A DNA stretch of 64,000 nt. It comes from Prevotella sp. (GTDB lineage Bacteria > Bacteroidota > Bacteroidia > Bacteroidales > Bacteroidaceae). The DNA lies in assembly GCA_017623655.1 (NCBI GenBank), contig JAGAON010000001.1, positions 44,233 to 108,232 of the forward strand, read 5' to 3'. The position numbers and the translations under genes were made by a program. Below are positions 1 to 64,000 of the stretch, piece by piece (the stretch's first letter is position 1; the number at the start of each line of letters is the position of its first letter). The notes beneath the pieces are model-generated. The model was not told the origin of the DNA and searched no databases. It saw only the letters and a list, made by a program, of their open reading frames with translations.

Positions 1-2745
1 TGCGCCCCATCCGCAGTCGGCCACGAGGGGTACGGCGAGGTTTGCCGCGCCCTGCATCTCCTCTATCACTATGCGCTGCACCTGCTCTTTCTCCTCCACG
101 GGCACGGAGAAGTTCAGTTCGTCATGCACTTGCAGTATCATCTTGGCGTGCATCCCCTCCTGTTTCAGGCGGTTGTGGATGCGTATCATGGCCACCTTCA
201 TTATGTCCGCCGCCGTGCCCTGTATTGGTGCGTTGACGGCGTTGCGCTCCGCGAAGGAGCGGACGGTGGAGTTGCGCGACGTGATGTCGGGCAGATAGCG
301 GCGGCGTCCCATCAGCGTCTCGGCGTAACCGCGTTCCGCCGCCGTGCGCTTGGCGTTGTCAATGAAGTCCATCACCTTGGGGAAGGTGCGGAAATATCCG
401 TCTATCAGCTCCTTGGCCTCACGCCGGTCGATGTCCAGCCCCTGCGACAGTCCGAAGACGGAGATGCCGTATATGATGCCGAAGTTGGCGCTTTTGGCCT
501 TGCGCCGCTCGTCTTTCGTCACCTCGTCTATGGGCTTGTGGTATATCCTTGCCGACGTTGCGGCGTGTATGTCCTGCCCGCTGACGAAGGCCTCTATCAT
601 GTTCTCGTCGCCGGAGAGGCTCGCCATGATGCGCAGCTCCACCTGGCTGTAGTCGGCGGAGAAGAATAGCTCGCCGGGTTCGGGTATGAAGCAGCGGCGT
701 ATCTCCTTGCCGTCCTCGGTGCGTATGGGTATGTTCTGGAGGTTGGGGTCTGAGGATGACAGCCGTCCCGTGGCCGTGACGCACTGGTTGAAGGACGTGT
801 GTATGTGTCCGGTGCGCGGGTTTATCAGCTTCGGCAGTGCCTCTACGTATGTGCCGAGCAGCTTTTTCAGGCCGCGGTGGTCCAGTATCTTGCCCACTAT
901 CGGGTTGTGGCCGCGCAACTGTTGCAGCACCTCCTCGCTGGTTACGTACTGCCCCGTCTTGGTCTTCTTAGGCTTCTCCACTATCTGCATCTTGCCGAAG
1001 AGTATGTCGCCCACCTGTCTCGGCGAGGCGATGTTGAACTCTTCACCAGCCAGTTCGTATATCTCCCGCTCCGTCTTCCGCGCCCTTTCCGTCAGCAGGC
1101 GGCTCACCTCGGCCAGCGCACGGGTGTCGAGCGTCATGCCGCTCATCTCCATCTCGGCCAGTACGGGCACGAGCGGCATCTCCACTTCCTTGAAGAGGCG
1201 CGTCGCCCCCTTCTCTTCCAGCATGGGTTCCAGCGCGTGTTTCAGCCGCAGCGTTATGTCGGCGTCCTCGGCGGCGTAGTCTTTCACGAGGTGAACCGCC
1301 ACTTCCCGCATCGACTTCTGCCCCCGTCCCCTCGGGCCTATCAGTTCCTCGATGTGGATGGTGCGGTAGTTGAGCAGCGTCTCGGCCATGTAGTCCATGT
1401 TGTGCCGCAGCTCGGGGTTGATGAGGTAGTGCGCCACCATGGTGTCCCACAGCTCGCCTTTCACCTCGATGCCGTAGCGCCGGAGCACCGTTATGTCGTA
1501 CTTCGCGTTTTGCGCAACCTTCACCGGGTGTGCACTTTCATACGCCTCGCGGAACAGCTCCACCACCTTCTCCGCCTCAGGTCGGGTGGGGGGCACGGGA
1601 ACGTAGTACGCTTCCTTTTCCGTTATGGCGAAGCTCAGGCCGACGAGTTCGGCGTCTATCGCGGCGGTTGAAGTGGTCTCGGTGTCAAAAGCGAACTCTT
1701 CCGCATTGGCCAATCGACCGCAAAGATTGCGCATATCTTCCTCATTGTCAACCAAAACATAGTTCACTTTATCGGAATTAAAGCTTGATTTATCCTCGTT
1801 TTTCACGCTTTCTTCCCCTCCGGACGTAAATTCTGCAAACAAATCAAGTTCCTTGTTTGCTTTTTTTTGCACTTGTTTCGGTTTGTTCAGTATTCTGTCG
1901 GCGAAGGCCTTGAACTCCAGTTCCTCGAAGATTTCGGCGAGTTTGTCCTCGTCTGGCGCCTGCATGGCCATCTCGGCGATGGTGACGGTCATCGGCACGT
2001 CGGTGCGTATGGTTGCGAGGAAGCGTGACATCCTTATGTCGTCCGCCGCCTTCTCCACCTTCTCCCTGAGCTTGCCCCTCACTTCGGAGGTGTTGGCCAG
2101 CAGGGTGTCTATGTCCCCGAACTGGTTTATCAGCTTCGCCGCCGTCTTCTCTCCCACGCCGGGGCATCCGGGAAAGTTGTCGGACGCGTCGCCCATCAGT
2201 CCCAGAAGGTCTATGACCTGCGCCGTGTTTGCGATGCCGTACTTGGCGCACACCTCCGCGGGGCCCATCACTTCGTACCCTCCTCCGTGGCGGGGGCGGT
2301 ACATCCTGATGTGCTCCGTCACCAGTTGCGCATAGTCCTTGTCGGGTGTCAGCATATACACCTCCATGCCCTTGCGCTCTCCCTCGCCGGCCACGGTGCC
2401 TATTATGTCGTCTGCCTCGAAGCCATCCACTTGCAGTATGGGTATGCGGTACGCCTCGAGTATCCTCTTTATGTACGGTATGGCGATGCGTATGTCCTCG
2501 GGCGTCTCCTCACGTTGCGCCTTGTATGGCGGGAAAGCCTCGTGGCGGAACGTGCGGCCGTGGTCGAAAGCCACCGCCATGTGCGTCGGTTTCTCCTTCT
2601 GCAAGACCTCGTTGAGTGTGTTGCAGAAGCCCATGACGGCGCTGGTGTTGAGGCCTTTCGAGTTGATACGGGGCGCACGTATGAGCGCATAGTAGCTGCG
2701 GTAGATCAGTGCGTAGGCGTCTATGAGGAAAAGTTTGTCTGTCAT
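1..2745 (-). CDS. polA: DNA polymerase I (last few codons run off the window edge)
   Basis: Manual translation from the ATG at 2745 gives MTDKLFLIDAYALIYRSYYA (5'-3' exonuclease start), TGRLSSSDPNLQNIP, FFSADYSQVELR (motif A) and MILQVHDELNF (motif C), ending ...VPLVADCGWGA at base 1. It is absent from the ORF track because the stop codon lies outside the window. Confidence 0.97.
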   Translation of the reverse strand, partial: MTDKLFLIDAYALIYRSYYALIRAPRINSKGLNTSAVMGFCNTLNEVLQKEKPTHMAVAFDHGRTFRHEAFPPYKAQREETPEDIRIAIPYIKRILEAYRIPILQVDGFEADDIIGTVAGEGERKGMEVYMLTPDKDYAQLVTEHIRMYRPRHGGGYEVMGPAEVCAKYGIANTAQVIDLLGLMGDASDNFPGCPGVGEKTAAKLINQFGDIDTLLANTSEVRGKLREKVEKAADDIRMSRFLATIRTDVPMTVTIAEMAMQAPDEDKLAEIFEELEFKAFADRILNKPKQVQKKANKELDLFAEFTSGGEESVKNEDKSSFNSDKVNYVLVDNEEDMRNLCGRLANAEEFAFDTETTSTAAIDAELVGLSFAITEKEAYYVPVPPTRPEAEKVVELFREAYESAHPVKVAQNAKYDITVLRRYGIEVKGELWDTMVAHYLINPELRHNMDYMAETLLNYRTIHIEELIGPRGRGQKSMREVAVHLVKDYAAEDADITLRLKHALEPMLEEKGATRLFKEVEMPLVPVLAEMEMSGMTLDTRALAEVSRLLTERARKTEREIYELAGEEFNIASPRQVGDILFGKMQIVEKPKKTKTGQYVTSEEVLQQLRGHNPIVGKILDHRGLKKLLGTYVEALPKLINPRTGHIHTSFNQCVTATGRLSSSDPNLQNIPIRTEDGKEIRRCFIPEPGELFFSADYSQVELRIMASLSGDENMIEAFVSGQDIHAATSARIYHKPIDEVTKDERRKAKSANFGIIYGISVFGLSQGLDIDRREAKELIDGYFRTFPKVMDFIDNAKRTAAERGYAETLMGRRRYLPDITSRNSTVRSFAERNAVNAPIQGTAADIMKVAMIRIHNRLKQEGMHAKMILQVHDELNFSVPVEEKEQVQRIVIEEMQGAANLAVPLVADCGWGA

Positions 2746-2844
2746 AGTGCGGTAGGTTGCGGTGATATATATGTGCTGTCTGTTTGTTACAAAAAGTCTA
2801 TTTGGTTGTAAAATTACTAATATTTTTTCAATTATGGCACCTTG

Positions 2845-2878
2845 TTTGATTAAAAACCAAAGATTTTTTGTAATTTTG
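2845..2878 (+). promoter_or_regulatory. Bacteroidetes sigma-A promoter for the polyprenyl synthase gene
   Basis: TTTG at 2845-2848 and TAATTTTG at 2871-2878, just upstream of the ATG at 2895. Confidence 0.6.
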
Positions 2879-2894
2879 CAGATTATTAGAAGCG

Positions 2895-3875
2895 ATGAAA
2901 GATTATCTGTCCATAATACGTCAGCCGATAGAGCGGCAGCTCGAAGTGTTCAACGGTATGTTCGCCGAGTCCCTCAGCCATGCCGACGGGCAGCTGTCGA
3001 TGGCGCTGGACTACATACGCCGGCGCAACGGCAAGCGTATGCGCCCCATGCTTATACTGCTGATGGCGCGTAACTTCGGGCAGGTCACGGAGACAACCTA
3101 CCGTGCCGCCTTGGGGCTGGAGCTGCTGCACACGGCGTCGCTGGTGCATGACGACATAGTGGACGAGGCGGAGAAACGCCGCGGACAGGCCAGCGTAAAC
3201 GCCGTTTATGACAACAAGGTGGCCGTCTTGGTGGGCGACTATATCCTCTCCACGGCCCTGCTCAACGTGTCGATGACGGGTAACACGGCCATCGTTGACT
3301 ACCTCGCGCGGTTGGGGCAGGTGCTGTCCAACGGCGAGATATTGCAGCTTACCAGCAACGGCTCGGCGGAGATAAGCGAGGAAGCGTATTATGACGTGAT
3401 AAAGATGAAGACCGCCGCCCTGTTTGAGGCGTGCTGCGCCATGGGCGCGATGTCTGCGGAAGCGTCGGAAAACGACATAGAGGAGGCGCGTATGTTCGGC
3501 CAGAGGCTGGGCATCATCTTCCAGATACGCGACGACATTTTCGACTATTACGACAGTGCGGAGATAGGCAAGCCGACCGGTAACGACATGATGGAAGGCA
3601 AGCTGACGCTGCCGGTCATGCACGTCCTGATGAAGACGCGTGACGAGGCGATGCTCGCCATAGCGCAGAGGGTGAAGAGCCGCTCCGCGACACAGGAGGA
3701 GATTGCCCGTCTGGTGGCGTTCACAAAGGACAACGGAGGCATAGAATATGCTGGGAAAGTGATGGAAGACCTGCACCGTCAGGCTCTCGGTTTCATCGGG
3801 AGCAGGGTGGGGGACAGAGAGATAAGGGATGCCTTGGCGGCATATCTGGACTTCGTGATAGAGAGGGAGAAGTAA
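2895..3875 (+). CDS. ispB: Polyprenyl (octaprenyl-like) diphosphate synthase
   Basis: GKRMRP, ELLHTASLVHDDIVD (FARM), KTAALF and FQIRDDIFD (SARM) motifs. Confidence 0.9.
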   Translation: MKDYLSIIRQPIERQLEVFNGMFAESLSHADGQLSMALDYIRRRNGKRMRPMLILLMARNFGQVTETTYRAALGLELLHTASLVHDDIVDEAEKRRGQASVNAVYDNKVAVLVGDYILSTALLNVSMTGNTAIVDYLARLGQVLSNGEILQLTSNGSAEISEEAYYDVIKMKTAALFEACCAMGAMSAEASENDIEEARMFGQRLGIIFQIRDDIFDYYDSAEIGKPTGNDMMEGKLTLPVMHVLMKTRDEAMLAIAQRVKSRSATQEEIARLVAFTKDNGGIEYAGKVMEDLHRQALGFIGSRVGDREIRDALAAYLDFVIEREK

Positions 3876-3917
3876 TGCCCCCTTCATAATCCGTAACGCT
3901 CCCTCAACGTTCCCCAA

Positions 3918-4371
3918 AGAGCCCCCTCCCCGTCCCTCCCCGAGGGGAGGGCGAAAGTTACGTTTTTCGGTGATGTAAGACGGCCAGCAAGGCCAGCAAG
4001 CGTATAGTATAGGGCACCCAAAGGCGGCCTGAAAGGCCAATAAGCGTATAGCCCAGGGCAAGCGAAGCGGCACCCTGGGTTTCATGTATCGGCATTCGTT
4101 AACGCCCTGAAAGGGCAAAAGCGTGTGATTACAACTAACAAGATGTTTGATGTTCAACGCTTTTGCCCTTTCAGGGCGCAATGTATTTATGCTGTTTGTT
4201 TTCCCAGGGGTCGCTTCGCTTGCCCTGGGCTATACGCTTATTGGCCTTTCAGGCCGCCTTTGGATGCTATGAAAACCATAAAAAATAGTAGGTATTGGCC
4301 TGTCCCATCCTTTATAAACGGGAAACACTAACCTACGCCCTCCCCTCGGGGAGGGACGGGGAGGGGGCTCT
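3918..4371. repeat. Triple-nested inverted repeat (composite REP-like element)
   Basis: Perfect 36-bp IR at 3918-3953/4336-4371, near-perfect ~61-bp IR at 4018-4079/4203-4263, and perfect 22-bp IR at 4103-4124/4157-4178. Confidence 0.9.
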
Positions 4372-4403
4372 CGGGGGCATAGGGAGGGGGCTCTCGGGGA
4401 CTG

Positions 4404-5207
4404 TTATAGGACCTCACTTATCAGCACATCCGCCAGCCGTGACGTGCCGAGGCGGAACAATTTGTTGTTGAGCCATTCCTCGCCAAGCACCTCTTTCACG
4501 ATGCTGTAATATATCACCGCGTCCATACTCGTGTTGATGCCTCCGGCAGGCTTGAACCCTACCTTACGCCCCGTCTGCCGGTAATATTCCTTTATGCACT
4601 GGCACATCACGTAGGCGGCTTCGGGAGTGGCCGAAATGGCCTCCTTGCCGGTGCTCGTCTTGATATAGTCGGCACCCGCATTCATGGCGAGAAACGCCGC
4701 CTCGCGGATGTTCTCGGGCGTTTTCAGACACCCGGTCTCGAGGATAACTTTCAGTGATACGCCGTCTCCGCAGACCGCTTTCATCTCGCGTATCTCGTCC
4801 GTCACGCCGTCCCTGTCACCGGCAAGGAATTTGCCCACGGGCATCACCATGTCTATCTCCGTCGCGCCATCCTTTATGGCGAGCGCCGTCTCGGCTATCT
4901 TCACCTCAAGGAACGTCTGCGAGGAGGGGAAAGAGCCGCTGACGCACGCTATCTCCACACCATCTACGGCAAGGCATTCGTTGACGATGGAGGCGAAACA
5001 GGGATAGACGCAGATGGTGGCGGGGTGGGGAAGGTCGGGGCGTTCGTCGTCCCAACGGTTCACACGGTCCACGAAAGCCATCACGGACTGTTCGCTGTCG
5101 GTGCATTTCAGGGTTGTGAACTCGATGCAGCTGAAAATAAATCTCTTAACTTCCGGTGTGTCATTTTCCGCCGCTTTCTCGGCGATGATTCTTCTTACTT
5201 CTTCCAT
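4404..5207 (-). CDS. deoC: Deoxyribose-phosphate aldolase
   Basis: ICVYP, GATEIDMV, LKVILETG, ADYIKTSTGK, GFKPAGGI and RLGTS motifs. Start moved to MEEVRR at 5207 because the ORF-track extension runs through repeats. Confidence 0.93.
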   Translation of the reverse strand: MEEVRRIIAEKAAENDTPEVKRFIFSCIEFTTLKCTDSEQSVMAFVDRVNRWDDERPDLPHPATICVYPCFASIVNECLAVDGVEIACVSGSFPSSQTFLEVKIAETALAIKDGATEIDMVMPVGKFLAGDRDGVTDEIREMKAVCGDGVSLKVILETGCLKTPENIREAAFLAMNAGADYIKTSTGKEAISATPEAAYVMCQCIKEYYRQTGRKVGFKPAGGINTSMDAVIYYSIVKEVLGEEWLNNKLFRLGTSRLADVLISEVL

Positions 5208-5286
5208 TTTTCGCTTTTTTATATTGTGATTCGTATCGTTTTCTTCCGTAATCAGCTTCGTTTTACTTTGTTTTTGCGCCGCTTTT

Positions 5287-5377
5287 GTAGGGACGCACCT
5301 TCTTGCCTGTGGCAAGCGGCAAAGCCGAGCGGGTGCGTCCGCTGCTGCGTTCCCTTGCCCTGTTGCGCCGTCCCTAC
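5287..5377. repeat. GTAG-type REP doublet (GTAGGGACGCACC family), degenerate with an expanded loop
   Basis: GTAGGGACGCACC...GGTGCGTCC, plus inverted GCGCCGTCCCTAC. Confidence 0.7.
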
Positions 5378-5401
5378 ATACGCGTGTATCTTTTATCCTT
5401 T

Positions 5402-5489
5402 GTAAACGGCACCGTTTCATGCTGTGAACAGCACCATATTACGTGATGATTTGCACCTTTTTATGTCCCAATCAGTACCTTTTTGCGGC
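5402..5489. repeat. Degenerate 22-bp tandem array
   Basis: Four units in 22-nt register related to GYAATCAGCACCTGATT. Confidence 0.6.
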
Positions 5490-5499
5490 TGCGTGGAAA

Positions 5500-5797
5500 A
5501 GCTCTGAAAGAGCGACATATCATAGCGCAGGGTGTAAGCCCTGCGTTTGATTTGCCTGTGGGAAAACCTGTATTGGAACCCCGAAGCCGGAAGGCGAGGA
5601 ACACGTAGTGTGACGAGGGGTTGATATAGTCCGCAGAAGCCCCGTAATCCTCCGCAAGATGCGATATTTTCCTGTTACCCCTCGTCGGCCGAATGGCCTC
5701 CTCGCCTTCCGGCTTCGGGGTTCCAATACTTTTTACGGTGCTCATCGTTACACAGGGCTTACACCCTGTGCTGTAATATATCACCCCTACGGGGTTC
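5500..5797. repeat. Palindromic REP-like element (CCTGAAAGG / GGGTGTAAGCCC family)
   Basis: CAGGGTGTAAGCCCTG pairs with CAGGGCTTACACCCTG. TATTGGAACCCCGAAGCCGGAAGGCGAGG pairs with CCTCGCCTTCCGGCTTCGGGGTTCCAATA. Similar to 43748-43980. Confidence 0.8.
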
Positions 5798-5825
5798 GCG
5801 GGCAATCAACAACCGCCAGCCAATA

Positions 5826-5992
5826 TTCTACAACCCACAACCATTGACCGTCAACCGTGCCTATCTATCGCCCCTCAAACCTCTAACCCTCAACCTCCAA
5901 CCCACAACCTAAAACCATCAACCGTGCCTGTCTATCGCCCCTCAAACCTCCAACCAACAACCTCCAACCTAAAACCATTGACCATCAACCGT
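5826..5992. repeat. Heptamer (NNAACCY) array containing a 67-bp tandem duplication, anchored on the uvrC stop codon
   Basis: TCAACCGT at 5851, 5918 and 5985. TCAACCGTGCCTRTCTATCGCCCCTCAAACCTC occurs twice. Confidence 0.85.
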
Positions 5993-7874
5993 TCTCCTCC
6001 GTCCCTCCTTCGGTGAAATAATCGATGATTATCCGTCCCTTAGCATTGCCGAGAGCCTCCGTAATCTCATGCCGGCGGTCAGGCGACAGGGCTGCCTCCC
6101 TTATCCTTTTCACGCTCTTAAAGGCTTTCAGAAGGGTCTCCGCAGCCTTGGGGCCGATGCCTTTTATGTCGTTCAACTCGCTGTGCAGGGCGTGTTTTGA
6201 ACGCTTCTCACGGTGGAAGGTGATGGCGTAGCGGTGTACCTCGTCCTGCATCTGCGTCAGCAGGCGGAACAGTTCGCTTTCGGCTTTCAGCTGCACCGTC
6301 TGCGGAGGGAAGCCGAAGAGCAGTTCGTTGGTGCGGTGACGGTCATCTTTCGCCAGTCCGGCGATGGGGATTTGCAGCCCCAGCTCGTCTTCCACCACCT
6401 CGCGCACGATGTTCATCTGGCCTATGCCGCCGTCGGTTATGATGAGATCCGGCAAAGCCTGTTCGCCGTCCTTTCCATCGCCCTCATAGCCTGCCGCAAA
6501 GCGTCTGTAACGCCTTCCCACCACTTCCTTCATGCTGGCGTAGTCGTCGGGGCCGGTGACGGTCTTTATATTGTACCTGCGGTAGTCCTTTTTCGACGGT
6601 TTCATGCCTTTATAGACCACGCAGCCAGCCACGGCATCGGTGCCGGAGATGTTGGAGTTGTCAAACAGTTCTATCGTGTAGGGCAGTTTGTTGAGTTTCA
6701 GCTTCTCCTGCAACTCCTTCATCAGACGCGTGTGTTTCTGCTCAGGATTGAGCTTGTCGGCCTGTTTCAGACGGTCAAAGCGGTACTGCCGGCAGTTCAT
6801 CTGCGATAGCTCCAGCAGGTGGTATTTGTCGCCGCGCTGCGGCACGAAGAACGTTGTGTCGGCCATCTCCCAGTCTATCTCGAAGGGTACGATGGTCTCC
6901 TTGGCCTTGCTCTTGAACCTGCCGCGTATCTCTATGATGGCGGAGAGGAGCAGTTCGGCGTCCGTCTCGTCCAGTTTCCGCTTGTATTCGTAGGTGAACG
7001 ACTGGTTTATCGTGCCGTTCGTGACGTGCATATAGTTAATGAAAGCGTTGCTCTTGGCGTCGTCATCGTCTATGCAGAACACGTCAACATCGTTTATCGT
7101 GTGGCTCACCACCTCGCTCTTGGCGCAGAATTGCTCTATCAGCAGATATTGCCTTTTCAGTTTTTCCGCCTCTTCGAAGCGCAGGTTATCGGCCGCTTCC
7201 ATCATTTTGTCATACACCGTGCGGCTCAGAAGACGCGTGTTTCCCTTGAGAATCTCCCTCGCCATGGCGATGTTCTGCTGGTAATCCTCCCACGACTGAC
7301 ATCCTGTGCAGGGGGCATCGCAGTTCTTTATGTGGTATTCCAAACAGGGTTTGTACCGTCCCTCCCTGATGTTTTCGGCAGTCAGCGGCAGCCGGCAGGT
7401 GCGGGGCTTGTATAGCTTCCTTATGAGGTCGAGCACGGCGTACATCGCCCCGAGATTGGAGTAGGGACCATAGTACTGCCCGTACTTCTTGTTTATGTTC
7501 CTTGTCTTGAATATACGGGGGAAATATTCCCCGGTAATACATATCGAAGGATAGGTCTTTCCGTCTTTGAGCAGCACGTTATATCGCGGATTATATTTCT
7601 TTATCAGCGCATTTTCAAGCAGCAGGGCATCCTCCTCCGTGTTGACAACTGTGTATGTTATGTCGCAGATTTTGGACACTAACACCTTCGTCTTGAACCT
7701 ATCGACCTCCCGATGGAAATAAGACGATACACGCCTTTTCAGGTTCTTCGCCTTGCCTACGTATATAATTGTACCGTCGGCATCATAGTATTGGTAAGAA
7801 CCCGGCTTTTCCGGCATACTGAGCACTATGCTTTTGAGTCTCTCCAAGCGTTGTTCGTTGTCTTGTTTTGTCAT
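5985..7874 (-). CDS. uvrC: Excinuclease ABC subunit C
   Basis: GIY-YIG domain (IIYVGKAKNLKRRVSSYF), ELFDNSN, DDYASM, PDLIITDGG, QMQDEVHRYAI and HhH motif IKGIGPK. Confidence 0.97.
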   Translation of the reverse strand: MTKQDNEQRLERLKSIVLSMPEKPGSYQYYDADGTIIYVGKAKNLKRRVSSYFHREVDRFKTKVLVSKICDITYTVVNTEEDALLLENALIKKYNPRYNVLLKDGKTYPSICITGEYFPRIFKTRNINKKYGQYYGPYSNLGAMYAVLDLIRKLYKPRTCRLPLTAENIREGRYKPCLEYHIKNCDAPCTGCQSWEDYQQNIAMAREILKGNTRLLSRTVYDKMMEAADNLRFEEAEKLKRQYLLIEQFCAKSEVVSHTINDVDVFCIDDDDAKSNAFINYMHVTNGTINQSFTYEYKRKLDETDAELLLSAIIEIRGRFKSKAKETIVPFEIDWEMADTTFFVPQRGDKYHLLELSQMNCRQYRFDRLKQADKLNPEQKHTRLMKELQEKLKLNKLPYTIELFDNSNISGTDAVAGCVVYKGMKPSKKDYRRYNIKTVTGPDDYASMKEVVGRRYRRFAAGYEGDGKDGEQALPDLIITDGGIGQMNIVREVVEDELGLQIPIAGLAKDDRHRTNELLFGFPPQTVQLKAESELFRLLTQMQDEVHRYAITFHREKRSKHALHSELNDIKGIGPKAAETLLKAFKSVKRIREAALSPDRRHEITEALGNAKGRIIIDYFTEGGTEENG

Positions 7875-7896
7875 ATATCCTTTTGTGAAACGTTAA

Positions 7897-7912
7897 TGTT
7901 CCACGTGAAACT
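7897..7912. promoter_or_regulatory. parS centromere-like site
   Basis: TGTTCCACGTGAAACT versus consensus TGTTTCACGTGAAACA. Confidence 0.85.
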
Positions 7913-7978
7913 TTTATCCCCTAAATCATCAAATAACAGCGAATTATACGATGCTCTCAAGTTTTACTTTAACCGATT

Positions 7979-7994
7979 TGTTTCACGTGGAACT
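7979..7994. promoter_or_regulatory. parS centromere-like site
   Basis: TGTTTCACGTGGAACT. Confidence 0.85.
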
Positions 7995-8084
7995 CTGTGC
8001 GGCGGCACGCTGTGTAGGGAGGTTTAGGGTCTCGTGTTGTTGGCTGTATGGTGAGGAAATGTAATACCCGCCATTACTATTGCA

Positions 8085-8116
8085 TCCCTCCCCTCGGGGA
8101 GGGTCGGGGAGGGGCG
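8085..8116. repeat. CCCTCCCC..GGGGAGGG REP-like hairpin just downstream of mnmG
   Basis: CCCTCCCCTCGGGGAGGGTCGGGGAGGGG, the same family as 4338-4371. Confidence 0.75.
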
Positions 8117-8117
8117 T

Positions 8118-10136
8118 TTATCGTCCCAAAAGAATTAGCAGCACGTTGATGTCTGACGGTGATACACCCGGAATGCGTGATGCTTGGGCAAGCGTTTCGG
8201 GTTCTATCGTTTTCAACTTTTGCCGTGCTTCCGTGGAAATGGCGGCGATATTCTCGTAGTCGAAGTGCCCTTTTATGCGGATATTCTCAAGGCGGTGCAT
8301 CTTTTCCGCCGTCACTTTCTCGCGTTCTATGTACCCCCTGTACTTTATCTCCACCTCGGCGGCTTCGGCAATTTCATCGTGACGGTTTGCGGGAGTGTGC
8401 AACTTTTCCCGTAAACGCGGCATGATTTCGCCGAGCCATTTGATGGATATGCCCGGACGCGCCACCAGTTCGCTGAGCTTGCAGCCCACGCTGAGCGGAG
8501 TGGTGCCGATGGATTCGAGGGCGGAGTTGACCTGACGGGGCTTTACGTTGGTGTCGTTGCAGAAGTTGATGATGCTCTCCACGTGCGCTGCCTTTTCCCT
8601 GTACCATTCAAGACGCTCCGTGGTTGCGAGACCGAATTTATGCGATTTCTCCGTGAGACGTGCGTCGGCATTGTCCTGACGGAGCAGTATCCGGTATTCA
8701 GCACGTGACGTGAACATCCGGTACGGCTCGTCAACGCCTTTTGTGACGAGGTCATCGATGAGCACGCCGATGTATGCCTCGTCTCTGTGCAGCGTGAAGA
8801 AGGAGGGCAGGGACGAACCGTTGTCGCCGCCGAGGTGCCCTGCAAAGAGTGCGGCGTTGACGCCCGCCACGAGTCCCTGACCCGCAGCCTCCTCGTAACC
8901 GGTCGTCCCGTTCACCTGTCCGGCGAAGAAAAGACCGTCGCATTTCTTTGACATCAGCGAGTGGGACAGTTGCGTCGGGTCGAAGAAGTCGTACTCTATG
9001 GCGTACCCCGGACGGTAGATGCGGACGTCGCGCAGTGCCGGTATCATCCTCAAAGCCTTCAGCTGCACGTCCATCGGCAGCGATGACGAGAAGCCGTTGA
9101 GGTACATCTCGTTCGTGTCCGCCCCCTCCGGCTCGAGGAAAAGCGGGTGATGGTCTTTGCCGGCAAACGTTACCAGCTTGGTTTCTATCGACGGACAGTA
9201 CCGCGGCCCGATGGATTGTATCTGTCCGTTGAACAGGGGCGAGTCATCCAGTCCGCTGCGTAACATATCGTGACAGGCCGGTGTCGTGTCGAAAGTCCAG
9301 CACGGCAGCAGCACCTTCCCGCCGTCTTCCGCCGGCCGTGTGGTGTTCATGAAGCTGAACATGGACGTGACGCTCTCGCCGTTCTGCACCTCCGCGTCCT
9401 CGAAATGCACCGACCTCTTGTCGATGCGCACCGGTGTTCCCGTCTTCATCCGGTCTGAGCGTATGCCCAGTGCGTTGATGCTCTCCGTCAGATGCAGCGC
9501 CGCCGGCTCGGCGCACCGTCCGCCCGGCACCATCTTCCTGCCGACGTGCATCAGCCCGTTGAGAAACGTTCCCGCCGTGATGACCACTGCCGGGGCGAGC
9601 AGTTCCACGCCCCATACGGTGCGGATGCCGGTGATGCGGGGGCGGGTTTGAGGTTGAAGGTTGTGGGTTGTGGGTTTAAGGTCAGAGGCATTGCCGGCAC
9701 CTTGTGACCTGCAACCTGTAACCTCAGACATGCAACCTGCTCCTTCCTTCTCCCAAATCAGTTCCTCCGCCTGATCCTGCCAGATGTCAAGGTTCGGCGT
9801 TTTGTCGAGAACCGCGCGCCATTGCCAGATGAATCTCTCCCTGTCGCACTGCGCTCTTGGCGACCACATGGCCGGCCCTTTCGACTTGTTGAGCATCCGG
9901 AACTGTATCGCCGTGGCGTCAGTGACCAGTCCCATGCCTCCTCCGAGCGCGTCAACCTCGCGCACTATCTGTCCTTTCGCAATCCCGCCGACTGCGGGGT
10001 TGCATGACATCTGCGCGATTTTGTTCATGTCCATTGTCACGAGGCACGTCCTTGCGCCGGTCATTGCGGCCGCATGAGCGGCCTCACATCCCGCGTGGCC
10101 GCCTCCGACCACAATGACATCGTATTTCATTTTCAT
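8118..10136 (-). CDS. mnmG: tRNA uridine-5-carboxymethylaminomethyl(34) synthesis enzyme MnmG (GidA), with a ~32-aa repeat-derived insertion
   Basis: YDVIVVGGGHAGCEAA, MSCNPAVGGIAKG, GPRYCPSIE, FFAGQVNGTTGYEEAAGQG and EPYRMFTSRAEYR motifs. Start taken at MKMKYD (10136). Confidence 0.97.
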   Translation of the reverse strand: MKMKYDVIVVGGGHAGCEAAHAAAMTGARTCLVTMDMNKIAQMSCNPAVGGIAKGQIVREVDALGGGMGLVTDATAIQFRMLNKSKGPAMWSPRAQCDRERFIWQWRAVLDKTPNLDIWQDQAEELIWEKEGAGCMSEVTGCRSQGAGNASDLKPTTHNLQPQTRPRITGIRTVWGVELLAPAVVITAGTFLNGLMHVGRKMVPGGRCAEPAALHLTESINALGIRSDRMKTGTPVRIDKRSVHFEDAEVQNGESVTSMFSFMNTTRPAEDGGKVLLPCWTFDTTPACHDMLRSGLDDSPLFNGQIQSIGPRYCPSIETKLVTFAGKDHHPLFLEPEGADTNEMYLNGFSSSLPMDVQLKALRMIPALRDVRIYRPGYAIEYDFFDPTQLSHSLMSKKCDGLFFAGQVNGTTGYEEAAGQGLVAGVNAALFAGHLGGDNGSSLPSFFTLHRDEAYIGVLIDDLVTKGVDEPYRMFTSRAEYRILLRQDNADARLTEKSHKFGLATTERLEWYREKAAHVESIINFCNDTNVKPRQVNSALESIGTTPLSVGCKLSELVARPGISIKWLGEIMPRLREKLHTPANRHDEIAEAAEVEIKYRGYIEREKVTAEKMHRLENIRIKGHFDYENIAAISTEARQKLKTIEPETLAQASRIPGVSPSDINVLLILLGR
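9644..9738. repeat. Inverted heptamer arrays (hairpin) inside mnmG, in frame
   Basis: gggtttg aggttga aggttgt gggttgt gggttta aggtcag ... gtgacct gcaacct gtaacct cagacat gcaacct. Confidence 0.85.
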
Positions 10137-10193
10137 AGCCGTAAAAGTGCAATGTGCAGTTGCTAAAACCGCACTGTGGTTAAAATTATTTTG

Positions 10194-10201
10194 CAAAAGT
10201 A
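10194..10201 (-). promoter_or_regulatory. -7 promoter element for mnmG
   Basis: TACTTTTG on the minus strand, upstream of the start codon. Confidence 0.55.
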
Positions 10202-10232
10202 AGTAATTTTTCTCAAAATATTCATCTTTTAC

Positions 10233-10263
10233 TTTGTGATTTCGCTTTTTTATATTAATTTTG
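10233..10263 (+). promoter_or_regulatory. Sigma-A promoter of sdhCAB
   Basis: TTTG-19 nt-TAATTTTG. Confidence 0.7.
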
Positions 10264-10376
10264 CCGACACAAAGATTCTTTTGATGTACGTGCCTGTGTA
10301 TGTCGGCGCGTAAGTGTTCATTGCGGGAAAAACTTCAAAAAACTATATTTTATCTTAACAACAAACTTAAAAACTT

Positions 10377-11054
10377 ATGTGGTTATTTAATTCATCAATC
10401 GGAAAGAAGGTGCTCATGTCCGTCACGGGCATCTGCCTTATCCTGTTCTTAACATTCCACATGGCAATGAACGTCGTGGCACTTTTCTCCGGCGAGGCTT
10501 ACAATGTCATCTGCGAACTTCTCGGAGCCAACTGGTATGCGGTTGTCGCAACGTTGGGTCTCGCAGCCTTGGCGGTAGTCCACATTGTCTATGCGTTCAT
10601 CCTCACGATGCAGAACAAGGCTGCACGCGGCAGTGAGCGCTATGCTGTTACGGTGAAGCCGGGCAAAGTAGAGTGGGCGAGCCAGAACATGCTTGTCCTC
10701 GGACTCATTGTCATTGTCGGCCTGTTGGTCCACCTTTACAACTTCTGGGCCAAGATGATGCTCGTTGAGCTGTTGCAGAGTGACGGCCTTGACCGTGCCG
10801 CCGACGGTGCCTACTGGATTCAGCAGACCTTCAGCTGCGGCGGTTACGTGTTCCTTTACCTCGTCTGGATAGCCGCCCTGTGGTTCCATCTGACCCACGG
10901 TTTTTGGAGCGCGTTGCAGACACTGGGCCTTAACGGCAAGACATGGTTCTGCCGCTGGAAGGTAATCGGCATCGCTTACGTCACGCTTCTCTGCCTCGGT
11001 TTCGCCGCGGTGGTGGTGCGTTTCTACCTCGGCAGCGTATTCGGCTGCTGCTAA
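10377..11054 (+). CDS. sdhC: Succinate dehydrogenase/fumarate reductase cytochrome b subunit
   Basis: MWLFNSSIGKKVLMSVTG start, multiple TM helices with His ligands, HLTHGFWSALQTLG, and position upstream of sdhA. Confidence 0.93.
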   Translation: MWLFNSSIGKKVLMSVTGICLILFLTFHMAMNVVALFSGEAYNVICELLGANWYAVVATLGLAALAVVHIVYAFILTMQNKAARGSERYAVTVKPGKVEWASQNMLVLGLIVIVGLLVHLYNFWAKMMLVELLQSDGLDRAADGAYWIQQTFSCGGYVFLYLVWIAALWFHLTHGFWSALQTLGLNGKTWFCRWKVIGIAYVTLLCLGFAAVVVRFYLGSVFGCC

Positions 11055-11082
11055 ACATTCATCAATAACATAAGAAAGAAAA

Positions 11083-13065
11083 ATGGCTAAGACATTAAAT
11101 TCACGCATACCAGAGGGACCTGTGGCCGAGAAATGGGCCAACTACAAGGCACACCAGCGTCTTGTCAACCCTAAGAACAAACTGAAGCTCGACGTCATCG
11201 TTGTAGGAACTGGTCTCGCCGGCGCCAGTGCGGCAGCCTCATTGGGCGAGATGGGCTTCAACGTACTCGACTTCTGCATACAGGACTCTCCGCGCCGTGC
11301 GCACTCCATCGCCGCGCAGGGCGGTATCAACGCCGCAAAGAACTACCAGAACGACGGCGACTCAGTATATCGTCTCTTCTACGACACGGTGAAAGGCGGC
11401 GACTATCGTGCCCGTGAGGCAAACGTATATCGCCTTGCCGAGGTGTCAAACAACATCATAGACCAGTGCGTTGCACAGGGCGTTCCCTTCGCACGCGAGT
11501 ACGGCGGCATGCTCGCCAACCGCTCTTTCGGCGGCGCACAGGTGTCACGTACCTTCTATGCCAAGGGCCAGACCGGCCAGCAGCTGCTGCTCGGAGCGTA
11601 CAGCTCGCTCTCACGCATGGTGGAGGCAGGCAAGGTGAAGCTCTACACCCGCTACGAGATGGAGGACGTGGTAATCGTTGACGGCCGCGCACGCGGCATC
11701 ATCGCCAAGAACCTCGTCACCGGAAAGCTGGAGCGTTTCACCGCCAACGCAGTGGTACTCGCCACCGGCGGCTACGGAAACACATACTTCCTCTCCACCA
11801 ACGCCATGGGATGCAACTGCACGGCAGCCGTACAGGCATACCGTAAGGGCGCCATGTTCGCCAACCCTTCATACGTACAGATACACCCGACGTGTATTCC
11901 CGTCCACGGCGACAACCAGTCCAAGCTCACCCTCATGTCAGAGTCCCTGCGTAACGACGGCCGCATCTGGGTGCCGAAGAAGCTGGAAGACGCCAAGGCA
12001 TTGCAGGCAGGCACGAAGCAGGGCTATGAGATACCGGAAGAAGACCGCGACTATTACCTTGAGCGCCGCTATCCGGCGTTCGGCAACCTCGTGCCGCGTG
12101 ACGTGGCAAGTCGCGCCGCCAAGGAGCGTTGTGACAAGGGCTTCGGCGTGAACAACACCGGCCTGGCCGTGTTCCTCGACTTCTCCGAGTCAATACAGCG
12201 TCTCGGCGTTGACGAGATACGCCAGCGTTACGGCAACCTCTTCGACATGTATGAGGAGATAACCGACGTCAACCCCGGCGAGCTCGCCAAGACCGTTGAC
12301 GGCGTTCAGTACTACCACCCGATGATGATCTTCCCCGCCATCCACTACACCATGGGCGGCCTGTGGGTCGATTACGAGTTGCAGACCACCGTTCCCGGCC
12401 TCTTCGCCATCGGCGAGTGCAACTTCTCCGACCACGGAGCCAACCGTCTCGGCGCGTCAGCCCTCATGCAGGGTCTTGCCGACGGCTACTTCGTGCTGCC
12501 CTACACCATACAGAACTACCTCGCCGACCAGGCCATCTGGCCGCGTCTCTCCACCGACCTGCCCGAGTTTGAGGAGGCAGAGAAGGCCGTGGAGAAAGAG
12601 GTTGACCGCCTGATGGGCATACAGGGCAAGCGCAGCGTCGATTCACTGCACAAGGAACTGGGCCACATCATGTGGGAGCACGTGGGCATGGGCCGCACCA
12701 AGGAAGGCCTTGAGGAAGGCCTGAAGATGCTGAAGAAGCTGCGTAAGGAGTTCAACGAGAACCTCTTTGTGCCCGGCACCAAGGAAGGTCTCAACGTAGA
12801 GCTTGACAAGGCCATCCACCTCCGCGACTTCATCGTCATGGGTGAGCTGATAGCATACGACGCCCTCCACCGTGAGGAGTCATGCGGCGGCCACTTCCGC
12901 GAGGAGCACCAGACCGAGGAAGGCGAGGCAAAGCGTGACGACCAAAACTTCTTCTACGTAGGATGCTGGGAATACCAGACCAACGACGAGACCGCTCCCG
13001 AGCTCTCCAAGGAACCTCTGGAATACGAGATAATAAAGGTTCAGACACGTAATTATAAGAATTAA
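11083..13065 (+). CDS. sdhA: Succinate dehydrogenase/fumarate reductase flavoprotein subunit
   Basis: [33 protein letters not shown] and [11 protein letters not shown] motifs. Confidence 0.97.
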
Positions 13066-13070
13066 CATTA

Positions 13071-13105
13071 CGGTTGGAGGTTATAGGTTTTAGGTTATAG
13101 GTCGG
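13071..13105 (+). repeat. Heptamer array, left arm (5 x RGGTTNN)
   Basis: cggttgg aggttat aggtttt aggttat aggtcgg. Confidence 0.85.
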
Positions 13106-13110
13106 AGCGT

Positions 13111-13479
13111 ATGTTAGGCCCTTATAAAAATCTTTTGGTTTGGCAGCAGGCTATCCTGTTTACAACAGAGATTTATAAACTGACACGCACCTTTCCAAGA
13201 GAAGAAATCTACGGACTGGTAAGCCAGATAAGAAGAGCCGCAGTGTCTATACCATCGAATATAGCCGAGGGATATGGACGTTCCACCAATACCGACCTTG
13301 TGCATTTTCTCTATATGGCGTTGGGTTCATCCAACGAAGTAGATACGCAACTGGTGATAGCCATGAATATAGGCTACATAACAAGAGAGCAATATAAAGC
13401 TATGGACACCATAAATGCGGAAATAAATGCCATGTTACGAGCCTTGATAAAAACACGGACAGGCTACGGACAGACCTGA
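13111..13479 (+). CDS. Four-helix-bundle protein (23S rRNA IVP / Avd-like family)
   Basis: YKNLLVWQ, FPREEIYGLVSQIRRAAVSIPSNIAEGYGR and FLYMALGSSNEVDTQL signature. It is visibly AT-richer than the flanking sdh genes. Confidence 0.93.
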   Translation: MLGPYKNLLVWQQAILFTTEIYKLTRTFPREEIYGLVSQIRRAAVSIPSNIAEGYGRSTNTDLVHFLYMALGSSNEVDTQLVIAMNIGYITREQYKAMDTINAEINAMLRALIKTRTGYGQT

Positions 13480-13506
13480 AACCCATAACCCACAACCTCA
13501 AAACCT
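13471..13506 (+). repeat. Heptamer array, right arm (5 x NNAACCY), overlapping the stop codon
   Basis: cagacct gaaaccc ataaccc acaacct caaaacct, approximately complementary to 13071-13105. Confidence 0.85.
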
Positions 13507-13515
13507 TAAAGAAAA

Positions 13516-14274
13516 ATGGCTAAAAATATAACAGTAACAGTAAAGTTCTGGAAGCAGAATGGCCCGAAGGACAAGGGACATTTTGACGAGCAGTTAATGA
13601 AGAACGTGCCCGACGACACCTCATTCCTTGAGATGCTCGACATGATGAACGAACAGCTCATCAACCAGGGCAAGGAACCATTCGTGTTCGACCACGACTG
13701 CCGCGAGGGCATCTGCGGCATGTGCTCACTCTACATCAACGGCACGCCGCACGGAAAGACCGAGCGCGGAGCCACCACGTGCCAGCTCTATATGCGTAAG
13801 TTCAACGACGGCGACGTGATAACCGTAGAGCCTTGGCGCTCAGCAGGTTTCCCCGTCATCAAGGACTGCATGGTCGATCGCTCCGCCTTCGACAAGATTA
13901 TACAGGCAGGCGGCTACACCTCCATCCGCACCGGACAGGCACAGGACGCCAATGCCATCCTCATCCCCAAGGAGAACGCCGACGAGGCCATGGACTGCGC
14001 CACCTGCATAGGCTGCGGCGCGTGCGTGGCAGCCTGCAAGAACGGCTCCGCCATGCTCTTCGTCAGCTCCAAGGTATCGCAGCTCGCGCTCCTGCCGCAG
14101 GGCCGTCCCGAGGCTGCCAAGCGCGCGAAAGCAATGATAGCGCGCATGGACGAGCTGGGATTCGGCAACTGCACCAACACACGCGCCTGCGAGGCCGTAT
14201 GTCCTAAGAACGAGTCCATCGCCAACATCGCACGCCTGAACCGCGAGTTCATCAAGGCGAAGCTGGCTGACTGA
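13516..14274 (+). CDS. sdhB: Succinate dehydrogenase/fumarate reductase iron-sulfur subunit
   Basis: DHDCREGICGMC, CIGCGAC and CTNTRACEAVCP cysteine clusters. Confidence 0.97.
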   Translation: MAKNITVTVKFWKQNGPKDKGHFDEQLMKNVPDDTSFLEMLDMMNEQLINQGKEPFVFDHDCREGICGMCSLYINGTPHGKTERGATTCQLYMRKFNDGDVITVEPWRSAGFPVIKDCMVDRSAFDKIIQAGGYTSIRTGQAQDANAILIPKENADEAMDCATCIGCGACVAACKNGSAMLFVSSKVSQLALLPQGRPEAAKRAKAMIARMDELGFGNCTNTRACEAVCPKNESIANIARLNREFIKAKLAD

Positions 14275-14289
14275 TAACACTGCCCCGTT

Positions 14290-14325
14290 CTCCTGTTGCG
14301 CCGTATCATGGCGCAACAGGAGTTT
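14290..14325 (+). terminator. Probable intrinsic terminator of sdhCAB
   Basis: CTCCTGTTGCGCC-loop-GGCGCAACAGGAG followed by TTT. Confidence 0.65.
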
Positions 14326-14387
14326 GCGGGTTGTAGGTTTAAGGCCTAAGGCCTTTGGCTGACAGGCCGGGCGGATGCCGCCCCGCT

Positions 14388-14475
14388 GCAATCAGCGCCT
14401 TGTCACCATACGAACGGCACCATATTACGGTGCAATCGGCACCTGTTCACGCTGTAATCGGCACCCTTTTGCGGG
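14388..14475. repeat. 22-bp tandem array
   Basis: Four units such as gcaatcggcacctgttcacgct and gtaatcggcacccttttgcggg. Confidence 0.7.
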
Positions 14476-14543
14476 AGCATCCGTAACCCCTTGTGGACGA
14501 GATACTTGCGAAAAAGGTTGCGTAACGTTCTGTTATCCGCCTC

Positions 14544-14622
14544 GTAGGGATGATGTACCACATCGTCTCATTGGCTGCCCCGCATTTCCGGTTATCGAGA
14601 CGATGTGGTACATCGTCTCTAC
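14544..14622. repeat. GTAG-type REP doublet (GTAGAGACGATGTACCACATCGTCTC family)
   Basis: Inverted copies at 14544-14569 and 14597-14622. Further copies at 34392-34417 and 44228-44253. Confidence 0.8.
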
Positions 14623-14726
14623 AAGGCGGTCGCATACCGCCAGTTCTGACAATAACACACACGATACTGTAAAGGACACACTTGATATTCCATTAGGAAT
14701 ACACTATTATATATTTAGAAAACACT

Positions 14727-17711
14727 ATGAAGCGCAAACTATACATATTCCTGTTCCTTTTCTGCCAGATTCATCTGGCGGCTTGGGCGTCCGGCAGTCT
14801 CTATGCCGGTACGGGCGCTTCCGTCGCCGGTGCGCGGATGCTGTCCGTCACGCCGAAAACGGAAGGGCACGGCAGGCATTATGACGTTGCGCATCCGTTG
14901 ATATATGTAGATTCGTGGGCGAAGTGGCCTTACGCCTTCCTCAGTGAGGACGGCGTGCCCAAGGGCTTCAATGTCGATTTGGTGGCCGAGATGATGCGCC
15001 GCCTGCGAATCCCCTATCAGGTGCGCCTGTGCAATCAGGAGAGCGCCCATGAAGAACTGAAAAACGACAGCGCCGACCTGTCATTCGGCGCGGCGGCGGA
15101 CTATAACGCACCCTTCGGGCGTTTCGGCCGCGTCACCGTCTGCCACTACACCTATGGAATGCTCGTGCCGCGCGCCGACTCTACGGGAACCATCAGCATC
15201 AGCCAGCTGCGCGGAAGAAAGAGCATCATCATAAGCAACAACAGCCGTCCGCACCACTATCTGCGCAAGGTGGGCTTCCCTGACAGCGTGCTCACGGTGG
15301 TTACGGACATGGAGACGGAGATACTTCGCGAGGCCACGGAAGGCACCGGCGGCGCATTGTGGAACAGCATGATGCTGAAATGGGTAATAAACAAGTACCG
15401 GCTCGGCGACCGTTTTGTGATTGTCCCCGTTGACATACCATACGGCGAGTACCGGTTCATGTCGGGCGACACCGTATTGCTGGCGCGCCTTGACAGCCTT
15501 TGCGCCGTCATGCAGCAAGAGGGTGAGATAGACCGGCTTATGACAAAGTGGATGTATCCGGAGAAGCAACCGGAGAACAACACATACCTCACCATCGTCG
15601 CCATACTCCTCTGCTGCGCCCTCGTGGCCTTCGCCGCTTACAGGCTGATACGCTATTACCGCCGCTACTATTCCCGCAACAGCCTTGGCGACGTCCGCTC
15701 GCAGATGGAGCTGATTCTCCATGCCAACAAGATGAAGGTCTGGGTATATTTCCCGCAGACCCGGCGCTATGCGTGGATGACCTCCGACGGTCTGGTGAAG
15801 GAGGACTTCAGCTCCTTCGAGTTCTCACGGTTCTATTATGAAGACGACTTCAACGTCATCCACTCCCACGTTACGGACTTCCTGACCAAGGACAAGAAGC
15901 CTGTGACGGAGACGGTGCGCTGCTACTCACTGACCGAGCCGAAGAAGCTGATAAGGGTGGAGGTGAGCATACGCGAGCTGCGCGACGAATACGGAAAGAT
16001 ATACCTTGTCTGCGGAGTGCAGCACGACATAACCGACAGCAAGGCCCGGCTGGACCGCATGAAGCTGTTGCAGGAACGCTACCGCACCGCCCTTCGCATA
16101 TCGCAGGGCACCCTGATGCGCTTCGACGGCTCCGGACGGCTTACCAAACTCAATGAGATAGCATGCCTGAGGCTGGGTATCGACAACATGGAGGAGTTCA
16201 TAGCCGAGAGCTACACGCTGCATGACATAGACCTTCTTGACGGCATAGACATCGAGACCTGCCCCAACGTGCTGCGTTTCACCGCCATGTTAGAGAACAG
16301 GCCCATGTCCGCCCTCGGCTTCACGAGAAGCAAGTACTTCCGCCCGCAGAGGTATGCCATGGCCGGACATTATAACGACGACGGCAATTCCTGCGACTGG
16401 CATCCGACGCACAACGAGGGATATTACTACGTACTCTTCCAGAAAAACACCGACAGCGACGGCAACGTCATCAGCTATATGCTCTCCGTCTATGACCGTA
16501 CCGCCGAAGTGCAGATGATGCGCCGGCAGAAATTCCTGCGCCGGCACACGGAAGTCCAGAGCAGGGAGAAAGCCGAGCTCCACACGCTGCGCAGCCTCAC
16601 GCTGTCCGTTACGGACATCTGGATGCTGACCTATTGCCCGGACAAGAAGGAACTGGTCATATATTCCCGCGACGGACAGCCGTTGTCACGCCTCTCCCAG
16701 CTCAACCTCATCGAACTGGCGGACAGCGACGAGATAAAAAAGATGTTCAAGGTGTTCCGCAAACTCGACAGCCTGCACCGCGGCGAGGTTACGGTTGACG
16801 TCAAGACCCGCCTGCGCAACAGCAGCGGCGAGCGCCGGCACTTCAGCTTCCACCTGCATCCCACCTACGGAGACGGAGGCAAGGTACTTGACTATTTCGG
16901 CACCTGCCGCGACGTCACCGCCCAGCTCTACGCCCTGTTCAACCTTGAAAAAGCCACGGACAAGGTGCGCGAGGCGGACATACTGCAATACGAGTTCCTC
17001 AAGAACACGTCCTTCTCCATGCGCCAGCCGCTCATCAGCATCAGCCAGCACATACAGAACCTCTACAAAGGCAACGACAGCAAGGGCGAGGAACTCATCG
17101 TAAGGTCAATCTCGTCAGACATCATGCGCCTCATAATGCTGTCCGACGACACCATGCTCCTGTCACGCATCGAGGCCGGACTGTTCACCGTCAAGAACGA
17201 GCCGGTGGACTTCGTGCAGCTCTTCGGCGACACGGTCAGCAAGGTATTGAGCCGCTACCGCACCGCGTCGGTCACCTACAACGTGCAGGACACATACGGG
17301 AAGCTGGTGGTCAACGGCGACGCCACCGTCCTGTCGCGGATACTTCATGAGGCGGTCGCGCTCTCGGCACGCTACACCAAGGTGGGGACGCTCTCCGTGC
17401 GCTATATGTACCGCAAGGGAATGCTGACCCTTCTGGTGGAGGACACCGGGCAGGGCATACCCCCGAGCATATTCCAGCGCATCTACGAGGCGCACATAGG
17501 CGACGCCTATACCATGACGGAATCCATGCAATACGTGTCGGGTCTTGAGATGCCGATATGCAAGGCGCTGGTGGAAGTGATGGGAGGAGTGATAGAAATA
17601 GAGTCAGATCCCGGCAGGGGAACCAACATATACATACAGCTCCCGGTGGAGCAGATGGAGAATGAGGGCACTGCCGACGAGGAGACACCTAAACGAAAAA
17701 ACATCGTCTGA
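14727..17711 (+). CDS. Membrane sensor with a periplasmic substrate-binding (PBPb-like) domain, PAS-like domains and a degenerate histidine-kinase core (probable pseudokinase)
   Basis: Signal peptide, HPLIYVDSWAKWPYAF, and a TM segment near aa 290. The H-box reads FLKNTSFSMRQPL (no His), the N-box EAVALSARYT, G1 EDTGQGI and G2 SGLEMPICK. Confidence 0.85.
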   Translation: MKRKLYIFLFLFCQIHLAAWASGSLYAGTGASVAGARMLSVTPKTEGHGRHYDVAHPLIYVDSWAKWPYAFLSEDGVPKGFNVDLVAEMMRRLRIPYQVRLCNQESAHEELKNDSADLSFGAAADYNAPFGRFGRVTVCHYTYGMLVPRADSTGTISISQLRGRKSIIISNNSRPHHYLRKVGFPDSVLTVVTDMETEILREATEGTGGALWNSMMLKWVINKYRLGDRFVIVPVDIPYGEYRFMSGDTVLLARLDSLCAVMQQEGEIDRLMTKWMYPEKQPENNTYLTIVAILLCCALVAFAAYRLIRYYRRYYSRNSLGDVRSQMELILHANKMKVWVYFPQTRRYAWMTSDGLVKEDFSSFEFSRFYYEDDFNVIHSHVTDFLTKDKKPVTETVRCYSLTEPKKLIRVEVSIRELRDEYGKIYLVCGVQHDITDSKARLDRMKLLQERYRTALRISQGTLMRFDGSGRLTKLNEIACLRLGIDNMEEFIAESYTLHDIDLLDGIDIETCPNVLRFTAMLENRPMSALGFTRSKYFRPQRYAMAGHYNDDGNSCDWHPTHNEGYYYVLFQKNTDSDGNVISYMLSVYDRTAEVQMMRRQKFLRRHTEVQSREKAELHTLRSLTLSVTDIWMLTYCPDKKELVIYSRDGQPLSRLSQLNLIELADSDEIKKMFKVFRKLDSLHRGEVTVDVKTRLRNSSGERRHFSFHLHPTYGDGGKVLDYFGTCRDVTAQLYALFNLEKATDKVREADILQYEFLKNTSFSMRQPLISISQHIQNLYKGNDSKGEELIVRSISSDIMRLIMLSDDTMLLSRIEAGLFTVKNEPVDFVQLFGDTVSKVLSRYRTASVTYNVQDTYGKLVVNGDATVLSRILHEAVALSARYTKVGTLSVRYMYRKGMLTLLVEDTGQGIPPSIFQRIYEAHIGDAYTMTESMQYVSGLEMPICKALVEVMGGVIEIESDPGRGTNIYIQLPVEQMENEGTADEETPKRKNIV

Positions 17712-17763
17712 CGGCCAAACGCCCGCCAGACGGCAGGCAAATACCCGTCCTACATAACCGACA

Positions 17764-20688
<2,925 letters not shown>

Positions 20689-20753
20689 CGGCGGCTTCAG
20701 GCGGTGCGCCGGGCCATATAAGGACAGCAACTTTTGAAAAATAATATAAAATC

Positions 20754-21215
20754 ATGCTTACAATCACATCTTATGAAGACTTCGCCCGCTACGAGGGCAA
20801 GGAGCTTGGCACGTCAGACTACATACAGCTGACGCAGGAGCGCATCAACCTTTTCGCCGACGCCACGCTCGATCACCAGTGGATTCACGTAGATACGGAG
20901 AAGGCCAAGACCGAGAGCCAGTTCGGCACGACCATCGCCCACGGCTACCTCACCCTCTCCGTGCTGCCCTATCTGTGGAACCAGATAGTGGAAGTGAAGA
21001 ACGTCAAGATGCTCGTCAACTACGGCATCGAAAAGATGAAGTTCGGCCAGCCCGTCCTTTCAGGGCAGAGCCTCTCCCTCACCACCTCGCTCCACAGCAT
21101 CGCCAACCTCCGTGGCGCGGTAAAGACAGAGGTGAAGTTCACAATGAACGTCAAGGAGACAGGCAAGAAAGCCGTAGAAGGCATCGCCGTCTTCATCTAC
21201 TATTTCAACTCATAG
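20754..21215 (+). CDS. MaoC-family dehydratase
   Basis: FADATLDHQWIHVD and TIAHGYLTLS motifs. Confidence 0.9.
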   Translation: MLTITSYEDFARYEGKELGTSDYIQLTQERINLFADATLDHQWIHVDTEKAKTESQFGTTIAHGYLTLSVLPYLWNQIVEVKNVKMLVNYGIEKMKFGQPVLSGQSLSLTTSLHSIANLRGAVKTEVKFTMNVKETGKKAVEGIAVFIYYFNS

Positions 21216-21699
21216 CCCCCTCACTTTCCCTCCCCCCGGGGAGGGAAGAGAGTGTGCTTGCCCGCCTTGGCATACCGCATCCGCTGCCCGTTTGCCGAGA
21301 TGAAGGTTGCCAATCCGCCGTTGTAGGGACGCACCTTGGTGCGTCCGCTGATACGGAAACGGTGGCAATCCGGACGCACCAACACACGAAAACGGACGCA
21401 CCAAGGTGCGTCCCTACAAGTTACAGCAGTTAAAAAACGTTGCCAATGTCACCGTGACATCGCCTTGGCAGCAGCGGAGCCAAAACAAAACGGTGCCGGT
21501 TACACAGCAATCAGGTGCAAGTCACACGGTAAACAGGTGCTGATTGCATGACAAACTGCACCTGATTACAACGGCGTTCAATTTAGTCTGATTATCAATG
21601 AGTTGAAGCAAAACCTGCGAAAGCCATACATGACAAGAACTAAACACAGCCTCCTTGTTCCCGCATACCTCCTCCCCCCGGGGAGGGCAGGGAAGGGGC
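21214..21699. repeat. Composite repeat: CCCTCCCCCCGGGGAGGG arms enclosing a GTAG REP doublet (21323-21346/21394-21417) and a 22-bp array (~21485-21570)
   Basis: Direct reading of the sequence. Confidence 0.8.
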
Positions 21700-21714
21700 G
21701 TTAACTTACTGACT

Positions 21715-22758
21715 ATGCTCAAAACCCTATTCACCACCCTTTTCCTTGCCCTCACGCTCACGGCGGGAGCGGAAGGCCAGCCCGTCCTGCCCGGTTTCCA
21801 CGCCGATCCGGAAGTGCTCTACTCACACAAGACGGGGCTGTATTACATCTATTCCACCACCGACGGCGTGCCGGGGTGGGGCGGACACTACTTCACCGTC
21901 TTCTCGTCACCCAACCTCCGCGACTGGAAAGACGAGGGGGTGATGCTCGACGTGCGCTCCGAACAGGTGCCGTGGGCTACGGGCAACGCGTGGGCACCCT
22001 GCATCATAGAGCGCAAGCAGGCCGACGGCACATACAAGTACTACTTCTATTTCTCCGCCCACAACCCCGTTTCAAAACGCAAGGAGATAGGCGTGGCCGT
22101 CAGCACAGACCCCACGGGGCCGTTCGTTGAGGCCGGAGCACCCATCGTGACCGACGCCGACAGGCCCAAGTCACGCAAGGGCGGACAGGCGATAGACGTC
22201 GATGTGTTCCAAGACCCGCAGTCAGGCAAGTGCTACCTCTACTGGGGCAACGGCTTCGCGGCCGGCGCGGAACTCAACGACGATATGCTCTCCATAAAGA
22301 AAGAGACCACCGTTGACCTCACCCCCAAGGGCGGAACGCTCGACACATGGGCCTACCGCGAGGCCACATACGTCTTCTACCGCAAGGGCAGGTACTATAT
22401 GCACTGGTCCGTTGACGACACCGGCTCGCCCAACTACCACGTCTGCTACGCCACCGCCACGTCACCACTCGGCCCCTACACCATAGACCCCGACCACTAC
22501 AACGTGATAAGGCAGCTGCCGGAGAAGGAGATTTACGGCACGGCCCACAACAGTGTCCTCCAGATACCCGGCAAGGACAAGTGGTACATCGTCTATCACC
22601 GCATCAACAAAGACTACCTCCACGACCGCGAAAAGGGCGGTCCCGGCGTACACAGGGAGGTCTGCATCGACCGGATGGAGTTCGACAAGCGGGGCAACAT
22701 AATCCCCGTCACGCCGACAACCGCCGGCGTAAAGCCCGTGAAGGCTACCAAGAAATAA
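21715..22758 (+). CDS. Glycoside hydrolase family 43 (secreted; arabinofuranosidase/xylosidase-like)
   Basis: Signal peptide, PVLPGFHADPE, NAWAP, QAIDVDVF, YREAT and GTAHNS motifs. Start taken at MLKTLF (21715). Confidence 0.9.
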   Translation: MLKTLFTTLFLALTLTAGAEGQPVLPGFHADPEVLYSHKTGLYYIYSTTDGVPGWGGHYFTVFSSPNLRDWKDEGVMLDVRSEQVPWATGNAWAPCIIERKQADGTYKYYFYFSAHNPVSKRKEIGVAVSTDPTGPFVEAGAPIVTDADRPKSRKGGQAIDVDVFQDPQSGKCYLYWGNGFAAGAELNDDMLSIKKETTVDLTPKGGTLDTWAYREATYVFYRKGRYYMHWSVDDTGSPNYHVCYATATSPLGPYTIDPDHYNVIRQLPEKEIYGTAHNSVLQIPGKDKWYIVYHRINKDYLHDREKGGPGVHREVCIDRMEFDKRGNIIPVTPTTAGVKPVKATKK

Positions 22759-22832
22759 GTATTTTCACCCGTTTTACAGTGCGGGAAGCCAAATTCCCGC
22801 GTGCTGATACAGCGTATATAAAAGATTTTTCT

Positions 22833-22886
22833 TAACTTTGCATCCGCAGCCCCCGCCATGTTACGGCAGGCTGCGGATGCTTTTTT
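22833..22886 (+). terminator. Terminator-like hairpin overlapping the feoB -7 promoter element
   Basis: TAACTTTG at 22833-22840, stem GCATCCGCAGCC/GGCTGCGGATGC, then TTTTTT. Confidence 0.6.
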
Positions 22887-22905
22887 GTAAACAGACAGCA
22901 CAACC

Positions 22906-25257
22906 ATGACACTCGACGAACTACACATACAGCAATCGGCACGCATCGGCAGCGTGGGCGGCGAAGGCTCCCTGCGCCAGCATTTCCTCGACATGGGCGT
23001 CATTCCCGGCGCCGTCATCACCCTGCGCAAGTTCGCCCCCATGGGCGATCCCATGCAGCTGGAGGTACACGGCTACGCACTTACGCTGCGCAAGGCCGAC
23101 GCGGCACGCATCACCGTCACCCCCCTGACAGCCGAAGAGGCGGCAGCCTTGCAGGCGGAAGAGACGGCGGAAGTGGGGCATACGCCCTCCGACCACCCCG
23201 GACTGGGCGAGGGCGGGCGCTATCATGACACCACACACGAGCGTCCGCTGCCCGACACGACGAAGCTGACATTCGCCCTTGCCGGCAACCAGAACTGCGG
23301 AAAGACCACGCTGTTCAACCAGCTCACCGGCGCAAACCAGCACGTCGGCAACTTCCCCGGCGTCACCGTCGATCGCAAGAGCGGCACGATACGCGGCATA
23401 AGGAACACCGAGGTCACCGACCTGCCGGGCATATACAGCCTCTCCCCCTATACCAGCGAGGAGATAGTGAGCCGTGAGTTCATCCTCAACGAGCGTCCGT
23501 GCGGCATCATCAACATTGTGGATGCCACCAACATCGAGCGTAACCTCTACCTCACCATGCAGCTCATGGAGCTTGACATACCCATGGTGCTCGCCCTTAA
23601 CATGATGGACGAGATGGAGGGCAACGGCGGACACATCCGCATCAACGACATGGAGCGCCTTCTCGGACTGCCCGTCGTGCCCATCTCCGCCGTGAAGAAC
23701 CAAGGCGTTGACGAGCTTGTGCGCCACTGCCTGCACGTGGCCAAGTATCAGGAGACACCCGCCCGCCAGGACTTCTGCTCCCCCGACGAGCACGGAGGGG
23801 CCGTACACCGCTGCCTGCACGCCATCATGCACCTTGTGGAAGACCACGCCCAACGCTCCCGCATACCCCTCCGTTTCGCCGCGGCCAAGCTCGTCGAGGG
23901 CGACGGGAAGGTCATGTCCGCCCTGCAACTCACGCAGAACGAGCTGGAGACAGTGGAGCATATCATACGCCAGATGGAGGAAGAAAGAGGCCTTGACCGC
24001 TCCGCCGCCATGGCGGAGATGCGCTACTCCTTCATCGGCAGGCTCTGCGCCGCCACCGTGAAACGCCCCCGCGAGAGCAGGGAACAGCGCCGTTCCCGCC
24101 GCATCGACAGGGTGCTCACGGGTCACTGGAGCGCGATACCGGCCTTTCTCGCCATCATGGCGCTTGTCTTCTGGCTCACCTTCGACGTCATAGGCGGCAC
24201 CATGCAGGAGTGGCTTGAGGGCGTTATAGAGAGCCTCACGGCCGGTGTGGACGGCATCATGCTGTCATGGCAGGTCGATGCCGCCGTGCGTTCGCTCGTC
24301 GTTGACGGCATTTTCGCCGGTGTAGGGTCGGTGGTCAGCTTCATACCCGTCATCGTCGTGCTCTTCTTCTTCCTCTCCATGCTTGAAGACTCCGGCTACA
24401 TGGCGCGCATAGCCTTCGTCATGGACAAGCTGTTGCGCAAGCTCGGCCTCTCCGGACGCTCCATAGTGCCCCTGCTCATAGGCTTCGGCTGCTCCGTGCC
24501 CAGCGTCATGGCCAGCCGCACCCTGCCCTCCGACCGTGACCGGCGGCTCACCGTCATGCTCACGCCCTTCATGTCCTGCACGGCCAAGCTGCCCATCTAC
24601 GCCTTCTTCTGCGCCGCCTTCTTCCCCGACACGGCCGCATGGGTCATGTGCGGCCTGTACCTGCTTGGCATCGTCATGGGCGTCCTCACCGCCCTCGTGT
24701 TGAAGAACACCTCGTTCAGGGGCGAGGCAGTGCCGTTCGTCATGGAGCTGCCCAACTACCGCCTTCCCGGTTTCCGCACCACCATGCTGCTGCTATGGGA
24801 CAAGGCCGGCGACTTTCTCCGGCGCGCCTTCACCGTCATCTTCATGGCCACGATAGTGATATGGTTTCTGCAATCCTTCTCCTTCCACCTCCGTCTGGTG
24901 GAGAATCAGGCAGACTCCATCCTCGGTCAGGCAGCCTCCGTCATCGCCCCCGTCTTCGCCCCCATCGGCCTTGGCGACTGGCGCATAGCCACCTCCCTCG
25001 TCGGCGGTTTCCTCGCCAAGGAGAGCGTGGTATCGACCTTCTCCGTGCTCTACGGCGAAGGCGCCGCATTGCGCCAAACCCTTACCGTGGCTTCCGCCCT
25101 CTCGCTTCTGGTGTTCAGCCTGCTCTACACCCCCTGTGTGGCCGCCATAGCCGCCATACGCCGCGAGTTGGGCAACAGGGATGCCCTCGCCGTGGTGGTG
25201 GGACAGTGCCTCATAGCATACGCCGCGTCCTTCGTGGTATATGCGATATTCAGCTGA
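22906..25257 (+). CDS. feoB: Ferrous iron transporter, FeoA-FeoB fusion
   Basis: N-terminal FeoA domain (LDMGVIPG..APMGDP), GNQNCGKT, GNFPGVTV, DLPGIYSL, LEDSGYMAR and GFGCSVP motifs. Confidence 0.95.
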   Translation: MTLDELHIQQSARIGSVGGEGSLRQHFLDMGVIPGAVITLRKFAPMGDPMQLEVHGYALTLRKADAARITVTPLTAEEAAALQAEETAEVGHTPSDHPGLGEGGRYHDTTHERPLPDTTKLTFALAGNQNCGKTTLFNQLTGANQHVGNFPGVTVDRKSGTIRGIRNTEVTDLPGIYSLSPYTSEEIVSREFILNERPCGIINIVDATNIERNLYLTMQLMELDIPMVLALNMMDEMEGNGGHIRINDMERLLGLPVVPISAVKNQGVDELVRHCLHVAKYQETPARQDFCSPDEHGGAVHRCLHAIMHLVEDHAQRSRIPLRFAAAKLVEGDGKVMSALQLTQNELETVEHIIRQMEEERGLDRSAAMAEMRYSFIGRLCAATVKRPRESREQRRSRRIDRVLTGHWSAIPAFLAIMALVFWLTFDVIGGTMQEWLEGVIESLTAGVDGIMLSWQVDAAVRSLVVDGIFAGVGSVVSFIPVIVVLFFFLSMLEDSGYMARIAFVMDKLLRKLGLSGRSIVPLLIGFGCSVPSVMASRTLPSDRDRRLTVMLTPFMSCTAKLPIYAFFCAAFFPDTAAWVMCGLYLLGIVMGVLTALVLKNTSFRGEAVPFVMELPNYRLPGFRTTMLLLWDKAGDFLRRAFTVIFMATIVIWFLQSFSFHLRLVENQADSILGQAASVIAPVFAPIGLGDWRIATSLVGGFLAKESVVSTFSVLYGEGAALRQTLTVASALSLLVFSLLYTPCVAAIAAIRRELGNRDALAVVVGQCLIAYAASFVVYAIFS

Positions 25258-25296
25258 AGCCCCGTAATAACGTTATTCTTCAAACACCGTCAGCCT

Positions 25297-25443
25297 ATGA
25301 ACACAGCGTCAGTGATAATACTCGCCATAGTGCTTGCGGCCGCCATAGCCGCCATACGCTATCATGTCCGCACGGGAAGGAAAAAGGGTTGCGGCGGAAG
25401 TTGCGGCGGCTGCCAACTTGACTGCAAGCTGAGGAAACGGTAA
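25297..25443 (+). CDS. FeoB-associated Cys-rich small membrane protein (48 aa)
   Basis: Manual translation: MNTASVIILAIVLAAAIAAIRYHVRTGRKKGCGGSCGGCQLDCKLRKR. It lies directly after feoB. Confidence 0.85.
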   Translation: MNTASVIILAIVLAAAIAAIRYHVRTGRKKGCGGSCGGCQLDCKLRKR

Positions 25444-25444
25444 A

Positions 25445-25598
25445 ATACGGGAGTTATCGGGAGTTATACGGCTGCGCCGTAGGGAGTTATCGGGAGTTAA
25501 CGGACGGATGTGGGGACGCACTGTAAACAAATGTATCGCCCGTTACCTCCCTACGGCGCAGCCGTATGACTCCCGCTAACTCCCCTTAACTCCCGTAT
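25445..25598. repeat. Inverted decamer arrays (GGGAGTTATC / TAACTCCC) forming a long hairpin
   Basis: Left arm 25445-25503 is approximately complementary to right arm 25540-25598, including TACGGCTGCGCCGTAGGGAG. Confidence 0.85.
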
Positions 25599-25636
25599 AT
25601 GGAAATGGCATCACTGCACTACTTTTGTTACCATAA

Positions 25637-25712
25637 GGCAAACGGGTGCTGATTGCGCGGTAAACAGGTGTCTTTTACCGTGTAATCAGCACCCGTTTGC
25701 GGTGCAATCAGC
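25637..25712. repeat. 22-bp tandem array
   Basis: Units such as gtaatcagcacccgtttgcggt. Confidence 0.7.
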
Positions 25713-25733
25713 GTGTGTTTGCGGGAGAGCCTG

Positions 25734-27020
25734 CTATTCGTCTCCGCCGTTTATCTTTTTATACACCATGTCGATGGCGGTGTATTTGCGTTCCTCGGGG
25801 TTGTTCCAGTGCTCCATTATGCCGAGCGGTTCGGTGACGGGCAGTCCGTCGCGCTTATATACCGTGCCGCTTGGAGGGTAGGGGATGGAGGCCGCCTCGT
25901 TCAGATACTCGTCGCAGTAGTTCAGGCTGCGGAACTCCGGCCATTCCCCTATCAGCAGGTCCATGGCCACGGCATCGGCCGCCAGAGCGTCCTGCGAGGC
26001 TATGAGCGAGCACGCCCAGTCGCCGTTGAACGGCGGTTTCCGCCATTTCGGCCGCGGCGCCCCGTTGACGTCGCGGGAGCCGTATGTGCCGTCTATCAGG
26101 AACAGCAGGCACTTCTGCCCCATGTCGGGGTGGGCTATGTAATCCACGAAGGTCTTGTATGCCGGCTTGCCGTTGCGCTTGTCCGGGCTCACGTGGTTGT
26201 GGGCGTTCCTGCGCCATTGCAGGGCTATGTCCGTAGCGCCGTACCAGTTCTTTCCCGTCAGCGTGACACCGGGGCCGGAGTGCGTCTTCAGCAGCGCGCT
26301 GTTGATGATGTAGTCCGCATCGGCAATGCACTTGGCCAGTCCGCGGGCCATCTTACCGTTCTCGGCGGAGTATGTAATCCGCTCCGGGTAATACTCGCAT
26401 TTCAGCCTGCCCTCGCCGCCGATGTTGTCTATGAACGTCACCTCCGGGAACTCACGGTGTATCTTGTCGTGTATGCTGTCGGTGATGGCCCGGCTCGGTT
26501 CGCATACCGTTATGTCGGCCGGCAGCACCCGCCCGTCGTTGACCAGTGAGCGTATCAGGGCGAGCGTGACGAATGGCGACGAGTTCAGCTCTATCGTGTC
26601 GCGGTGCGTTATGGCGTTGTTCATGTTCAGCTTGATGGCTATCTTCTCCCCCTTGCTGTACCCCTTCCGCCCTTTTCCGTGGCGGCTGTTGAAGTAAGAG
26701 AACAGCGTCCGCCATCCCTTCCGTGCGTTGCGCTCCCCCGCCACGGTGGCCACCATCTCGCTAATCATGCGGTCTGCCGTCGCCTGCCGGTTCCATCGGT
26801 CCTCCACCCACAGCCCCGTTGTGCCGTCCCATTGCGCCACTCCCGGCGCGTGAATCCATGCCACACGTCCCGGAACGGCTCCCTGCGCCTTGCCCACAGG
26901 GCGGTTAGGCTCTACGAACAGTTTCGGGCCGCGGGGGCGTGACGGCTGAGCCGAGGCCGCGGATGACAGCAGGCAGAAGGCCATGGCGGCGATGATGTAG
27001 TGTAATGCGTTCTTGGTCAT
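25734..27020 (-). CDS. DUF362-domain exported protein
   Basis: Signal peptide, GEKIAIKLN, ADYIINSALLKTH and GVTLTGKNWYG motifs, typical of DUF362. Confidence 0.75.
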   Translation of the reverse strand: MTKNALHYIIAAMAFCLLSSAASAQPSRPRGPKLFVEPNRPVGKAQGAVPGRVAWIHAPGVAQWDGTTGLWVEDRWNRQATADRMISEMVATVAGERNARKGWRTLFSYFNSRHGKGRKGYSKGEKIAIKLNMNNAITHRDTIELNSSPFVTLALIRSLVNDGRVLPADITVCEPSRAITDSIHDKIHREFPEVTFIDNIGGEGRLKCEYYPERITYSAENGKMARGLAKCIADADYIINSALLKTHSGPGVTLTGKNWYGATDIALQWRRNAHNHVSPDKRNGKPAYKTFVDYIAHPDMGQKCLLFLIDGTYGSRDVNGAPRPKWRKPPFNGDWACSLIASQDALAADAVAMDLLIGEWPEFRSLNYCDEYLNEAASIPYPPSGTVYKRDGLPVTEPLGIMEHWNNPEERKYTAIDMVYKKINGGDE

Positions 27021-27069
27021 TTTGTTTGCAGTTTAAGTCAGTTGTGTAGTGATATGCTTGTTTCTTCGG

Positions 27070-27100
27070 CAAAGTTATACATTTTCTTTGGAACGGCAAA
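27070..27100 (-). promoter_or_regulatory. Sigma-A promoter for the DUF362 gene
   Basis: TTTG-19 nt-TAACTTTG on the minus strand. Confidence 0.65.
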
Positions 27101-27159
27101 GCGGAACGGCGCTGAAAATGCCGTAACGAATGGCGGGACGGACGTTTCCGGGGACGGTG

Positions 27160-28506
27160 TCATGCGCTCATCCTCCGCACCGTGCGGCGGAAGAACAGCA
27201 GGTACAGCACTCCGGAGGCGGTCAGCCCGAAGGGGAATGCCATCCATATCCCCACGAGTCCCATCCCCTCCACTATGCCGAAGAAGTAGCTGAGCGGCAG
27301 CGACACCATGAAGTATGACGTGAAGGCCACGGGGACGAGCGGCCTGACGTTTGACAGTCCGCGCAGTCCGTTGGAGAAGATAATCTGCATTCCGTCGCCG
27401 GCCTGATAGAGCATGAACGGTATCATGGTCACGGCCACCATGCCGCAGACCTCTGCGTTGGATGTGAACAGCAGGCCGATGTCATGCCGTACAAGGAACA
27501 GCGGCACGCATACCGCCACCGCCAGCAGCAGTACCATGTGCATGGCGGCGTATGCGCAGGCTGCCGCCCGGCGCACGTCACGCTGTCCTACCAGCAGGCT
27601 GACGCGCACCGCCGCCGCCGCTCCGATGCCATAATAGACCATGAAGCCCAGCTGGCAGATGGTAAGCATCACCTGATGGGCGGCCAATGCCGTGGTGCCT
27701 ATCCATCCCACCATGACGCTCGACAGGCTGAAGGCGGCCGTCTCCATCCCCATTTGCAGTGCCAGAGGCCATCCAAGGGCGTTGAGCCGGCGGAAGTCGG
27801 CGCGGTTTACCCTTCCTTTTCTGAATCCCTCTGCATACGGCCGGTAACGCTTTGTGAGGAAAAACACCGCCGCCATCGCCGCCATCATGAGCACCCTTGA
27901 CAGCAGGGTGCTGACGCCTGCGCCGAGCAGGCCAAGCTCCGGCAGGCCGAAACGGCCGTAGATGAGCGTCCAGTTGCCGAAGATGTTGAGCACGTTGCCG
28001 GCTATTATCACCCACATCGCCAGCGAGGTGTCCGTTATCCCGTCGGCGAACTGCTTGAAGGCGTTGAACCAACACACGAAGGGCAGCGACGCGAGGAGCA
28101 CGAGGAAGTACGGCTTTATGAGGGGCATCAGCTCCGCCGGCTGTCCCAACCGCTCCACGTTGAGCCACAATGCGGCCATGCCGGCCATGAGCAGCAGGGC
28201 GAGCATCGTGCCGCAGGCAAGGGCGTTCTTCACCACCTCGCCCACACGCTCCTTGCGGCCGGCACCGTACAGCGTGCCGACGGTGGGCGTTACGGCGTAT
28301 GAGAAGCCGAGGGCGAAGATGATGACGAGGTTGAACATATTGTTGACAAAGGCCGCCGCCGCCAGTTCCGGCGTGGAGTGGCGGCCTATCATCAGCGTGT
28401 CGGCGAAGGAAAGGACGATAGTTCCCAGCTGTCCCGCGACTATGGGCGCGCCGAGACGGGTCAGCACGCCGTAGTGGGGAAGGTATGCAGAGAATGAGTA
28501 TTTCAT
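27160..28506 (-). CDS. MATE family efflux transporter
   Basis: About 12 TM segments. Motifs include DTLMIGR, NVLNIFGNWTLIYG..GLPELGLLGAG and ALAAHQ. Confidence 0.92.
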   Translation of the reverse strand: MKYSFSAYLPHYGVLTRLGAPIVAGQLGTIVLSFADTLMIGRHSTPELAAAAFVNNMFNLVIIFALGFSYAVTPTVGTLYGAGRKERVGEVVKNALACGTMLALLLMAGMAALWLNVERLGQPAELMPLIKPYFLVLLASLPFVCWFNAFKQFADGITDTSLAMWVIIAGNVLNIFGNWTLIYGRFGLPELGLLGAGVSTLLSRVLMMAAMAAVFFLTKRYRPYAEGFRKGRVNRADFRRLNALGWPLALQMGMETAAFSLSSVMVGWIGTTALAAHQVMLTICQLGFMVYYGIGAAAAVRVSLLVGQRDVRRAAACAYAAMHMVLLLAVAVCVPLFLVRHDIGLLFTSNAEVCGMVAVTMIPFMLYQAGDGMQIIFSNGLRGLSNVRPLVPVAFTSYFMVSLPLSYFFGIVEGMGLVGIWMAFPFGLTASGVLYLLFFRRTVRRMSA

Positions 28507-28605
28507 GTGTATCGGTTTTGTTCAGAATGCAAAGTTACGAAAAAAATGTCATCTCCGCAAGCCGCCTTCTAACTGTCTGGTAGCCAACGATAACGGAAGA
28601 CGGAT

Positions 28606-28690
28606 GCAATCAGCGGCAGATTATCCCGCAATCAGCACCCTTTTATTGTGCAATCAGCACCTGATTGCACGGTGATCAGCGCCCTTTTGC
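28606..28690. repeat. 22-bp tandem array
   Basis: gcaatcagcacctgattgcacg and neighbouring units. Confidence 0.75.
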
Positions 28691-28758
28691 CGGAGAGGTT
28701 GACGTTACCCTAACCGTTAAAAAAGCCTAACATATTTCCTTGATACGGAAAAACTACT

Positions 28759-28766
28759 TAACTTTG
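28759..28766 (+). promoter_or_regulatory. -7 promoter element of the GH3 gene cluster (the divergent MATE element is at 28530-28537)
   Basis: TAACTTTG. Confidence 0.55.
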
Positions 28767-28795
28767 CAAGTTACAAGAACCATCAGAAGAAAGAA

Positions 28796-30316
28796 ATGGG
28801 CATTACATCGATAGCGAAACTGGCCTTCCGCAAGCGCCAGAAAGAACTCGAAAGACATTTTACGCAGCCGCTGGACTTGCAGAATGATGTGCTGAAAAGG
28901 CTTGTCGGCACTGCCACGGACACCAAGTACGGCCGTGAGCATATCTTCTCGGCGACGAGAAACTATGAGGATTTCCGTTTTAACGTACCTGTAAACACAT
29001 ACGAGGAGCTGAAGGACAGCATCGACATCATGCGTCACGGCAGCAGGGACGTGCTATGGCCGGGCACGGTGAAGTGGTATGCCAAGTCCTCGGGAACCAC
29101 CAACGACAAGTCGAAGTTCATCCCCGTGTCGCACGAGGGGCTGGAACGCATACACTATGCGGGCGGCACCGACGTGGTGGCGTTCTACTTGCAGAACAAT
29201 CCCAAGAGCCGTCTGTTTGACGGCAAGGCGCTGATTCTCGGCGGTTCGCACATACCCAACTATAACGTGGAGGGCTCGCTGGTGGGCGATTTGTCCGCCA
29301 TACTGATAGAGAACATCAACCCTCTGGTCAACCTTGTGCGTGTGCCGGACAAGAAGACGGCGCTCATAAGCGACTTTGAGGTGAAGCGCGACCTTATAGC
29401 AAGGCAGTGCCTGAAGAAGAATGTCACCAACCTGTCGGGCGTACCGTCGTGGATGATGTCCGTCCTTGTGCGTGTCATGGAGCTGTCAGGCAAGCAACAT
29501 CTGGAAGAGGTGTGGCCGAATCTGGAAGTGTTCTTCCACGGCGGCATAGCCTTTACGCCCTACCGTGCGCAGTATGAGCGGCTCATCACCAAGCCCGGCA
29601 TGAACTATATGGAGACGTATAATGCCTCCGAAGGCTTCTTCGGCATACAGAATGACCCGTCGGACGCGTCGATGCTGCTGATGCTTGACTATGACGTGTT
29701 CTACGAGTTTGCGCCGATGGAGGCGATAGACGATGCCGGCAACCTGACGGACGACAGCCTCGTGGTGCCGCTGGAGGGCGTGGAGACAGGCCGGAACTAC
29801 GCCATGATTATCTCCACCTCATGCGGATTGTGGCGCTACATGATAGGCGACACCGTGAGGTTCACCTCGGTCAAGCCGTACAAGTTCGTCATAACGGGCC
29901 GCACGAAGAGCTTTATCAACGCCTTCGGGGAGGAACTTATAGTGGATAACGCGGAGCAGGGACTGCTCTATGCCTGCCGCAAGACGGGGGCGGAGGTGCG
30001 TGAATACACCGCCGCGCCGGTCTTTATGGACAGCGATGCGCGCTGCCGCCACCAGTGGCTGGTGGAGTTTTCCAAGGAGCCGGAGGACTTGGCGGAGTTC
30101 GCAAGACTGCTGGACGGGCGTCTGCAACAGCTCAACAGCGACTATGAGGCAAAGCGTTTCAAGAACATAACGCTCCAGCCGCTGGAACTGGTGAAGGCAA
30201 GGCCGGAGCTGTTCAACGACTGGCTGCGCTCCAAGGGCAAGCTGGGCGGGCAGCACAAGGTGCCGAGGCTGTCCAATTCAAGGAAGCACATAGAGGAGCT
30301 GTTGGAGATGAACTGA
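28796..30316 (+). CDS. GH3 auxin-responsive-promoter family (acyl-acid amido synthetase-like) protein
   Basis: AKSSGTT..KSKFIP, YNASEG, GLWRYMIGD and GGQHKVPRL motifs. Confidence 0.92.
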   Translation: MGITSIAKLAFRKRQKELERHFTQPLDLQNDVLKRLVGTATDTKYGREHIFSATRNYEDFRFNVPVNTYEELKDSIDIMRHGSRDVLWPGTVKWYAKSSGTTNDKSKFIPVSHEGLERIHYAGGTDVVAFYLQNNPKSRLFDGKALILGGSHIPNYNVEGSLVGDLSAILIENINPLVNLVRVPDKKTALISDFEVKRDLIARQCLKKNVTNLSGVPSWMMSVLVRVMELSGKQHLEEVWPNLEVFFHGGIAFTPYRAQYERLITKPGMNYMETYNASEGFFGIQNDPSDASMLLMLDYDVFYEFAPMEAIDDAGNLTDDSLVVPLEGVETGRNYAMIISTSCGLWRYMIGDTVRFTSVKPYKFVITGRTKSFINAFGEELIVDNAEQGLLYACRKTGAEVREYTAAPVFMDSDARCRHQWLVEFSKEPEDLAEFARLLDGRLQQLNSDYEAKRFKNITLQPLELVKARPELFNDWLRSKGKLGGQHKVPRLSNSRKHIEELLEMN

Positions 30317-30366
30317 CACCCCCGCGCGGCGTTTGACGTTTTCCCGTACCCTTTAATAACCGACAG

Positions 30367-32490
30367 ATGAGACATTACAGTTCCATGATACTATCCCTGT
30401 TGCTTATGGCGGCCATGGCGGTTGCCGTGGTGTCATGCGCCCGTATGGGTTCGCCCGACGGCGGATGGTATGACGAGACGCCGCCATACGTGGTGGGCAC
30501 GACGCCTGCCGACAGGGGGACGGGGGTGAAGGACCGCAAGGTGCGCATATACTTCAATGAGTTCGTGAAACTGGAAAACGCCGCGGAGAAGGTGGTGGTG
30601 TCGCCTCCGCAGATGGAGATGCCGGAGATAAAGACGCGCGGAAAGTTCATCACCGTGGCGCTTCTCGACTCGCTGAAGGAGAATACCACATACACGATAG
30701 ACTTCTCTGACGCCATATCCGACAACAACGAGGGCAACCCCATGGGCAACTATACGTACAGTTTCTCCACCGGCGAGACCATCGACACGCTGGAAGTGTC
30801 GGGCACTGTGCTCAATGCCGAGGACCTTGAGCCGGTGAAAGGCATACTCGTGGGGCTGTATGCGCTGCCTGACAGCGCCGGGATGGCGGCGAGGGAAGCG
30901 GCTGAGGCTGCTGACACCATGCCCAAGACATCCCGCGACACCATTGCCGCGCCGACCTTCGTACGTGTCTCCCGCACCGATTCCCGCGGCCGTTTCGTGA
31001 TAAGGGGCATCGCTCCCGGCACATACACCATAGGCGCATTGCAGGACATGGACGGCAACTACCGGTTCAACGCGCTGTCGGAGATGATGGCGTTTTCGGA
31101 AGAAAGGCTCACGCCGAGGGTCTTTGTCGATACAAGGCAGGACACCGTCTGGGCGGACGCGCTGCACATCAAGGACATACACAGGGTGAAGTACAACCAC
31201 TATGTGCCGGACAACGTGGTGCTGCGGGCATTCAACCACGTGGTGAACGACAGGTATTACATAAAGGCCGAGCGCAACGAGCCCGACCGTTTTACGCTGT
31301 TCTTCACGGCGCCGGTGCCTGACGACAGCGTGGCTTTCGCCCGTCTGGGGCTGGATTATGCCTCAGAGAGGCTGCCGAGGCTTAAAGGCGTGAACTTCGA
31401 CGAGCGCGGGGCGTTTGTCACAGAGCCGTCGCTGAAGGGCGACACGGTGACATACTGGCTGCGCGACACGGCGCTGGTGAACCGTGACACCTTGCAGATA
31501 GAGATGCGCACGCTGGTGACCGACACGCTCGGCATGCTGGTAACATACACCGACACGCTGGAGATAATGCCGAAAATACCATACGAGAGGCGGATGAAGA
31601 TGAAGGCCGAGGAACTGAAAGACTGGCAGAAGAACCTTGAGAAACGCCGCAAGAAACTGAAAGAGGGCGAGGAACTGACCGACACACTGATGCCGGAGCC
31701 GAGGCTGAAGCCTAAATACAGCTTCTCAAGCTCCATCTCTCCCGACGCCACACTCGGCATAGCGTTCCCCAGTCCGATGAAAAAGGTAGATAGGGAGGCG
31801 GTGCATCTGTATGTGATGCAGGACTCACTGTGGTACCGGGCACCCTTCCTCTTCCGGCCGGTAAGGCGTGAGGGCGAGATAGTGACAGACTCGCTGACCC
31901 GCAACTGGGAGGTAATATCTGACTGGATACCGGGCGCGGAATACTCGTTCGAGGTCGATACGCTGGCCTTTGAGGACATATACGGCCGCACGTCCGTGCC
32001 ATACAAGACCGGCCTGGAGGTGCGGAGACTGGAAGAGTTCGGCTCGCTGTTCGTCAATGTGAGGTATGATGACAACACCGCCGCGGCCACACGGAAGCGC
32101 AGAGTGAAGCCCGTGGTGCTGGTGCAGCTGCTGGACAGCGGCGACAAGCCGGTGCGCACGCAGCCGGCGGAGAACGGGACGGCGGAGTTCTACTATCTCT
32201 CCGGCGGAACGTACTACATGAGAGCCGTCATAGACCGCAACGCCAACGGGGTGTGGGACACGGGAGACTACCTCACGGGAACGCAGCCCGAGGAGGTCTA
32301 TTACTACAACGGAACGGTGGAGATAAAGCCCAAGTGGGACATGACAAGGGACTGGAACCTAACCGCCACGCCGCTGGACAGGCAGAAGCCGGAAGCCATA
32401 ACGAAGCAGAAGGCGGACAGAGAGCAGAAGGTGCAGAACAGAAACGCGCAGCGGGCGGCCGACAAGGGCATACCGGCTCCGCAGCAGTGA
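30367..32490 (+). CDS. Ig-like-domain lipoprotein (conserved in Bacteroidetes)
   Basis: Lipobox VVSC-ARMGSPDGG..DETPP and NTTYTIDFSDAISDNNEGN. Confidence 0.85.
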   Translation: MRHYSSMILSLLLMAAMAVAVVSCARMGSPDGGWYDETPPYVVGTTPADRGTGVKDRKVRIYFNEFVKLENAAEKVVVSPPQMEMPEIKTRGKFITVALLDSLKENTTYTIDFSDAISDNNEGNPMGNYTYSFSTGETIDTLEVSGTVLNAEDLEPVKGILVGLYALPDSAGMAAREAAEAADTMPKTSRDTIAAPTFVRVSRTDSRGRFVIRGIAPGTYTIGALQDMDGNYRFNALSEMMAFSEERLTPRVFVDTRQDTVWADALHIKDIHRVKYNHYVPDNVVLRAFNHVVNDRYYIKAERNEPDRFTLFFTAPVPDDSVAFARLGLDYASERLPRLKGVNFDERGAFVTEPSLKGDTVTYWLRDTALVNRDTLQIEMRTLVTDTLGMLVTYTDTLEIMPKIPYERRMKMKAEELKDWQKNLEKRRKKLKEGEELTDTLMPEPRLKPKYSFSSSISPDATLGIAFPSPMKKVDREAVHLYVMQDSLWYRAPFLFRPVRREGEIVTDSLTRNWEVISDWIPGAEYSFEVDTLAFEDIYGRTSVPYKTGLEVRRLEEFGSLFVNVRYDDNTAAATRKRRVKPVVLVQLLDSGDKPVRTQPAENGTAEFYYLSGGTYYMRAVIDRNANGVWDTGDYLTGTQPEEVYYYNGTVEIKPKWDMTRDWNLTATPLDRQKPEAITKQKADREQKVQNRNAQRAADKGIPAPQQ

Positions 32491-32529
32491 CGCGCCGGAC
32501 AATGACAACAACAAAGGAGAAATCGCCTT

Positions 32530-33327
32530 ATGGAACGTTTTATCATCATCATATTCACCGCCGTAATGCTCTTGCCCGTATGCGGCAAAGGGGCGGGAGA
32601 GGCGGCGCACGCACAGTGTACGTACGAGAACAAGGCGTTCAAGGGCAGCGAGACGATACACTACAACCTCTACTTCAACTGGAAATTCATCTGGCTCAAG
32701 GCCGGCACGGCAAGCATGAAGACCTTTCCCGCGCCATATAAAGGCAGTCAGGCGTACCGCACCAGCCTCGTGACGCAGACATCAAAGACCATCGACCGCT
32801 ACTTCCGCATGAGGGACACGATAATGGTTTACTTCACTCCCGAGCTGACACCGCTGTATTACAGGAAAGGCGCAAGGGAGGGAAAGCGCTATTATGTGGA
32901 CGAGATGTGGTACACATACCCCGACGGCAAGTGCCTGACAACGCTGCGGCACCTTACCGCAGGGGGCGAGAGACGCAATGGAAAGCACCTGTACGACCGT
33001 TGCGTGTCGGATATGCTGAACAGCTTTCAGCGTGTGCGCAACTACGAGACACGCGGCTGGAAAGAGGGACATACGATACCCTTGGACATAGCCGGCAGCG
33101 AGGAACTGGTGAAAGCGAAGCTGATATACCGCGGAAAGAAGACCGTCAAGGCCGACAACGGGCAGAAATATCCCTGTCTGGTGCTGTCATACATGGAGAG
33201 GGAAGGCAAGAAAGACAAGGAGGTGGTGCGCTTCTTCGTTACGGACGACCAACGTCACATACCCGTCCGCCTTGACCTGTTCCTGAACTTCGGGTCGGCA
33301 AAGGCGTTCCTGTCAAGCATGAAGTGA
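32530..33327 (+). CDS. DUF3108 exported protein
   Basis: YNLYFNWKFIWLKAG and VTDDQRHIPVRLDLFLNFGSAKA motifs. Confidence 0.8.
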   Translation: MERFIIIIFTAVMLLPVCGKGAGEAAHAQCTYENKAFKGSETIHYNLYFNWKFIWLKAGTASMKTFPAPYKGSQAYRTSLVTQTSKTIDRYFRMRDTIMVYFTPELTPLYYRKGAREGKRYYVDEMWYTYPDGKCLTTLRHLTAGGERRNGKHLYDRCVSDMLNSFQRVRNYETRGWKEGHTIPLDIAGSEELVKAKLIYRGKKTVKADNGQKYPCLVLSYMEREGKKDKEVVRFFVTDDQRHIPVRLDLFLNFGSAKAFLSSMK

Positions 33328-33419
33328 CGCGGAGCGCCGCCTTGTGCGGCCGCATACCATCCGCCGGCCATACGGCAATTGCCGCCCCTTCTGTCGATGC
33401 GATGATTACAAACAATGTT

Positions 33420-33493
33420 GTAGGGACGCACCTTGGTGCGTCCGCCGATGCAGGTGAATGCGGTAATCCGGACGCACCTTGGTGCGTCCCTAC
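33420..33493. repeat. GTAG-type REP doublet
   Basis: GTAGGGACGCACCTTGGTGCGTCC and an inverted copy. Confidence 0.85.
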
Positions 33494-33528
33494 AAGGGAC
33501 TGCCATTCAGTAAGTTACCGAGGTGTCC

Positions 33529-33614
33529 GCAAACAGGTACTGATTACGCTGCAATCAGCACCTGTTTACCGTCTGATCAGCGGCCTTTTGCGATGCAATC
33601 GGCACCGGATTACA
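33529..33614. repeat. 22-bp tandem array
   Basis: gcaatcagcacctgtttaccgt and neighbouring units. Confidence 0.7.
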
Positions 33615-33714
33615 GACATGGAGAATCGTGTGTGTTTTGTTTCTCGATACGATGATGTTTATCGCCTATATTTGTATTTTGTTATTTATGTTTTTGAAAA
33701 TTCCTGCATAAACA

Positions 33715-33746
33715 TTTGGACGTAAGTTAAAATATTTGTACTTTTG
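33715..33746 (+). promoter_or_regulatory. Consensus sigma-A promoter
   Basis: TTTG-20 nt-TACTTTTG. Confidence 0.7.
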
Positions 33747-33845
33747 CAAGCAACTCAGGGCATCATGCCTGACTAAGGCGGGTAAACAAGACGTGTCGGC
33801 ATAAGTGTCATGAGAGTAAAAAACAGACAATTAAAGGCAAGAGTT

Positions 33846-34001
33846 ATGGATATAGAAAAGAGAGACGAATTTGTAAGGATAGTCCGCAACGCCAAGCAAC
33901 GTAAGCGCGAATGGGAAATCAAGGTTGCAGACAAACTGAAAACGTTGCAGAACGAACTTGACAACAGGCAGACAAGGATAAACACCGCGTGCCATGAATA
34001 G
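33846..34001 (+). CDS. Small basic helical hypothetical protein (51 aa; alternative start at 33810)
   Basis: MDIEKRDEFVRIVRNAKQRKREWE..., downstream of a consensus promoter and overlapping the next ATG. Confidence 0.55.
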   Translation: MDIEKRDEFVRIVRNAKQRKREWEIKVADKLKTLQNELDNRQTRINTACHE

Positions 34002-34092
34002 TCTTGATCTTAGTAGAGTAAATGTAGTTTCTGATTCCATATTGGAATATTTTGAAAATGAAATAGGAATGTTCAGGGAGAATAAACCGTAA
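33994..34092 (+). pseudogene. 32-codon ORF, possibly an internally deleted DUF6169-like gene
   Basis: MNSLDLSRVNVVSDSILEYFENEIGMFRENKP. From memory, its two ends resemble the N- and C-termini of larger Prevotella proteins; this is not verified. Confidence 0.4.
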
Positions 34093-34148
34093 ACAAAAAA
34101 CTTGTTTTGCGTCGCCCTCCTCCCGCTGCAATGCCGGCAGACGATGCG

Positions 34149-34286
34149 GTAGGGACGCACCTTGGTGCGTCCGCCGATGCAGGTGAATGCAGTAACCCGG
34201 ACGTGCCGATGCGGTGATTCGGACGCACCAAGGTGCGTCCCTACAAGGTTGGAGATATTTGCTGCACGCAGGATGCCGTGCCTACT
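34149..34286. repeat. GTAG-type REP doublet plus an inverted GTAGGCACGGCATC REP
   Basis: Copies at 34149-34172/34221-34244 and 34262-34284. Confidence 0.8.
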
Positions 34287-34320
34287 GTGGGACATTCAAG
34301 TCTGACCGTATGATACACGG

Positions 34321-34363
34321 ACAGCCCCGCATTCCATTTCGAAATGCGGGGCTGTTTCTTTTT
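34321..34363. terminator. Intrinsic terminator hairpin
   Basis: ACAGCCCCGCATT...AATGCGGGGCTGT followed by TTCTTTTT. Confidence 0.7.
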
Positions 34364-34457
34364 ATGCCAGCGACAGTCTGATACCCCTGTGGTAGAGACG
34401 ATGTACCACATCGTCTCCAATGGCATTAAGGGGATAGAACCGGTGCGCCGTTTATGC

Positions 34458-35597
34458 TTACTTCATCTGTGCGCCGGCTACGGAGTACTCTGCATCACCC
34501 TTGACGATGACGATGCTGCCGTTCTTTGCAACCTTGACTGCCTTGGCGGCTGCTGCGTTGTCTTTTGCCACAGACGCAACACCCGTCGGAGAATAGTCAG
34601 CCTCTATCACGAAGCAAGCCTGCTCGCCGGTGTTGGTGAATGTAATCTCGGATAGTCCTTCGGCGAACACGTATTTGTTAACGTCAGGGTTTGCTCCGTC
34701 CTTATAGCTCTCCATTTCGGTAGCCGTGCCGTCCTCAAGACTGTAAGTTGTGCCGCCAACTTCCTTCCAGAAGCATGGACGGGCTGTCTTTGCGTCCTTG
34801 TTCACATAGCTGTAAATAGTGAGCACATATACCTTCTTGCCCTCCGGAGCATAGAATGTGTTTTGTGCGCCGTTGGAAACCTTTGTGCTGGTGTATTTGG
34901 AATTGCCGATGGTGATGGAGGAAGCACTGCTGTAAGTCTTTGTCGCATTACCCGTGAGGGCTATCTTTGCGCCGTCACCATAGACCATTGTGCTGAAACC
35001 GTCAACGGTTGAGGCTGCGGCGTTGGCGTAGTATTTTGCTGTCGGAGCAACGTATGTGCCCTCGCCGAAGCCCAAGGCATGGAGCTGTATGGTGCCGCCC
35101 TTGGCGTAGATGGTGTAGGTATGGCCTTCCTGGAACTTGTAAACACCCTTGCAGAAGAGGTAGTCATCGTCGGGGTTGCTGGCTTCCTGAACGATGCTCA
35201 CAGCTTCCTTGGCTGCCTGGTCGTAGCAGTCTATTGACTTTGTTGCGCCCACCTTGTAGTAGAGCGTCATGTCGGTGTTCTTCTTGGCGTTGACAACGAT
35301 GGCCACGTTTGTCTCGTGCGCCGTGCCTGTCGGGTTGGCTGCTGACGGTGCGTCTGTGACGCGCACGCCGAGGTAGTGGGTGAAGGTCTTGTCGAAGTAA
35401 GTGACGGGAGCCGAGTTGCCGCCTTCGTCCTCAATCAGTGTGCCCGATGTGGTGTTGTTGGCTGTTGTGACTGTTGCGTAGTCGTTGTCAACAAGTGTTG
35501 TACCGTCGGCGAGGTAAATGTTGCCGCAGGTCCAGTCTTGTGCGTTGGCGGAAACGGCAAGCACGGCTGCCGCGATAAGTGTAAAGATTTTTTTCAT
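34458..35597 (-). CDS. Secreted PUL protein with a T9SS-type C-terminal signal; putative glycan-binding
   Basis: Signal peptide MKKIFTLIAAAVLAVSANA and C-terminus PTGVASV...VKVAKNGSIVIVKGDAEYSVAGAQMK. No catalytic motif recognised. Confidence 0.75.
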   Translation of the reverse strand: MKKIFTLIAAAVLAVSANAQDWTCGNIYLADGTTLVDNDYATVTTANNTTSGTLIEDEGGNSAPVTYFDKTFTHYLGVRVTDAPSAANPTGTAHETNVAIVVNAKKNTDMTLYYKVGATKSIDCYDQAAKEAVSIVQEASNPDDDYLFCKGVYKFQEGHTYTIYAKGGTIQLHALGFGEGTYVAPTAKYYANAAASTVDGFSTMVYGDGAKIALTGNATKTYSSASSITIGNSKYTSTKVSNGAQNTFYAPEGKKVYVLTIYSYVNKDAKTARPCFWKEVGGTTYSLEDGTATEMESYKDGANPDVNKYVFAEGLSEITFTNTGEQACFVIEADYSPTGVASVAKDNAAAAKAVKVAKNGSIVIVKGDAEYSVAGAQMK

Positions 35598-35650
35598 GAA
35601 TGTTGTTTGATTTGTTGGTTTGTTATAAGTAATTTATTTCCTTTTTTTAT

Positions 35651-35688
35651 CTAACACCGCCCATCGTGTTAGGAATGGGCGGTGTTAG
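35651..35688. other. Intercistronic stem-loop
   Basis: CTAACACCGCCCAT / ATGGGCGGTGTTAG 14-bp stem, with no U-tract on the coding strand. Confidence 0.6.
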
Positions 35689-35732
35689 CTTTGTTGTGTC
35701 CATAGAGGGTGTGATGCCTCCGTGGATGTTGC

Positions 35733-38102
35733 TTACCTTTGCTGACGCCACTTGCTTGCGCCTACGTTGTTGAGGTAGATGGCGTTGCTGAAGTCCTTGA
35801 AGTGGAGGTCAACCATGCCCACGCCAACGTTGTTGGTGGCGGTGACAGTGCCGTCGATACCGTCGCAGCGGTGGTCGTTGTGATGAGGTACGCCGGCTGT
35901 CTGCACGAATGGCGGGTTGGGCTGTACCATCAGCTGTGTGGCCTTTATGTCGGCGGCCTTTACTACAAGTCCCTCGCGGCCGAACTCGCCCCATTCTACC
36001 TCCTTGTCATCCCCTACATCGATAAGCTTGCCGAAGGCGTTCTTAGTACCGCTGAAGCCGGAAGCCGGGTCGTTCCAAATCTGATCGTCAGGACATCCCT
36101 CAGCAGCCTCATTGGTTGACCAGTTGTTGCCGATATCGACTTTCACCTTATTGTCACTACCGCCACGCATTGTTCTCATATCGCAACCTACGAAGAAGAT
36201 AGGACGAGCGGTGTCCTCTGCCTTACGGGTGCTGATGAAGAGGTTGTTCTTGATGGTGAATGTAGAACCACCAGGGAACTGTCTCATGTAGAAGAAGTGG
36301 CAACCGTTGCTTCTACCGAAGTTGACGATGGTGTTGTTCTCAACGGTGATGTTGTATTGGAAGTCTGCCGGCCAGTCCTCCTTAGGATCATTGTTGTGAG
36401 AGAAGAAACGGCCGAGTGAGTTGTCGAAGACGGTGCATTCGCGGAACACGAAGTTCTTGAAGATGTTTTGGCGCACGCTCTTGTCCGGGTGAGTGTGGAA
36501 ATAGTTGTAGCGGCGTCCGGAGGTGGAGTAATATCCGCCGTTGTAGAAGTCGCAGTTTTCCACGGTGAAGTTTTCTATCTCGTAGCCGTAAGAGCCTTGC
36601 ACACGGAAGAATCCGCCGATGCAGTCCTGGAACGAGCAGTTGGTGAAGCGCATCTCCTGCATGCTCACACCCATGCTGTTGCCGTAGGTGTTCATGAAGT
36701 ATGAGTTTGTGGCTGCCGGGTCACCGACGTTCTTTGCCAATGGTGCGCCGAAGTCGATGTCTTCCACTATGAATGTCTCCATGTCAAGGGCGATGAGCGG
36801 GTTCTCTGAACCTTGTGCGGTACGTCCGAGCATGAATGAGGCGTATGAGTTGCCGCCTGCGCCGGTGAAGTCGAAGCCGTGGTAGGTATATACCTTCGCA
36901 CGGCCCTTGCCCGCCGCGAGATCCTCTGGGTTGGTAGCCAGACGGAAGCCTTTATAGACATTCATACCGCCGCGCAGGAAGTAGGTCTGTCCGCCTTCAA
37001 GGTAGAAGGTCTGGCCCTCGGCAAGTGTGAGGTCTGTCATGAATGACACCAGGGTCTCCTGTATGGAGGTGGCAGGTACGGGCAGTTGCTCCGCATACTG
37101 CGTTCCGCTGATTTCGAAGTGTATGGTGTCCTGGGGGTTGGCCGCAAGGAGTATGGGCTCGCCCGGATCACCCTTCATGCGCTGCATGATACCGTTGAAC
37201 TTGGCGTCAACGATGGGCTTGTCTGCGAGAAGGTTCTCGTCGAGAGCCTCACAGACATATACGGCGTTCTGGTCAAGGCCTTCGATGTGTACTGTGGCCG
37301 TGCCGTCTTCCTGCCATACGTCATCGGGTATCTTGTACATCTTGAGCTCCTCGGGAACGTTTGCCGTCGGGTTGGATGATGACGCATATACCATGATGTG
37401 TGTGACGCGCCATACCTGATTGCCGAAGGCGTCGGTCTCGGTGGCGAAGTGCTGGCTGAACTCTTCTATAAGCTCCGGGGTGTACTTGTTGTTGTAAACG
37501 CCTGCCACCACGTTGTTGTTGTCATGGTTGAAGCCAAGATATGAGCGGTCAAGGAAGATGTCAAAGCCAGTTTTTGTGGCGTTACCCTTCTGGTAGATGA
37601 TGTTCGGCACGTTGTAGCGGTCGTTTGTGCGTATGCTCATGTAGTCCGCCCAATGGCCGGTGTCGCCATAGCCGTACCATAGGGAATGGTGTGCCTCGCC
37701 CCTTGCCGAGAGTGCGCGGATGGCAAAGTAATAATCCGTGGAATAGGCAAGGTCCTTAAGGAGCAGGTTGTCAGTGTCCGCACCTTCTATCCTGTGGGTC
37801 TCGACCTTTGTCTCGTCAGCCCAGTCCTCGGCGGTGTTGAGCTTCTGTGTCGCCACCTTTATCTCATAGCCGATGCAGTCTTCGCCGACACGTGACCAGT
37901 AGAGCTGGATGGTGTTCAGTCCTTGGACGCCACAGATGTACGGATCATTGGAGCCCGCGTTCACCGTATAGCGGTTACGGAACTGTGGCTGCATAAGGCG
38001 GTCGGAGTCCGGGCCGGCTGTGCCATTGTCTGTCTGGTCGCTACATGCCGCCATTGCAATCAGTGCGAGCAGAGTCAGTAAGTATGATTGTAACTTTTTC
38101 AT
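35733..38102 (-). CDS. Surface lipoprotein with Fn3-like and beta-helix (DUF4957/DUF5123-like) regions; putative surface glycan-binding protein
   Basis: Lipobox MAAC, an Fn3-like segment (LAYSTDYYFAIRALS), and beta-helix rungs FTNCSF/VENCDF/FRECTV/VENNTI. It lies downstream of susD. Confidence 0.75.
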   Translation of the reverse strand: MKKLQSYLLTLLALIAMAACSDQTDNGTAGPDSDRLMQPQFRNRYTVNAGSNDPYICGVQGLNTIQLYWSRVGEDCIGYEIKVATQKLNTAEDWADETKVETHRIEGADTDNLLLKDLAYSTDYYFAIRALSARGEAHHSLWYGYGDTGHWADYMSIRTNDRYNVPNIIYQKGNATKTGFDIFLDRSYLGFNHDNNNVVAGVYNNKYTPELIEEFSQHFATETDAFGNQVWRVTHIMVYASSSNPTANVPEELKMYKIPDDVWQEDGTATVHIEGLDQNAVYVCEALDENLLADKPIVDAKFNGIMQRMKGDPGEPILLAANPQDTIHFEISGTQYAEQLPVPATSIQETLVSFMTDLTLAEGQTFYLEGGQTYFLRGGMNVYKGFRLATNPEDLAAGKGRAKVYTYHGFDFTGAGGNSYASFMLGRTAQGSENPLIALDMETFIVEDIDFGAPLAKNVGDPAATNSYFMNTYGNSMGVSMQEMRFTNCSFQDCIGGFFRVQGSYGYEIENFTVENCDFYNGGYYSTSGRRYNYFHTHPDKSVRQNIFKNFVFRECTVFDNSLGRFFSHNNDPKEDWPADFQYNITVENNTIVNFGRSNGCHFFYMRQFPGGSTFTIKNNLFISTRKAEDTARPIFFVGCDMRTMRGGSDNKVKVDIGNNWSTNEAAEGCPDDQIWNDPASGFSGTKNAFGKLIDVGDDKEVEWGEFGREGLVVKAADIKATQLMVQPNPPFVQTAGVPHHNDHRCDGIDGTVTATNNVGVGMVDLHFKDFSNAIYLNNVGASKWRQQR

Positions 38103-38120
38103 TTGAATGTTGTTTTGGTT

Positions 38121-40319
38121 TTAATATCCGTAGTAATTCCTGTATGCGCCGGATGAACGTGTTATGGCCTCGCGTGGTATCGGCAGCAGGTAACGCACTA
38201 CCGGCAGGTCGGCAACGTTTACGGAAGCGAGATCCACTCTTTCCTCTACACCGTCACGCACAACGTATATGGTGTTCTTGGCGGTCTCTCCGCTTTCTCC
38301 GGCATGGATGAAGCCATAGAGTGAGTAGAGCACGCCGTCCTTAGGACATGAGGCGTCACTGTCATACCATTCCAAGGTGCGGTATTCCCATGGGTTCTTG
38401 GTGCTGCTGGCGTTGTTAGGCTCAGGAATGGGCTTGTATGTTGACTCAACCGCATTCGGGAAGTTGTTTTTCAGGAACTTGAAGAACTTCTCGGGAGAGC
38501 CGATTTCCGCCTTTGGCTGTGCCACGTATGCCTCAGGGTTATAGACATAGATGGTAGGCAGCTCGCTGTTGGCAAAGAACTTGTTGTCCTTAGGATTGTC
38601 TATGTAGCAGTAATAGATGGTCTGGGTCAGCAGAGGTGACTTTGGCTGGCCTACCGCCTTGTTGTAGGCGTCGTCGCCGGGAATGGCCGCGTCGATTTCC
38701 TCTTGCGTGTATGTGCCGTTGCTTGAGAAGTAGTCCACGCCGTCGTATGCCTGTACGAGGTCTTCCTCCGCACCTTCCGACACGCCGCCCATGTTGAGGG
38801 CCACGGCGTGATTGCGCATGAACGTGTAGTAGAGAACCTCTGAGAGCTTATTGTTACGCACGAGATCCTTCCAGCGGCTGTTCTCTCCGGCGAACTCCCA
38901 CTTGCGTTCGTCAAGGATTTCTTTCAGGAAAGCCTCAGGACTTGCGCCTGCCACGGCAGGAGCGGCCTTGCCGGAACCGATGTAGGCACGGTTACGTACC
39001 TTCTGCACGCATTCCTTTGCCTCGTCGCTGACATTGTTGGTGAGTTTTACGTCAGCCTCCGCCCACATCAGGAGCACGTCCGCATAACGGAGGTAGGGAT
39101 AGTTGATGCCGGTGTTGCTGGCAGTGGTGTTGTTGAACGCCTTGGTCTTGTTCCAGAGCTTGGACCACTTGTTGTTATACATGGAGAGGTTAGAGGCTCC
39201 TATAATCTTAGGTGTGCCGTCGTATGTATATTCCCACCAGCCGATTGTGGCGTCCTTGCGTGTGTCTCCGGGTTTGTATGAGAAGCGGTGCAGTACGCTT
39301 ACCTGCTGGTTGCCGCCGGTCTCGCCCCACTCGTAGTTTGTCACGCCGCCGTTAGAAGCGAACTTTGGTCCCTGACGGTAGCCTATGCTGCCTGACGACT
39401 CCTGTGCGAACGGTATCTCGAAGATAGGATCGTCACCGCGCAGAAGCTCGAAGTTACACTCTGCAAGGAACACGTCCTGATAACTCTTGACAAGGTCGTG
39501 CTTGTTGCTTTGTATCACCTTGCCGGCGTATTCGCGGGCTTTCGTGAGGAACCATGTCTCTGTCTCTGCGGCAGGCTTGCCCATATAGCCGTAGCTGCTT
39601 GCGTCATCCTCCGCGTGGCGCAGTGAGTATCCTGCCGCTTGCAGGGCGATACGCGCTATGATGCCGTAGCAGGCCTCCTGGCTGATACGCTCGATGGTTG
39701 TCTCGTCTGATGACTGCATATCCTTTGCGGCGTCTTCAAGGTCGAGTATAAGCCGCTTGGCTATGGTGTCACGTGGCGTGATTACCGGATAATAGTTGCC
39801 GGTAACGGATGTCGGTTCTGTCGGGAACGGCACGTCACCCCAGTAGCACAGAAGCTCGTTGTAGAGCATTGCGCGGATAGCCTTTGCCTCACCCATATAC
39901 TGTGCGAGTGTGCGCCAGTCGTCGCTTGACTTTGTGTAGATTGGGCTTTTCCCGAGATTGTAGATGAAGTTGTTGGCACTCTCTATCGCATTGTACGTGG
40001 TGTTCCACACACTGTTGGCGGTAGAGCTGCTTGCGTCCACGTCGTAACGCTTTGGGGTGTTGGTCTGCCTTGTTGACGAAGAGTTGCTGTTGAAGTCAAC
40101 GTCACTGTTGAGTATCAGCGAATATGTGAAGGCCTGCCCGAAGGTGTTTCCCTCCAGCAGTCCCCTGTAAACGCCGTTGAGTGCCGTGCCCGTCTCTTTT
40201 GTAGAACCGTAGATCTTCTCTATGTCATGCTTTGACGGCGCGTCAACATCAAGGTAATCGTTACATGCCGTCAGCGACATGATGCCGAGTCCGCTTATTA
40301 ATATATTTCTTAATTTCAT
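38121..40319 (-). CDS. susD: SusD/RagB-family lipoprotein
   Basis: LTAC-NDYLD, GEAKAIRA, WGDVP, LRYADVLLMWAEA and ERKWEFAGENSRWKDLVR motifs. Confidence 0.93.
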   Translation of the reverse strand: MKLRNILISGLGIMSLTACNDYLDVDAPSKHDIEKIYGSTKETGTALNGVYRGLLEGNTFGQAFTYSLILNSDVDFNSNSSSTRQTNTPKRYDVDASSSTANSVWNTTYNAIESANNFIYNLGKSPIYTKSSDDWRTLAQYMGEAKAIRAMLYNELLCYWGDVPFPTEPTSVTGNYYPVITPRDTIAKRLILDLEDAAKDMQSSDETTIERISQEACYGIIARIALQAAGYSLRHAEDDASSYGYMGKPAAETETWFLTKAREYAGKVIQSNKHDLVKSYQDVFLAECNFELLRGDDPIFEIPFAQESSGSIGYRQGPKFASNGGVTNYEWGETGGNQQVSVLHRFSYKPGDTRKDATIGWWEYTYDGTPKIIGASNLSMYNNKWSKLWNKTKAFNNTTASNTGINYPYLRYADVLLMWAEADVKLTNNVSDEAKECVQKVRNRAYIGSGKAAPAVAGASPEAFLKEILDERKWEFAGENSRWKDLVRNNKLSEVLYYTFMRNHAVALNMGGVSEGAEEDLVQAYDGVDYFSSNGTYTQEEIDAAIPGDDAYNKAVGQPKSPLLTQTIYYCYIDNPKDNKFFANSELPTIYVYNPEAYVAQPKAEIGSPEKFFKFLKNNFPNAVESTYKPIPEPNNASSTKNPWEYRTLEWYDSDASCPKDGVLYSLYGFIHAGESGETAKNTIYVVRDGVEERVDLASVNVADLPVVRYLLPIPREAITRSSGAYRNYYGY

Positions 40320-40349
40320 GTTGTTTCAGTTTCTTTTGGTAATCTGTAA

Positions 40350-43300
40350 TTAGAAGTTCACGTTGAGACCGAATGAGAATGCACGGTTACGCGGGTAGCG
40401 GTTGTAGTCCATTGAAGGAGTAAGGCCTGACTGTACGTCCACTTCCGGGTCGTATCCGGAGTAACCGGTGAGAATGAACAGGTTGCTTGCGGAAACGTAT
40501 GCGCGCACCTTGCTGATGCCTATCTTCTTCAGAAGTTTCTTTGGCAGTGTGTAGCCGATGGTGAGGTCGTTGCAGCGGAGGAACGAGCCATCCTCAACGA
40601 AGTATGAGTTGATGGTGCGTGACGTAACGTCAGCAGGGTTCCAGAGGCTCTTGCCGCCGTTCATCTCCGTGAAGATCTCAATAATCTTGTTCGTGCTTAT
40701 GTTGCCGTTCTGCATTACGTCGTCGTGGCTGCCGGTGTCGTAAGTGTAGCACCAGCGGTTGTCGCGGCCGAACTCTGCCAGCACGTTGGTATAGCTTGAA
40801 GAATTCTCGGAAGCTGATGACAGAGCGTATGCCGTACCGTTGTAAACGTCAAAGTTAAGCATATATGTGAAGTTTACGGCAAAGTCCCAGTCCTTCCATG
40901 TGCCGTTGAGGCCGAAGCCGCCCTGCCAGCGCGGGTTGGTGTTGCCTATCACGGTGCGGTCCTTGGTCGTGATCTTCCCGTCGCCGTCCAAGTCCTTGAA
41001 CTTGATCTTGCCTGCCATGGTGGGATCACCTGATATGGACGCCTTCATCACGTCGGTGGTCATCTCCGGCACACCGTCCTTCAACACCCACTTGCGCTTG
41101 TTCACAACGCTCTCCGGCTGGAAGTCGTCGATGCTGTACACGCCGTCGTAGATGTAACCGTAGAGCAGGCCAACCTCGTTGCCTACCTCAAGCAGGTAGT
41201 CGTCCTGCCCGACAGAGCTGAAGCGTGAGGAGTAGTTGAACAGGCGTGAGTCGGTAGCGTTAAGCTCCTTGACGGTCATCTTGTTGTGTCCGGCCGTCAG
41301 GGTGCCTGAGAGCACGAAGTCCTTGCCGCGCATGATGTCTCCGCTGACGGTAAGCTCAAAGCCCTTGTTCTGCACCTTGCCGATGTTCTGCATCTGCTTG
41401 GTGTAACCGGAAACGGCAGGTATGGTCGAGTTGTAAAGAAGGTCACGCGTGGTGTTCCAGTACAACTCGGGCGTAACGTTCAGGCGGCCGCCGAAGAGCG
41501 AGATGTCAAACGCCACGTTGCGTGTGATGGTCGTCTCCCACTTCACGTCAGTGTTGGGGAATGTTGACGGGATGTCATAGTACATTTCGCCATACTGGCG
41601 GTTCTCGCCGAATCCCGGGCCTCCCTCTATCTGCATGGTGTAGAGGTAGCGCCACATATCGTCGTTGATATTGTTGTTACCTGCAAGACCGAAGGCAAGG
41701 CGCAGCTTCAGCTGGTCAATCCATTTCACGTCCTTGAGGAACTTCTCCTTGTTTATCACCCACGCTCCGGAGATTGACGGGAACCAGCCCCACTGGTTGC
41801 CCGGCGCGAACTTGGTTGAGCCGTCACCGCGGATGGTGCCGGACAGATAGTACTTGGAGTCGTAGTTGTATGACACCTGTCCGAAGAAGGACGCCGTGCG
41901 GTTTGAGGTTGACAGATAAGTGTTGCTGATGTACGGAGTGCCGAGACCCATGTTGTTGAACGCCTCCTCCGCGCCCACGGCACGGTCGAAGTAGCGGTTC
42001 TTCTGCTCGCTCTCCTTGTACTGCGTGTTGTAAATCTCCTGTCCGAGGAGGTACGAGAGGTTATGCACGTCATTCAGCGTGTGGCTGTATGTGGCTGTAT
42101 TTGTCCATGTGTACGACTGCGTAGTGCGCTGCACAAGTGATGCCACAGGCTGCGAGTTATACTTCTTGCCCTCGCCGGTGAGCGCGCCCCAATAACGCTG
42201 CGTGTCACGGAAGGTGATGGAGTAGTTGCCCTCCGTGCGCAGGATAAGGTTCTGTATCGGTTCCCATTGCAGTGAGAAACGGTTGTTCACATTATATGAA
42301 TGCCTCTTCTGCACGTTGGTGGCAATGTTAGCGACAGGGTTGTTCTCGTCGAAGTCCTTGTCAATGTCAGCGTCCACGAAGTTAGGGTTGTGCGAGCCGA
42401 ACTGGCGGTAACCCTTTGTGGGACGGTACTGAAGCACGTCTATGATACCGCCTACACCCACTCCTTCGCCGCCTGCGCCCTCGTCGCGACGGTAAGTCAT
42501 CGTCGGGCTGTAAGTCAGCTTGAGGTTCTTGCTGATGTTGGTGGCGAGCTTGAGGTTGATGTTGGTACGGCGAACGCCGGAACCCATGATGATACCCTTG
42601 TCCTCGGACTGCGTCAGGGACAGGTTGAACTTCGTCTTCTCGCTGCCGCCGCCCACTGTTACGTTGGCTGAATAGCTGAGCGGAGTCTCGTTCATCACCT
42701 CGTCCTGCCATGACGTGTTAGGCAGCGTGCGGTAGATGTCGATGTCGGAAGGGTTGCCGTAGTTCTCGCGGAAATAACGTGTCGAGCCGTTGCTGTAGCT
42801 CACGTTACCCTGTGCGCGGTCCCACTGGTACTCCACGAAATCTCCCGTGTTCATCAAGTCGAGCTTCTTTGAGATGTGCGAGAGGGTCATGCGTCCGTTG
42901 AACGACACCTGCACCTTGCCCTCCTTGGCCGACTTGGTGGTCACCACGATAACGCCGTTACCGCCCTTCGCGCCGTAGATGGCGGTGAGGGAGGCGTCCT
43001 TCAACACGTCGATGGACGCGATGTCGCTCGGCGGGATGTCGTTGATGTTTGACTGCTGGAAGCCGTCAACGATGTAGAGCGGCTCGTTGGACTGCGTGAC
43101 TGACGTTGCGCCGCGCACGCGGATGTTGATGTCCGCACCCGGCTGGCCATCGACAGAGGTGACCTGCACGCCGGCGATCTTGCCTTGGAGAGCCTCTGCG
43201 GCAGAAGCCACAGGCACGGCGGCCAGCTTGGCGCCGGAGATGGAGCCTACGGAACCCGTGAGGTCCTTGCGGGCCTTGGAGCCGTAACCGATGGCCACCA

Positions 43301-43619
43301 CCTCGTTAAGCACGGTGGCGTCATCTTCCAATGTGACAGCCACTTCCGACTTTCCGCCGGGTTTGACGCTGGCCGTCTTCATGCCAACGTATGAAATCAG
43401 CAGTTCGTGGGACGCGGACTGCATCTTGATGGTGAAGTTACCGTCGAAGTCGGTGATGACGCCGTTGCTGGTGCCCTTCTCCATGACGGTTGCGCCGATG
43501 ACCGGCTCACCCATGCTGTCCTTAACGTTACCCTTCACTGTCTGCGCCTGTACTGCCGCACAGAACATGAGCAGCAGCGCAACGAGCGCAAAGCGTACGT
43601 TTTTGATTTTTTCAGACAT
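40350..43619 (-). CDS. susC: SusC/RagA TonB-dependent transporter
   Basis: LNEVVAIGYG, NEPLYIVDG, IDVLKDASLTAIYGAKGGNGVIVVTTK and a terminal GLNVNF. Confidence 0.96.
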   Translation of the reverse strand: MSEKIKNVRFALVALLLMFCAAVQAQTVKGNVKDSMGEPVIGATVMEKGTSNGVITDFDGNFTIKMQSASHELLISYVGMKTASVKPGGKSEVAVTLEDDATVLNEVVAIGYGSKARKDLTGSVGSISGAKLAAVPVASAAEALQGKIAGVQVTSVDGQPGADINIRVRGATSVTQSNEPLYIVDGFQQSNINDIPPSDIASIDVLKDASLTAIYGAKGGNGVIVVTTKSAKEGKVQVSFNGRMTLSHISKKLDLMNTGDFVEYQWDRAQGNVSYSNGSTRYFRENYGNPSDIDIYRTLPNTSWQDEVMNETPLSYSANVTVGGGSEKTKFNLSLTQSEDKGIIMGSGVRRTNINLKLATNISKNLKLTYSPTMTYRRDEGAGGEGVGVGGIIDVLQYRPTKGYRQFGSHNPNFVDADIDKDFDENNPVANIATNVQKRHSYNVNNRFSLQWEPIQNLILRTEGNYSITFRDTQRYWGALTGEGKKYNSQPVASLVQRTTQSYTWTNTATYSHTLNDVHNLSYLLGQEIYNTQYKESEQKNRYFDRAVGAEEAFNNMGLGTPYISNTYLSTSNRTASFFGQVSYNYDSKYYLSGTIRGDGSTKFAPGNQWGWFPSISGAWVINKEKFLKDVKWIDQLKLRLAFGLAGNNNINDDMWRYLYTMQIEGGPGFGENRQYGEMYYDIPSTFPNTDVKWETTITRNVAFDISLFGGRLNVTPELYWNTTRDLLYNSTIPAVSGYTKQMQNIGKVQNKGFELTVSGDIMRGKDFVLSGTLTAGHNKMTVKELNATDSRLFNYSSRFSSVGQDDYLLEVGNEVGLLYGYIYDGVYSIDDFQPESVVNKRKWVLKDGVPEMTTDVMKASISGDPTMAGKIKFKDLDGDGKITTKDRTVIGNTNPRWQGGFGLNGTWKDWDFAVNFTYMLNFDVYNGTAYALSSASENSSSYTNVLAEFGRDNRWCYTYDTGSHDDVMQNGNISTNKIIEIFTEMNGGKSLWNPADVTSRTINSYFVEDGSFLRCNDLTIGYTLPKKLLKKIGISKVRAYVSASNLFILTGYSGYDPEVDVQSGLTPSMDYNRYPRNRAFSFGLNVNF

Positions 43620-43660
43620 AGAATAATGTTTTAGATTAATATGAAATTGTTTGTAGTTTG

Positions 43661-43722
43661 TTGTATAGTTAGTCTCTGCGATTCAGGCTTCCGCCGCCGT
43701 GTTCAGGTTACCGGCGCTAACC
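43661..43722 (-). repeat. 62-bp inverted repeat, left copy
   Basis: Its reverse complement matches 44599-44660 at 59/62 positions. Confidence 0.95.
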
Positions 43723-43747
43723 CAAACGGGGGGATGAAACCGGTGGT

Positions 43748-43980
43748 GAACCCTGAAAGGGTGACAGAACCAAGCCCGGGGTGCAAACCCCGGGTACGAT
43801 AATGATGCCGACAATGAATAGTATTGGCACCCCGAAGCCGGCAGGCGAGATGCCCGCAGGGCAGCGAGGGGTGAAAACAAAAACGGATAACGGAAAACGT
43901 GTGGCAAACGGCAAAAGTCATTGCGAACGGAACGCGGATGTATCACCCCGGGTTAAGCTCTGTCACCCCTGCGGGGTTAA
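43748..43980. repeat. Palindromic REP-like element (CCCTGAAAGGG family)
   Basis: AACCCTGAAAGGGTGACAGA..CCCGGGGTG pairs with CACCCCGGG..TCTGTCACCCCTGCGGGGTT. Confidence 0.8.
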
Positions 43981-43986
43981 CCGGAA

Positions 43987-44071
43987 AACAAACAGCACCT
44001 GTTTACAGTGTAATCAGCACCATTTCATCGTGCAATCAGCACCTGTTTGCCACGCAATCAGCACCAGATTA
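43987..44071. repeat. 22-bp tandem array
   Basis: Four units, e.g. gcaatcagcacctgtttgccac. Confidence 0.75.
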
Positions 44072-44132
44072 CGAACGCCCCATAAAAGATTGGAAAAATC
44101 AGGATTACGGGGCGATGACGCAGCCGGGAAAA

Positions 44133-44253
44133 GTAGGCACGGCATCTTGCCGCGCAACAGACGAAGACGACCAAGAGAAGGCGTATTTTTATACATCCTC
44201 AAAAAAACAAGCCTGTGGCAATGCAGGGAGACGATGAGGTTCATCGTCTCTAC
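44133..44253. repeat. Hybrid GTAG REP doublet
   Basis: GTAGGCACGGCATCTTGCCGCGC ... GAGACGATGAGGTTCATCGTCTCTAC. Confidence 0.7.
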
Positions 44254-44465
44254 CCGCGGACATGACAAACGAGCAGCCTGTCACGTTTTTTGATGATAAA
44301 AAATGTAAAAGAAAGGAATGTTTATAAAACAAAAAGTGCCGGTTTGCGCTTTTTGTATGGGGGAAAAATGTGTCACAGATGCCTATAATAACAGTAAAAT
44401 CGTATCAGTTGAACGCTTTTATAACTTTTTAACATCCTTTTCTTTCTCTTATCTTGAAATATTTT

Positions 44466-44473
44466 TACTTTTG
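44466..44473 (+). promoter_or_regulatory. -7 promoter element inside the IR-bounded segment
   Basis: TACTTTTG in an AT-rich context, with no good -33 TTTG. Confidence 0.6.
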
Positions 44474-44563
44474 TAACGACAAATTATCATTTGCATAGGG
44501 AAAAGCATAGAGAAAACATTTGTCATCCATAAGGATTATCCTTAACCTTGAAGAAACGATATT

Positions 44564-44638
44564 ATGAATTTACAGTTGTCCGGAACAGCCTTGGCAAAGG
44601 TTAGCGCCGGTAACCCGAACACGACGGCGGAAGCCTGA
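44564..44638 (+). CDS. Putative 24-aa leader peptide crossing the right IR boundary
   Basis: MNLQLSGTALAKVSAGNPNTTAEA*, with an A-rich start context (AAGAAACGATATT-ATG). Confidence 0.35.
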   Translation: MNLQLSGTALAKVSAGNPNTTAEA

Positions 44639-44660
44639 ATCGCAGAGACTAACTACACAA
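44599..44660 (+). repeat. 62-bp inverted repeat, right copy
   Basis: GGTTAGCGCCGGTAACCCGAACACGACGGCGGAAGCCTGAATCGCAGAGACTAACTACACAA. Confidence 0.95.
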
Positions 44661-44837
44661 AAAACAATATAAAAGCATACTAATCATATCGGAATGTTTT
44701 ATGAGGATAAGGGAAAAACCGTGTGCCGGGCATCGCGGTAGTCACCCCGCGGAGGCCTGTCGGCAGGGTGGGGAAGGAGTGCCTTATCTGTTGCAGGTAA
44801 ATACAAACAAATAAAATACAAACAAAAACTATTCAAC

Positions 44838-47291
44838 ATGTCAAACATTCTAAAGAATTTATTGAGCTGTGCGCCCAAAGTGGGCAGGCTTGGCATGGGC
44901 TCACTCTGCCTGGCCTTGGGGTTGGCTTCGTGTTCGGACATGGATGAGTACTTCGAGACCCCGTCGTGGCTTCGAGGTTCTGTCTATGAGACGCTGAACG
45001 ATGACGGCAACTATTCCCTCTTCCTCGCAGGTGCCGAGAAGGCGGGGTACCGTCCGCTCATGGAGGGCAAGTCCATCGTCACCGTCATGGCGCCTACTGA
45101 CGAGAAGCTGGCCGCCTACATGAACGAGCATTACGGCACCGCAGACGTCAACTCCATTCCCGTTGAGGAGTTGCAGAAGCTGATAGGCTTCCATATTCTC
45201 TACTATTCTTTCGACAAGAACAACCTCATCAACTTCCGCCCTGCGGAGGGTGACGGGGCTACGGAGGATGAACTGCTGGCGAATGCGGGACTGTACTATA
45301 AGTTCCGCACAAAGAGCCAGGACCCGATCACGGTGGAGCAGGCGGAGATTACGACCACCGACGCCGCTACGGGAACTTCCACCACGGAGGTGAAGAATGT
45401 TGACGTGTATCACCTTGAGCGTTACGTGCCGGTGTTCTCATACCAGATGTTCCGCACAAAGACCATCAGCGCTGCCGAGAACTACAACTACTTCTTCCCC
45501 GGACAGTGGCGCGGCGACAACGGCTTCAACGTGAGCAACGCCGGTGTTGACGAATATAGCGTGGCCACAAGCAACGGTTACATCTACCGCGTGGATAACG
45601 TGCTGACACCGTTGCAGACCATATATACCGAGCTGAAGAACCGCCCGCAGTTCAGCCGCTTCCTGTCCATGTATGACAAATACAGCAACTATGTCATGGA
45701 CGAGAACCTTACCACAAACTACGGCAACGGCAAGGAACTGTACCAGCATTACCACAACAAGGACTACCAGCTTGCGCCGATAGCCTGCGAATGGCCGGTC
45801 ACCGACTACACGGCGGTGGTCGATCTTGCAAGCCGTTCATACTCCGTTTTCGCCTTCTCCAACGATGCCTTCGAGTCTTTCTTCAATGACTTCTGGGGAC
45901 AGGGAGGGTATGAGAGCATGGACGACCCCGACCTTGCGGAGCCTGTGAGGGACCTGTTGCTGAACTCATACAGCACCGAGAGCGTCGCGTTCCCGGAGGA
46001 GATAGAGAAGGGACTGGTGCTCAACTACAACATAGACGCAAGGAATCCTACGCCGATACGCTTTGACCCGTATGCCGATGTGGCGCAGGAGAACCGCGTG
46101 ATGTGCTCCAACGGCGTGCTCTACGGATGCAGCAAGCTCACACCGCCGGCCAAGTACAACTCCGTGACAGGCCCGGCATACCAGTACAAGAAGTTCTCCT
46201 TCTTCCTCAATATGCTGAACGCCTCGGGCATGACCAACACGCTGTCACTGGAGTCGGAGAAGTACATCATGCTCTATCCGTCCAACCAGCAGATGACGGA
46301 CAGGGAGGGTTACGCCTTTGACGAGACCGGAAGGCTCGTGACAGTGGTCGGCACTACCAGCACGCCGGTCAGCTCGGCGACGAAGTCCGCCACCATCAAC
46401 GCACACGTGGCGTCACCCGATGACGGCAACACCGTGCTGCCGCTGACGGGAAAGAAGGTGATACAGGCCTTCACGCCGGACTTCAAGCTGTACTGGTACG
46501 TGAAGGATGGCAAGCTGACAAACTCTATAAAGCATAACGACCGGCTGAAATATGCCGAGAACACCGTCACCGACGAGGATATATGGGCTTCCTTCGAGCC
46601 GCTCGGATACCGCGGGGACGATAACGGATGGACCAACGGCCATGCCTACCAGTACGACAATCTCGTGTTCCACGGCAACTACGCTGACTTGCGTTTCAAT
46701 AACTTCATGACCATGATGTGGAACCTGCACACGGACGAGACGACGGACTTCTACGGATGGATAAACCTGCTTAACAGGTCGGGACTTGTGACAAACCAGG
46801 GGCAGATGCCTCTCATGACGGAGTCCTCACTCATGTTCGTGCCCGCTACGCAGGCACTGGAGCAGGCCATACTCGACGGAAAGCTGCCGGGAATAACGGC
46901 TGACGAGGGTGCGGCGGCAGGCAACGCCGACTTCTTCACCCGCTGCACTGTCACGGACCAGGCCGCCTTGCAGACGTACCTGCTGTCTTATTTCGTGCCG
47001 CTCTCTTCCGCAGTGATGTCCAACTACCCCTATCCCGGATGGGGTGAGGACACAAGGCAGTACGGAGGCCTGATAACCTTCGACCAGGATGCGGAGCAGT
47101 CTGACATAGCCACACGGCTTAACATATATGATGACGGCACACGCCTCAGCGTGACAAGGACGCCGATAAACACCACGACGGAATCGGCAAGAGTGACGGT
47201 CAGTGACGCTTACGACACTTTCCCGTTCGTGTTCGAGGATGGTTGCGTGCATTTCCTCGAAGACGTGCTGCCACTTGTCAACGGAAAATAA
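44838..47291 (+). CDS. Fasciclin (FAS1)-domain lipoprotein
   Basis: Lipobox LASC, TVMAPTDE and SNGYIYRVDNVLTP (FAS1 H1/H2 motifs). Confidence 0.85.
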   Translation: MSNILKNLLSCAPKVGRLGMGSLCLALGLASCSDMDEYFETPSWLRGSVYETLNDDGNYSLFLAGAEKAGYRPLMEGKSIVTVMAPTDEKLAAYMNEHYGTADVNSIPVEELQKLIGFHILYYSFDKNNLINFRPAEGDGATEDELLANAGLYYKFRTKSQDPITVEQAEITTTDAATGTSTTEVKNVDVYHLERYVPVFSYQMFRTKTISAAENYNYFFPGQWRGDNGFNVSNAGVDEYSVATSNGYIYRVDNVLTPLQTIYTELKNRPQFSRFLSMYDKYSNYVMDENLTTNYGNGKELYQHYHNKDYQLAPIACEWPVTDYTAVVDLASRSYSVFAFSNDAFESFFNDFWGQGGYESMDDPDLAEPVRDLLLNSYSTESVAFPEEIEKGLVLNYNIDARNPTPIRFDPYADVAQENRVMCSNGVLYGCSKLTPPAKYNSVTGPAYQYKKFSFFLNMLNASGMTNTLSLESEKYIMLYPSNQQMTDREGYAFDETGRLVTVVGTTSTPVSSATKSATINAHVASPDDGNTVLPLTGKKVIQAFTPDFKLYWYVKDGKLTNSIKHNDRLKYAENTVTDEDIWASFEPLGYRGDDNGWTNGHAYQYDNLVFHGNYADLRFNNFMTMMWNLHTDETTDFYGWINLLNRSGLVTNQGQMPLMTESSLMFVPATQALEQAILDGKLPGITADEGAAAGNADFFTRCTVTDQAALQTYLLSYFVPLSSAVMSNYPYPGWGEDTRQYGGLITFDQDAEQSDIATRLNIYDDGTRLSVTRTPINTTTESARVTVSDAYDTFPFVFEDGCVHFLEDVLPLVNGK

Positions 47292-47388
47292 TCTTTTAGC
47301 CGTTTGGCGTTTTGGCTGACAGCCGGACAATCCACAGGACCGGACAACCAATCCGCCGGACTGCTAAATCATAAAATAATATACAACA

Positions 47389-50300
47389 ATGAAGAAATAC
47401 ATATATATATTATTGCTGTCTCTCTTCGCTGCCTTGCCCTCGGTGGCTCAGGATGTCCTTACAGGCACGGTGACAGAGACGATAGGAGGTGCGGACGAGC
47501 CGTGTATCGGCGTCAACGTCACGTTTGTAAACGCCCAGAACCGTATAGTCGTGGGTACCGTGACCGACCTCTCCGGAATGTACTCGCTCAAAGTTCCGGC
47601 CGATGCCGGCAAGCTGACGTTGCAGTTCTCATACATAGGAATGAAGACCCAGAAGATAAAATACACGGGGCAGAAGCAGCTGGACGTGAAACTTGAAGCC
47701 GACAACTCGCAGACACAGTTGCAGGAAGTGCACGTGACGGGCTCCCGCGGAAGCAGGAACGAGATGGGTGTCGGCGTGCGCGAGCAGGCTTTCGCCACAC
47801 AGAAGATAAACCTCGGACAGATACTTGAGGCCGCTCCCGTCACCTCTGTGGAGGAAGCCTTGCAGGGACAGCTGGGCGGTGTCGATATCATTGCCGGCGG
47901 AGACCCGGGCGCAAAGAGCAGCATCCGCATCCGCGGTACGGCCACTCTGAACTCAAACTCCGACCCGCTGATAGTCATTGACGGCGTGCCGTACTCCACG
48001 GACATCGACGATTCATTCGACTTCAACACCGCAAGTCAGGAAGATTTCGCGCAGATGCTGTCCCTGAACCCTAACGACATCGAGAGCATCGAGGTGCTGA
48101 AAGACGCCGCTTCAACCGCCATCTACGGCACAAAAGGCGCCAACGGCGTGCTGCTCATAACCAAGAAGAAGGGCGCACGCTCAAAGACACGCTTCACCTT
48201 CTCCACAAAGAACTCGGTGAAGATAGAGCCGGAATCAATGCCAATGCTCTCCGGAAACGACTATGTGGCATACATACAGGACGCCATCTGGAACTCGGCA
48301 AACGCCCAGGGACTCAACAACTCCGGCAATCTGCTGGAATATCTCTTCAATACTCCGGAGATAGGTTACAACCAGAACTGGCGCTATTTCGATGAGTACA
48401 ACCAGAACACCGACTGGTTGTCATACGTAAAGCAGAACGCCTTTACCACCGACAACACCTTCTCCATGTCGGGAGGCGGCGAGAAAGCCAACTACCGTTT
48501 CTCCTTAGGATACATGAATGAGGGCGGTACCACCAAGGGAACATCCCTAGGCCGTCTGTCAACCTCGCTCAACGTGGGCTACAACTTCTCCGAGAAACTG
48601 CACGTGGAGGCCGAATATTCTTACACCGACACCGACAAGGACTCCCCATATACCGATGACGTGCGCGCCGCGGCACTGGTCAAAGCGCCGAACAAGTCAC
48701 CTTATTATATAAAGGACGGGCAGATGACCGGCACGTACTTTACCCGGCAGAACAAAGACGAGTTCCAAGGAGCGTACCGTGGTTCCAGCCGTATCAGCAA
48801 CAGCGCATACAACTATCATCCCGTCATCATGGCCGAGGACTCCTACAAGGAACTGTCCATCAAGGAGCAGAAGATGACAGTCCGCGCCCGGTGGTACGTG
48901 CTTCCGGAGCTTACCTACAACGGTTACGTGTCGATGAAGTTCAACACCCAGAAGACGGAAACATGGCTTCCGCAGTCTGCCACAGGCCTCGACTACGGAC
49001 TGTTGGAGACACACGGGAGCAACTACAACTACATAGACCAGGCCGGCGAGTCCTATTCCAACAACTTCTCCTTGCAGACCGAGAACAAGCTCATGTTCCG
49101 CAAGAACTGGAACGACATCCACAACCTTGTCGTTACGGGACTGTGGTACACCTCACAGAGCCGCGCCTCCACATGGTCGGCATACCGTTGCGGCGTGGGT
49201 TCATACTCCCTTTCCGACGTTTCTGGCGGCAACGGCTATCTGTATCAGGAAGTTTCCGGCAAGTCAGAGGTCACATCTCTCTCCGCCCGCGGCTCCGTGG
49301 CCTACACCTTCCTCAACCGCTATACCGTCAACGGCACCTTCAACTATGAGGGCAAGTCATCCCTCGGCAAGGACAACCGCTGGGGATTCTTCCCGTCAGT
49401 GGGCGTGTCATGGCAGGTGCAGGACGAGCCTTTCATGAAGGCTTGGAAGGAAGACTTCCTCACACAGTGGAAGATACGCGCGTCATGGGGTATGTCCGGC
49501 AATGCGCCGAGCGGCACGTCACCATACGTGGGAACGTATGCCTCACAGGGAAACTACATCGACGGTCCGGCAATATCCGCCAACACCATGCAGCTTAACA
49601 AGCTGAAATGGGAGACGTCACGCGAGATAGACCTCGGTACCGACATCAATATATGGGACGGCAAGCTGACGTTCACCTTCGACTACTACCGCAAGGACAC
49701 GAAAGACCTGTTGCAGAAGGACATCAAGATACCGCTTACCACCGGCTATCCCGATGCCAAGATGAAGTTCTACAACTCCGGCAAGCTGTGCAACGAGGGC
49801 TGGGAGGCGCGTGTTGACTGGAAGGCATTTCACAACAAGAAGTGGGACCTGTCCGTCAACTTCAACATCTCCAACAACAAGAACACCATCGTCGAGCTGC
49901 CCGAGAACATAGCCGAGGAGCAGTTCTCCATGAGGAACGGTTCCGGCAACTACGCCCAGAAGCTCATCGCCGGCACCTCCGTAGGCTCTTTCTTCGGATT
50001 CAAGTACAAGGGAGTGTATCAGAATACGGAGGCCACCTACGCCCGCGATGCTGAGGGCAACGTGATGTATGACCTCCAAGGTCAGCCCATCGTGATGCAG
50101 AACAATAATATCCGCTGCTATCCCGGCGATGCCAGTTATGAGGACATCAACCATGACGGCGTCATAGACAAGAACGACCTTGTTTATCTCGGCAACTCCA
50201 ACCCTACGCTTTCCGGTGGCGGCGGCTTCACGCTTAAATACGACCGCTTCGCCCTTACCGTCTTCATGCACTACCGCCTTGGTCAGAAAATCATCAATGC

Positions 50301-50697
50301 GGCGCGCATGGACGCGGAGGGAATGTATAACGCCAACAACCAGTCAACGGCCGTACTCGGCCGCTGGCGCAACGAAGGCGACCAGACGGAGATACCGCGC
50401 GCGCTGTGGAACTACGGTTACAACCAGCTCGGTTCCGACAGATACGTGGAGGACTGCTCGTTCCTGCGCTTCAAGACCATCTCGCTCAGTTACAACCTTC
50501 CAAAGAAGTTCTGCGAGAATATCGGCCTCACGTCGGCCAATGTGTTCCTGACGGGCTATGACCTCTTCACCATAACCGACTATACCGGCATGGATCCGGA
50601 AGTCACGCTGCCGTCAAGTGTCACCGCCATCGCCAAGGATCAGGCGCAGACACCGCGCAGCAAACGCTTCTCAATGGGCGTCACCGTAAACTTCTAA
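47389..50697 (+). CDS. susC: SusC/RagA TonB-dependent transporter
   Basis: IRIRGTATL, DPLIVIDG, IEVLKDAASTAIYGTKGANGVLLITKK and a terminal GVTVNF. Confidence 0.96.
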   Translation: MKKYIYILLLSLFAALPSVAQDVLTGTVTETIGGADEPCIGVNVTFVNAQNRIVVGTVTDLSGMYSLKVPADAGKLTLQFSYIGMKTQKIKYTGQKQLDVKLEADNSQTQLQEVHVTGSRGSRNEMGVGVREQAFATQKINLGQILEAAPVTSVEEALQGQLGGVDIIAGGDPGAKSSIRIRGTATLNSNSDPLIVIDGVPYSTDIDDSFDFNTASQEDFAQMLSLNPNDIESIEVLKDAASTAIYGTKGANGVLLITKKKGARSKTRFTFSTKNSVKIEPESMPMLSGNDYVAYIQDAIWNSANAQGLNNSGNLLEYLFNTPEIGYNQNWRYFDEYNQNTDWLSYVKQNAFTTDNTFSMSGGGEKANYRFSLGYMNEGGTTKGTSLGRLSTSLNVGYNFSEKLHVEAEYSYTDTDKDSPYTDDVRAAALVKAPNKSPYYIKDGQMTGTYFTRQNKDEFQGAYRGSSRISNSAYNYHPVIMAEDSYKELSIKEQKMTVRARWYVLPELTYNGYVSMKFNTQKTETWLPQSATGLDYGLLETHGSNYNYIDQAGESYSNNFSLQTENKLMFRKNWNDIHNLVVTGLWYTSQSRASTWSAYRCGVGSYSLSDVSGGNGYLYQEVSGKSEVTSLSARGSVAYTFLNRYTVNGTFNYEGKSSLGKDNRWGFFPSVGVSWQVQDEPFMKAWKEDFLTQWKIRASWGMSGNAPSGTSPYVGTYASQGNYIDGPAISANTMQLNKLKWETSREIDLGTDINIWDGKLTFTFDYYRKDTKDLLQKDIKIPLTTGYPDAKMKFYNSGKLCNEGWEARVDWKAFHNKKWDLSVNFNISNNKNTIVELPENIAEEQFSMRNGSGNYAQKLIAGTSVGSFFGFKYKGVYQNTEATYARDAEGNVMYDLQGQPIVMQNNNIRCYPGDASYEDINHDGVIDKNDLVYLGNSNPTLSGGGGFTLKYDRFALTVFMHYRLGQKIINAARMDAEGMYNANNQSTAVLGRWRNEGDQTEIPRALWNYGYNQLGSDRYVEDCSFLRFKTISLSYNLPKKFCENIGLTSANVFLTGYDLFTITDYTGMDPEVTLPSSVTAIAKDQAQTPRSKRFSMGVTVNF

Positions 50698-50732
50698 GCT
50701 CTTGCAGTATTATGGATTTAAGACAAGTAACA

Positions 50733-52310
50733 ATGAAAAAGATAAAGTCAACAATACTCTCCGTGGCTGTTGCAGCCCTGTGTCCCGCCGTGCTGACGGG
50801 TTGCGGCGATTACCTTGAGATAATCCCGGAGAACAACCTCGCGGTAGATAACTTCTGGGCGTCGAAGTCCGACGTTGCCTCCGCGCTCAATTCCGGCTAC
50901 TACTATCTGCGCGCCTCCGTTGAGGAAAAGCTCATCCCGTGGGGAGAGCAGCGCGCGGGCGTGATATACGGAAGGAGCATGGGCGCCAATGTGTTGCAGA
51001 ACTTCCAGATAAAGTCCACCAGCGGCATCTGCTCATGGGCCGACATGTACAAGATAATCAACCAGGCCAACCTCGTGTTGCAGAATGCGGGCAAGGCTCA
51101 GGGCAACGACCCCACATACACTACCGAGGAGGTAAACTCGCACTATTGCGAGGCATACTTCCTGCGTGCGCTGGCATACTTCTACATAGTGCGTAACTGG
51201 CGTGACGCCCCGCTGGTGACAGTGCCTTACGAGACCGACGAGACACCGTTGCAGATAGAGAAGTCGCAGGAAAGTGTGCTCATACAGCAGATACAGTCTG
51301 ACCTCACCGCCGCCATACAGCTTGGTGCTGCCAAGGACCTGTGGGACACCACATGGGAGACCAAGGGCAAGGCGACCAAGTGGTCAATATACGCCCTGAT
51401 GGCTGACGTGTGCCTGTGGAACAGCCAGTTCGACGAGGCCATAAAGTACTGTGACATGATACTGGAAGACAAGTCGGGCAACGCTCCGGCGCTCATCACG
51501 TCTCCGCGCACACACACCGGATGGTTCGCCATGTTCAACCCCGGCAACAGTAAGGAGTCAATCTTCGAGGTACAGTGGAATCAGGAGAAGGCAGACGGTT
51601 CCGGCACGCAGCAGAACACGCTCTATGACAGGTTCGCGGGTCTGGAGAGCGGCTCCTACTATATCTCCCAGCAGGCCATGACCGAGTTCAGGGAAGACTA
51701 CGAGTACCAGAAGACGGCGTTCCGCGTGTTCGCCGAGCCGGAGAACGCCTGCCGCACACTGCACGGCTCTTACAGCGGCGACGACGGTCGTGTATGGAAA
51801 TACATCGGCGGTTCCTCACTGCTGGAGGAGCGCACCGCGGCCGCCCATGACGTCAATTTCATCATCTACCGCGTGGCCGACATCATGCTCATGAAGGCCG
51901 AGGCTCTCGTGATGCGCGGCAAGGGACTTGTCGCCGCCGACAATGCTGAGGCCATATCCCTGATAAACGCCATCCGCGAGCGCAGCAACTGCGAGGCTGT
52001 CACGGCAGACGGGACAGAGCCTGTCACCACCCTGATGGACTACATCGTCCGCGAGCGGGTGATGGAACTCCTTGCCGAGGGCAGAATATGGTACGACCTG
52101 CTGCGCATCTCGCGCTATACGGGCATAGACGGTTTCGACGCGAAGTCATACGCCACGAACAAGATAGTGTATTACAGCGCCACCAACCAGAACGCCAGCG
52201 AGTCATGGATAAAGAACGTGCTGCTGAACGAGAACGCATGGTTCCTGCCTGTCTATGAGTCGGAAATGAAGAACAACGGCAAACTTGTGCAGAACCCTTA
52301 TTATCAGTAA
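50733..52310 (+). CDS. susD: SusD/RagB-family lipoprotein
   Basis: LTGC-GDYLEI, EAYFLRALAYFYIVRNW, IYRVADIMLMKAEA and ERVMELLAEGRIWYDLLR motifs. Confidence 0.93.
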   Translation: MKKIKSTILSVAVAALCPAVLTGCGDYLEIIPENNLAVDNFWASKSDVASALNSGYYYLRASVEEKLIPWGEQRAGVIYGRSMGANVLQNFQIKSTSGICSWADMYKIINQANLVLQNAGKAQGNDPTYTTEEVNSHYCEAYFLRALAYFYIVRNWRDAPLVTVPYETDETPLQIEKSQESVLIQQIQSDLTAAIQLGAAKDLWDTTWETKGKATKWSIYALMADVCLWNSQFDEAIKYCDMILEDKSGNAPALITSPRTHTGWFAMFNPGNSKESIFEVQWNQEKADGSGTQQNTLYDRFAGLESGSYYISQQAMTEFREDYEYQKTAFRVFAEPENACRTLHGSYSGDDGRVWKYIGGSSLLEERTAAAHDVNFIIYRVADIMLMKAEALVMRGKGLVAADNAEAISLINAIRERSNCEAVTADGTEPVTTLMDYIVRERVMELLAEGRIWYDLLRISRYTGIDGFDAKSYATNKIVYYSATNQNASESWIKNVLLNENAWFLPVYESEMKNNGKLVQNPYYQ

Positions 52311-52364
52311 ACCGAACGACAAACAGACAGCCGGAAGCCGGGCAGGAACAGGGGACAAGGTGAA

Positions 52365-52444
52365 AGAGGCCTGTTTACACTGTAATCAGCACCTTTTCAC
52401 ACCATAATCAGCACCTGATTGCACAGTAAAAGCATGCTGATTGC
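52365..52444. repeat. 22-bp tandem array inside the PUL
   Basis: gtaatcagcaccttttcacacc ataatcagcacctgattgcaca. Confidence 0.7.
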
Positions 52445-52509
52445 AACGCCCTGGGAAACAACCGTTTCCGCCCGGTGTTCCACAAATACATAATCAAGAA
52501 TCCAAAATT

Positions 52510-54297
52510 ATGAAAAAGATTATAAATATGCTAATGCTGTCAGCGGCAGTCCTCATAACGGGCTGTTCTGACCCCAATGACGGCGAGCTGTTCGTCACAC
52601 CCACCGAGAACAGGGCTGAGATGTCCATCGTTGACGTCATGGAGACCGATGCCTATAACGGCCAGTTCTCAGAGTGGATAAAGCTGCTGCGCGCCACCAA
52701 CTATTACAACGCCCTGAAGAGCGCGTCGGCCACCGCCACGGTGTTCTCGCCGACCAATGAGGCCATGGCCAAGTTCCTTGCCGGCAGGGGACTGGCGAGC
52801 GTGGAGGAACTGGTGGCTGAGGATGCCGCATACGCCAAGGCGGTGGTGCAGGAGCACATCGTCTCCGGCGTGAAGTGCTTTGACAACCAGCTGGACGTGT
52901 ATGCCAAGGAAAAGTCATACATACCCGAGCGCAACCTGTTCGGGGAATACCTCAACTTCAGCTACGGTTATCTGAACACCGACATGGACGACGCGCTGCG
53001 TCCCACCGAATATCAGGTGACAGACTCCATCTTCATCAACAGCCAGGCGCGTCTCGGGCGCTTCGAGGCCGACAGCTGCCTCAACGGCGTGCTCTATGTC
53101 ATGGCCGACGTGATAAAGCCCCTTGCGGAGACCATAGGCCAGACGCTGGGCGCGGACAAGGACTACTCCATCTTCGCGCAGGCTCTTGAGGAGAGCGAAT
53201 ATGACAGCATAGCCAACAAATATCAGGACACCACATGGGTGCAGGGCGGAAAGTATGTTGTCAACACCTACCGCTACACCTGCTTCGCGGTGCCTGACGA
53301 GGTGTATCATGCCAACGGCATAACGAGCGTCGAAGGTCTGAAGGACTACATCATGGCCAACTGCGCCGACGGGGAGACGGACCCGCACACGGCCCTGAAC
53401 AACTATATGCAGTACCACTTCCTCACCCGTGACTACACGACGGCGGAACTGTTCAACTTCCTTGGCGACGAGGAAATGCTCGTCTATCCGGTGAAGATGA
53501 AGGGACAGTCCGTCATTGCCAACAGAAGCACGGCGGGCAAGATAATCAACAACGACGTGCCCATCCTGCGCTCGGACATCAAGGCCTGCAACGGATACAT
53601 ACACAAGGTGGGCGGCGTAATGCCCGTTTACCATCCGGCCCCGATGCGGATGAAGTGGGACTTCCTCAACAGTGCCGACCTCATATCCATCGTCAACGAC
53701 TACGGTGCGTACAGGGGCATGGGCAATCTGTTCAGCACGCCCATAACGGCCACCAACGAGAAGTACGACTTCACGGGCAACGTGAAATACGGCCAGACCT
53801 TCGCCGAGCCTACGTCGTTCACCTATACCGCAAACGAGACAAGGGCAAGCCGCTCCACATACCATGTGGTGGGCTTCTACAAGGACTTCATCAGCGGCAC
53901 GAAACCCGCATACAACGCCTACATGGACAACTACCTCTGCCTCAACCTCGGCTTCGGCGGATGGGTGGAGTTCACCACGCCGAGCTTCATCGCCGGCAAG
54001 TACAAGATAGTACTGCACTATCTCACCGACGTGGCAAACCAGAGGGACCTTTACAGCAGCGGCTCAAGCACACGCTTCCAGCTGGATGACGACATAGTGA
54101 CACGCCTGATGTATAAGGGCATCACATTCTCCCGTGCGGACAGATACCTTGCGGTGGAAATCACGCTGTGGGACAACAAGGAGTTCACGGAGACCACCTC
54201 TCACACCTTCCGCATCACGATGCGCGACGTGCTGGCGAAGACAAGCGGCAGCTATCACCAGTACCTCGACTACATAGAGCTTATACCAATAGACTAA
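52510..54297 (+). CDS. Fasciclin-domain (DUF5108-like) lipoprotein
   Basis: Lipobox ITGC, TVFSPTNEA, YTCFAVPDE and CNGYIHKV. Start taken at MKKII (52510). Confidence 0.85.
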   Translation: MKKIINMLMLSAAVLITGCSDPNDGELFVTPTENRAEMSIVDVMETDAYNGQFSEWIKLLRATNYYNALKSASATATVFSPTNEAMAKFLAGRGLASVEELVAEDAAYAKAVVQEHIVSGVKCFDNQLDVYAKEKSYIPERNLFGEYLNFSYGYLNTDMDDALRPTEYQVTDSIFINSQARLGRFEADSCLNGVLYVMADVIKPLAETIGQTLGADKDYSIFAQALEESEYDSIANKYQDTTWVQGGKYVVNTYRYTCFAVPDEVYHANGITSVEGLKDYIMANCADGETDPHTALNNYMQYHFLTRDYTTAELFNFLGDEEMLVYPVKMKGQSVIANRSTAGKIINNDVPILRSDIKACNGYIHKVGGVMPVYHPAPMRMKWDFLNSADLISIVNDYGAYRGMGNLFSTPITATNEKYDFTGNVKYGQTFAEPTSFTYTANETRASRSTYHVVGFYKDFISGTKPAYNAYMDNYLCLNLGFGGWVEFTTPSFIAGKYKIVLHYLTDVANQRDLYSSGSSTRFQLDDDIVTRLMYKGITFSRADRYLAVEITLWDNKEFTETTSHTFRITMRDVLAKTSGSYHQYLDYIELIPID

Positions 54298-54310
54298 AAA
54301 ATATCACGAT

Positions 54311-56164
54311 ATGAACATAAGAATAGCAAACAAACTGGGCAAGACAGCGGGCGTTGTGTGCTCGCTGCTGCTCCTGGCGTCATGTTCTGACTGGAGCGAC
54401 CACTATGACGACGGCGGCCTCTCCAATGCGGATGTGGAGATATACGGCGGAGACATTGCCTCTTACATCAACACCAGCGAGTCACTGACCGAGATGGCGA
54501 GCCTGTACGCCCGGAACGGGATATTCGAATCTACCACGCCTGACGGCAACTATACCTTCATAGTGGCGGAGAACTCTGTGCTTGAGGCGCAGAAGGACCA
54601 GATTACCGACGAGGCGCGATGGGCAAGGCACACGGTGGCCGACGCAAGCATCGCACCCTCGCTGCTGACCGACGGATACGGCATACAGACACGCTCGGGC
54701 AAGTCCGTATGGGTGTATGGCAGCGGACAGCAGGCCAAACTCGATGACTATAACATAGTGAAGACGGTGAAGACCACCAACGGATACGTGTATGTTATAG
54801 ACGGGCTGCTGCCGGTGCGACAGTCAATATACGAGTATTTCACCGCACTGCCCGATGAGGAGTACTCCGAATTCAAGGCCATGGTGAAGTCATACGAGGA
54901 AAAATGGTTTGACAGGGAGGCCTCACGCGTCATTGGCGTCAACGAACAGGGCATGACAGTCTATGACTCCGTGTTCGTGAACCGCAACACGCTCATGGAC
55001 CGTTACACCGAGGACGGCGTGGAGAAATGGAATATGCGTGACGAGAACTACCGTACAACGATGTTCATACCGGACAACGCCCAGGTGAAGGAAGCCATGA
55101 AGGCCGCCCTCGACTCCATACCGAAGTGGCTTAACCGCCAGCCGACCGTGGAGGACACGGTAAAGTTCAAGGCGTGGATCGTGAAGGCGTGCTTCGTTGA
55201 CCGCTCCGTACCCGTCGAGGCGCTGACCACCCGCGGCGAGGAACAGTTTGAGTGTGTGGGCGGCTGCCAGATGGTGGAGGACAAGCTGAACGACATCGTT
55301 TCCTACAAGGAAGTGGCTCCGGCACACTGGCGTCCGTCGGTAAACACCGTCAACACCGCCTCAAAAGTGGCGCTCAGCAACGGCACGGCATACCTCACAA
55401 CCAAGCTGCACATCCCCAACCACATTGTCATCTACCGCGTGAAGTCACGCTTCTACGAACTGTGGAATGTCATGACCGCGGCGGAAAGGAATGCACACTT
55501 CCTCTGGACCAACTGGCAGAACCCGATGATATTTAACGAGGCGCAAAATCCTTTCACGCTGTCGGAGAACCTGCCCACCATTTATTATAATGTGCTGACA
55601 GCAGAACCCACACAAGAGGCACATGACGGCGGACTGCCTTGCACTGTGGTCTATGACGGACTGACATACGACGAGGACAACAACGCCGTCTATGAAGTGA
55701 ACCTGCCCGCGGGAGAGTACTATCTGCGAATGGGCTTCAAGCACTCACTGACATACAGCCTCAGCATCTACTTCAAGGGAGCGGACGAGGACGACTCGCA
55801 GTATGTGGAGCTGAAGAAGGACATGGTGATGTACGCCACCGGTGCCAACTTCCACTTCGACCGTGGCGCGGCGTCTGAGGTCCCGCACTACGGCGAGGAC
55901 GGCATAGCCTATCCCGAGAACTTCGACGTGGATTATTGGCAGACCATTGACGAGAAGGCCATAGCGTATGACACCGACGGTTACACCGTGGGCATAGTGA
56001 AGTTGAAGAAGAACGGCAACTTCAAGATAAAGGTAAGCAGTTCTGACCTTGCGGCGAACTATTCCTACAAGATAGGCGACCAGTCCGCACGCAACAATAA
56101 GAAAAACTTGCAGCAGTTGATGATGTATCACTGGTGCCTGCGTCCAACATACAACAACTATTAA
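54311..56164 (+). CDS. Fasciclin-domain lipoprotein
   Basis: Lipobox LASC-SDWSDHY, TNGYVYVIDGLL and TMFIPDN. Confidence 0.82.
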   Translation: MNIRIANKLGKTAGVVCSLLLLASCSDWSDHYDDGGLSNADVEIYGGDIASYINTSESLTEMASLYARNGIFESTTPDGNYTFIVAENSVLEAQKDQITDEARWARHTVADASIAPSLLTDGYGIQTRSGKSVWVYGSGQQAKLDDYNIVKTVKTTNGYVYVIDGLLPVRQSIYEYFTALPDEEYSEFKAMVKSYEEKWFDREASRVIGVNEQGMTVYDSVFVNRNTLMDRYTEDGVEKWNMRDENYRTTMFIPDNAQVKEAMKAALDSIPKWLNRQPTVEDTVKFKAWIVKACFVDRSVPVEALTTRGEEQFECVGGCQMVEDKLNDIVSYKEVAPAHWRPSVNTVNTASKVALSNGTAYLTTKLHIPNHIVIYRVKSRFYELWNVMTAAERNAHFLWTNWQNPMIFNEAQNPFTLSENLPTIYYNVLTAEPTQEAHDGGLPCTVVYDGLTYDEDNNAVYEVNLPAGEYYLRMGFKHSLTYSLSIYFKGADEDDSQYVELKKDMVMYATGANFHFDRGAASEVPHYGEDGIAYPENFDVDYWQTIDEKAIAYDTDGYTVGIVKLKKNGNFKIKVSSSDLAANYSYKIGDQSARNNKKNLQQLMMYHWCLRPTYNNY

Positions 56165-56184
56165 AAAACTCCCTTACCTGATAT

Positions 56185-59100
56185 ATGAGAAAGATAAATA
56201 TTACACTTGCGGCACTGGTAATGACAGCCGCAACGGCTACGGCACAGGGAGTGTCCGTTAAGTCATACATAAAAGGAACAGACAACCAGCCGGTGGAGGG
56301 TGCCATCATTACCGTCAGGGGCGGCGCCTCCGTCGTCACGGACAAGAACGGAGCGTTCGAGATAAAGGCCGCGGACGATAAGTCAGTAGTGCTCATCAAG
56401 GCGCCGGGATACTATGAAATGGAACTGCCGGTGAGCTTCTTCGTAAGGCAGGCGGCCAAGGGTGACTTCGTGATCACCGTCATCCCGACCACCGAGATGA
56501 AGTACAACGGCTATGTCAACACCCCCATGGCCACGCAAACCGTTTACGACAAGAGCGTGACCACGCAGGGACTGGAAGCCAAGGACTTCTCCGGCAAACT
56601 CTCGGTGGGTGCGGCCATAGGCAACAACGTGGCCGGCCTGCAAGTAATCGAGAAGAGCGGGATGCCCGGTGAAGGCACGTTCATGAACATACGGGGCATA
56701 CATTCCCTTGCAGGCGAGAACAGTCCGCTGCTCGTTATCAACGGAGTGCCGTATTTCAGCAACGTCGATGTCTCGGCGGTCATAAACGGTTACAGCCGCG
56801 ACGTGCTTGCAGGCTATTCCCCGAAGGACATCCGTTCCGTCACGGTATTGAAGGGAGCGGAGGCCGCACAGTGGGGAGTGCTCGGCAGTAACGGCGTGAT
56901 CATGATAGAAACGCAACAGGCTAACAGCGACAACCTCGACACACGGATTACCTTCAGCGGGCAGTACGGCTTCAATGTGAAGCAGTCTGCCATCCCTGTT
57001 CTCGACGCATCGCAGTACAGGGCATACATGAAGGACCTTGGACTGACGCTCTATCCCTCCATGTCGGCACTCACAAACGACTATCCTTTCCTGCAAAACG
57101 CCGCAAGCTATACCGGTGACTACCTCTTCAACGAGAACAACAACTGGATGGACGAGATACAGCGCACGGGCTTTGTGACCGACAACCAGCTGCGGGTTGA
57201 GGGCGGCGACGAGATTGCCAAGTACAACATCTCCTTCGGATATACCAAGAACGACGGAGTGCTGAGGAACACTTCCTCCGACCGTTACCACACTCTCATC
57301 TCCGCCGACGTGCTGGCAAGCCGGCAGATAGACATCTTCGCGAACATCAGTCTGTCGTACATCAACTCCGACTTGCTCAACACCGGTACGGCGTCAGCCT
57401 ACAATCCCATCATCTCCGCATACCGCAATATGCCTCTTGTCTCCGCTTTCAAGAAGCAGACAGACGGCCAGACGCTTCTGGACTATGCCAGATACAACGA
57501 GTGGAACACCTCTTCCACACCGATGTACGCATACAACAACGTCAGCAATCCGCTGGCATTGGTCAACAATGTGGAGGGAGACGACAAGATATATGACGCC
57601 AACGCGTCGCTCGGCATCAACTACCGCATCACCGATCACCTGACACTCACGGGGCTTGTGAACCTCTATTACAACTACACCGAGGAGAATATGTTTGTCC
57701 CGGGCGTCACGGACCAGGCCATAATACCGCAGTATTACGGCTACGGCGACAACTACCGCGCCGGCAGTGTGATACGCCAGATGACGAACGCGTATTCCGT
57801 TTCCGCCGACTACAAGCGCACCTTCAACAACATTCACGACCTGAACGTCAAGGCAACCGCACGTTTCATGCAGCACAGCATAGAGACTGACATCGCCGAC
57901 GGCTACAACACCGCCAACGACTACTTCAAGTCCCTCAACTACCTTGTTGACGAACTGCGCACCTACGGCGGCAACAACGAGTGGAACTACATGAGTTACG
58001 CCCTGCACGGAACGTACACTTGGAACAAGATGCTGCGCGCCAGCGCCGGCTTTAACCTCGACGCCACCAGCGCCAGCGGTGCCGACGCCTCGCGCCTCGG
58101 CTTCTTCCCGTCAGCCGGCCTCACCTTCATGGCGGCCAACACAGGTGCCCTGCCTTCGGAAATCAACCTGCTCAACATCACCCTCGAAGGCTCATACTCA
58201 GGCAACGCACGCTTCTCTTCCAACTACGGCAAGGACTACTACACCGCCGCCAACCTCTTCTCCCTCGGCGGCATAGCACGCGCCAATATGCCTAACACCA
58301 AGCTGTCATGGGAGACGACAAGGCAGATTGACTTCGGATTTGAGGCCGCAGCCTTTGGCAACCGCATCAGTCTCGGCTTCAACTACTACTTCGCCAACTC
58401 CTACGACCTGCTGTTCAACAGCAACATATCCAGCGTCTATGGCTCAGGCATATACTATGACAACGTGGGCGAGATAAACAACAGCGGTATAGAACTGTCA
58501 CTTCGTGTCAACCCCATACACAACCGCGACTGGGACTTCGTTGCAGGAGTAACGCTGGCCACCAACAAGAGCACCCTGAAAGACCTCGGCGGAGCGGAGA
58601 AATCCGTCATCTCCTTCACCGGTTACGGCAATGACGACGCACAGGTAGTGATGCAGGTAGGCAGCAACCCCTACGAGTTCTACGGTTACAAGACCGCCGG
58701 TGTCTATGCCACAACGGAGCAGGCGCAGGCCGCAGGGCTCACCAATGCCGCCGGAATCAGCTATCAGGCCGGCGACGTCATCTTCGTTGACCAGAACAAT
58801 GACGGCGTAATCAACGACGCGGACAAGACCGCCATCGGCTGCGCCTCGCCCGATGTCTTCGGCGCCTTCAACCTCGCGCTGCGTTACAGGCAGTTCACCC
58901 TTGACGCCAACTTCGGCTATTCCATCGGCAACGACGCCTATAACTACACCCGCCGTCTGCTGGAATCACAGTCAGCCTTCTACAACCAGTCCACCTCCGT
59001 GCTCAACCGCTGGCAGGTAGAGGGGCAGGTTACGGATATGCCGCGCGCCAACTACGGTGACAACATCGGCAACAACAGCTTCTCCGACCGCTGGATAGAA

Positions 59101-59337
59101 GACGCAAGCTACTTCAAGCTCCGCAGCCTTAAGTTCTCCTACAACTTCGGAAAGATATTCGGTTTCGTCAACTCCGGCAACGTATGGGTAGCGGCCGAGA
59201 ACCTCTTCACCCTGACCAAGTACCTCGGTTCCGATCCGGAGTTTGCCTACGGATACACGGCGTCCATGCGCGGATTCGACTATTCCAAGGTCTCCCTGCC
59301 GAGAACCTTCAAGGTTGGCTTCGACTTAAACTTCTAA
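56185..59337 (+). CDS. susC: SusC/RagA TonB-dependent transporter
   Basis: SGMPGEG..NIRG, PLLVINGVP, VTVLKGAEAAQWGVLGSNGVIMIET and a terminal GFDLNF. Confidence 0.95.
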   Translation: MRKINITLAALVMTAATATAQGVSVKSYIKGTDNQPVEGAIITVRGGASVVTDKNGAFEIKAADDKSVVLIKAPGYYEMELPVSFFVRQAAKGDFVITVIPTTEMKYNGYVNTPMATQTVYDKSVTTQGLEAKDFSGKLSVGAAIGNNVAGLQVIEKSGMPGEGTFMNIRGIHSLAGENSPLLVINGVPYFSNVDVSAVINGYSRDVLAGYSPKDIRSVTVLKGAEAAQWGVLGSNGVIMIETQQANSDNLDTRITFSGQYGFNVKQSAIPVLDASQYRAYMKDLGLTLYPSMSALTNDYPFLQNAASYTGDYLFNENNNWMDEIQRTGFVTDNQLRVEGGDEIAKYNISFGYTKNDGVLRNTSSDRYHTLISADVLASRQIDIFANISLSYINSDLLNTGTASAYNPIISAYRNMPLVSAFKKQTDGQTLLDYARYNEWNTSSTPMYAYNNVSNPLALVNNVEGDDKIYDANASLGINYRITDHLTLTGLVNLYYNYTEENMFVPGVTDQAIIPQYYGYGDNYRAGSVIRQMTNAYSVSADYKRTFNNIHDLNVKATARFMQHSIETDIADGYNTANDYFKSLNYLVDELRTYGGNNEWNYMSYALHGTYTWNKMLRASAGFNLDATSASGADASRLGFFPSAGLTFMAANTGALPSEINLLNITLEGSYSGNARFSSNYGKDYYTAANLFSLGGIARANMPNTKLSWETTRQIDFGFEAAAFGNRISLGFNYYFANSYDLLFNSNISSVYGSGIYYDNVGEINNSGIELSLRVNPIHNRDWDFVAGVTLATNKSTLKDLGGAEKSVISFTGYGNDDAQVVMQVGSNPYEFYGYKTAGVYATTEQAQAAGLTNAAGISYQAGDVIFVDQNNDGVINDADKTAIGCASPDVFGAFNLALRYRQFTLDANFGYSIGNDAYNYTRRLLESQSAFYNQSTSVLNRWQVEGQVTDMPRANYGDNIGNNSFSDRWIEDASYFKLRSLKFSYNFGKIFGFVNSGNVWVAAENLFTLTKYLGSDPEFAYGYTASMRGFDYSKVSLPRTFKVGFDLNF

Positions 59338-59365
59338 ATATCATAAACAACGAAAACATACTATT

Positions 59366-61252
59366 ATGAATATTCTCCCAAAATACATGAGAAGCATATC
59401 CATGCTGGCCGCCGGGCTGACGCTCACGCTGGCCACAAGCTGCTCCGACTACTTCGACCCCACGCCGAAGAACGTTATGGACACGGGCGAGTACATAGGC
59501 GAGGAATCGCAGATGTATAAGGGAATGCTCGGCATAATGAACAAGATGCAGCAGGCGGGCGACCAGGCCATATTCCTCACCGACACGCGGATGAACGTGC
59601 TGGAGACAACAACAAAGGCGCCCGTGGCATTGCAGAACATCTACAACTACGAGAACACCGACCGCAACGAGTACGCCGATCCGGGCGTGTATTACTCCGT
59701 CATCATAGCCTGCAACGACTATATCCGCAAGATGGAGGACTACTACAACGCCACCGGCGGAATGTCGGAGGTGGCCGAGGAATCGTTCCCCAAGCTCCTC
59801 TCAAGCACCATACGCATAAAGGTGTGGGCATACTGGATGCTGGGCCGCATCTACGGCGAGGCTTACTGGTTCGACGACCCGCTCAACGAGAAGAAGCCGC
59901 TTACCGACACCTCCGTCTTCACCCACTGCGATATGCAGCAGCTGACGGACAAGTGTCTCGCGCTGTTGGAAGACGGAATCACCGTAGCGGGAATGCACAT
60001 CAGCTCCAGCCTCACCATGGACTGGTACAAATGGCTGGACACCGAGAACGGGAACGTCGATAACTTCCGGAAGTGGCAGTACCTCACCCCGCCGTACCTG
60101 CTTATGAAGGCCGAGCTGCTCTCATGGCGCTGCAACTACGAAAGCGAGGACGCCGCGCAGGCGGACTGGCTCTGGATACGCGACAACCTGCTGGAATACA
60201 TGTATAAGATACACACGGCGGAAGACCCCGCCGCGTTGGCCAACATACAGATCGACGGCCGCACGCTCTCCATTCCGGGCTTCGAAAGCGCCGTGGAGAA
60301 CATGGGCTTAACCTACCAGACCAACATACCCTTGCAGAGTGACGCCACAAACGCCTACTACAACATCTTCTACACGGAGGATGTAGGCACCAAGTGGCAG
60401 GTCGTAAGCAGCATCATGTATGACTACCGCAACAACCAGCGCAACCGCCTTGTGCAGTATTTCTGCCCGACCTTCCCCGGCGACGGCTTCTATCTCAAGC
60501 CATCGGACTATGCGGTGAACACACTCTATCCGCAGACCGACATACGCTCCATAACCCAAAAGATGGTGATGAACAACCTTGGCGGCGAGAACGCGCTGAC
60601 AAAATACTACTACGCATACAACACCGACAGCCGTTCCTACAAGTACCTGCTTGACAACATCTTCGAGATACAGCCCTCCATCGTGCTGTTCAGAGGCCAT
60701 GACTTCCACTATCTGCTGGCCGAAGCCGAGAACCACCTCGGCAACTGGGACCAGGCCAACGCACTGCTCAACGGCGGCCTCACCAACCGTTTCTCTGAGC
60801 GTTACGACGAAACGACATGGCCCGCCAGCGACAACGTGACGCAAAAGGGATGGTCGCCCTACTACGGCTCATGGTTTGGCTACGCAGGCGGCTACGGAGA
60901 CAGCGGACTGGCAGGCACGGCGTGCGGCACGCTGTACCAGATGCCGGAATATGTCAGCGACGGAGTCTTCGCGCTCAACGGGCAGACCATGACCGAGATG
61001 GAGCGCAGGGAATACTTCGACTGGTGTCTCGCACAGGAGTACAGCAAGGAGTACGTGGCGGAAGGAAAGGCCTACTCCTACCTCTGCAAGATGGCAGACA
61101 GGTGGAGCAGCATGGGACGCGGCGACAAGACTGCCGCCGCCGACAGGATGGCGGCAATCATAACGCCGAAGTATGACGCCGCAAAGGCCGCCAAGGTAAA
61201 GGCAAGCCTTGAAGACAAGTACTTCATCAACTGGAACCTGCAAGACCTCTGA
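59366..61252 (+). CDS. susD: SusD-like lipoprotein (divergent)
   Basis: Lipobox ATSC-SDYFD, YYSVIIACNDYI, WAYWMLGRIYG and YLLAEAENHLG. It follows susC. Confidence 0.8.
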   Translation: MNILPKYMRSISMLAAGLTLTLATSCSDYFDPTPKNVMDTGEYIGEESQMYKGMLGIMNKMQQAGDQAIFLTDTRMNVLETTTKAPVALQNIYNYENTDRNEYADPGVYYSVIIACNDYIRKMEDYYNATGGMSEVAEESFPKLLSSTIRIKVWAYWMLGRIYGEAYWFDDPLNEKKPLTDTSVFTHCDMQQLTDKCLALLEDGITVAGMHISSSLTMDWYKWLDTENGNVDNFRKWQYLTPPYLLMKAELLSWRCNYESEDAAQADWLWIRDNLLEYMYKIHTAEDPAALANIQIDGRTLSIPGFESAVENMGLTYQTNIPLQSDATNAYYNIFYTEDVGTKWQVVSSIMYDYRNNQRNRLVQYFCPTFPGDGFYLKPSDYAVNTLYPQTDIRSITQKMVMNNLGGENALTKYYYAYNTDSRSYKYLLDNIFEIQPSIVLFRGHDFHYLLAEAENHLGNWDQANALLNGGLTNRFSERYDETTWPASDNVTQKGWSPYYGSWFGYAGGYGDSGLAGTACGTLYQMPEYVSDGVFALNGQTMTEMERREYFDWCLAQEYSKEYVAEGKAYSYLCKMADRWSSMGRGDKTAAADRMAAIITPKYDAAKAAKVKASLEDKYFINWNLQDL

Positions 61253-61289
61253 ACGGTGCTCACCCTACGGGGGTGGAGATGATATTCAT

Positions 61290-61391
61290 ACGCTTTTGCC
61301 CTTTCAGGGCGTTTGCGAATATCGGAATCTGCCACCCGGGATGCCGCTCCGCTTTACCCCGGGCTATGCGCTTGCCGGGCTTTCAGCCCGC
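61290..61391. repeat. Half copy of the CCCTGAAAGGG REP-like element
   Basis: ACGCTTTTGCCCTTTCAGGGCG is identical to 4157-4178 and is followed by CCCGGG..CCCGGGCTATGCGCTT..GGGCTTTCAGCCC. Confidence 0.8.
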
Positions 61392-61412
61392 TTAACAAAA
61401 CATACCTGACGG

Positions 61413-61497
61413 CAATCAGGTGCAAATCACGGTGTAATCAGCACCTGATTACACTGCAATCTGCCGCTGATTACACCGCAATCGGCACCTGATTACG
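61413..61497. repeat. 22-bp tandem array
   Basis: gtaatcagcacctgattacact gcaatctgccgctgattacacc gcaatcggcacctgattac. Confidence 0.8.
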
Positions 61498-61589
61498 ACT
61501 GCATCTCCTTTGCTCTTGTCCGTCAGCAGGTTACACCGCAAAAATTATTTTATTCTATATTATTCATTAACAATTAAACTCACAAAACG

Positions 61590-64000
61590 ATGAAAAGATT
61601 TACTCTTCTCGCACTGGGCGTCATCGCTATGGCTTCCTCGGCCATGGCGGCGGATATGACGACCTATGTGACCAACAAGACTGAGTTCGAAAATGCCCTC
61701 AAAGCCTGCGCAGGCATGACGGCCGACGACTCTCACACCATCATCATCTCAAAGAAACTGACCGACGACAAGACGGCCGAGGCAGAGGTGGCTGACAACT
61801 CTGTGGTAATCAATGGTAACTTTACGTTCTCACACAACACCGGCAAGCTGGTCATCAAGTCCAACCAGACGGACATTAACAACCTGCCGCAGTTGCAGGC
61901 AGGACTGAACGGCAAGAACCACACCGCCGACTCAAAGTTCTCTCTCTTCATAGAGAACGTGTCATTGCAGTACCGTTCCGGCAATACGGCAACTTCCGGC
62001 CAGGTGCTTTACTGGCAGAAGATGCCGGCTGCGGATATGCAGATTGACACGATGGCATTCCGTAACTGCGAAATCACCAACATTCCGCGTACCATCTTCC
62101 GTACAGCTCCTAACGACGGCAGTACCGCCACCACGCCTTCAAAGCTGAAGTATCTGGAGATGACAGGCTGTAAGGTGCATGACATGAACATCACCAACGG
62201 CAACAACTGGGCGCTCTTCGTGCTCGGCTCAATGCCGGTGGAGGTTAATTTCCATGACAATATGTTCTACGACCTGCCTTACACCAAGGGTATCATACAG
62301 ATGGCGTATGTGGCAAATGACGGCACTGCACCGCGCATACTGTTCTACAACAACACGGTGATGATGGCAAAGGCAACATACGATGTACTGAATACCACTA
62401 CCAATGAGTATGAAGCTAAGGACAACCAGTGTACTCTTTTCGCCATGGGCAACTACCTTGACGCCTCTACCGAGTACTACATCTACAACAACCTCTTCCT
62501 CACCCCGAAGGCAGGCAAGCGTGCTCCGGCTACGCTGACCGACTCACAGAACTTCACATACGTTGAGGGCGGTACGGACATTCTTTCCGCAAGAAACATA
62601 GTAGATGAAGTTACTACACAGCTCGGCTACCTCACCGCACACTACAACCTTACCGATGAGAGCTTCACTTCCATGGAGCGTGGTTCCGATATGGATGAGG
62701 TTGGCACGGAACTGGCAGCAGAATCATTTGACTGGAGCGCATTCTACAAGGCTGACGTGTCAAACTTCCTCGTGGAGAAGACCAACAAGTTCTACACGAT
62801 GGGTGCCACAGTCATCAACAACCTCGAAGGCACTCCTATCGTGGAGATACCTTCTTGCGTCGGCGCAAACAGCGTGATGTATGTTGACGAGTTCCCGAAA
62901 GAGGCTAAGGTCAACGTTGCCGTAGCAGGCTCCAAGTCTGTAAGCGTAAGCATACTGCCTGAGAAGGAAACCTACATGGTAGGCGACGAGATCACGATAA
63001 CACTGAACGACCACAACTCTTACTACCGCACGTTCAACACCTTCAAGGGCTGGAGCGACGGAAGCATGGAGACTGTGCGCAAGATAACACTGGAGTCAAC
63101 GGACGGTATCAACCTCACCGCCACCTATGAGGAGGCTGACGGCGTTGTGGCTGCATTTGACTTCTCAAAGGTTCTTAAGAACGGTAAAGAGACAGAATAC
63201 CTTGCCGACCTCGGCGCTCAGGCCGGTGTCGCAAAGGTATCTGTAATGGTTGCCGACACAGCCGGTATGGCCGGCGCGATAGCAACAGCCGCCGTTCCTT
63301 ACGTGGCAGGCACCTTCGAGACACGTCCGGCCAAGTTCGGCGAGGATCCGGTGGAGATACAGATGCCTATAATGAGCCGCCGCACTGCAAAGAATGTGCG
63401 TGACTTCAACCGTAACTATGCAGTGGTTGAATTCTCTACAAAGAGCGTCAGCGACGTGACTGTCGATTATTTCGTCGGCACGGACAACAACGCTTCCAAG
63501 ATACAAAAGGCCTTCTACTCACTCGACGGTGAGAACTACACAGACCTTAACGCAGACTCTACCCTCGTAAACGGCAAGTGGTGCAACGTCAAGTTCCAGC
63601 TTCCGGCAGAGGCGGCAGGCCAGGAAAAGGTATATGTGAAGATACAGGGACAGGTGAACAACGGTGACAACATGGAGAACGTCACCTACACCGACGTGGC
63701 AAGCGCATTCGACCCAAGCAACCTCTACGGCTATGACGTGTTCGAGTACATCGGCAACATCCTCATCAAGGGTAACATCGTGAACACCGCAAACCTTGAG
63801 GCTGCGATAAAGGTTGCCAACGACACGCTCGCATACGTTACCGAGAAGGAAGCCAACGCTTACCTCGTGAAGGCCATCGCAACCGCTAACGAAGAACTGA
63901 ACAGCGCTGCCAAGACACAGGCAACGGTAGATGCTGCCACGACAGCACTTAACAAGGCCGTTACCGAGACATTCGTGATGCAGAGAATCAACAGCCTCAC
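61590..64000 (+). CDS. Large secreted multidomain protein (beta-helix DUF4957-like region, Flg_new/B-repeat-like module, FIVAR-like helix); truncated by the window end
   Basis: Manual translation: MKRFTLLALGVIAMASSAMA signal, FRNCEITN/MTGCKVHD/FHDNMFYD/FYNNTV rungs, FKGWSDG..NLTATYE, and TQATVDAATTALNKA. The frame is open to base 64000. Confidence 0.8.
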   Translation, partial: MKRFTLLALGVIAMASSAMAADMTTYVTNKTEFENALKACAGMTADDSHTIIISKKLTDDKTAEAEVADNSVVINGNFTFSHNTGKLVIKSNQTDINNLPQLQAGLNGKNHTADSKFSLFIENVSLQYRSGNTATSGQVLYWQKMPAADMQIDTMAFRNCEITNIPRTIFRTAPNDGSTATTPSKLKYLEMTGCKVHDMNITNGNNWALFVLGSMPVEVNFHDNMFYDLPYTKGIIQMAYVANDGTAPRILFYNNTVMMAKATYDVLNTTTNEYEAKDNQCTLFAMGNYLDASTEYYIYNNLFLTPKAGKRAPATLTDSQNFTYVEGGTDILSARNIVDEVTTQLGYLTAHYNLTDESFTSMERGSDMDEVGTELAAESFDWSAFYKADVSNFLVEKTNKFYTMGATVINNLEGTPIVEIPSCVGANSVMYVDEFPKEAKVNVAVAGSKSVSVSILPEKETYMVGDEITITLNDHNSYYRTFNTFKGWSDGSMETVRKITLESTDGINLTATYEEADGVVAAFDFSKVLKNGKETEYLADLGAQAGVAKVSVMVADTAGMAGAIATAAVPYVAGTFETRPAKFGEDPVEIQMPIMSRRTAKNVRDFNRNYAVVEFSTKSVSDVTVDYFVGTDNNASKIQKAFYSLDGENYTDLNADSTLVNGKWCNVKFQLPAEAAGQEKVYVKIQGQVNNGDNMENVTYTDVASAFDPSNLYGYDVFEYIGNILIKGNIVNTANLEAAIKVANDTLAYVTEKEANAYLVKAIATANEELNSAAKTQATVDAATTALNKAVTETFVMQRINSL

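What the first reader, a model, noticed from the sequence alone, without database searches (positions are those of the whole stretch)
13071..13506. Avd-like four-helix-bundle gene wrapped in complementary 7-mer arrays, interrupting sdhA-sdhB
Seen: an AT-rich 122-aa gene between sdhA and sdhB. It is preceded by 5 RGGTTNN units and followed by 5 approximately complementary NNAACCY units that include its stop codon. In the mRNA the arms could pair and loop the gene out, bringing the sdhA stop next to the sdhB start region. Established: this family (PF05635/TIGR02436) occurs in excised 23S rRNA intervening sequences and is related to Avd, the RNA-binding partner of DGR reverse transcriptases. Inference: this is a minimal mobile intervening-sequence system with no transposase. 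It has full (here), empty (mnmG) and half (uvrC end, sdhB end) forms, all within 9 kb.
Basis: partly seen in the sequence, partly recalled or inferred. Interest (0 to 1): 0.78.

Follow-up and report, generated by a model that had tools for sequence, protein, structure and literature searches.

The report
Swappable hairpin-armed gene cassette in sdh operon
A small gene of the family known from ribosomal-RNA "intervening sequences", boxed in by two mirror-image runs of a 7-base repeat, fills the gap between two respiration genes of a gut/rumen Prevotella; relatives show this gap empty, filled, decayed or refilled with other versions, so it is a replaceable selfish-looking insert, not part of the enzyme.

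Summary
A 122-aa PF05635/TIGR02436 gene (13111-13479) lies between sdhA and sdhB. Five GGTTNNN units precede it and five complementary units follow, the first holding its stop codon. Such arrays occur 15 times in the window, against 0.01 expected.

It is an insert, not a fixed operon gene.
- Of 115 same-genus genomes, 82 have a 0-51 nt gap, 20 carry a cassette and 13 hold scraps or other fillers.
- The cassettes have six arm types, each tied to one protein clade and unrelated to host relatedness. The nearest relative, with 94% identical flanks, has a 45%-identical protein and different arms.
- Contigs from three studies, with flanks over 99% identical to the window, replace the whole 450 nt with 207 other letters.
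- All 42 sdh-site cassettes found across Bacteroidales fit one clade of the protein family.

This genome's three such genes each match one of its three families of period-7 arrays, which include gene-less copies. One gene-less copy is an in-frame 35-aa insert in mnmG.

How it moves is unknown. I found no transposase, reverse transcriptase, target duplication or identical copies. RNA pairing of the arms is predicted. RNase III cutting and binding of the arms by the protein are inferred.

This scan has reported the same cassette class many times on other DNA, including at sdhA-sdhB. I found no paper describing it outside rRNA.

The parts
11083..13065 (+). sdhA/frdA flavoprotein gene; its stop TAA (13063-13065) is the left border of the replaceable segment
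   Evidence: Pfam FAD_binding_2 and Succ_DH_flav_C. Contigs of three studies leave the window sequence exactly after 13065.
13072..13106 (+). Left arm: five 7-nt units GGTTGGA GGTTATA GGTTTTA GGTTATA GGTCGGA. It carries TAG in all three frames (13084, 13091, 13098).
   Evidence: Sequence; pattern 15 observed vs 0.01 expected; pairs with the right arm in the MFE and centroid folds.
13111..13479 (+). Four-helix-bundle gene, 122 aa (PF05635 / TIGR02436 / NF008911)
   Evidence: PDB relatives are 2GSC (E 3e-23) and 2RLD, each with 5 chains in its entry. Same-type orthologues show pN/pS about 0.1.
13473..13507 (+). Right arm: GACCTGA AACCCAT AACCCAC AACCTCA AAACCTT, complementary in its cores to the left arm. 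The first unit contains the gene's stop codon.
   Evidence: Own-arm (cis) duplex energy -39.9 kcal/mol against a median of -24.5 with the arms of other cassettes.
13516..14274 (+). sdhB/frdB iron-sulfur subunit gene; its ATG is the right border of the replaceable segment
   Evidence: Pfam Fer2_3 and Fer4; contigs rejoin the window at 13516.
9645..9726 (.). Gene-less hairpin of the same GGTT family inside mnmG (8118-10196, minus strand): GGTT x6, a 19-nt loop, AACC x3. It is part of an in-frame 105-nt (35-aa) insert.
   Evidence: The insert is missing from G003, G016 and G132; G045 has a shorter, different loop there.
5832..5993 (.). Three one-sided AACC-sense arrays (28, 49 and 49 nt) within a 67-nt tandem duplication just past the uvrC stop; no partner arm
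14326..14354 (.). Doubtful remnant after sdhB: two GGTT units followed by two GGCC units
   Evidence: too short to tell from chance.

Best explanation
This is an intact member of a class of 'gene-in-a-hairpin' cassettes. A PF05635 four-helix-bundle gene is bracketed by convergent arrays of 7- or 8-nt units, the same build as the ORF-bearing intervening sequences of 23S rRNA, but here it sits in an mRNA operon.

Shown:
- It occupies the whole sdhA-sdhB gap as an optional, replaceable insert.
- It belongs to one clade of cassettes tied to this gap across Bacteroidales.
- Arm type, the left/right match of the arms and the protein clade change together.
- The protein is under purifying selection.
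- Within this genome each of the three such genes shares its repeat motif with a family of gene-less hairpins.

Inferred, how it works:
- The cassette has no promoter requirement. It lies in sense orientation between co-directional genes and is read through from the operon.
- In the transcript the arms pair into an interrupted stem of about 30 bp that loops the ORF out. As in rRNA IVS, this stem is a likely RNase III substrate, so the host operon tolerates the insert.
- The Avd-like protein, probably a pentamer, recognises the periodic core motif or inner box of its own arms. That would explain why arms and protein co-vary and why arrays rarely exceed five units.
- Turnover at this site most likely goes by recombination through the conserved sdhA and sdhB flanks.
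- Spread of gene-less copies to new sites needs a further, unknown step.
For: Insert status.
- Gap lengths in 115 congeners: 82 short, 20 cassettes, 13 other fillers or scraps. The scraps include arm remnants (G068, G064, G001) and a decayed gene between arms (G155).
- Filled/unfilled needs at least 13 changes on the flank tree, and cassette type needs 18.

Swapping.
- Flank identity and cassette identity are unrelated: Spearman 0.02 over 190 pairs and -0.08 over 1035 pairs.
- Identity drops from 88-98% to about 40-60% exactly at the stop and start codons.
- G000 vs G054: flank pS 0.25 against cassette pN 0.40.
- Contigs with 0-3 differences in the flanks join 13065 to 13516 with 207 other letters between, in three studies.

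Site-faithful clade. The 42 sdh-site proteins need 3 label changes on the tree against 31.6 in shuffles, and a single clade is not rejected (AU p 0.25).

Co-variation and selection.
- Six arm types match six protein clades.
- Own-arm duplex energy is median -39.8 kcal/mol against -22.6 for other cassettes' arms.
- Purifying selection: pN 0.06-0.14 at pS 0.54-0.75.

Generality. 51 of 78 nearest relatives are armed against 0 of 76 controls. In 37 of 48 resolved non-sdh loci both neighbours are co-directional with the gene.

Families within the genome.
- AACC, AACT and AATT are the only outlier period-7 cores, and they equal the arms of the three genes.
- Gene-less copies of the AATT family keep the same inner box, and the same holds in other genomes.

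RNA and protein.
- The fold pairs the arms, z -3.4.
- An RNase III gene is present.
- The Coxiella IVS has a 28-bp stem, tandem heptamers and RNase III cuts in mid-stem (PMC4990558).
- Both PDB relatives have 5 chains in their entries.
- Unit counts fall from 23 arrays with five units to 4 with six.
Against: - No RNA ends could be seen, because all runs laid were contigs.
- No binding data exist.
- Only 44% of the free positions are mirrored between arms in the gene-less hairpins, so many stems are weak. The mnmG hairpin folds no better than shuffles (z -1.5).
- GGTT-7 arrays are abundant in G132, whose only PF05635 gene has period-8 arms, and absent from G045, which has a close orthologue. 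The gene therefore neither suffices for nor clearly explains the arrays.
- Cassette dS is at least as high as flank dS even for same-type pairs, so there is no sign of recent transfer.
- No target-site duplication and no near-identical copies at two sites.
- In Coxiella the S23p protein was not detected in vivo (PMC4990558).
Confidence: 0.55

Rival explanations
1. Host accessory gene of the frd/sdh operon. The four-helix-bundle protein and its arms are an old, optional regulatory module of this operon, for example for RNA processing or subunit balance. It is inherited and exchanged like any allele by homologous recombination and often lost. It has no mobility of its own.
For: All sdh-site cassettes fit one clade across Bacteroidales. 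The protein is under purifying selection. There is no transposase, reverse transcriptase or target duplication. Synonymous sites give no evidence of recent transfer. Swaps are bounded by highly conserved coding flanks.
Against: About 70% of congeners have a bare gap, and others carry unrelated fillers: a small 2-TM ORF or GC-rich hairpins. The same build sits at unrelated operon junctions in many phyla and at two other sites in this genome. One of those, topA-aroK, is empty in about 19 sampled relatives. A member of the sdh clade sits between NifU-like and GGGtGRT genes in G055.
Confidence: 0.25
2. The arrays come first. Heptamer-array hairpins are an independent repeat class made by an unknown host or mobile process, and four-helix-bundle genes are merely passengers that insert into, or are captured within, hairpin loops.
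For: Arrays are all-or-none between close relatives, independent of gene content: G132 has 132 windows and one period-8 gene, while G003 and G045 have none. There are 22 gene-less pairs against one full copy in the GGTT family. rRNA IVSs replace hairpin tetraloops (PMC4990558).
Against: In the second family the inner box travels with the protein clade across genomes, while gene-less copies in each genome carry that box plus the genome's own array motif. That fits derivation from the full copy. At the sdh gap, empty sites show no pre-existing hairpin.
Confidence: 0.15
3. Remnant or part of a diversity-generating retroelement, with the protein acting as Avd.
For: There is a weak bAvd-like match of 26 bits. 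PF05635 is homologous to Avd (PMC10053308).
Against: The bAvd match is below its cut-off of 40 bits. No RVT_1 match was found anywhere in the assembly, which is 60% complete. The neighbours are uvrC, mnmG, sdhCAB and sensor kinases.
Confidence: 0.02

Closest known systems
ORF-bearing intervening sequences of 23S rRNA (Coxiella burnetii helix 45, Leptospira; S23p ORF; PMC4990558)
   Same: Same protein family. The ORF is enclosed by terminal inverted repeats that form a long stem. Tandem heptamers lie just upstream of the ORF, with copy number variable between strains. Distribution is sporadic and the elements are regarded as selfish.
   Different: This one sits in an mRNA operon gap, not in an rRNA helix. 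Both arms are periodic arrays. It belongs to genome-specific families that include gene-less copies. RNase III excision is shown for the IVS and only inferred here.
Inverted heptamer arrays of Xanthomonas (GGGAATC) and heptamer repeats of Nostoc and Beggiatoaceae (PMC4692102, PMC4679880)
   Same: Period-7 arrays of 2 to about 6 units or more, mostly intergenic between co-directional genes, often in convergent pairs (70-75 pairs per Xanthomonas genome). They are transcribed and have no known agent.
   Different: Those papers name no associated protein. My word searches found no mention of '23S', 'four-helix' or 'helix bundle' in the Beggiatoaceae paper, and none of 'four helix' or 'S23' in the Xanthomonas paper. 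Here each array family has a PF05635 gene in its midst.
REP/REPIN elements with their RAYT gene (from my own knowledge: Bertels and Rainey 2011; Nunvar 2010)
   Same: A single gene flanked by inverted copies of a short motif that is also dispersed as gene-less hairpins, in genome-specific families.
   Different: RAYT is a Y1 transposase, whereas the gene here is a 120-aa helical bundle with no catalytic motif. The one Y1_Tnp gene of this genome is flanked by a different, GC-rich repeat, and the array-rich G132 has none. Copies here are not near-identical: each has its own unit order.
MITEs with autonomous parent elements
   Same: Full and short gene-less forms share ends. The gene-less forms of the second family have a fixed size, 52-55 nt between the boxes.
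   Different: No transposase, no target-site duplication, and arms built of degenerate periodic units.
Avd of diversity-generating retroelements
   Same: Homologous four-helix bundle. Avd is pentameric and binds nucleic acid and the reverse transcriptase (from my own knowledge, plus PMC10053308 for the homology).
   Different: No reverse transcriptase, template repeat or variable repeat here. The bAvd model scores below its cut-off.

Membership tests
PF05635 / TIGR02436 four-helix-bundle protein | HMM score above the curated cut-off over the full domain | tested here: met
   134.2 bits against 33.8, positions 1-105 of 106; TIGR02436 129 bits against 24; NF008911 146.9 bits against 137.
PF05635 / TIGR02436 four-helix-bundle protein | Sequence relative with a solved four-helix-bundle structure | tested here: met
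   2GSC E 3.2e-23 and 2RLD E 2.2e-11, each entry with 5 chains. The oligomeric state of this protein was not tested.
ORF-bearing 23S rRNA intervening sequence | Located in a 23S rRNA helix (9, 25 or 45) | tested here: not met
   It lies between the sdhA stop and the sdhB start, and there is no Rfam match.
ORF-bearing 23S rRNA intervening sequence | Terminal inverted repeats forming a stem that encloses an S23p/PF05635 ORF | tested here: met
   The MFE and centroid structures pair 13072-13106 with 13473-13507.
ORF-bearing 23S rRNA intervening sequence | Tandem heptamers upstream of the ORF | tested here: met
   Five units here. Coxiella has GACAGAT x2-3 (PMC4990558).
ORF-bearing 23S rRNA intervening sequence | Excision from the transcript by RNase III | not testable with these tools
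   Only contigs were available. An RNase III gene is present.
Diversity-generating retroelement | Adjacent reverse transcriptase | tested here: not met
   No RVT_1 match in the assembly, which is 60% complete.
Diversity-generating retroelement | bAvd model above its cut-off | tested here: not met
   26 bits against 40.
MITE / DNA transposon | Target-site duplication | tested here: not met
   The borders are TAACATTA|CGGTT and CCTTAAAGAAAA|ATG, with no repeat. G054 shares the CATTA and AAGAAAA remnants of the spacer.
MITE / DNA transposon | Many near-identical copies | tested here: not met
   Each of the 22 hairpins has its own unit order.
REPIN-RAYT system | Y1 (RAYT) transposase as the flanked gene | tested here: not met
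   The flanked gene is PF05635. The genome's Y1_Tnp gene sits among other repeats, and G132 has none.
REPIN-RAYT system | The gene's flanking motif equals a dispersed family of gene-less hairpins in the same genome | tested here: met
   Three genes match three array families. The inner box is shared by full and gene-less copies.

The most novel reading that the evidence does not exclude
PF05635 cassettes and their gene-less hairpins are one widespread, undescribed class of mobile element that needs no transposase or reverse transcriptase of its own. A pentameric Avd-like protein would read periodic 7/8-nt arrays plus an inner box. The elements would multiply as genome-specific families, settle in operon junctions, hairpin loops of rRNA and even coding loops, and cycle through gain, decay, loss and replacement at favoured sites such as sdhA-sdhB. 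This would unite rRNA intervening sequences with the long-unexplained bacterial heptamer repeats.
Probability: 0.3. Interest if true: 0.85.

Novelty: new variant of a known kind. Interest (0 to 1): 0.62.

Why it matters
rRNA intervening sequences have been unexplained since 1990, and bacterial heptamer repeats (cyanobacteria, GGGAATC in Xanthomonas, TAACTGA in Beggiatoaceae) have no known agent. A very large protein family (PF05635) has no known function outside DGR Avd.

This locus ties the three together at a site that can be studied:
- The same gap is empty, filled with six cassette types, decayed or otherwise filled among closely related gut and rumen Prevotella.
- It is polymorphic within a species in public metagenomes.
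- It is occupied in records titled as cultured strains (Marseilla massiliensis An824, Bacteroides caecigallinarum ET12).

That makes RNA processing, protein-arm binding and gain/loss directly testable. If the protein reads periodic short motifs with clade-specific specificity, it would also be a new kind of programmable nucleic-acid binder.

Tried and rejected
- An exact-pattern scan of metagenome contigs for the sdhA end found nothing. A second scan, for the sdhB start, found one contig with a different, GC-rich hairpin filler.
- Read laying gave contigs only, so nothing can be said about RNA 5' or 3' ends or about expression level.
- A dS comparison meant to prove recent horizontal transfer failed. 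Cassette dS is saturated and at least as high as flank dS even for same-type pairs, and no near-identical cassettes sit in divergent flanks.
- A simple gene-to-array dependence is rejected. GGTT-7 arrays are abundant in G132 and G054 and absent from G003 and G045, regardless of PF05635 content. The type-V motif occurs outside the cassette in 3 of 5 type-V hosts, but also in two genomes that had no hit to the G000 protein query.
- RAYT as the mobiliser is rejected. DGR is rejected.
- No defence-system match in PADLOC and no Rfam family.
- Strict hairpin selection in the gene-less copies is rejected. Only 44% of free positions are mirrored, and the mnmG hairpin fold has z -1.5.
- Independent insertions of unrelated cassettes at the sdh gap are not supported, because a single clade is not rejected.
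- The 'Opitutae' relative L145 has Prevotella-like sdh genes (91% and 86% identity), so it is most likely a mis-binned contig.

Full report
WHAT IS THERE

The window is G000:C6:44233-108232 of a 1.93-Mb, 60%-complete Prevotella-like assembly. Between sdhA (11083-13065) and sdhB (13516-14274) lies a 122-aa ORF at 13111-13479, on the same strand.
- It matches PF05635 at E 2.5e-39, TIGR02436 at E 7.7e-38 and NF008911 above its cut-off. The bAvd model stays below its cut-off.
- Its solved relatives are 2GSC (E 3e-23) and 2RLD, both with five chains in their entries.
- It is preceded by GGTTGGA GGTTATA GGTTTTA GGTTATA GGTCGGA (13072-13106).
- It is followed by GACCTGA AACCCAT AACCCAC AACCTCA AAACCTT (13473-13507). 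The stop codon lies in the first of these units.
- The left arm puts TAG in all three frames. This follows from a 7-nt period.

These arrays are far beyond chance.
- The window has 15 four-unit matches against 0.01 expected.
- The genome has 84 arrays of at least three units against 1-4 in shuffles.
- Folded as RNA, the segment 13050-13530 pairs the two arms in both the minimum-energy and the centroid structures (z -3.4, none of 100 shuffles as good).

IT IS AN INSERT

I located the sdhA end and sdhB start on one contig in 115 genomes of the genus.
- 82 have a spacer of 0-51 nt. The close relative G003 has 3 nt.
- 20 have a PF05635 cassette filling the gap, 450-644 nt. One further cassette (G098) is cut by a contig end.
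- 13 have something else. These include arm scraps (G068 has a 61-nt hairpin of TTGACRAG units; G064, G001, G139 and G125 have single-arm or minimal remnants) and a decayed gene between arms (G155). Others carry a small two-helix membrane ORF (G144 at 207 nt, G150, G079) or GC-rich GGGGAGGG-type hairpins (G134, G092). A metagenome contig has that last filler too.
- On a tree of the flanks, the filled/unfilled state needs at least 13 changes, 9 of them forced by well-supported branches. Cassette type needs 18 changes.

CASSETTES ARE SWAPPED AT A FIXED SITE

The 20 cassettes have six arm types:

| Type | Unit | Period | Hosts |
|---|---|---|---|
| I | GGTTNNN | 7 | G000 only |
| II | GGTTATAC | 8 | G045, G121, G132, G160 |
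| III | GTTGTTTG | 8 | G054 |
| IV | TTGACRAG | 8 | G047, G066, G069, G100, G101, G107, G109, G119 |
| V | TAGTCGTT | 8 | G005, G016, G082, G131 |
| VI | AAGTTTTT | 8 | G073, G075 |

- Arm type coincides with protein clade.
- Each left arm fits its own right arm far better than the arms of other cassettes: median duplex energy -39.8 against -22.6 kcal/mol.
- Cassette similarity is unrelated to host similarity: Spearman 0.02 over 190 pairs and -0.08 over 1035 pairs.
- G054 has flanks 94% identical to G000 and an identical SdhB protein. At the same borders it carries a type-III cassette whose protein is 45% identical. The same pattern holds for G075/G109, G005/G107/G073 and G101/G121.
- Identity falls from 88-100% to about 40-60% exactly at the stop and start codons.
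- Same-type orthologues show pN/pS near 0.1, so the protein is kept by selection. Close-host, different-type pairs show pN of 0.30-0.40 at a flank pS of 0.25-0.36, which means replacement rather than fast divergence.
- In public runs of three different studies, contigs with 0-3 differences over 204-566 flank bases leave the window after 13065 and rejoin it at 13516, with 207 other letters between. An RNA-library contig of a fourth study bridges the ORF's 3' part, the right arm and the sdhB start. The cassette is therefore polymorphic within the species.

ONE OLD, SITE-FAITHFUL CLADE

Among the 80 nearest relatives in one-genome-per-species contigs, every Bacteroidales member with enough flank lies between sdhA and sdhB. 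The titles name Prevotella, Marseilla, Alloprevotella, Bacteroides, Phocaeicola, Parabacteroides and Paludibacter. There are two exceptions.
- On the protein tree the 42 sdh-site rows need 3 label changes against 31.6 in shuffles. A single clade is not rejected (AU p 0.25).
- One nested exception, in G055, sits between a NifU-like gene and a GGGtGRT gene, co-directional with both, and has GGTT-core arms. It is a likely move to another junction.
- Synonymous divergence gives no sign of recent transfer.
- The cautious reading is an old lineage of cassettes tied to this gap, with frequent loss, decay and allele exchange. Homologous recombination through the conserved flanks would suffice for that exchange.

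THE BUILD IS GENERAL

- 51 of 78 nearest relatives from about ten phyla have inverted periodic arms (period 7 or 8), against 0 of 76 shifted controls.
- In 37 of 48 resolved non-sdh loci both neighbours run the same way as the gene.

FAMILIES WITHIN THIS GENOME

G000 has three good PF05635 genes. All are armed, each with a different motif: GGTT, AGTT or AATT. Among all 4-mer cores and periods 6-10, the only outliers are period-7 arrays with cores AACC (63), AACT (16) and AATT/ATTA (15-20), which are the same three motifs.

GGTT family:
- It has 22 paired arrays, all in the order GGTT-array then AACC-array and none in the reverse order.
- One pair holds the gene. One is a 35-aa in-frame insert in mnmG, missing from G003, G016 and G132.

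Other two cassettes:
- The topA-aroK cassette interrupts two genes that lie 6-113 nt apart in about 19 sampled congeners.
- The third cassette lies at a changed gene order.

AATT family:
- Its cassette clade has a conserved inner box, ATGATTAC ... GTAATCAT, while the outer arrays differ by genome.
- Gene-less copies with the same box, 52-55 nt between the boxes in the other four genomes sampled (51-68 nt in G000) and mostly the host genome's own array motif occur in G000 and in four other genomes.
- This is the clearest full/gene-less relation.

WHAT DOES NOT FIT A SIMPLE STORY

- Four-unit GGTT-7 array windows number 73 in G000, 118 in G054 and 132 in G132. They number 0 in the close relatives G003 and G045 and in 113 of 151 genomes.
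- G132, 98% complete, has a single PF05635 gene with period-8 arms, and G045 has its orthologue.
- Only 44% of the free unit positions are mirrored between the arms of gene-less pairs.
- No reverse transcriptase was found.
- The single Y1 transposase gene sits among other, GC-rich repeats, and G132 has none.
- There is no target duplication.

What builds and spreads the arrays is unknown.

MECHANISM, WITH STATUS

- Shown: an optional insert; an old site-bound clade; co-variation of arms with the protein and of the two arms with each other; a selected ORF; sense orientation within operons; genome-specific families of full and gene-less copies; predicted arm pairing.
- Inferred: read-through expression; an RNase III-type cut in the stem, as shown for the Coxiella IVS (28-bp stem, heptamers, cuts in mid-stem; PMC4990558), with an rnc gene present here; binding of the periodic cores or inner box by a pentameric protein. 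The five-chain PDB relatives and the drop in unit counts after five (3:34, 4:20, 5:23, 6:4, 7:3) are weak hints for that.

COMPARISON WITH THE LITERATURE

- The ORF-bearing 23S IVS is the closest known thing. This cassette fails the defining location but meets the build.
- Inverted heptamer arrays were described in Xanthomonas (PMC4692102) and heptamer repeats in Beggiatoaceae, cyanobacteria and Bacteroidetes (PMC4679880). Neither paper links them to this protein family.
- Word searches for the family names returned nothing on such cassettes.
- Earlier agents of this scan have reported the class over a thousand times and the sdhA-sdhB site in at least 26 genomes. My results agree with theirs.

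Noticed in passing
G000:C6:147090-147542 (outside the window); also G000:C5:72590-72656, C8:96985-97054, C8:184246-184329: A second four-helix-bundle cassette lies between topA and aroK. It has a conserved inner box, ATGATTAC ... GTAATCAT, inside AATT-type heptamer arrays. Three gene-less copies carry the same box. In G096, G150, G165 and G118 the box is kept while the arrays differ by genome. The gene-less loops there are 52-55 nt and often start CC(A/T)TGCA(A/T)GCC.
   Followed up: partly
window 8080-8113, 3924-3942 and 4345-4400; L250:985-1140; sdh gaps of G134 and G092: A different, GC-rich small repeat (CCCTCCCC..GGGGAGGG hairpins) is scattered in the window. It fills the sdhA-sdhB gap in two congeners and in one metagenome contig. 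The gap therefore collects several kinds of small element.
   Followed up: partly
sdhA-sdhB gap of G144, G150 and G079 (loci L095, L096, L102): A 66-72-aa ORF with two predicted hydrophobic helices fills the gap (207-222 nt) instead of a cassette. G144's length equals the 207 letters seen in the alternative allele of this species, but I could not read that allele.
   Followed up: no
G000:C3:291500-293100: A single Y1_Tnp (RAYT-like) gene sits among GCCCTGAAAGGGC and CCCGGGG..CCCCGGG hairpins. Upstream of it is an array of a roughly 44-nt tandem repeat (AACGGTTTCACCCGTCCGTTGATAACGCAATGGATTCGCAATG...). Copies of the same hairpins sit nested in the loop of a GGTT hairpin at C9:42852-43232.
   Followed up: partly
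window 14415-14465, 43989-44072, 61436-61503: A 22-nt tandem repeat (CAATCAGCACCTGTTTACAGTG and variants) recurs at three places in the window.
   Followed up: no
window 25448-25503; genome-wide: Period-10 arrays with core AACT/GTTA (about 15 in the genome, unit like CGGGAGTTAT) are the only other outlier among short-period arrays.
   Followed up: no
L145 (record titled Opitutae bacterium UBA4654): This 3.6-kb contig has SdhA and SdhB ends 91% and 86% identical to this Prevotella, plus an sdh-site cassette. It is most likely a mis-binned Prevotella contig.
   Followed up: partly
G000:C3:277774-279674 (locus L002): The third cassette (AGTTATN arms) lies between an SDR oxidoreductase gene and uxuA. 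In G002, G004 and G019 the two flanking genes stand in the opposite order, 740-940 nt apart, so the cassette marks a rearranged junction.
   Followed up: partly

Follow-up and report, generated by a model that had tools for sequence, protein, structure and literature searches.

Invertible promoters of B. thetaiotaomicron are bounded by "imperfect, 17 nucleotide palindromic repeats" and lie beside tyrosine recombinase genes (Porter et al., 10.1101/521070). The locus described here, from the 64,000-nt stretch of Prevotella sp. DNA that we analysed (hereafter the window), is like these BT1927-type promoters in having an invertible segment with a putative promoter, imperfect 17-nt palindromes, a presumed tyrosine recombinase and outer-surface protein genes under its predicted control. 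Whereas each BT1927-type promoter has its own adjacent recombinase and acts as an ON/OFF switch of one operon (10.1101/521070), here the cassette sits between two divergent SusC/D loci, the candidate recombinase is encoded on another contig, and the repeats reach 62-76 nt via a shared leader. In B. fragilis, Tsr19 inverts an adjacent promoter together with a distant one (PMC4747536), and a comparable scheme may apply to the Prevotella recombinase P0032, whose neighbouring inverton is on contig C5 and whose distant target would be that in the window; the Tsr19 targets are ON/OFF promoters of an EPS operon and a lipoprotein cluster (PMC4747536), whereas for P0032 we infer the action from sequence. 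SusC shufflons (BT1040/1042/1046 with BT1041, and B. fragilis Tsr0667) combine a tyrosine recombinase with a single expression site (PMC4747536; 10.1101/521070), and share with the scheme proposed for the present locus the principle that such an enzyme selects the SusC/D system to be expressed. Their recombination takes place within the 5' coding part of susC paralogues and moves the 5' end together with the promoter, whereas at the present locus the sites lie in 5' untranslated leaders, both genes stay intact and the promoter segment alone turns.

The sap system of C. fetus, attributed to work by Dworkin and Blaser in the 1990s, is said to have two genes in opposite orientation with an invertible segment between them that carries one promoter, and resembles the layout predicted here in that this promoter serves one gene or the other. 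Its inversion is reportedly RecA-dependent and uses ~600 bp of conserved 5' coding sequence, whereas the crossover at the present locus falls in a dyad of 17 nt, a position indicative of site-specific recombination. In mechanism, the present switch appears to belong to the known Bacteroidales tyrosine-recombinase promoter invertons, and is thus an extension and not a new principle; the features that differ are the wiring (one cassette for two divergent SusC/D loci), a candidate trans recombinase beside a second target and the uncultured Prevotella host. No two-way promoter switch between SusC/D loci was found in the literature searched, which did not cover the PhaseFinder paper. Prevotella is dominant in many ruminant, pig and non-Western human guts, and to our knowledge phase variation in this genus is almost unstudied because most lineages are uncultured. 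Nor do we know of any SusC/D loci described as being under a natural "choose one of two transporters" promoter switch whose invertase acts in trans and is self-regulated.

Two divergent SusC/D loci flank an inverted repeat

The host is an uncultured gut or rumen Prevotella, and the stretch is present in bovine, pig and other gut metagenome runs. The features of the region are as follows, L080 being a contig from a public assembly discussed below.

35733-43619, minus strand: left locus, comprising susC, susD and a beta-helix/fn3 protein (Pfam)
35733-38102, minus strand: beta-helix/fn3 protein (Pfam)
38121-40319, minus strand: left susD (Pfam)
40350-43619, minus strand: left susC (Pfam)
43647-43722: left arm of the inverted repeat (IR-L), within the leader 5' of the left susC
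43706-43722: left core recombination site, dyad GGTTACCGGCGCTAACC; the crossover maps inside it and it is unchanged in all typed strains
43723-44598: invertible segment, 876 nt here and reverse-complemented in L080
43745-43982: truncated MITE-like repeat with Rfam Acido-Lenti-1 hairpins at its ends
43985-44075: 22-bp tandem array of AATCAGCACC units, a genome-wide intergenic repeat
44466-44473, plus strand: putative Bacteroidetes-type -7 promoter motif TACTTTTG (motif match in an AT-rich unique stretch)
44599-44674: right arm of the inverted repeat (IR-R), within the leader 5' of the fasciclin-susC-susD operon
44599-44615: right core recombination site, dyad GGTTAGCGCCGGTAACC (junction typing and genome pattern search)
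44838-61252, plus strand: right locus, fasciclin-susC-susD and downstream genes (Pfam)
44838-47291, plus strand: fasciclin-domain protein (Pfam)
47389-50697, plus strand: right susC (Pfam)
50712-52310, plus strand: right susD (Pfam)
remainder of the right locus, plus strand: two more fasciclin/DUF5108 proteins, a second TonB-dependent receptor and a 628-aa ORF (Pfam)

Gene calls and Pfam agree with the original prediction, made from the sequence of this stretch, that one repeat arm stands in front of each of two divergent operons. Pfam recognised no CAZyme or regulator family in either locus within the window, and the term PUL is therefore valid here in the loose SusC/D sense only. The proposal that the switch provides nutritional bet-hedging between two glycan PULs is on weaker ground: with no CAZymes or regulators recognised, it is no better supported than variation of the surface or of phage receptors, which is at least as plausible.

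A repeat search of the window returned arms of 76 nt (43647-43722 and 44599-44674) that are 89% complementary and 876 nt apart. Base-by-base comparison of the arms from 43656 inwards found mismatches at 43660, 43665, 43697 and 43705 only, and reproduced the 59/62 identity previously given for 43661-43722 and 44599-44660. Similarity between the arms stops sharply at their inner ends and fades gradually at their outer ends. IR-L lies ~27-28 nt from the start codon of the left susC, and IR-R lies 164 nt from the start of the fasciclin-domain gene. At the inner end of each arm is a 17-bp imperfect palindrome, GGTTA-N7-TAACC, located at 43706-43722 and 44599-44615 as predicted, the two being in inverted orientation; measured from the nearest edge, the dyads are 87 nt from the ATG of the left susC and 223 nt from that of the fasciclin gene. 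Core sites of tyrosine recombinases are laid out as a 5-bp inverted pair with an asymmetric 7-nt spacer. The pattern GGTTA-N7-TAACC occurs 4 times in the whole genome, and the expectation that inversion adds one base pair to each dyad holds for this strain, as judged from the window sequence.

Much of the segment between the arms is repetitive. Rfam places Acido-Lenti-1 hairpins at 43749-43794 (minus strand) and 43947-43978 (plus strand), and the 133 matches to this family in the genome are mostly inverted pairs ~265 nt apart, which identifies the element as a MITE-like repeat; these hairpins were the only Rfam matches, and no cis-regulatory RNA family was found in the leaders. By BLAST against the genome, positions 43740-43880 have ~90-100 copies, the array at 43980-44075 has hundreds of matches and a hairpin at 44220-44260 has ~30 copies, so that unique DNA is limited to 44076-44220 and 44261-44598. 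The segment measures 876 nt here vs ~1,245-1,271 nt in 9 of the other 10 contigs that span it. The MITE and the 22-bp array are passenger DNA outside the switch logic, and most of the segment is of this kind.

Long terminal inverted repeats around an interior with a MITE, a 22-bp array and REP-like hairpins could also describe a non-autonomous transposable element of ~1 kb that landed between the operons. We regard such an origin as extremely improbable, given that the repeat has 2 copies, namely the two arms, in the 1.93-Mb, 60%-complete genome searched, that its sharp edge is the inner and not the outer end, that the arms correspond to a leader conserved before the fasciclin gene in other species, and that in L080 the segment has flipped in place and not moved.

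Both orientations occur in public assemblies

Orientation was typed on assembled contigs encoding the same or near-identical flanking proteins, by comparing the bases beside each dyad; one run of raw reads (X21) gave 0 reads on the stretch. Eleven independent contigs from 11 assemblies cross the whole intergenic region, 10 in the window orientation and 1 (L080) flipped. Contigs covering a single junction were all in the window orientation (10/10, 0 flipped), which brings the total to 20/21 typed contigs. L080 (ENA ERZ27236855 k141_482936) is 42 kb long, and comparison of its inner 1,271 nt with the segment of L081/L119 gives 98.9% identity when the latter is reverse-complemented and 46% in the same orientation. 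Its left junction reads ...GGTTACCGGCGCTAACC|TTTGCCAAGG (extended form ...GGTTACCGGCGCTAACC|TTTGCCAAGGCTG) and its right junction ...CCCCGTTTG|GGTTAGCGCCGG (extended form ...CCCCGTTTG|GGTTAGCGCCGGTAACC), so the exchange is conservative, lying exactly at the inner ends of the repeats with no bases gained or lost, and the coding sequences of the flanking genes are unaltered. The segment is truly invertible in nature and flips as a unit; this is a DNA inversion switch, and the predicted inversion was borne out by the comparison of public contigs (10 vs 1 spanning). The main locus is either strongly biased to one state or rarely switching.

The flanks of L080 differ from those of other strains by 32-49 SNPs per 7.8 kb (0.4-0.6%), the usual between-strain distance, and by this measure L080 is an ordinary strain. 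Repeat-induced misassembly is unlikely, because k141 in the contig name presumably stands for a 141-nt assembly word, which would exceed the 76-nt repeat. For two further contigs, L065 (63 kb, ERZ27236856) and L064 (Logan), the final base is precisely that of the left dyad, as would result if the assembly graph forked where both orientations were present in one sample. On the window, three sets of Logan contigs are interrupted at 43666-43696 because the arms share one exact 31-mer there, and these are uninformative on orientation.

The position of the crossover could be narrowed by differences between the arms. A 10-nt block beside the dyad distinguishes the arms of most strains, reading AATGAGTTTG in the left arm and GTCGTGTTCG in the right; one other position also differs. 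Both blocks are still joined to their own flanks in L080, and the sequence common to both arms at the crossover is the last 17-18 nt only. Because the arm-specific mismatches remain with the flanks, the crossover lies within the 17-nt dyad, in keeping with the place that had been proposed for it. The 17-nt dyad is unchanged in 22/22 typed arms, and the remaining repeat varies. RecA inversion of the C. fetus sap type was considered and ruled out, as the crossover lies in 17-18 nt and not in long homologous coding sequence.

The observations can also be read as a duplicated 5' leader without programmed inversion, in which case L080 would represent a rare RecA-type event between 62-76-nt repeats or an assembly error. 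A single flip event cannot statistically separate a site-specific from a homologous crossover, and the number of flipped contigs (n=1) is in line with this reading, as are the arm variants, whose mosaic distribution among strains suggests gene conversion (the A/G beside the dyad, for example, has its places exchanged between the arms when L117 is compared with the source strain), and the IR-R-like leader blocks that stand before the fasciclin gene in related species with no IR partner. Yet the L080 crossover lies in the 17-18-nt dyad and not in a longer, 21-nt identical block, L064 and L065 stop exactly at the dyad, and the assembly word of L080, to judge from the contig name, was longer than the repeat. 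To this can be added the second segment described next, which is bounded by the same dyad, is flipped in 4/9 contigs, lies beside a tyrosine recombinase gene, and has 20-nt repeats that are too short for efficient homologous recombination. Taken with these points, a duplicated leader with no programmed inversion is very unlikely, and site-specific inversion at the dyads is the reading that we carry forward.

A second inverton adjoins a candidate recombinase gene

No recombinase was found within the window, confirming the original prediction. The genome has four tyrosine-recombinase (Phage_integrase) matches, on contigs C3 and C5; one is P0032, and 2 of the other three are Xer-like. No serine recombinase (PF00239) match was found in the genome, which is 60% complete. 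The suggestion that a recombinase would be supplied in trans found support in the genome search: the core recurs at a second inverton, which is present in both orientations and adjoins a gene for a tyrosine recombinase. The coordinates are:

G000:C5:250610-251702: second inverton, with 20-nt inverted repeats (GTTACGGGCGGTAACCTGAA and its complement)
G000:C5:252078-253064: P0032, tyrosine recombinase gene of 328 aa with Phage_int_SAM_5 and Phage_integrase domains

The repeats of the second inverton are 100% complementary and 1,053 nt apart, and its site matches that of the window at 18/21 positions, the flanking TTCAGG included. A TAACTTTG motif lies 137 nt from one of its repeats (cf. 133 nt at the main locus) and faces a 1,186-aa ORF of no known family; the P0032 gene adjoins the inverton on the side opposite this ORF. 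Public contigs cross the second inverton because its repeats are shorter than the Logan word. The segment is flipped in 4/9 of them (L122, L123, L124 and L126), with exact junctions, and has the genome orientation in 5/9 (L120, L125 and L127-L129). To judge from these contig sequences, the core site at the second inverton is a proven substrate of frequent inversion. With repeats of 20 nt sufficing there, the 45-60 nt of repeat that extend beyond the dyad in the window are presumably not needed for recombination. A common origin of the two cassettes is not claimed, as a promoter-proximal alignment of the two invertons with L043, a contig from a related species, reflects generic promoter similarity only.

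P0032, encoded elsewhere in the genome, is likely to be the enzyme and is thus our candidate for acting in trans on the window. Its link to the window sites is drawn from site similarity and adjacency, and another recombinase may exist since the genome is 60% complete.

One predicted promoter may serve either locus

The only exact match to TAnnTTTG on either strand within 43600-44860 is that at 44466 (plus strand, TACTTTTG), 133 nt from the inner end of IR-R and 372 nt from the fasciclin ATG; in this strain none was found between either repeat and its gene. This motif has a genome-wide density of 0.32 per kb per strand, with ~0.8 chance matches expected in the interval, so that a single match is not significant alone. 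In L080 the TACTTTTG-type motif points toward the left susC, 236 nt from its ATG. The long form of the segment (9/11 spanning contigs) holds a complete extra MITE that carries a second exact TAnnTTTG, TAACTTTG, directed toward the left susC and 279 nt from its ATG in unflipped contigs; this second motif is missing from the window strain and from L117. The claim of one such element with none pointing left consequently stands for this strain and fails for most others, where a second faces the left susC. The MITE-borne motif would seem a poor promoter candidate because it has a GC-rich context, lacks a -33 element and belongs to a MITE present in tens of copies. If it were active, inversion would swap promoters and silence neither side.

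We favour, as the likely reading, a conservative site-specific inversion switch (promoter inverton) in which the dyads at 43706-43722 and 44599-44615 are the recombination sites and the segment would carry one good predicted promoter of the sigma-ABfr type near one end. In the window orientation, transcription from the promoter at 44466 would cross IR-R and enter the fasciclin-susC-susD operon, giving a leader of ~360 nt; in the flipped orientation it would run through IR-L into the left susC-susD operon, starting 236 nt from the ATG. Any given cell would thus have only one of the two outer-membrane SusC/D systems expressed. That the switch is of this either/or type, through one promoter, seems rather probable from the motif positions. 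The other operon should be silent because the stretch from each repeat to the adjoining gene is free of consensus motifs, and under an either/or switch the strong bias to one orientation implies that the left locus is off in most cells.

An alternative is that the inverton is real and serves as an ON/OFF switch for fasciclin-susC-susD, the left susC being transcribed from another promoter, either a non-consensus one or the MITE-borne TAACTTTG of the long-segment strains; inversion would then swap promoters or affect one side only. The second exact TAnnTTTG directed toward the left susC in 9/11 spanning contigs fits this arrangement, as does the fact that nearly all contigs are "fasciclin ON" (10/11 full, 10/10 partial), which otherwise leaves the left locus almost always silent. 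However, that second motif sits in a GC-rich MITE of tens of copies with neither a -33 element nor an AT-rich context, it is missing in the window strain and L117, the short gap between IR-L and the left susC holds no consensus motif, and the distance of 236 nt that separates the good promoter from the left susC ATG in L080 is a normal leader length. On balance an ON/OFF switch of this kind is unlikely, though it is the most credible of the alternatives, and we retain the either/or switch.

A further and more tentative possibility is that P0032 would run a small regulon composed of the two-way SusC/D selector and an ON/OFF switch of the 1,186-aa protein. It is likewise conceivable that in this regulon a single cassette would impose mutually exclusive expression on two unrelated SusC/D systems, and that the second switch, when OFF, would turn its promoter antisense into the recombinase gene, with possible feedback at both loci; we hold this reading as a whole with somewhat less than even confidence.

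From the layout one would expect the two outer-membrane uptake systems to be used in a mutually exclusive way by means of one promoter. If this is true, single strains would be mixtures of cells with different SusC/D surfaces, which would matter for the nutrient niche, for the receptors available to phages and for how strain variation in metagenomes is interpreted. The switch would also explain assembly breaks at the repeats (L064, L065 and the genome G062, below), and it is a usable system in that the crossover is placed within 17 bp, public assemblies contain both states, and a second target as well as a candidate enzyme are at hand.

Related species

Searches of 36 species of the genus matched the 5' coding part of the left susC only. 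The inverted repeat and the inner segment are species-specific, and orientation could therefore not be compared across species. Scans of JGI metagenomes and GTDB with the fasciclin protein returned related species (L031, L042 and L043) and no more strains of the same species. Across 120 other genomes of the genus, the core pattern GTTAYCGNNNNTAAC was no more frequent than a reversed-pattern control, so that the system is clade-specific, and close inverted pairs of GTTAYCGNNNNTAAC occurred in the own genome only, among the matches listed. A search of genome G061 gave no P0032 homologue at E<=1e-20; matches to P0032 in G062 are weak (31-51% identity), with no dyad beside those genes.

G062, from a related species, shares the layout of the window; its fasciclin protein has 91% identity to that of the window and its left susC 65%. 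The same ~60-nt leader stands before both of its genes and begins with the dyad GGTTATGGCCGATAACC, its sequence being unlike the window repeat, and both contigs stop within this dyad. In L043, whose fasciclin protein is 88% identical, the order is promoter, decayed dyad, left-susC leader with the first 77 codons, intact-looking dyad and fasciclin operon; the available sequence of L043 holds no P0032 match and no close left susC. We read L043 as a probable decayed relative of the switch, in which the arrangement has become fixed. The sequence GGAAGCCTGAATCGCAGAGACTAACTA lies within both arms of the window and is confined to the fasciclin leader in G062 and L043, from which we infer that the repeat beyond the dyad may be leader sequence copied between the arms by gene conversion.

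The 77-codon fragment of the left susC in L043 raised the possibility of a susC shufflon; this was ruled out, as coding regions are not exchanged in L080. In L043 the promoter is joined to the left-susC leader, the same state as that seen in L080.

A second inverton sharing the core site

Outside the window, another contig of the same genome (C5 of G000) carries a second inverton, which has its core site, the 17-nt GGTTA-N7-TAACC dyad, in common with the main inverton between the left susC and the fasciclin-susC-susD operon.

G000:C5:250610-251702 (L115:4611-5703), second inverton

It is found in the flipped orientation in four of nine public contigs, and is a predicted ON/OFF switch of a neighbouring 1,186-aa ORF, for which no Pfam family was identified. 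When the segment is flipped, its TAACTTTG promoter, recognized as a motif match, points antisense into the adjoining gene for the tyrosine recombinase P0032, and could thereby provide feedback on switching. Both inverted repeat (IR) arms of the main inverton also contain a degenerate second copy of the outer half-site of the core, approximately 22 nt farther outward (window 43679-43695 compared with 43701-43717; ATTCAGGCTTCCGCC versus GTTCAGGTTACCGGC). This degenerate copy is kept in all strains; it might serve as an accessory site for binding of the recombinase or simply be part of the leader.

Repeats within and around the invertons

Both invertons are associated with repeat families that recur elsewhere in the genome, and one of these was also found in the related species Prevotella sp. 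SUG853 (G061, contig L043).

Window 43745-43982, MITE-like repeat copy matching the Rfam family 'Acido-Lenti-1 RNA' (RF01687), inside the main inverton
Window 43985-44075, 22-bp tandem array within the main inverton
Window 44226-44250, REP-like hairpin in the main inverton
L115:5133-5463, stacked REP-like hairpins within the second inverton
L115:5785-5870, 22-bp tandem array immediately outside the second inverton
L043:2662-2760, 22-bp tandem array in the related species, downstream of a 786-aa gene

The RF01687 matches, of which there are 133 across the genome, are the inverted and paired hairpin ends of a MITE-like repeat of ~310 nt, of which this Prevotella genome has at least ~60 copies. 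In the window strain, the one within the main inverton has an internal deletion, and 9 of the 10 other contigs spanning the intergenic region have an extra full-length copy, adding ~390 nt. Arrays of the 22-bp unit (A)ATCAGCACC are widespread in intergenic DNA (hundreds of BLAST matches), and the genome has ~30 REP-like hairpins of the form GAGACGATG...CATCGTCTC. The 786-aa gene upstream of the L043 array is taken to be putatively feoB-like because a small Cys-rich membrane peptide adjoins it.

Altered forms of the locus

In one sample, a contig of the same locus (L085; ENA ERZ27236857 k141_5235) departs from the window's sequence 22 nt ahead of the start of the left susC, equivalent to window position 43641, and continues into unrelated DNA. 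The replacement DNA, which extends for only 146 nt before the contig ends, includes a TACCTTTG motif of its own and the start of an ORF (MEQNNSGISADF...), and the genome of the window lacks it; this form may be an insertion or rearrangement deleting the left IR arm. In Prevotella sp. SUG853, the left-susC leader and first 77 codons form a stand-alone ORF (L043:3432-3815). This ORF is flanked, in direct orientation, by a promoter whose dyad has decayed and by the fasciclin-operon dyad, and the arrangement resembles what is left of a switch that has decayed or been rearranged.
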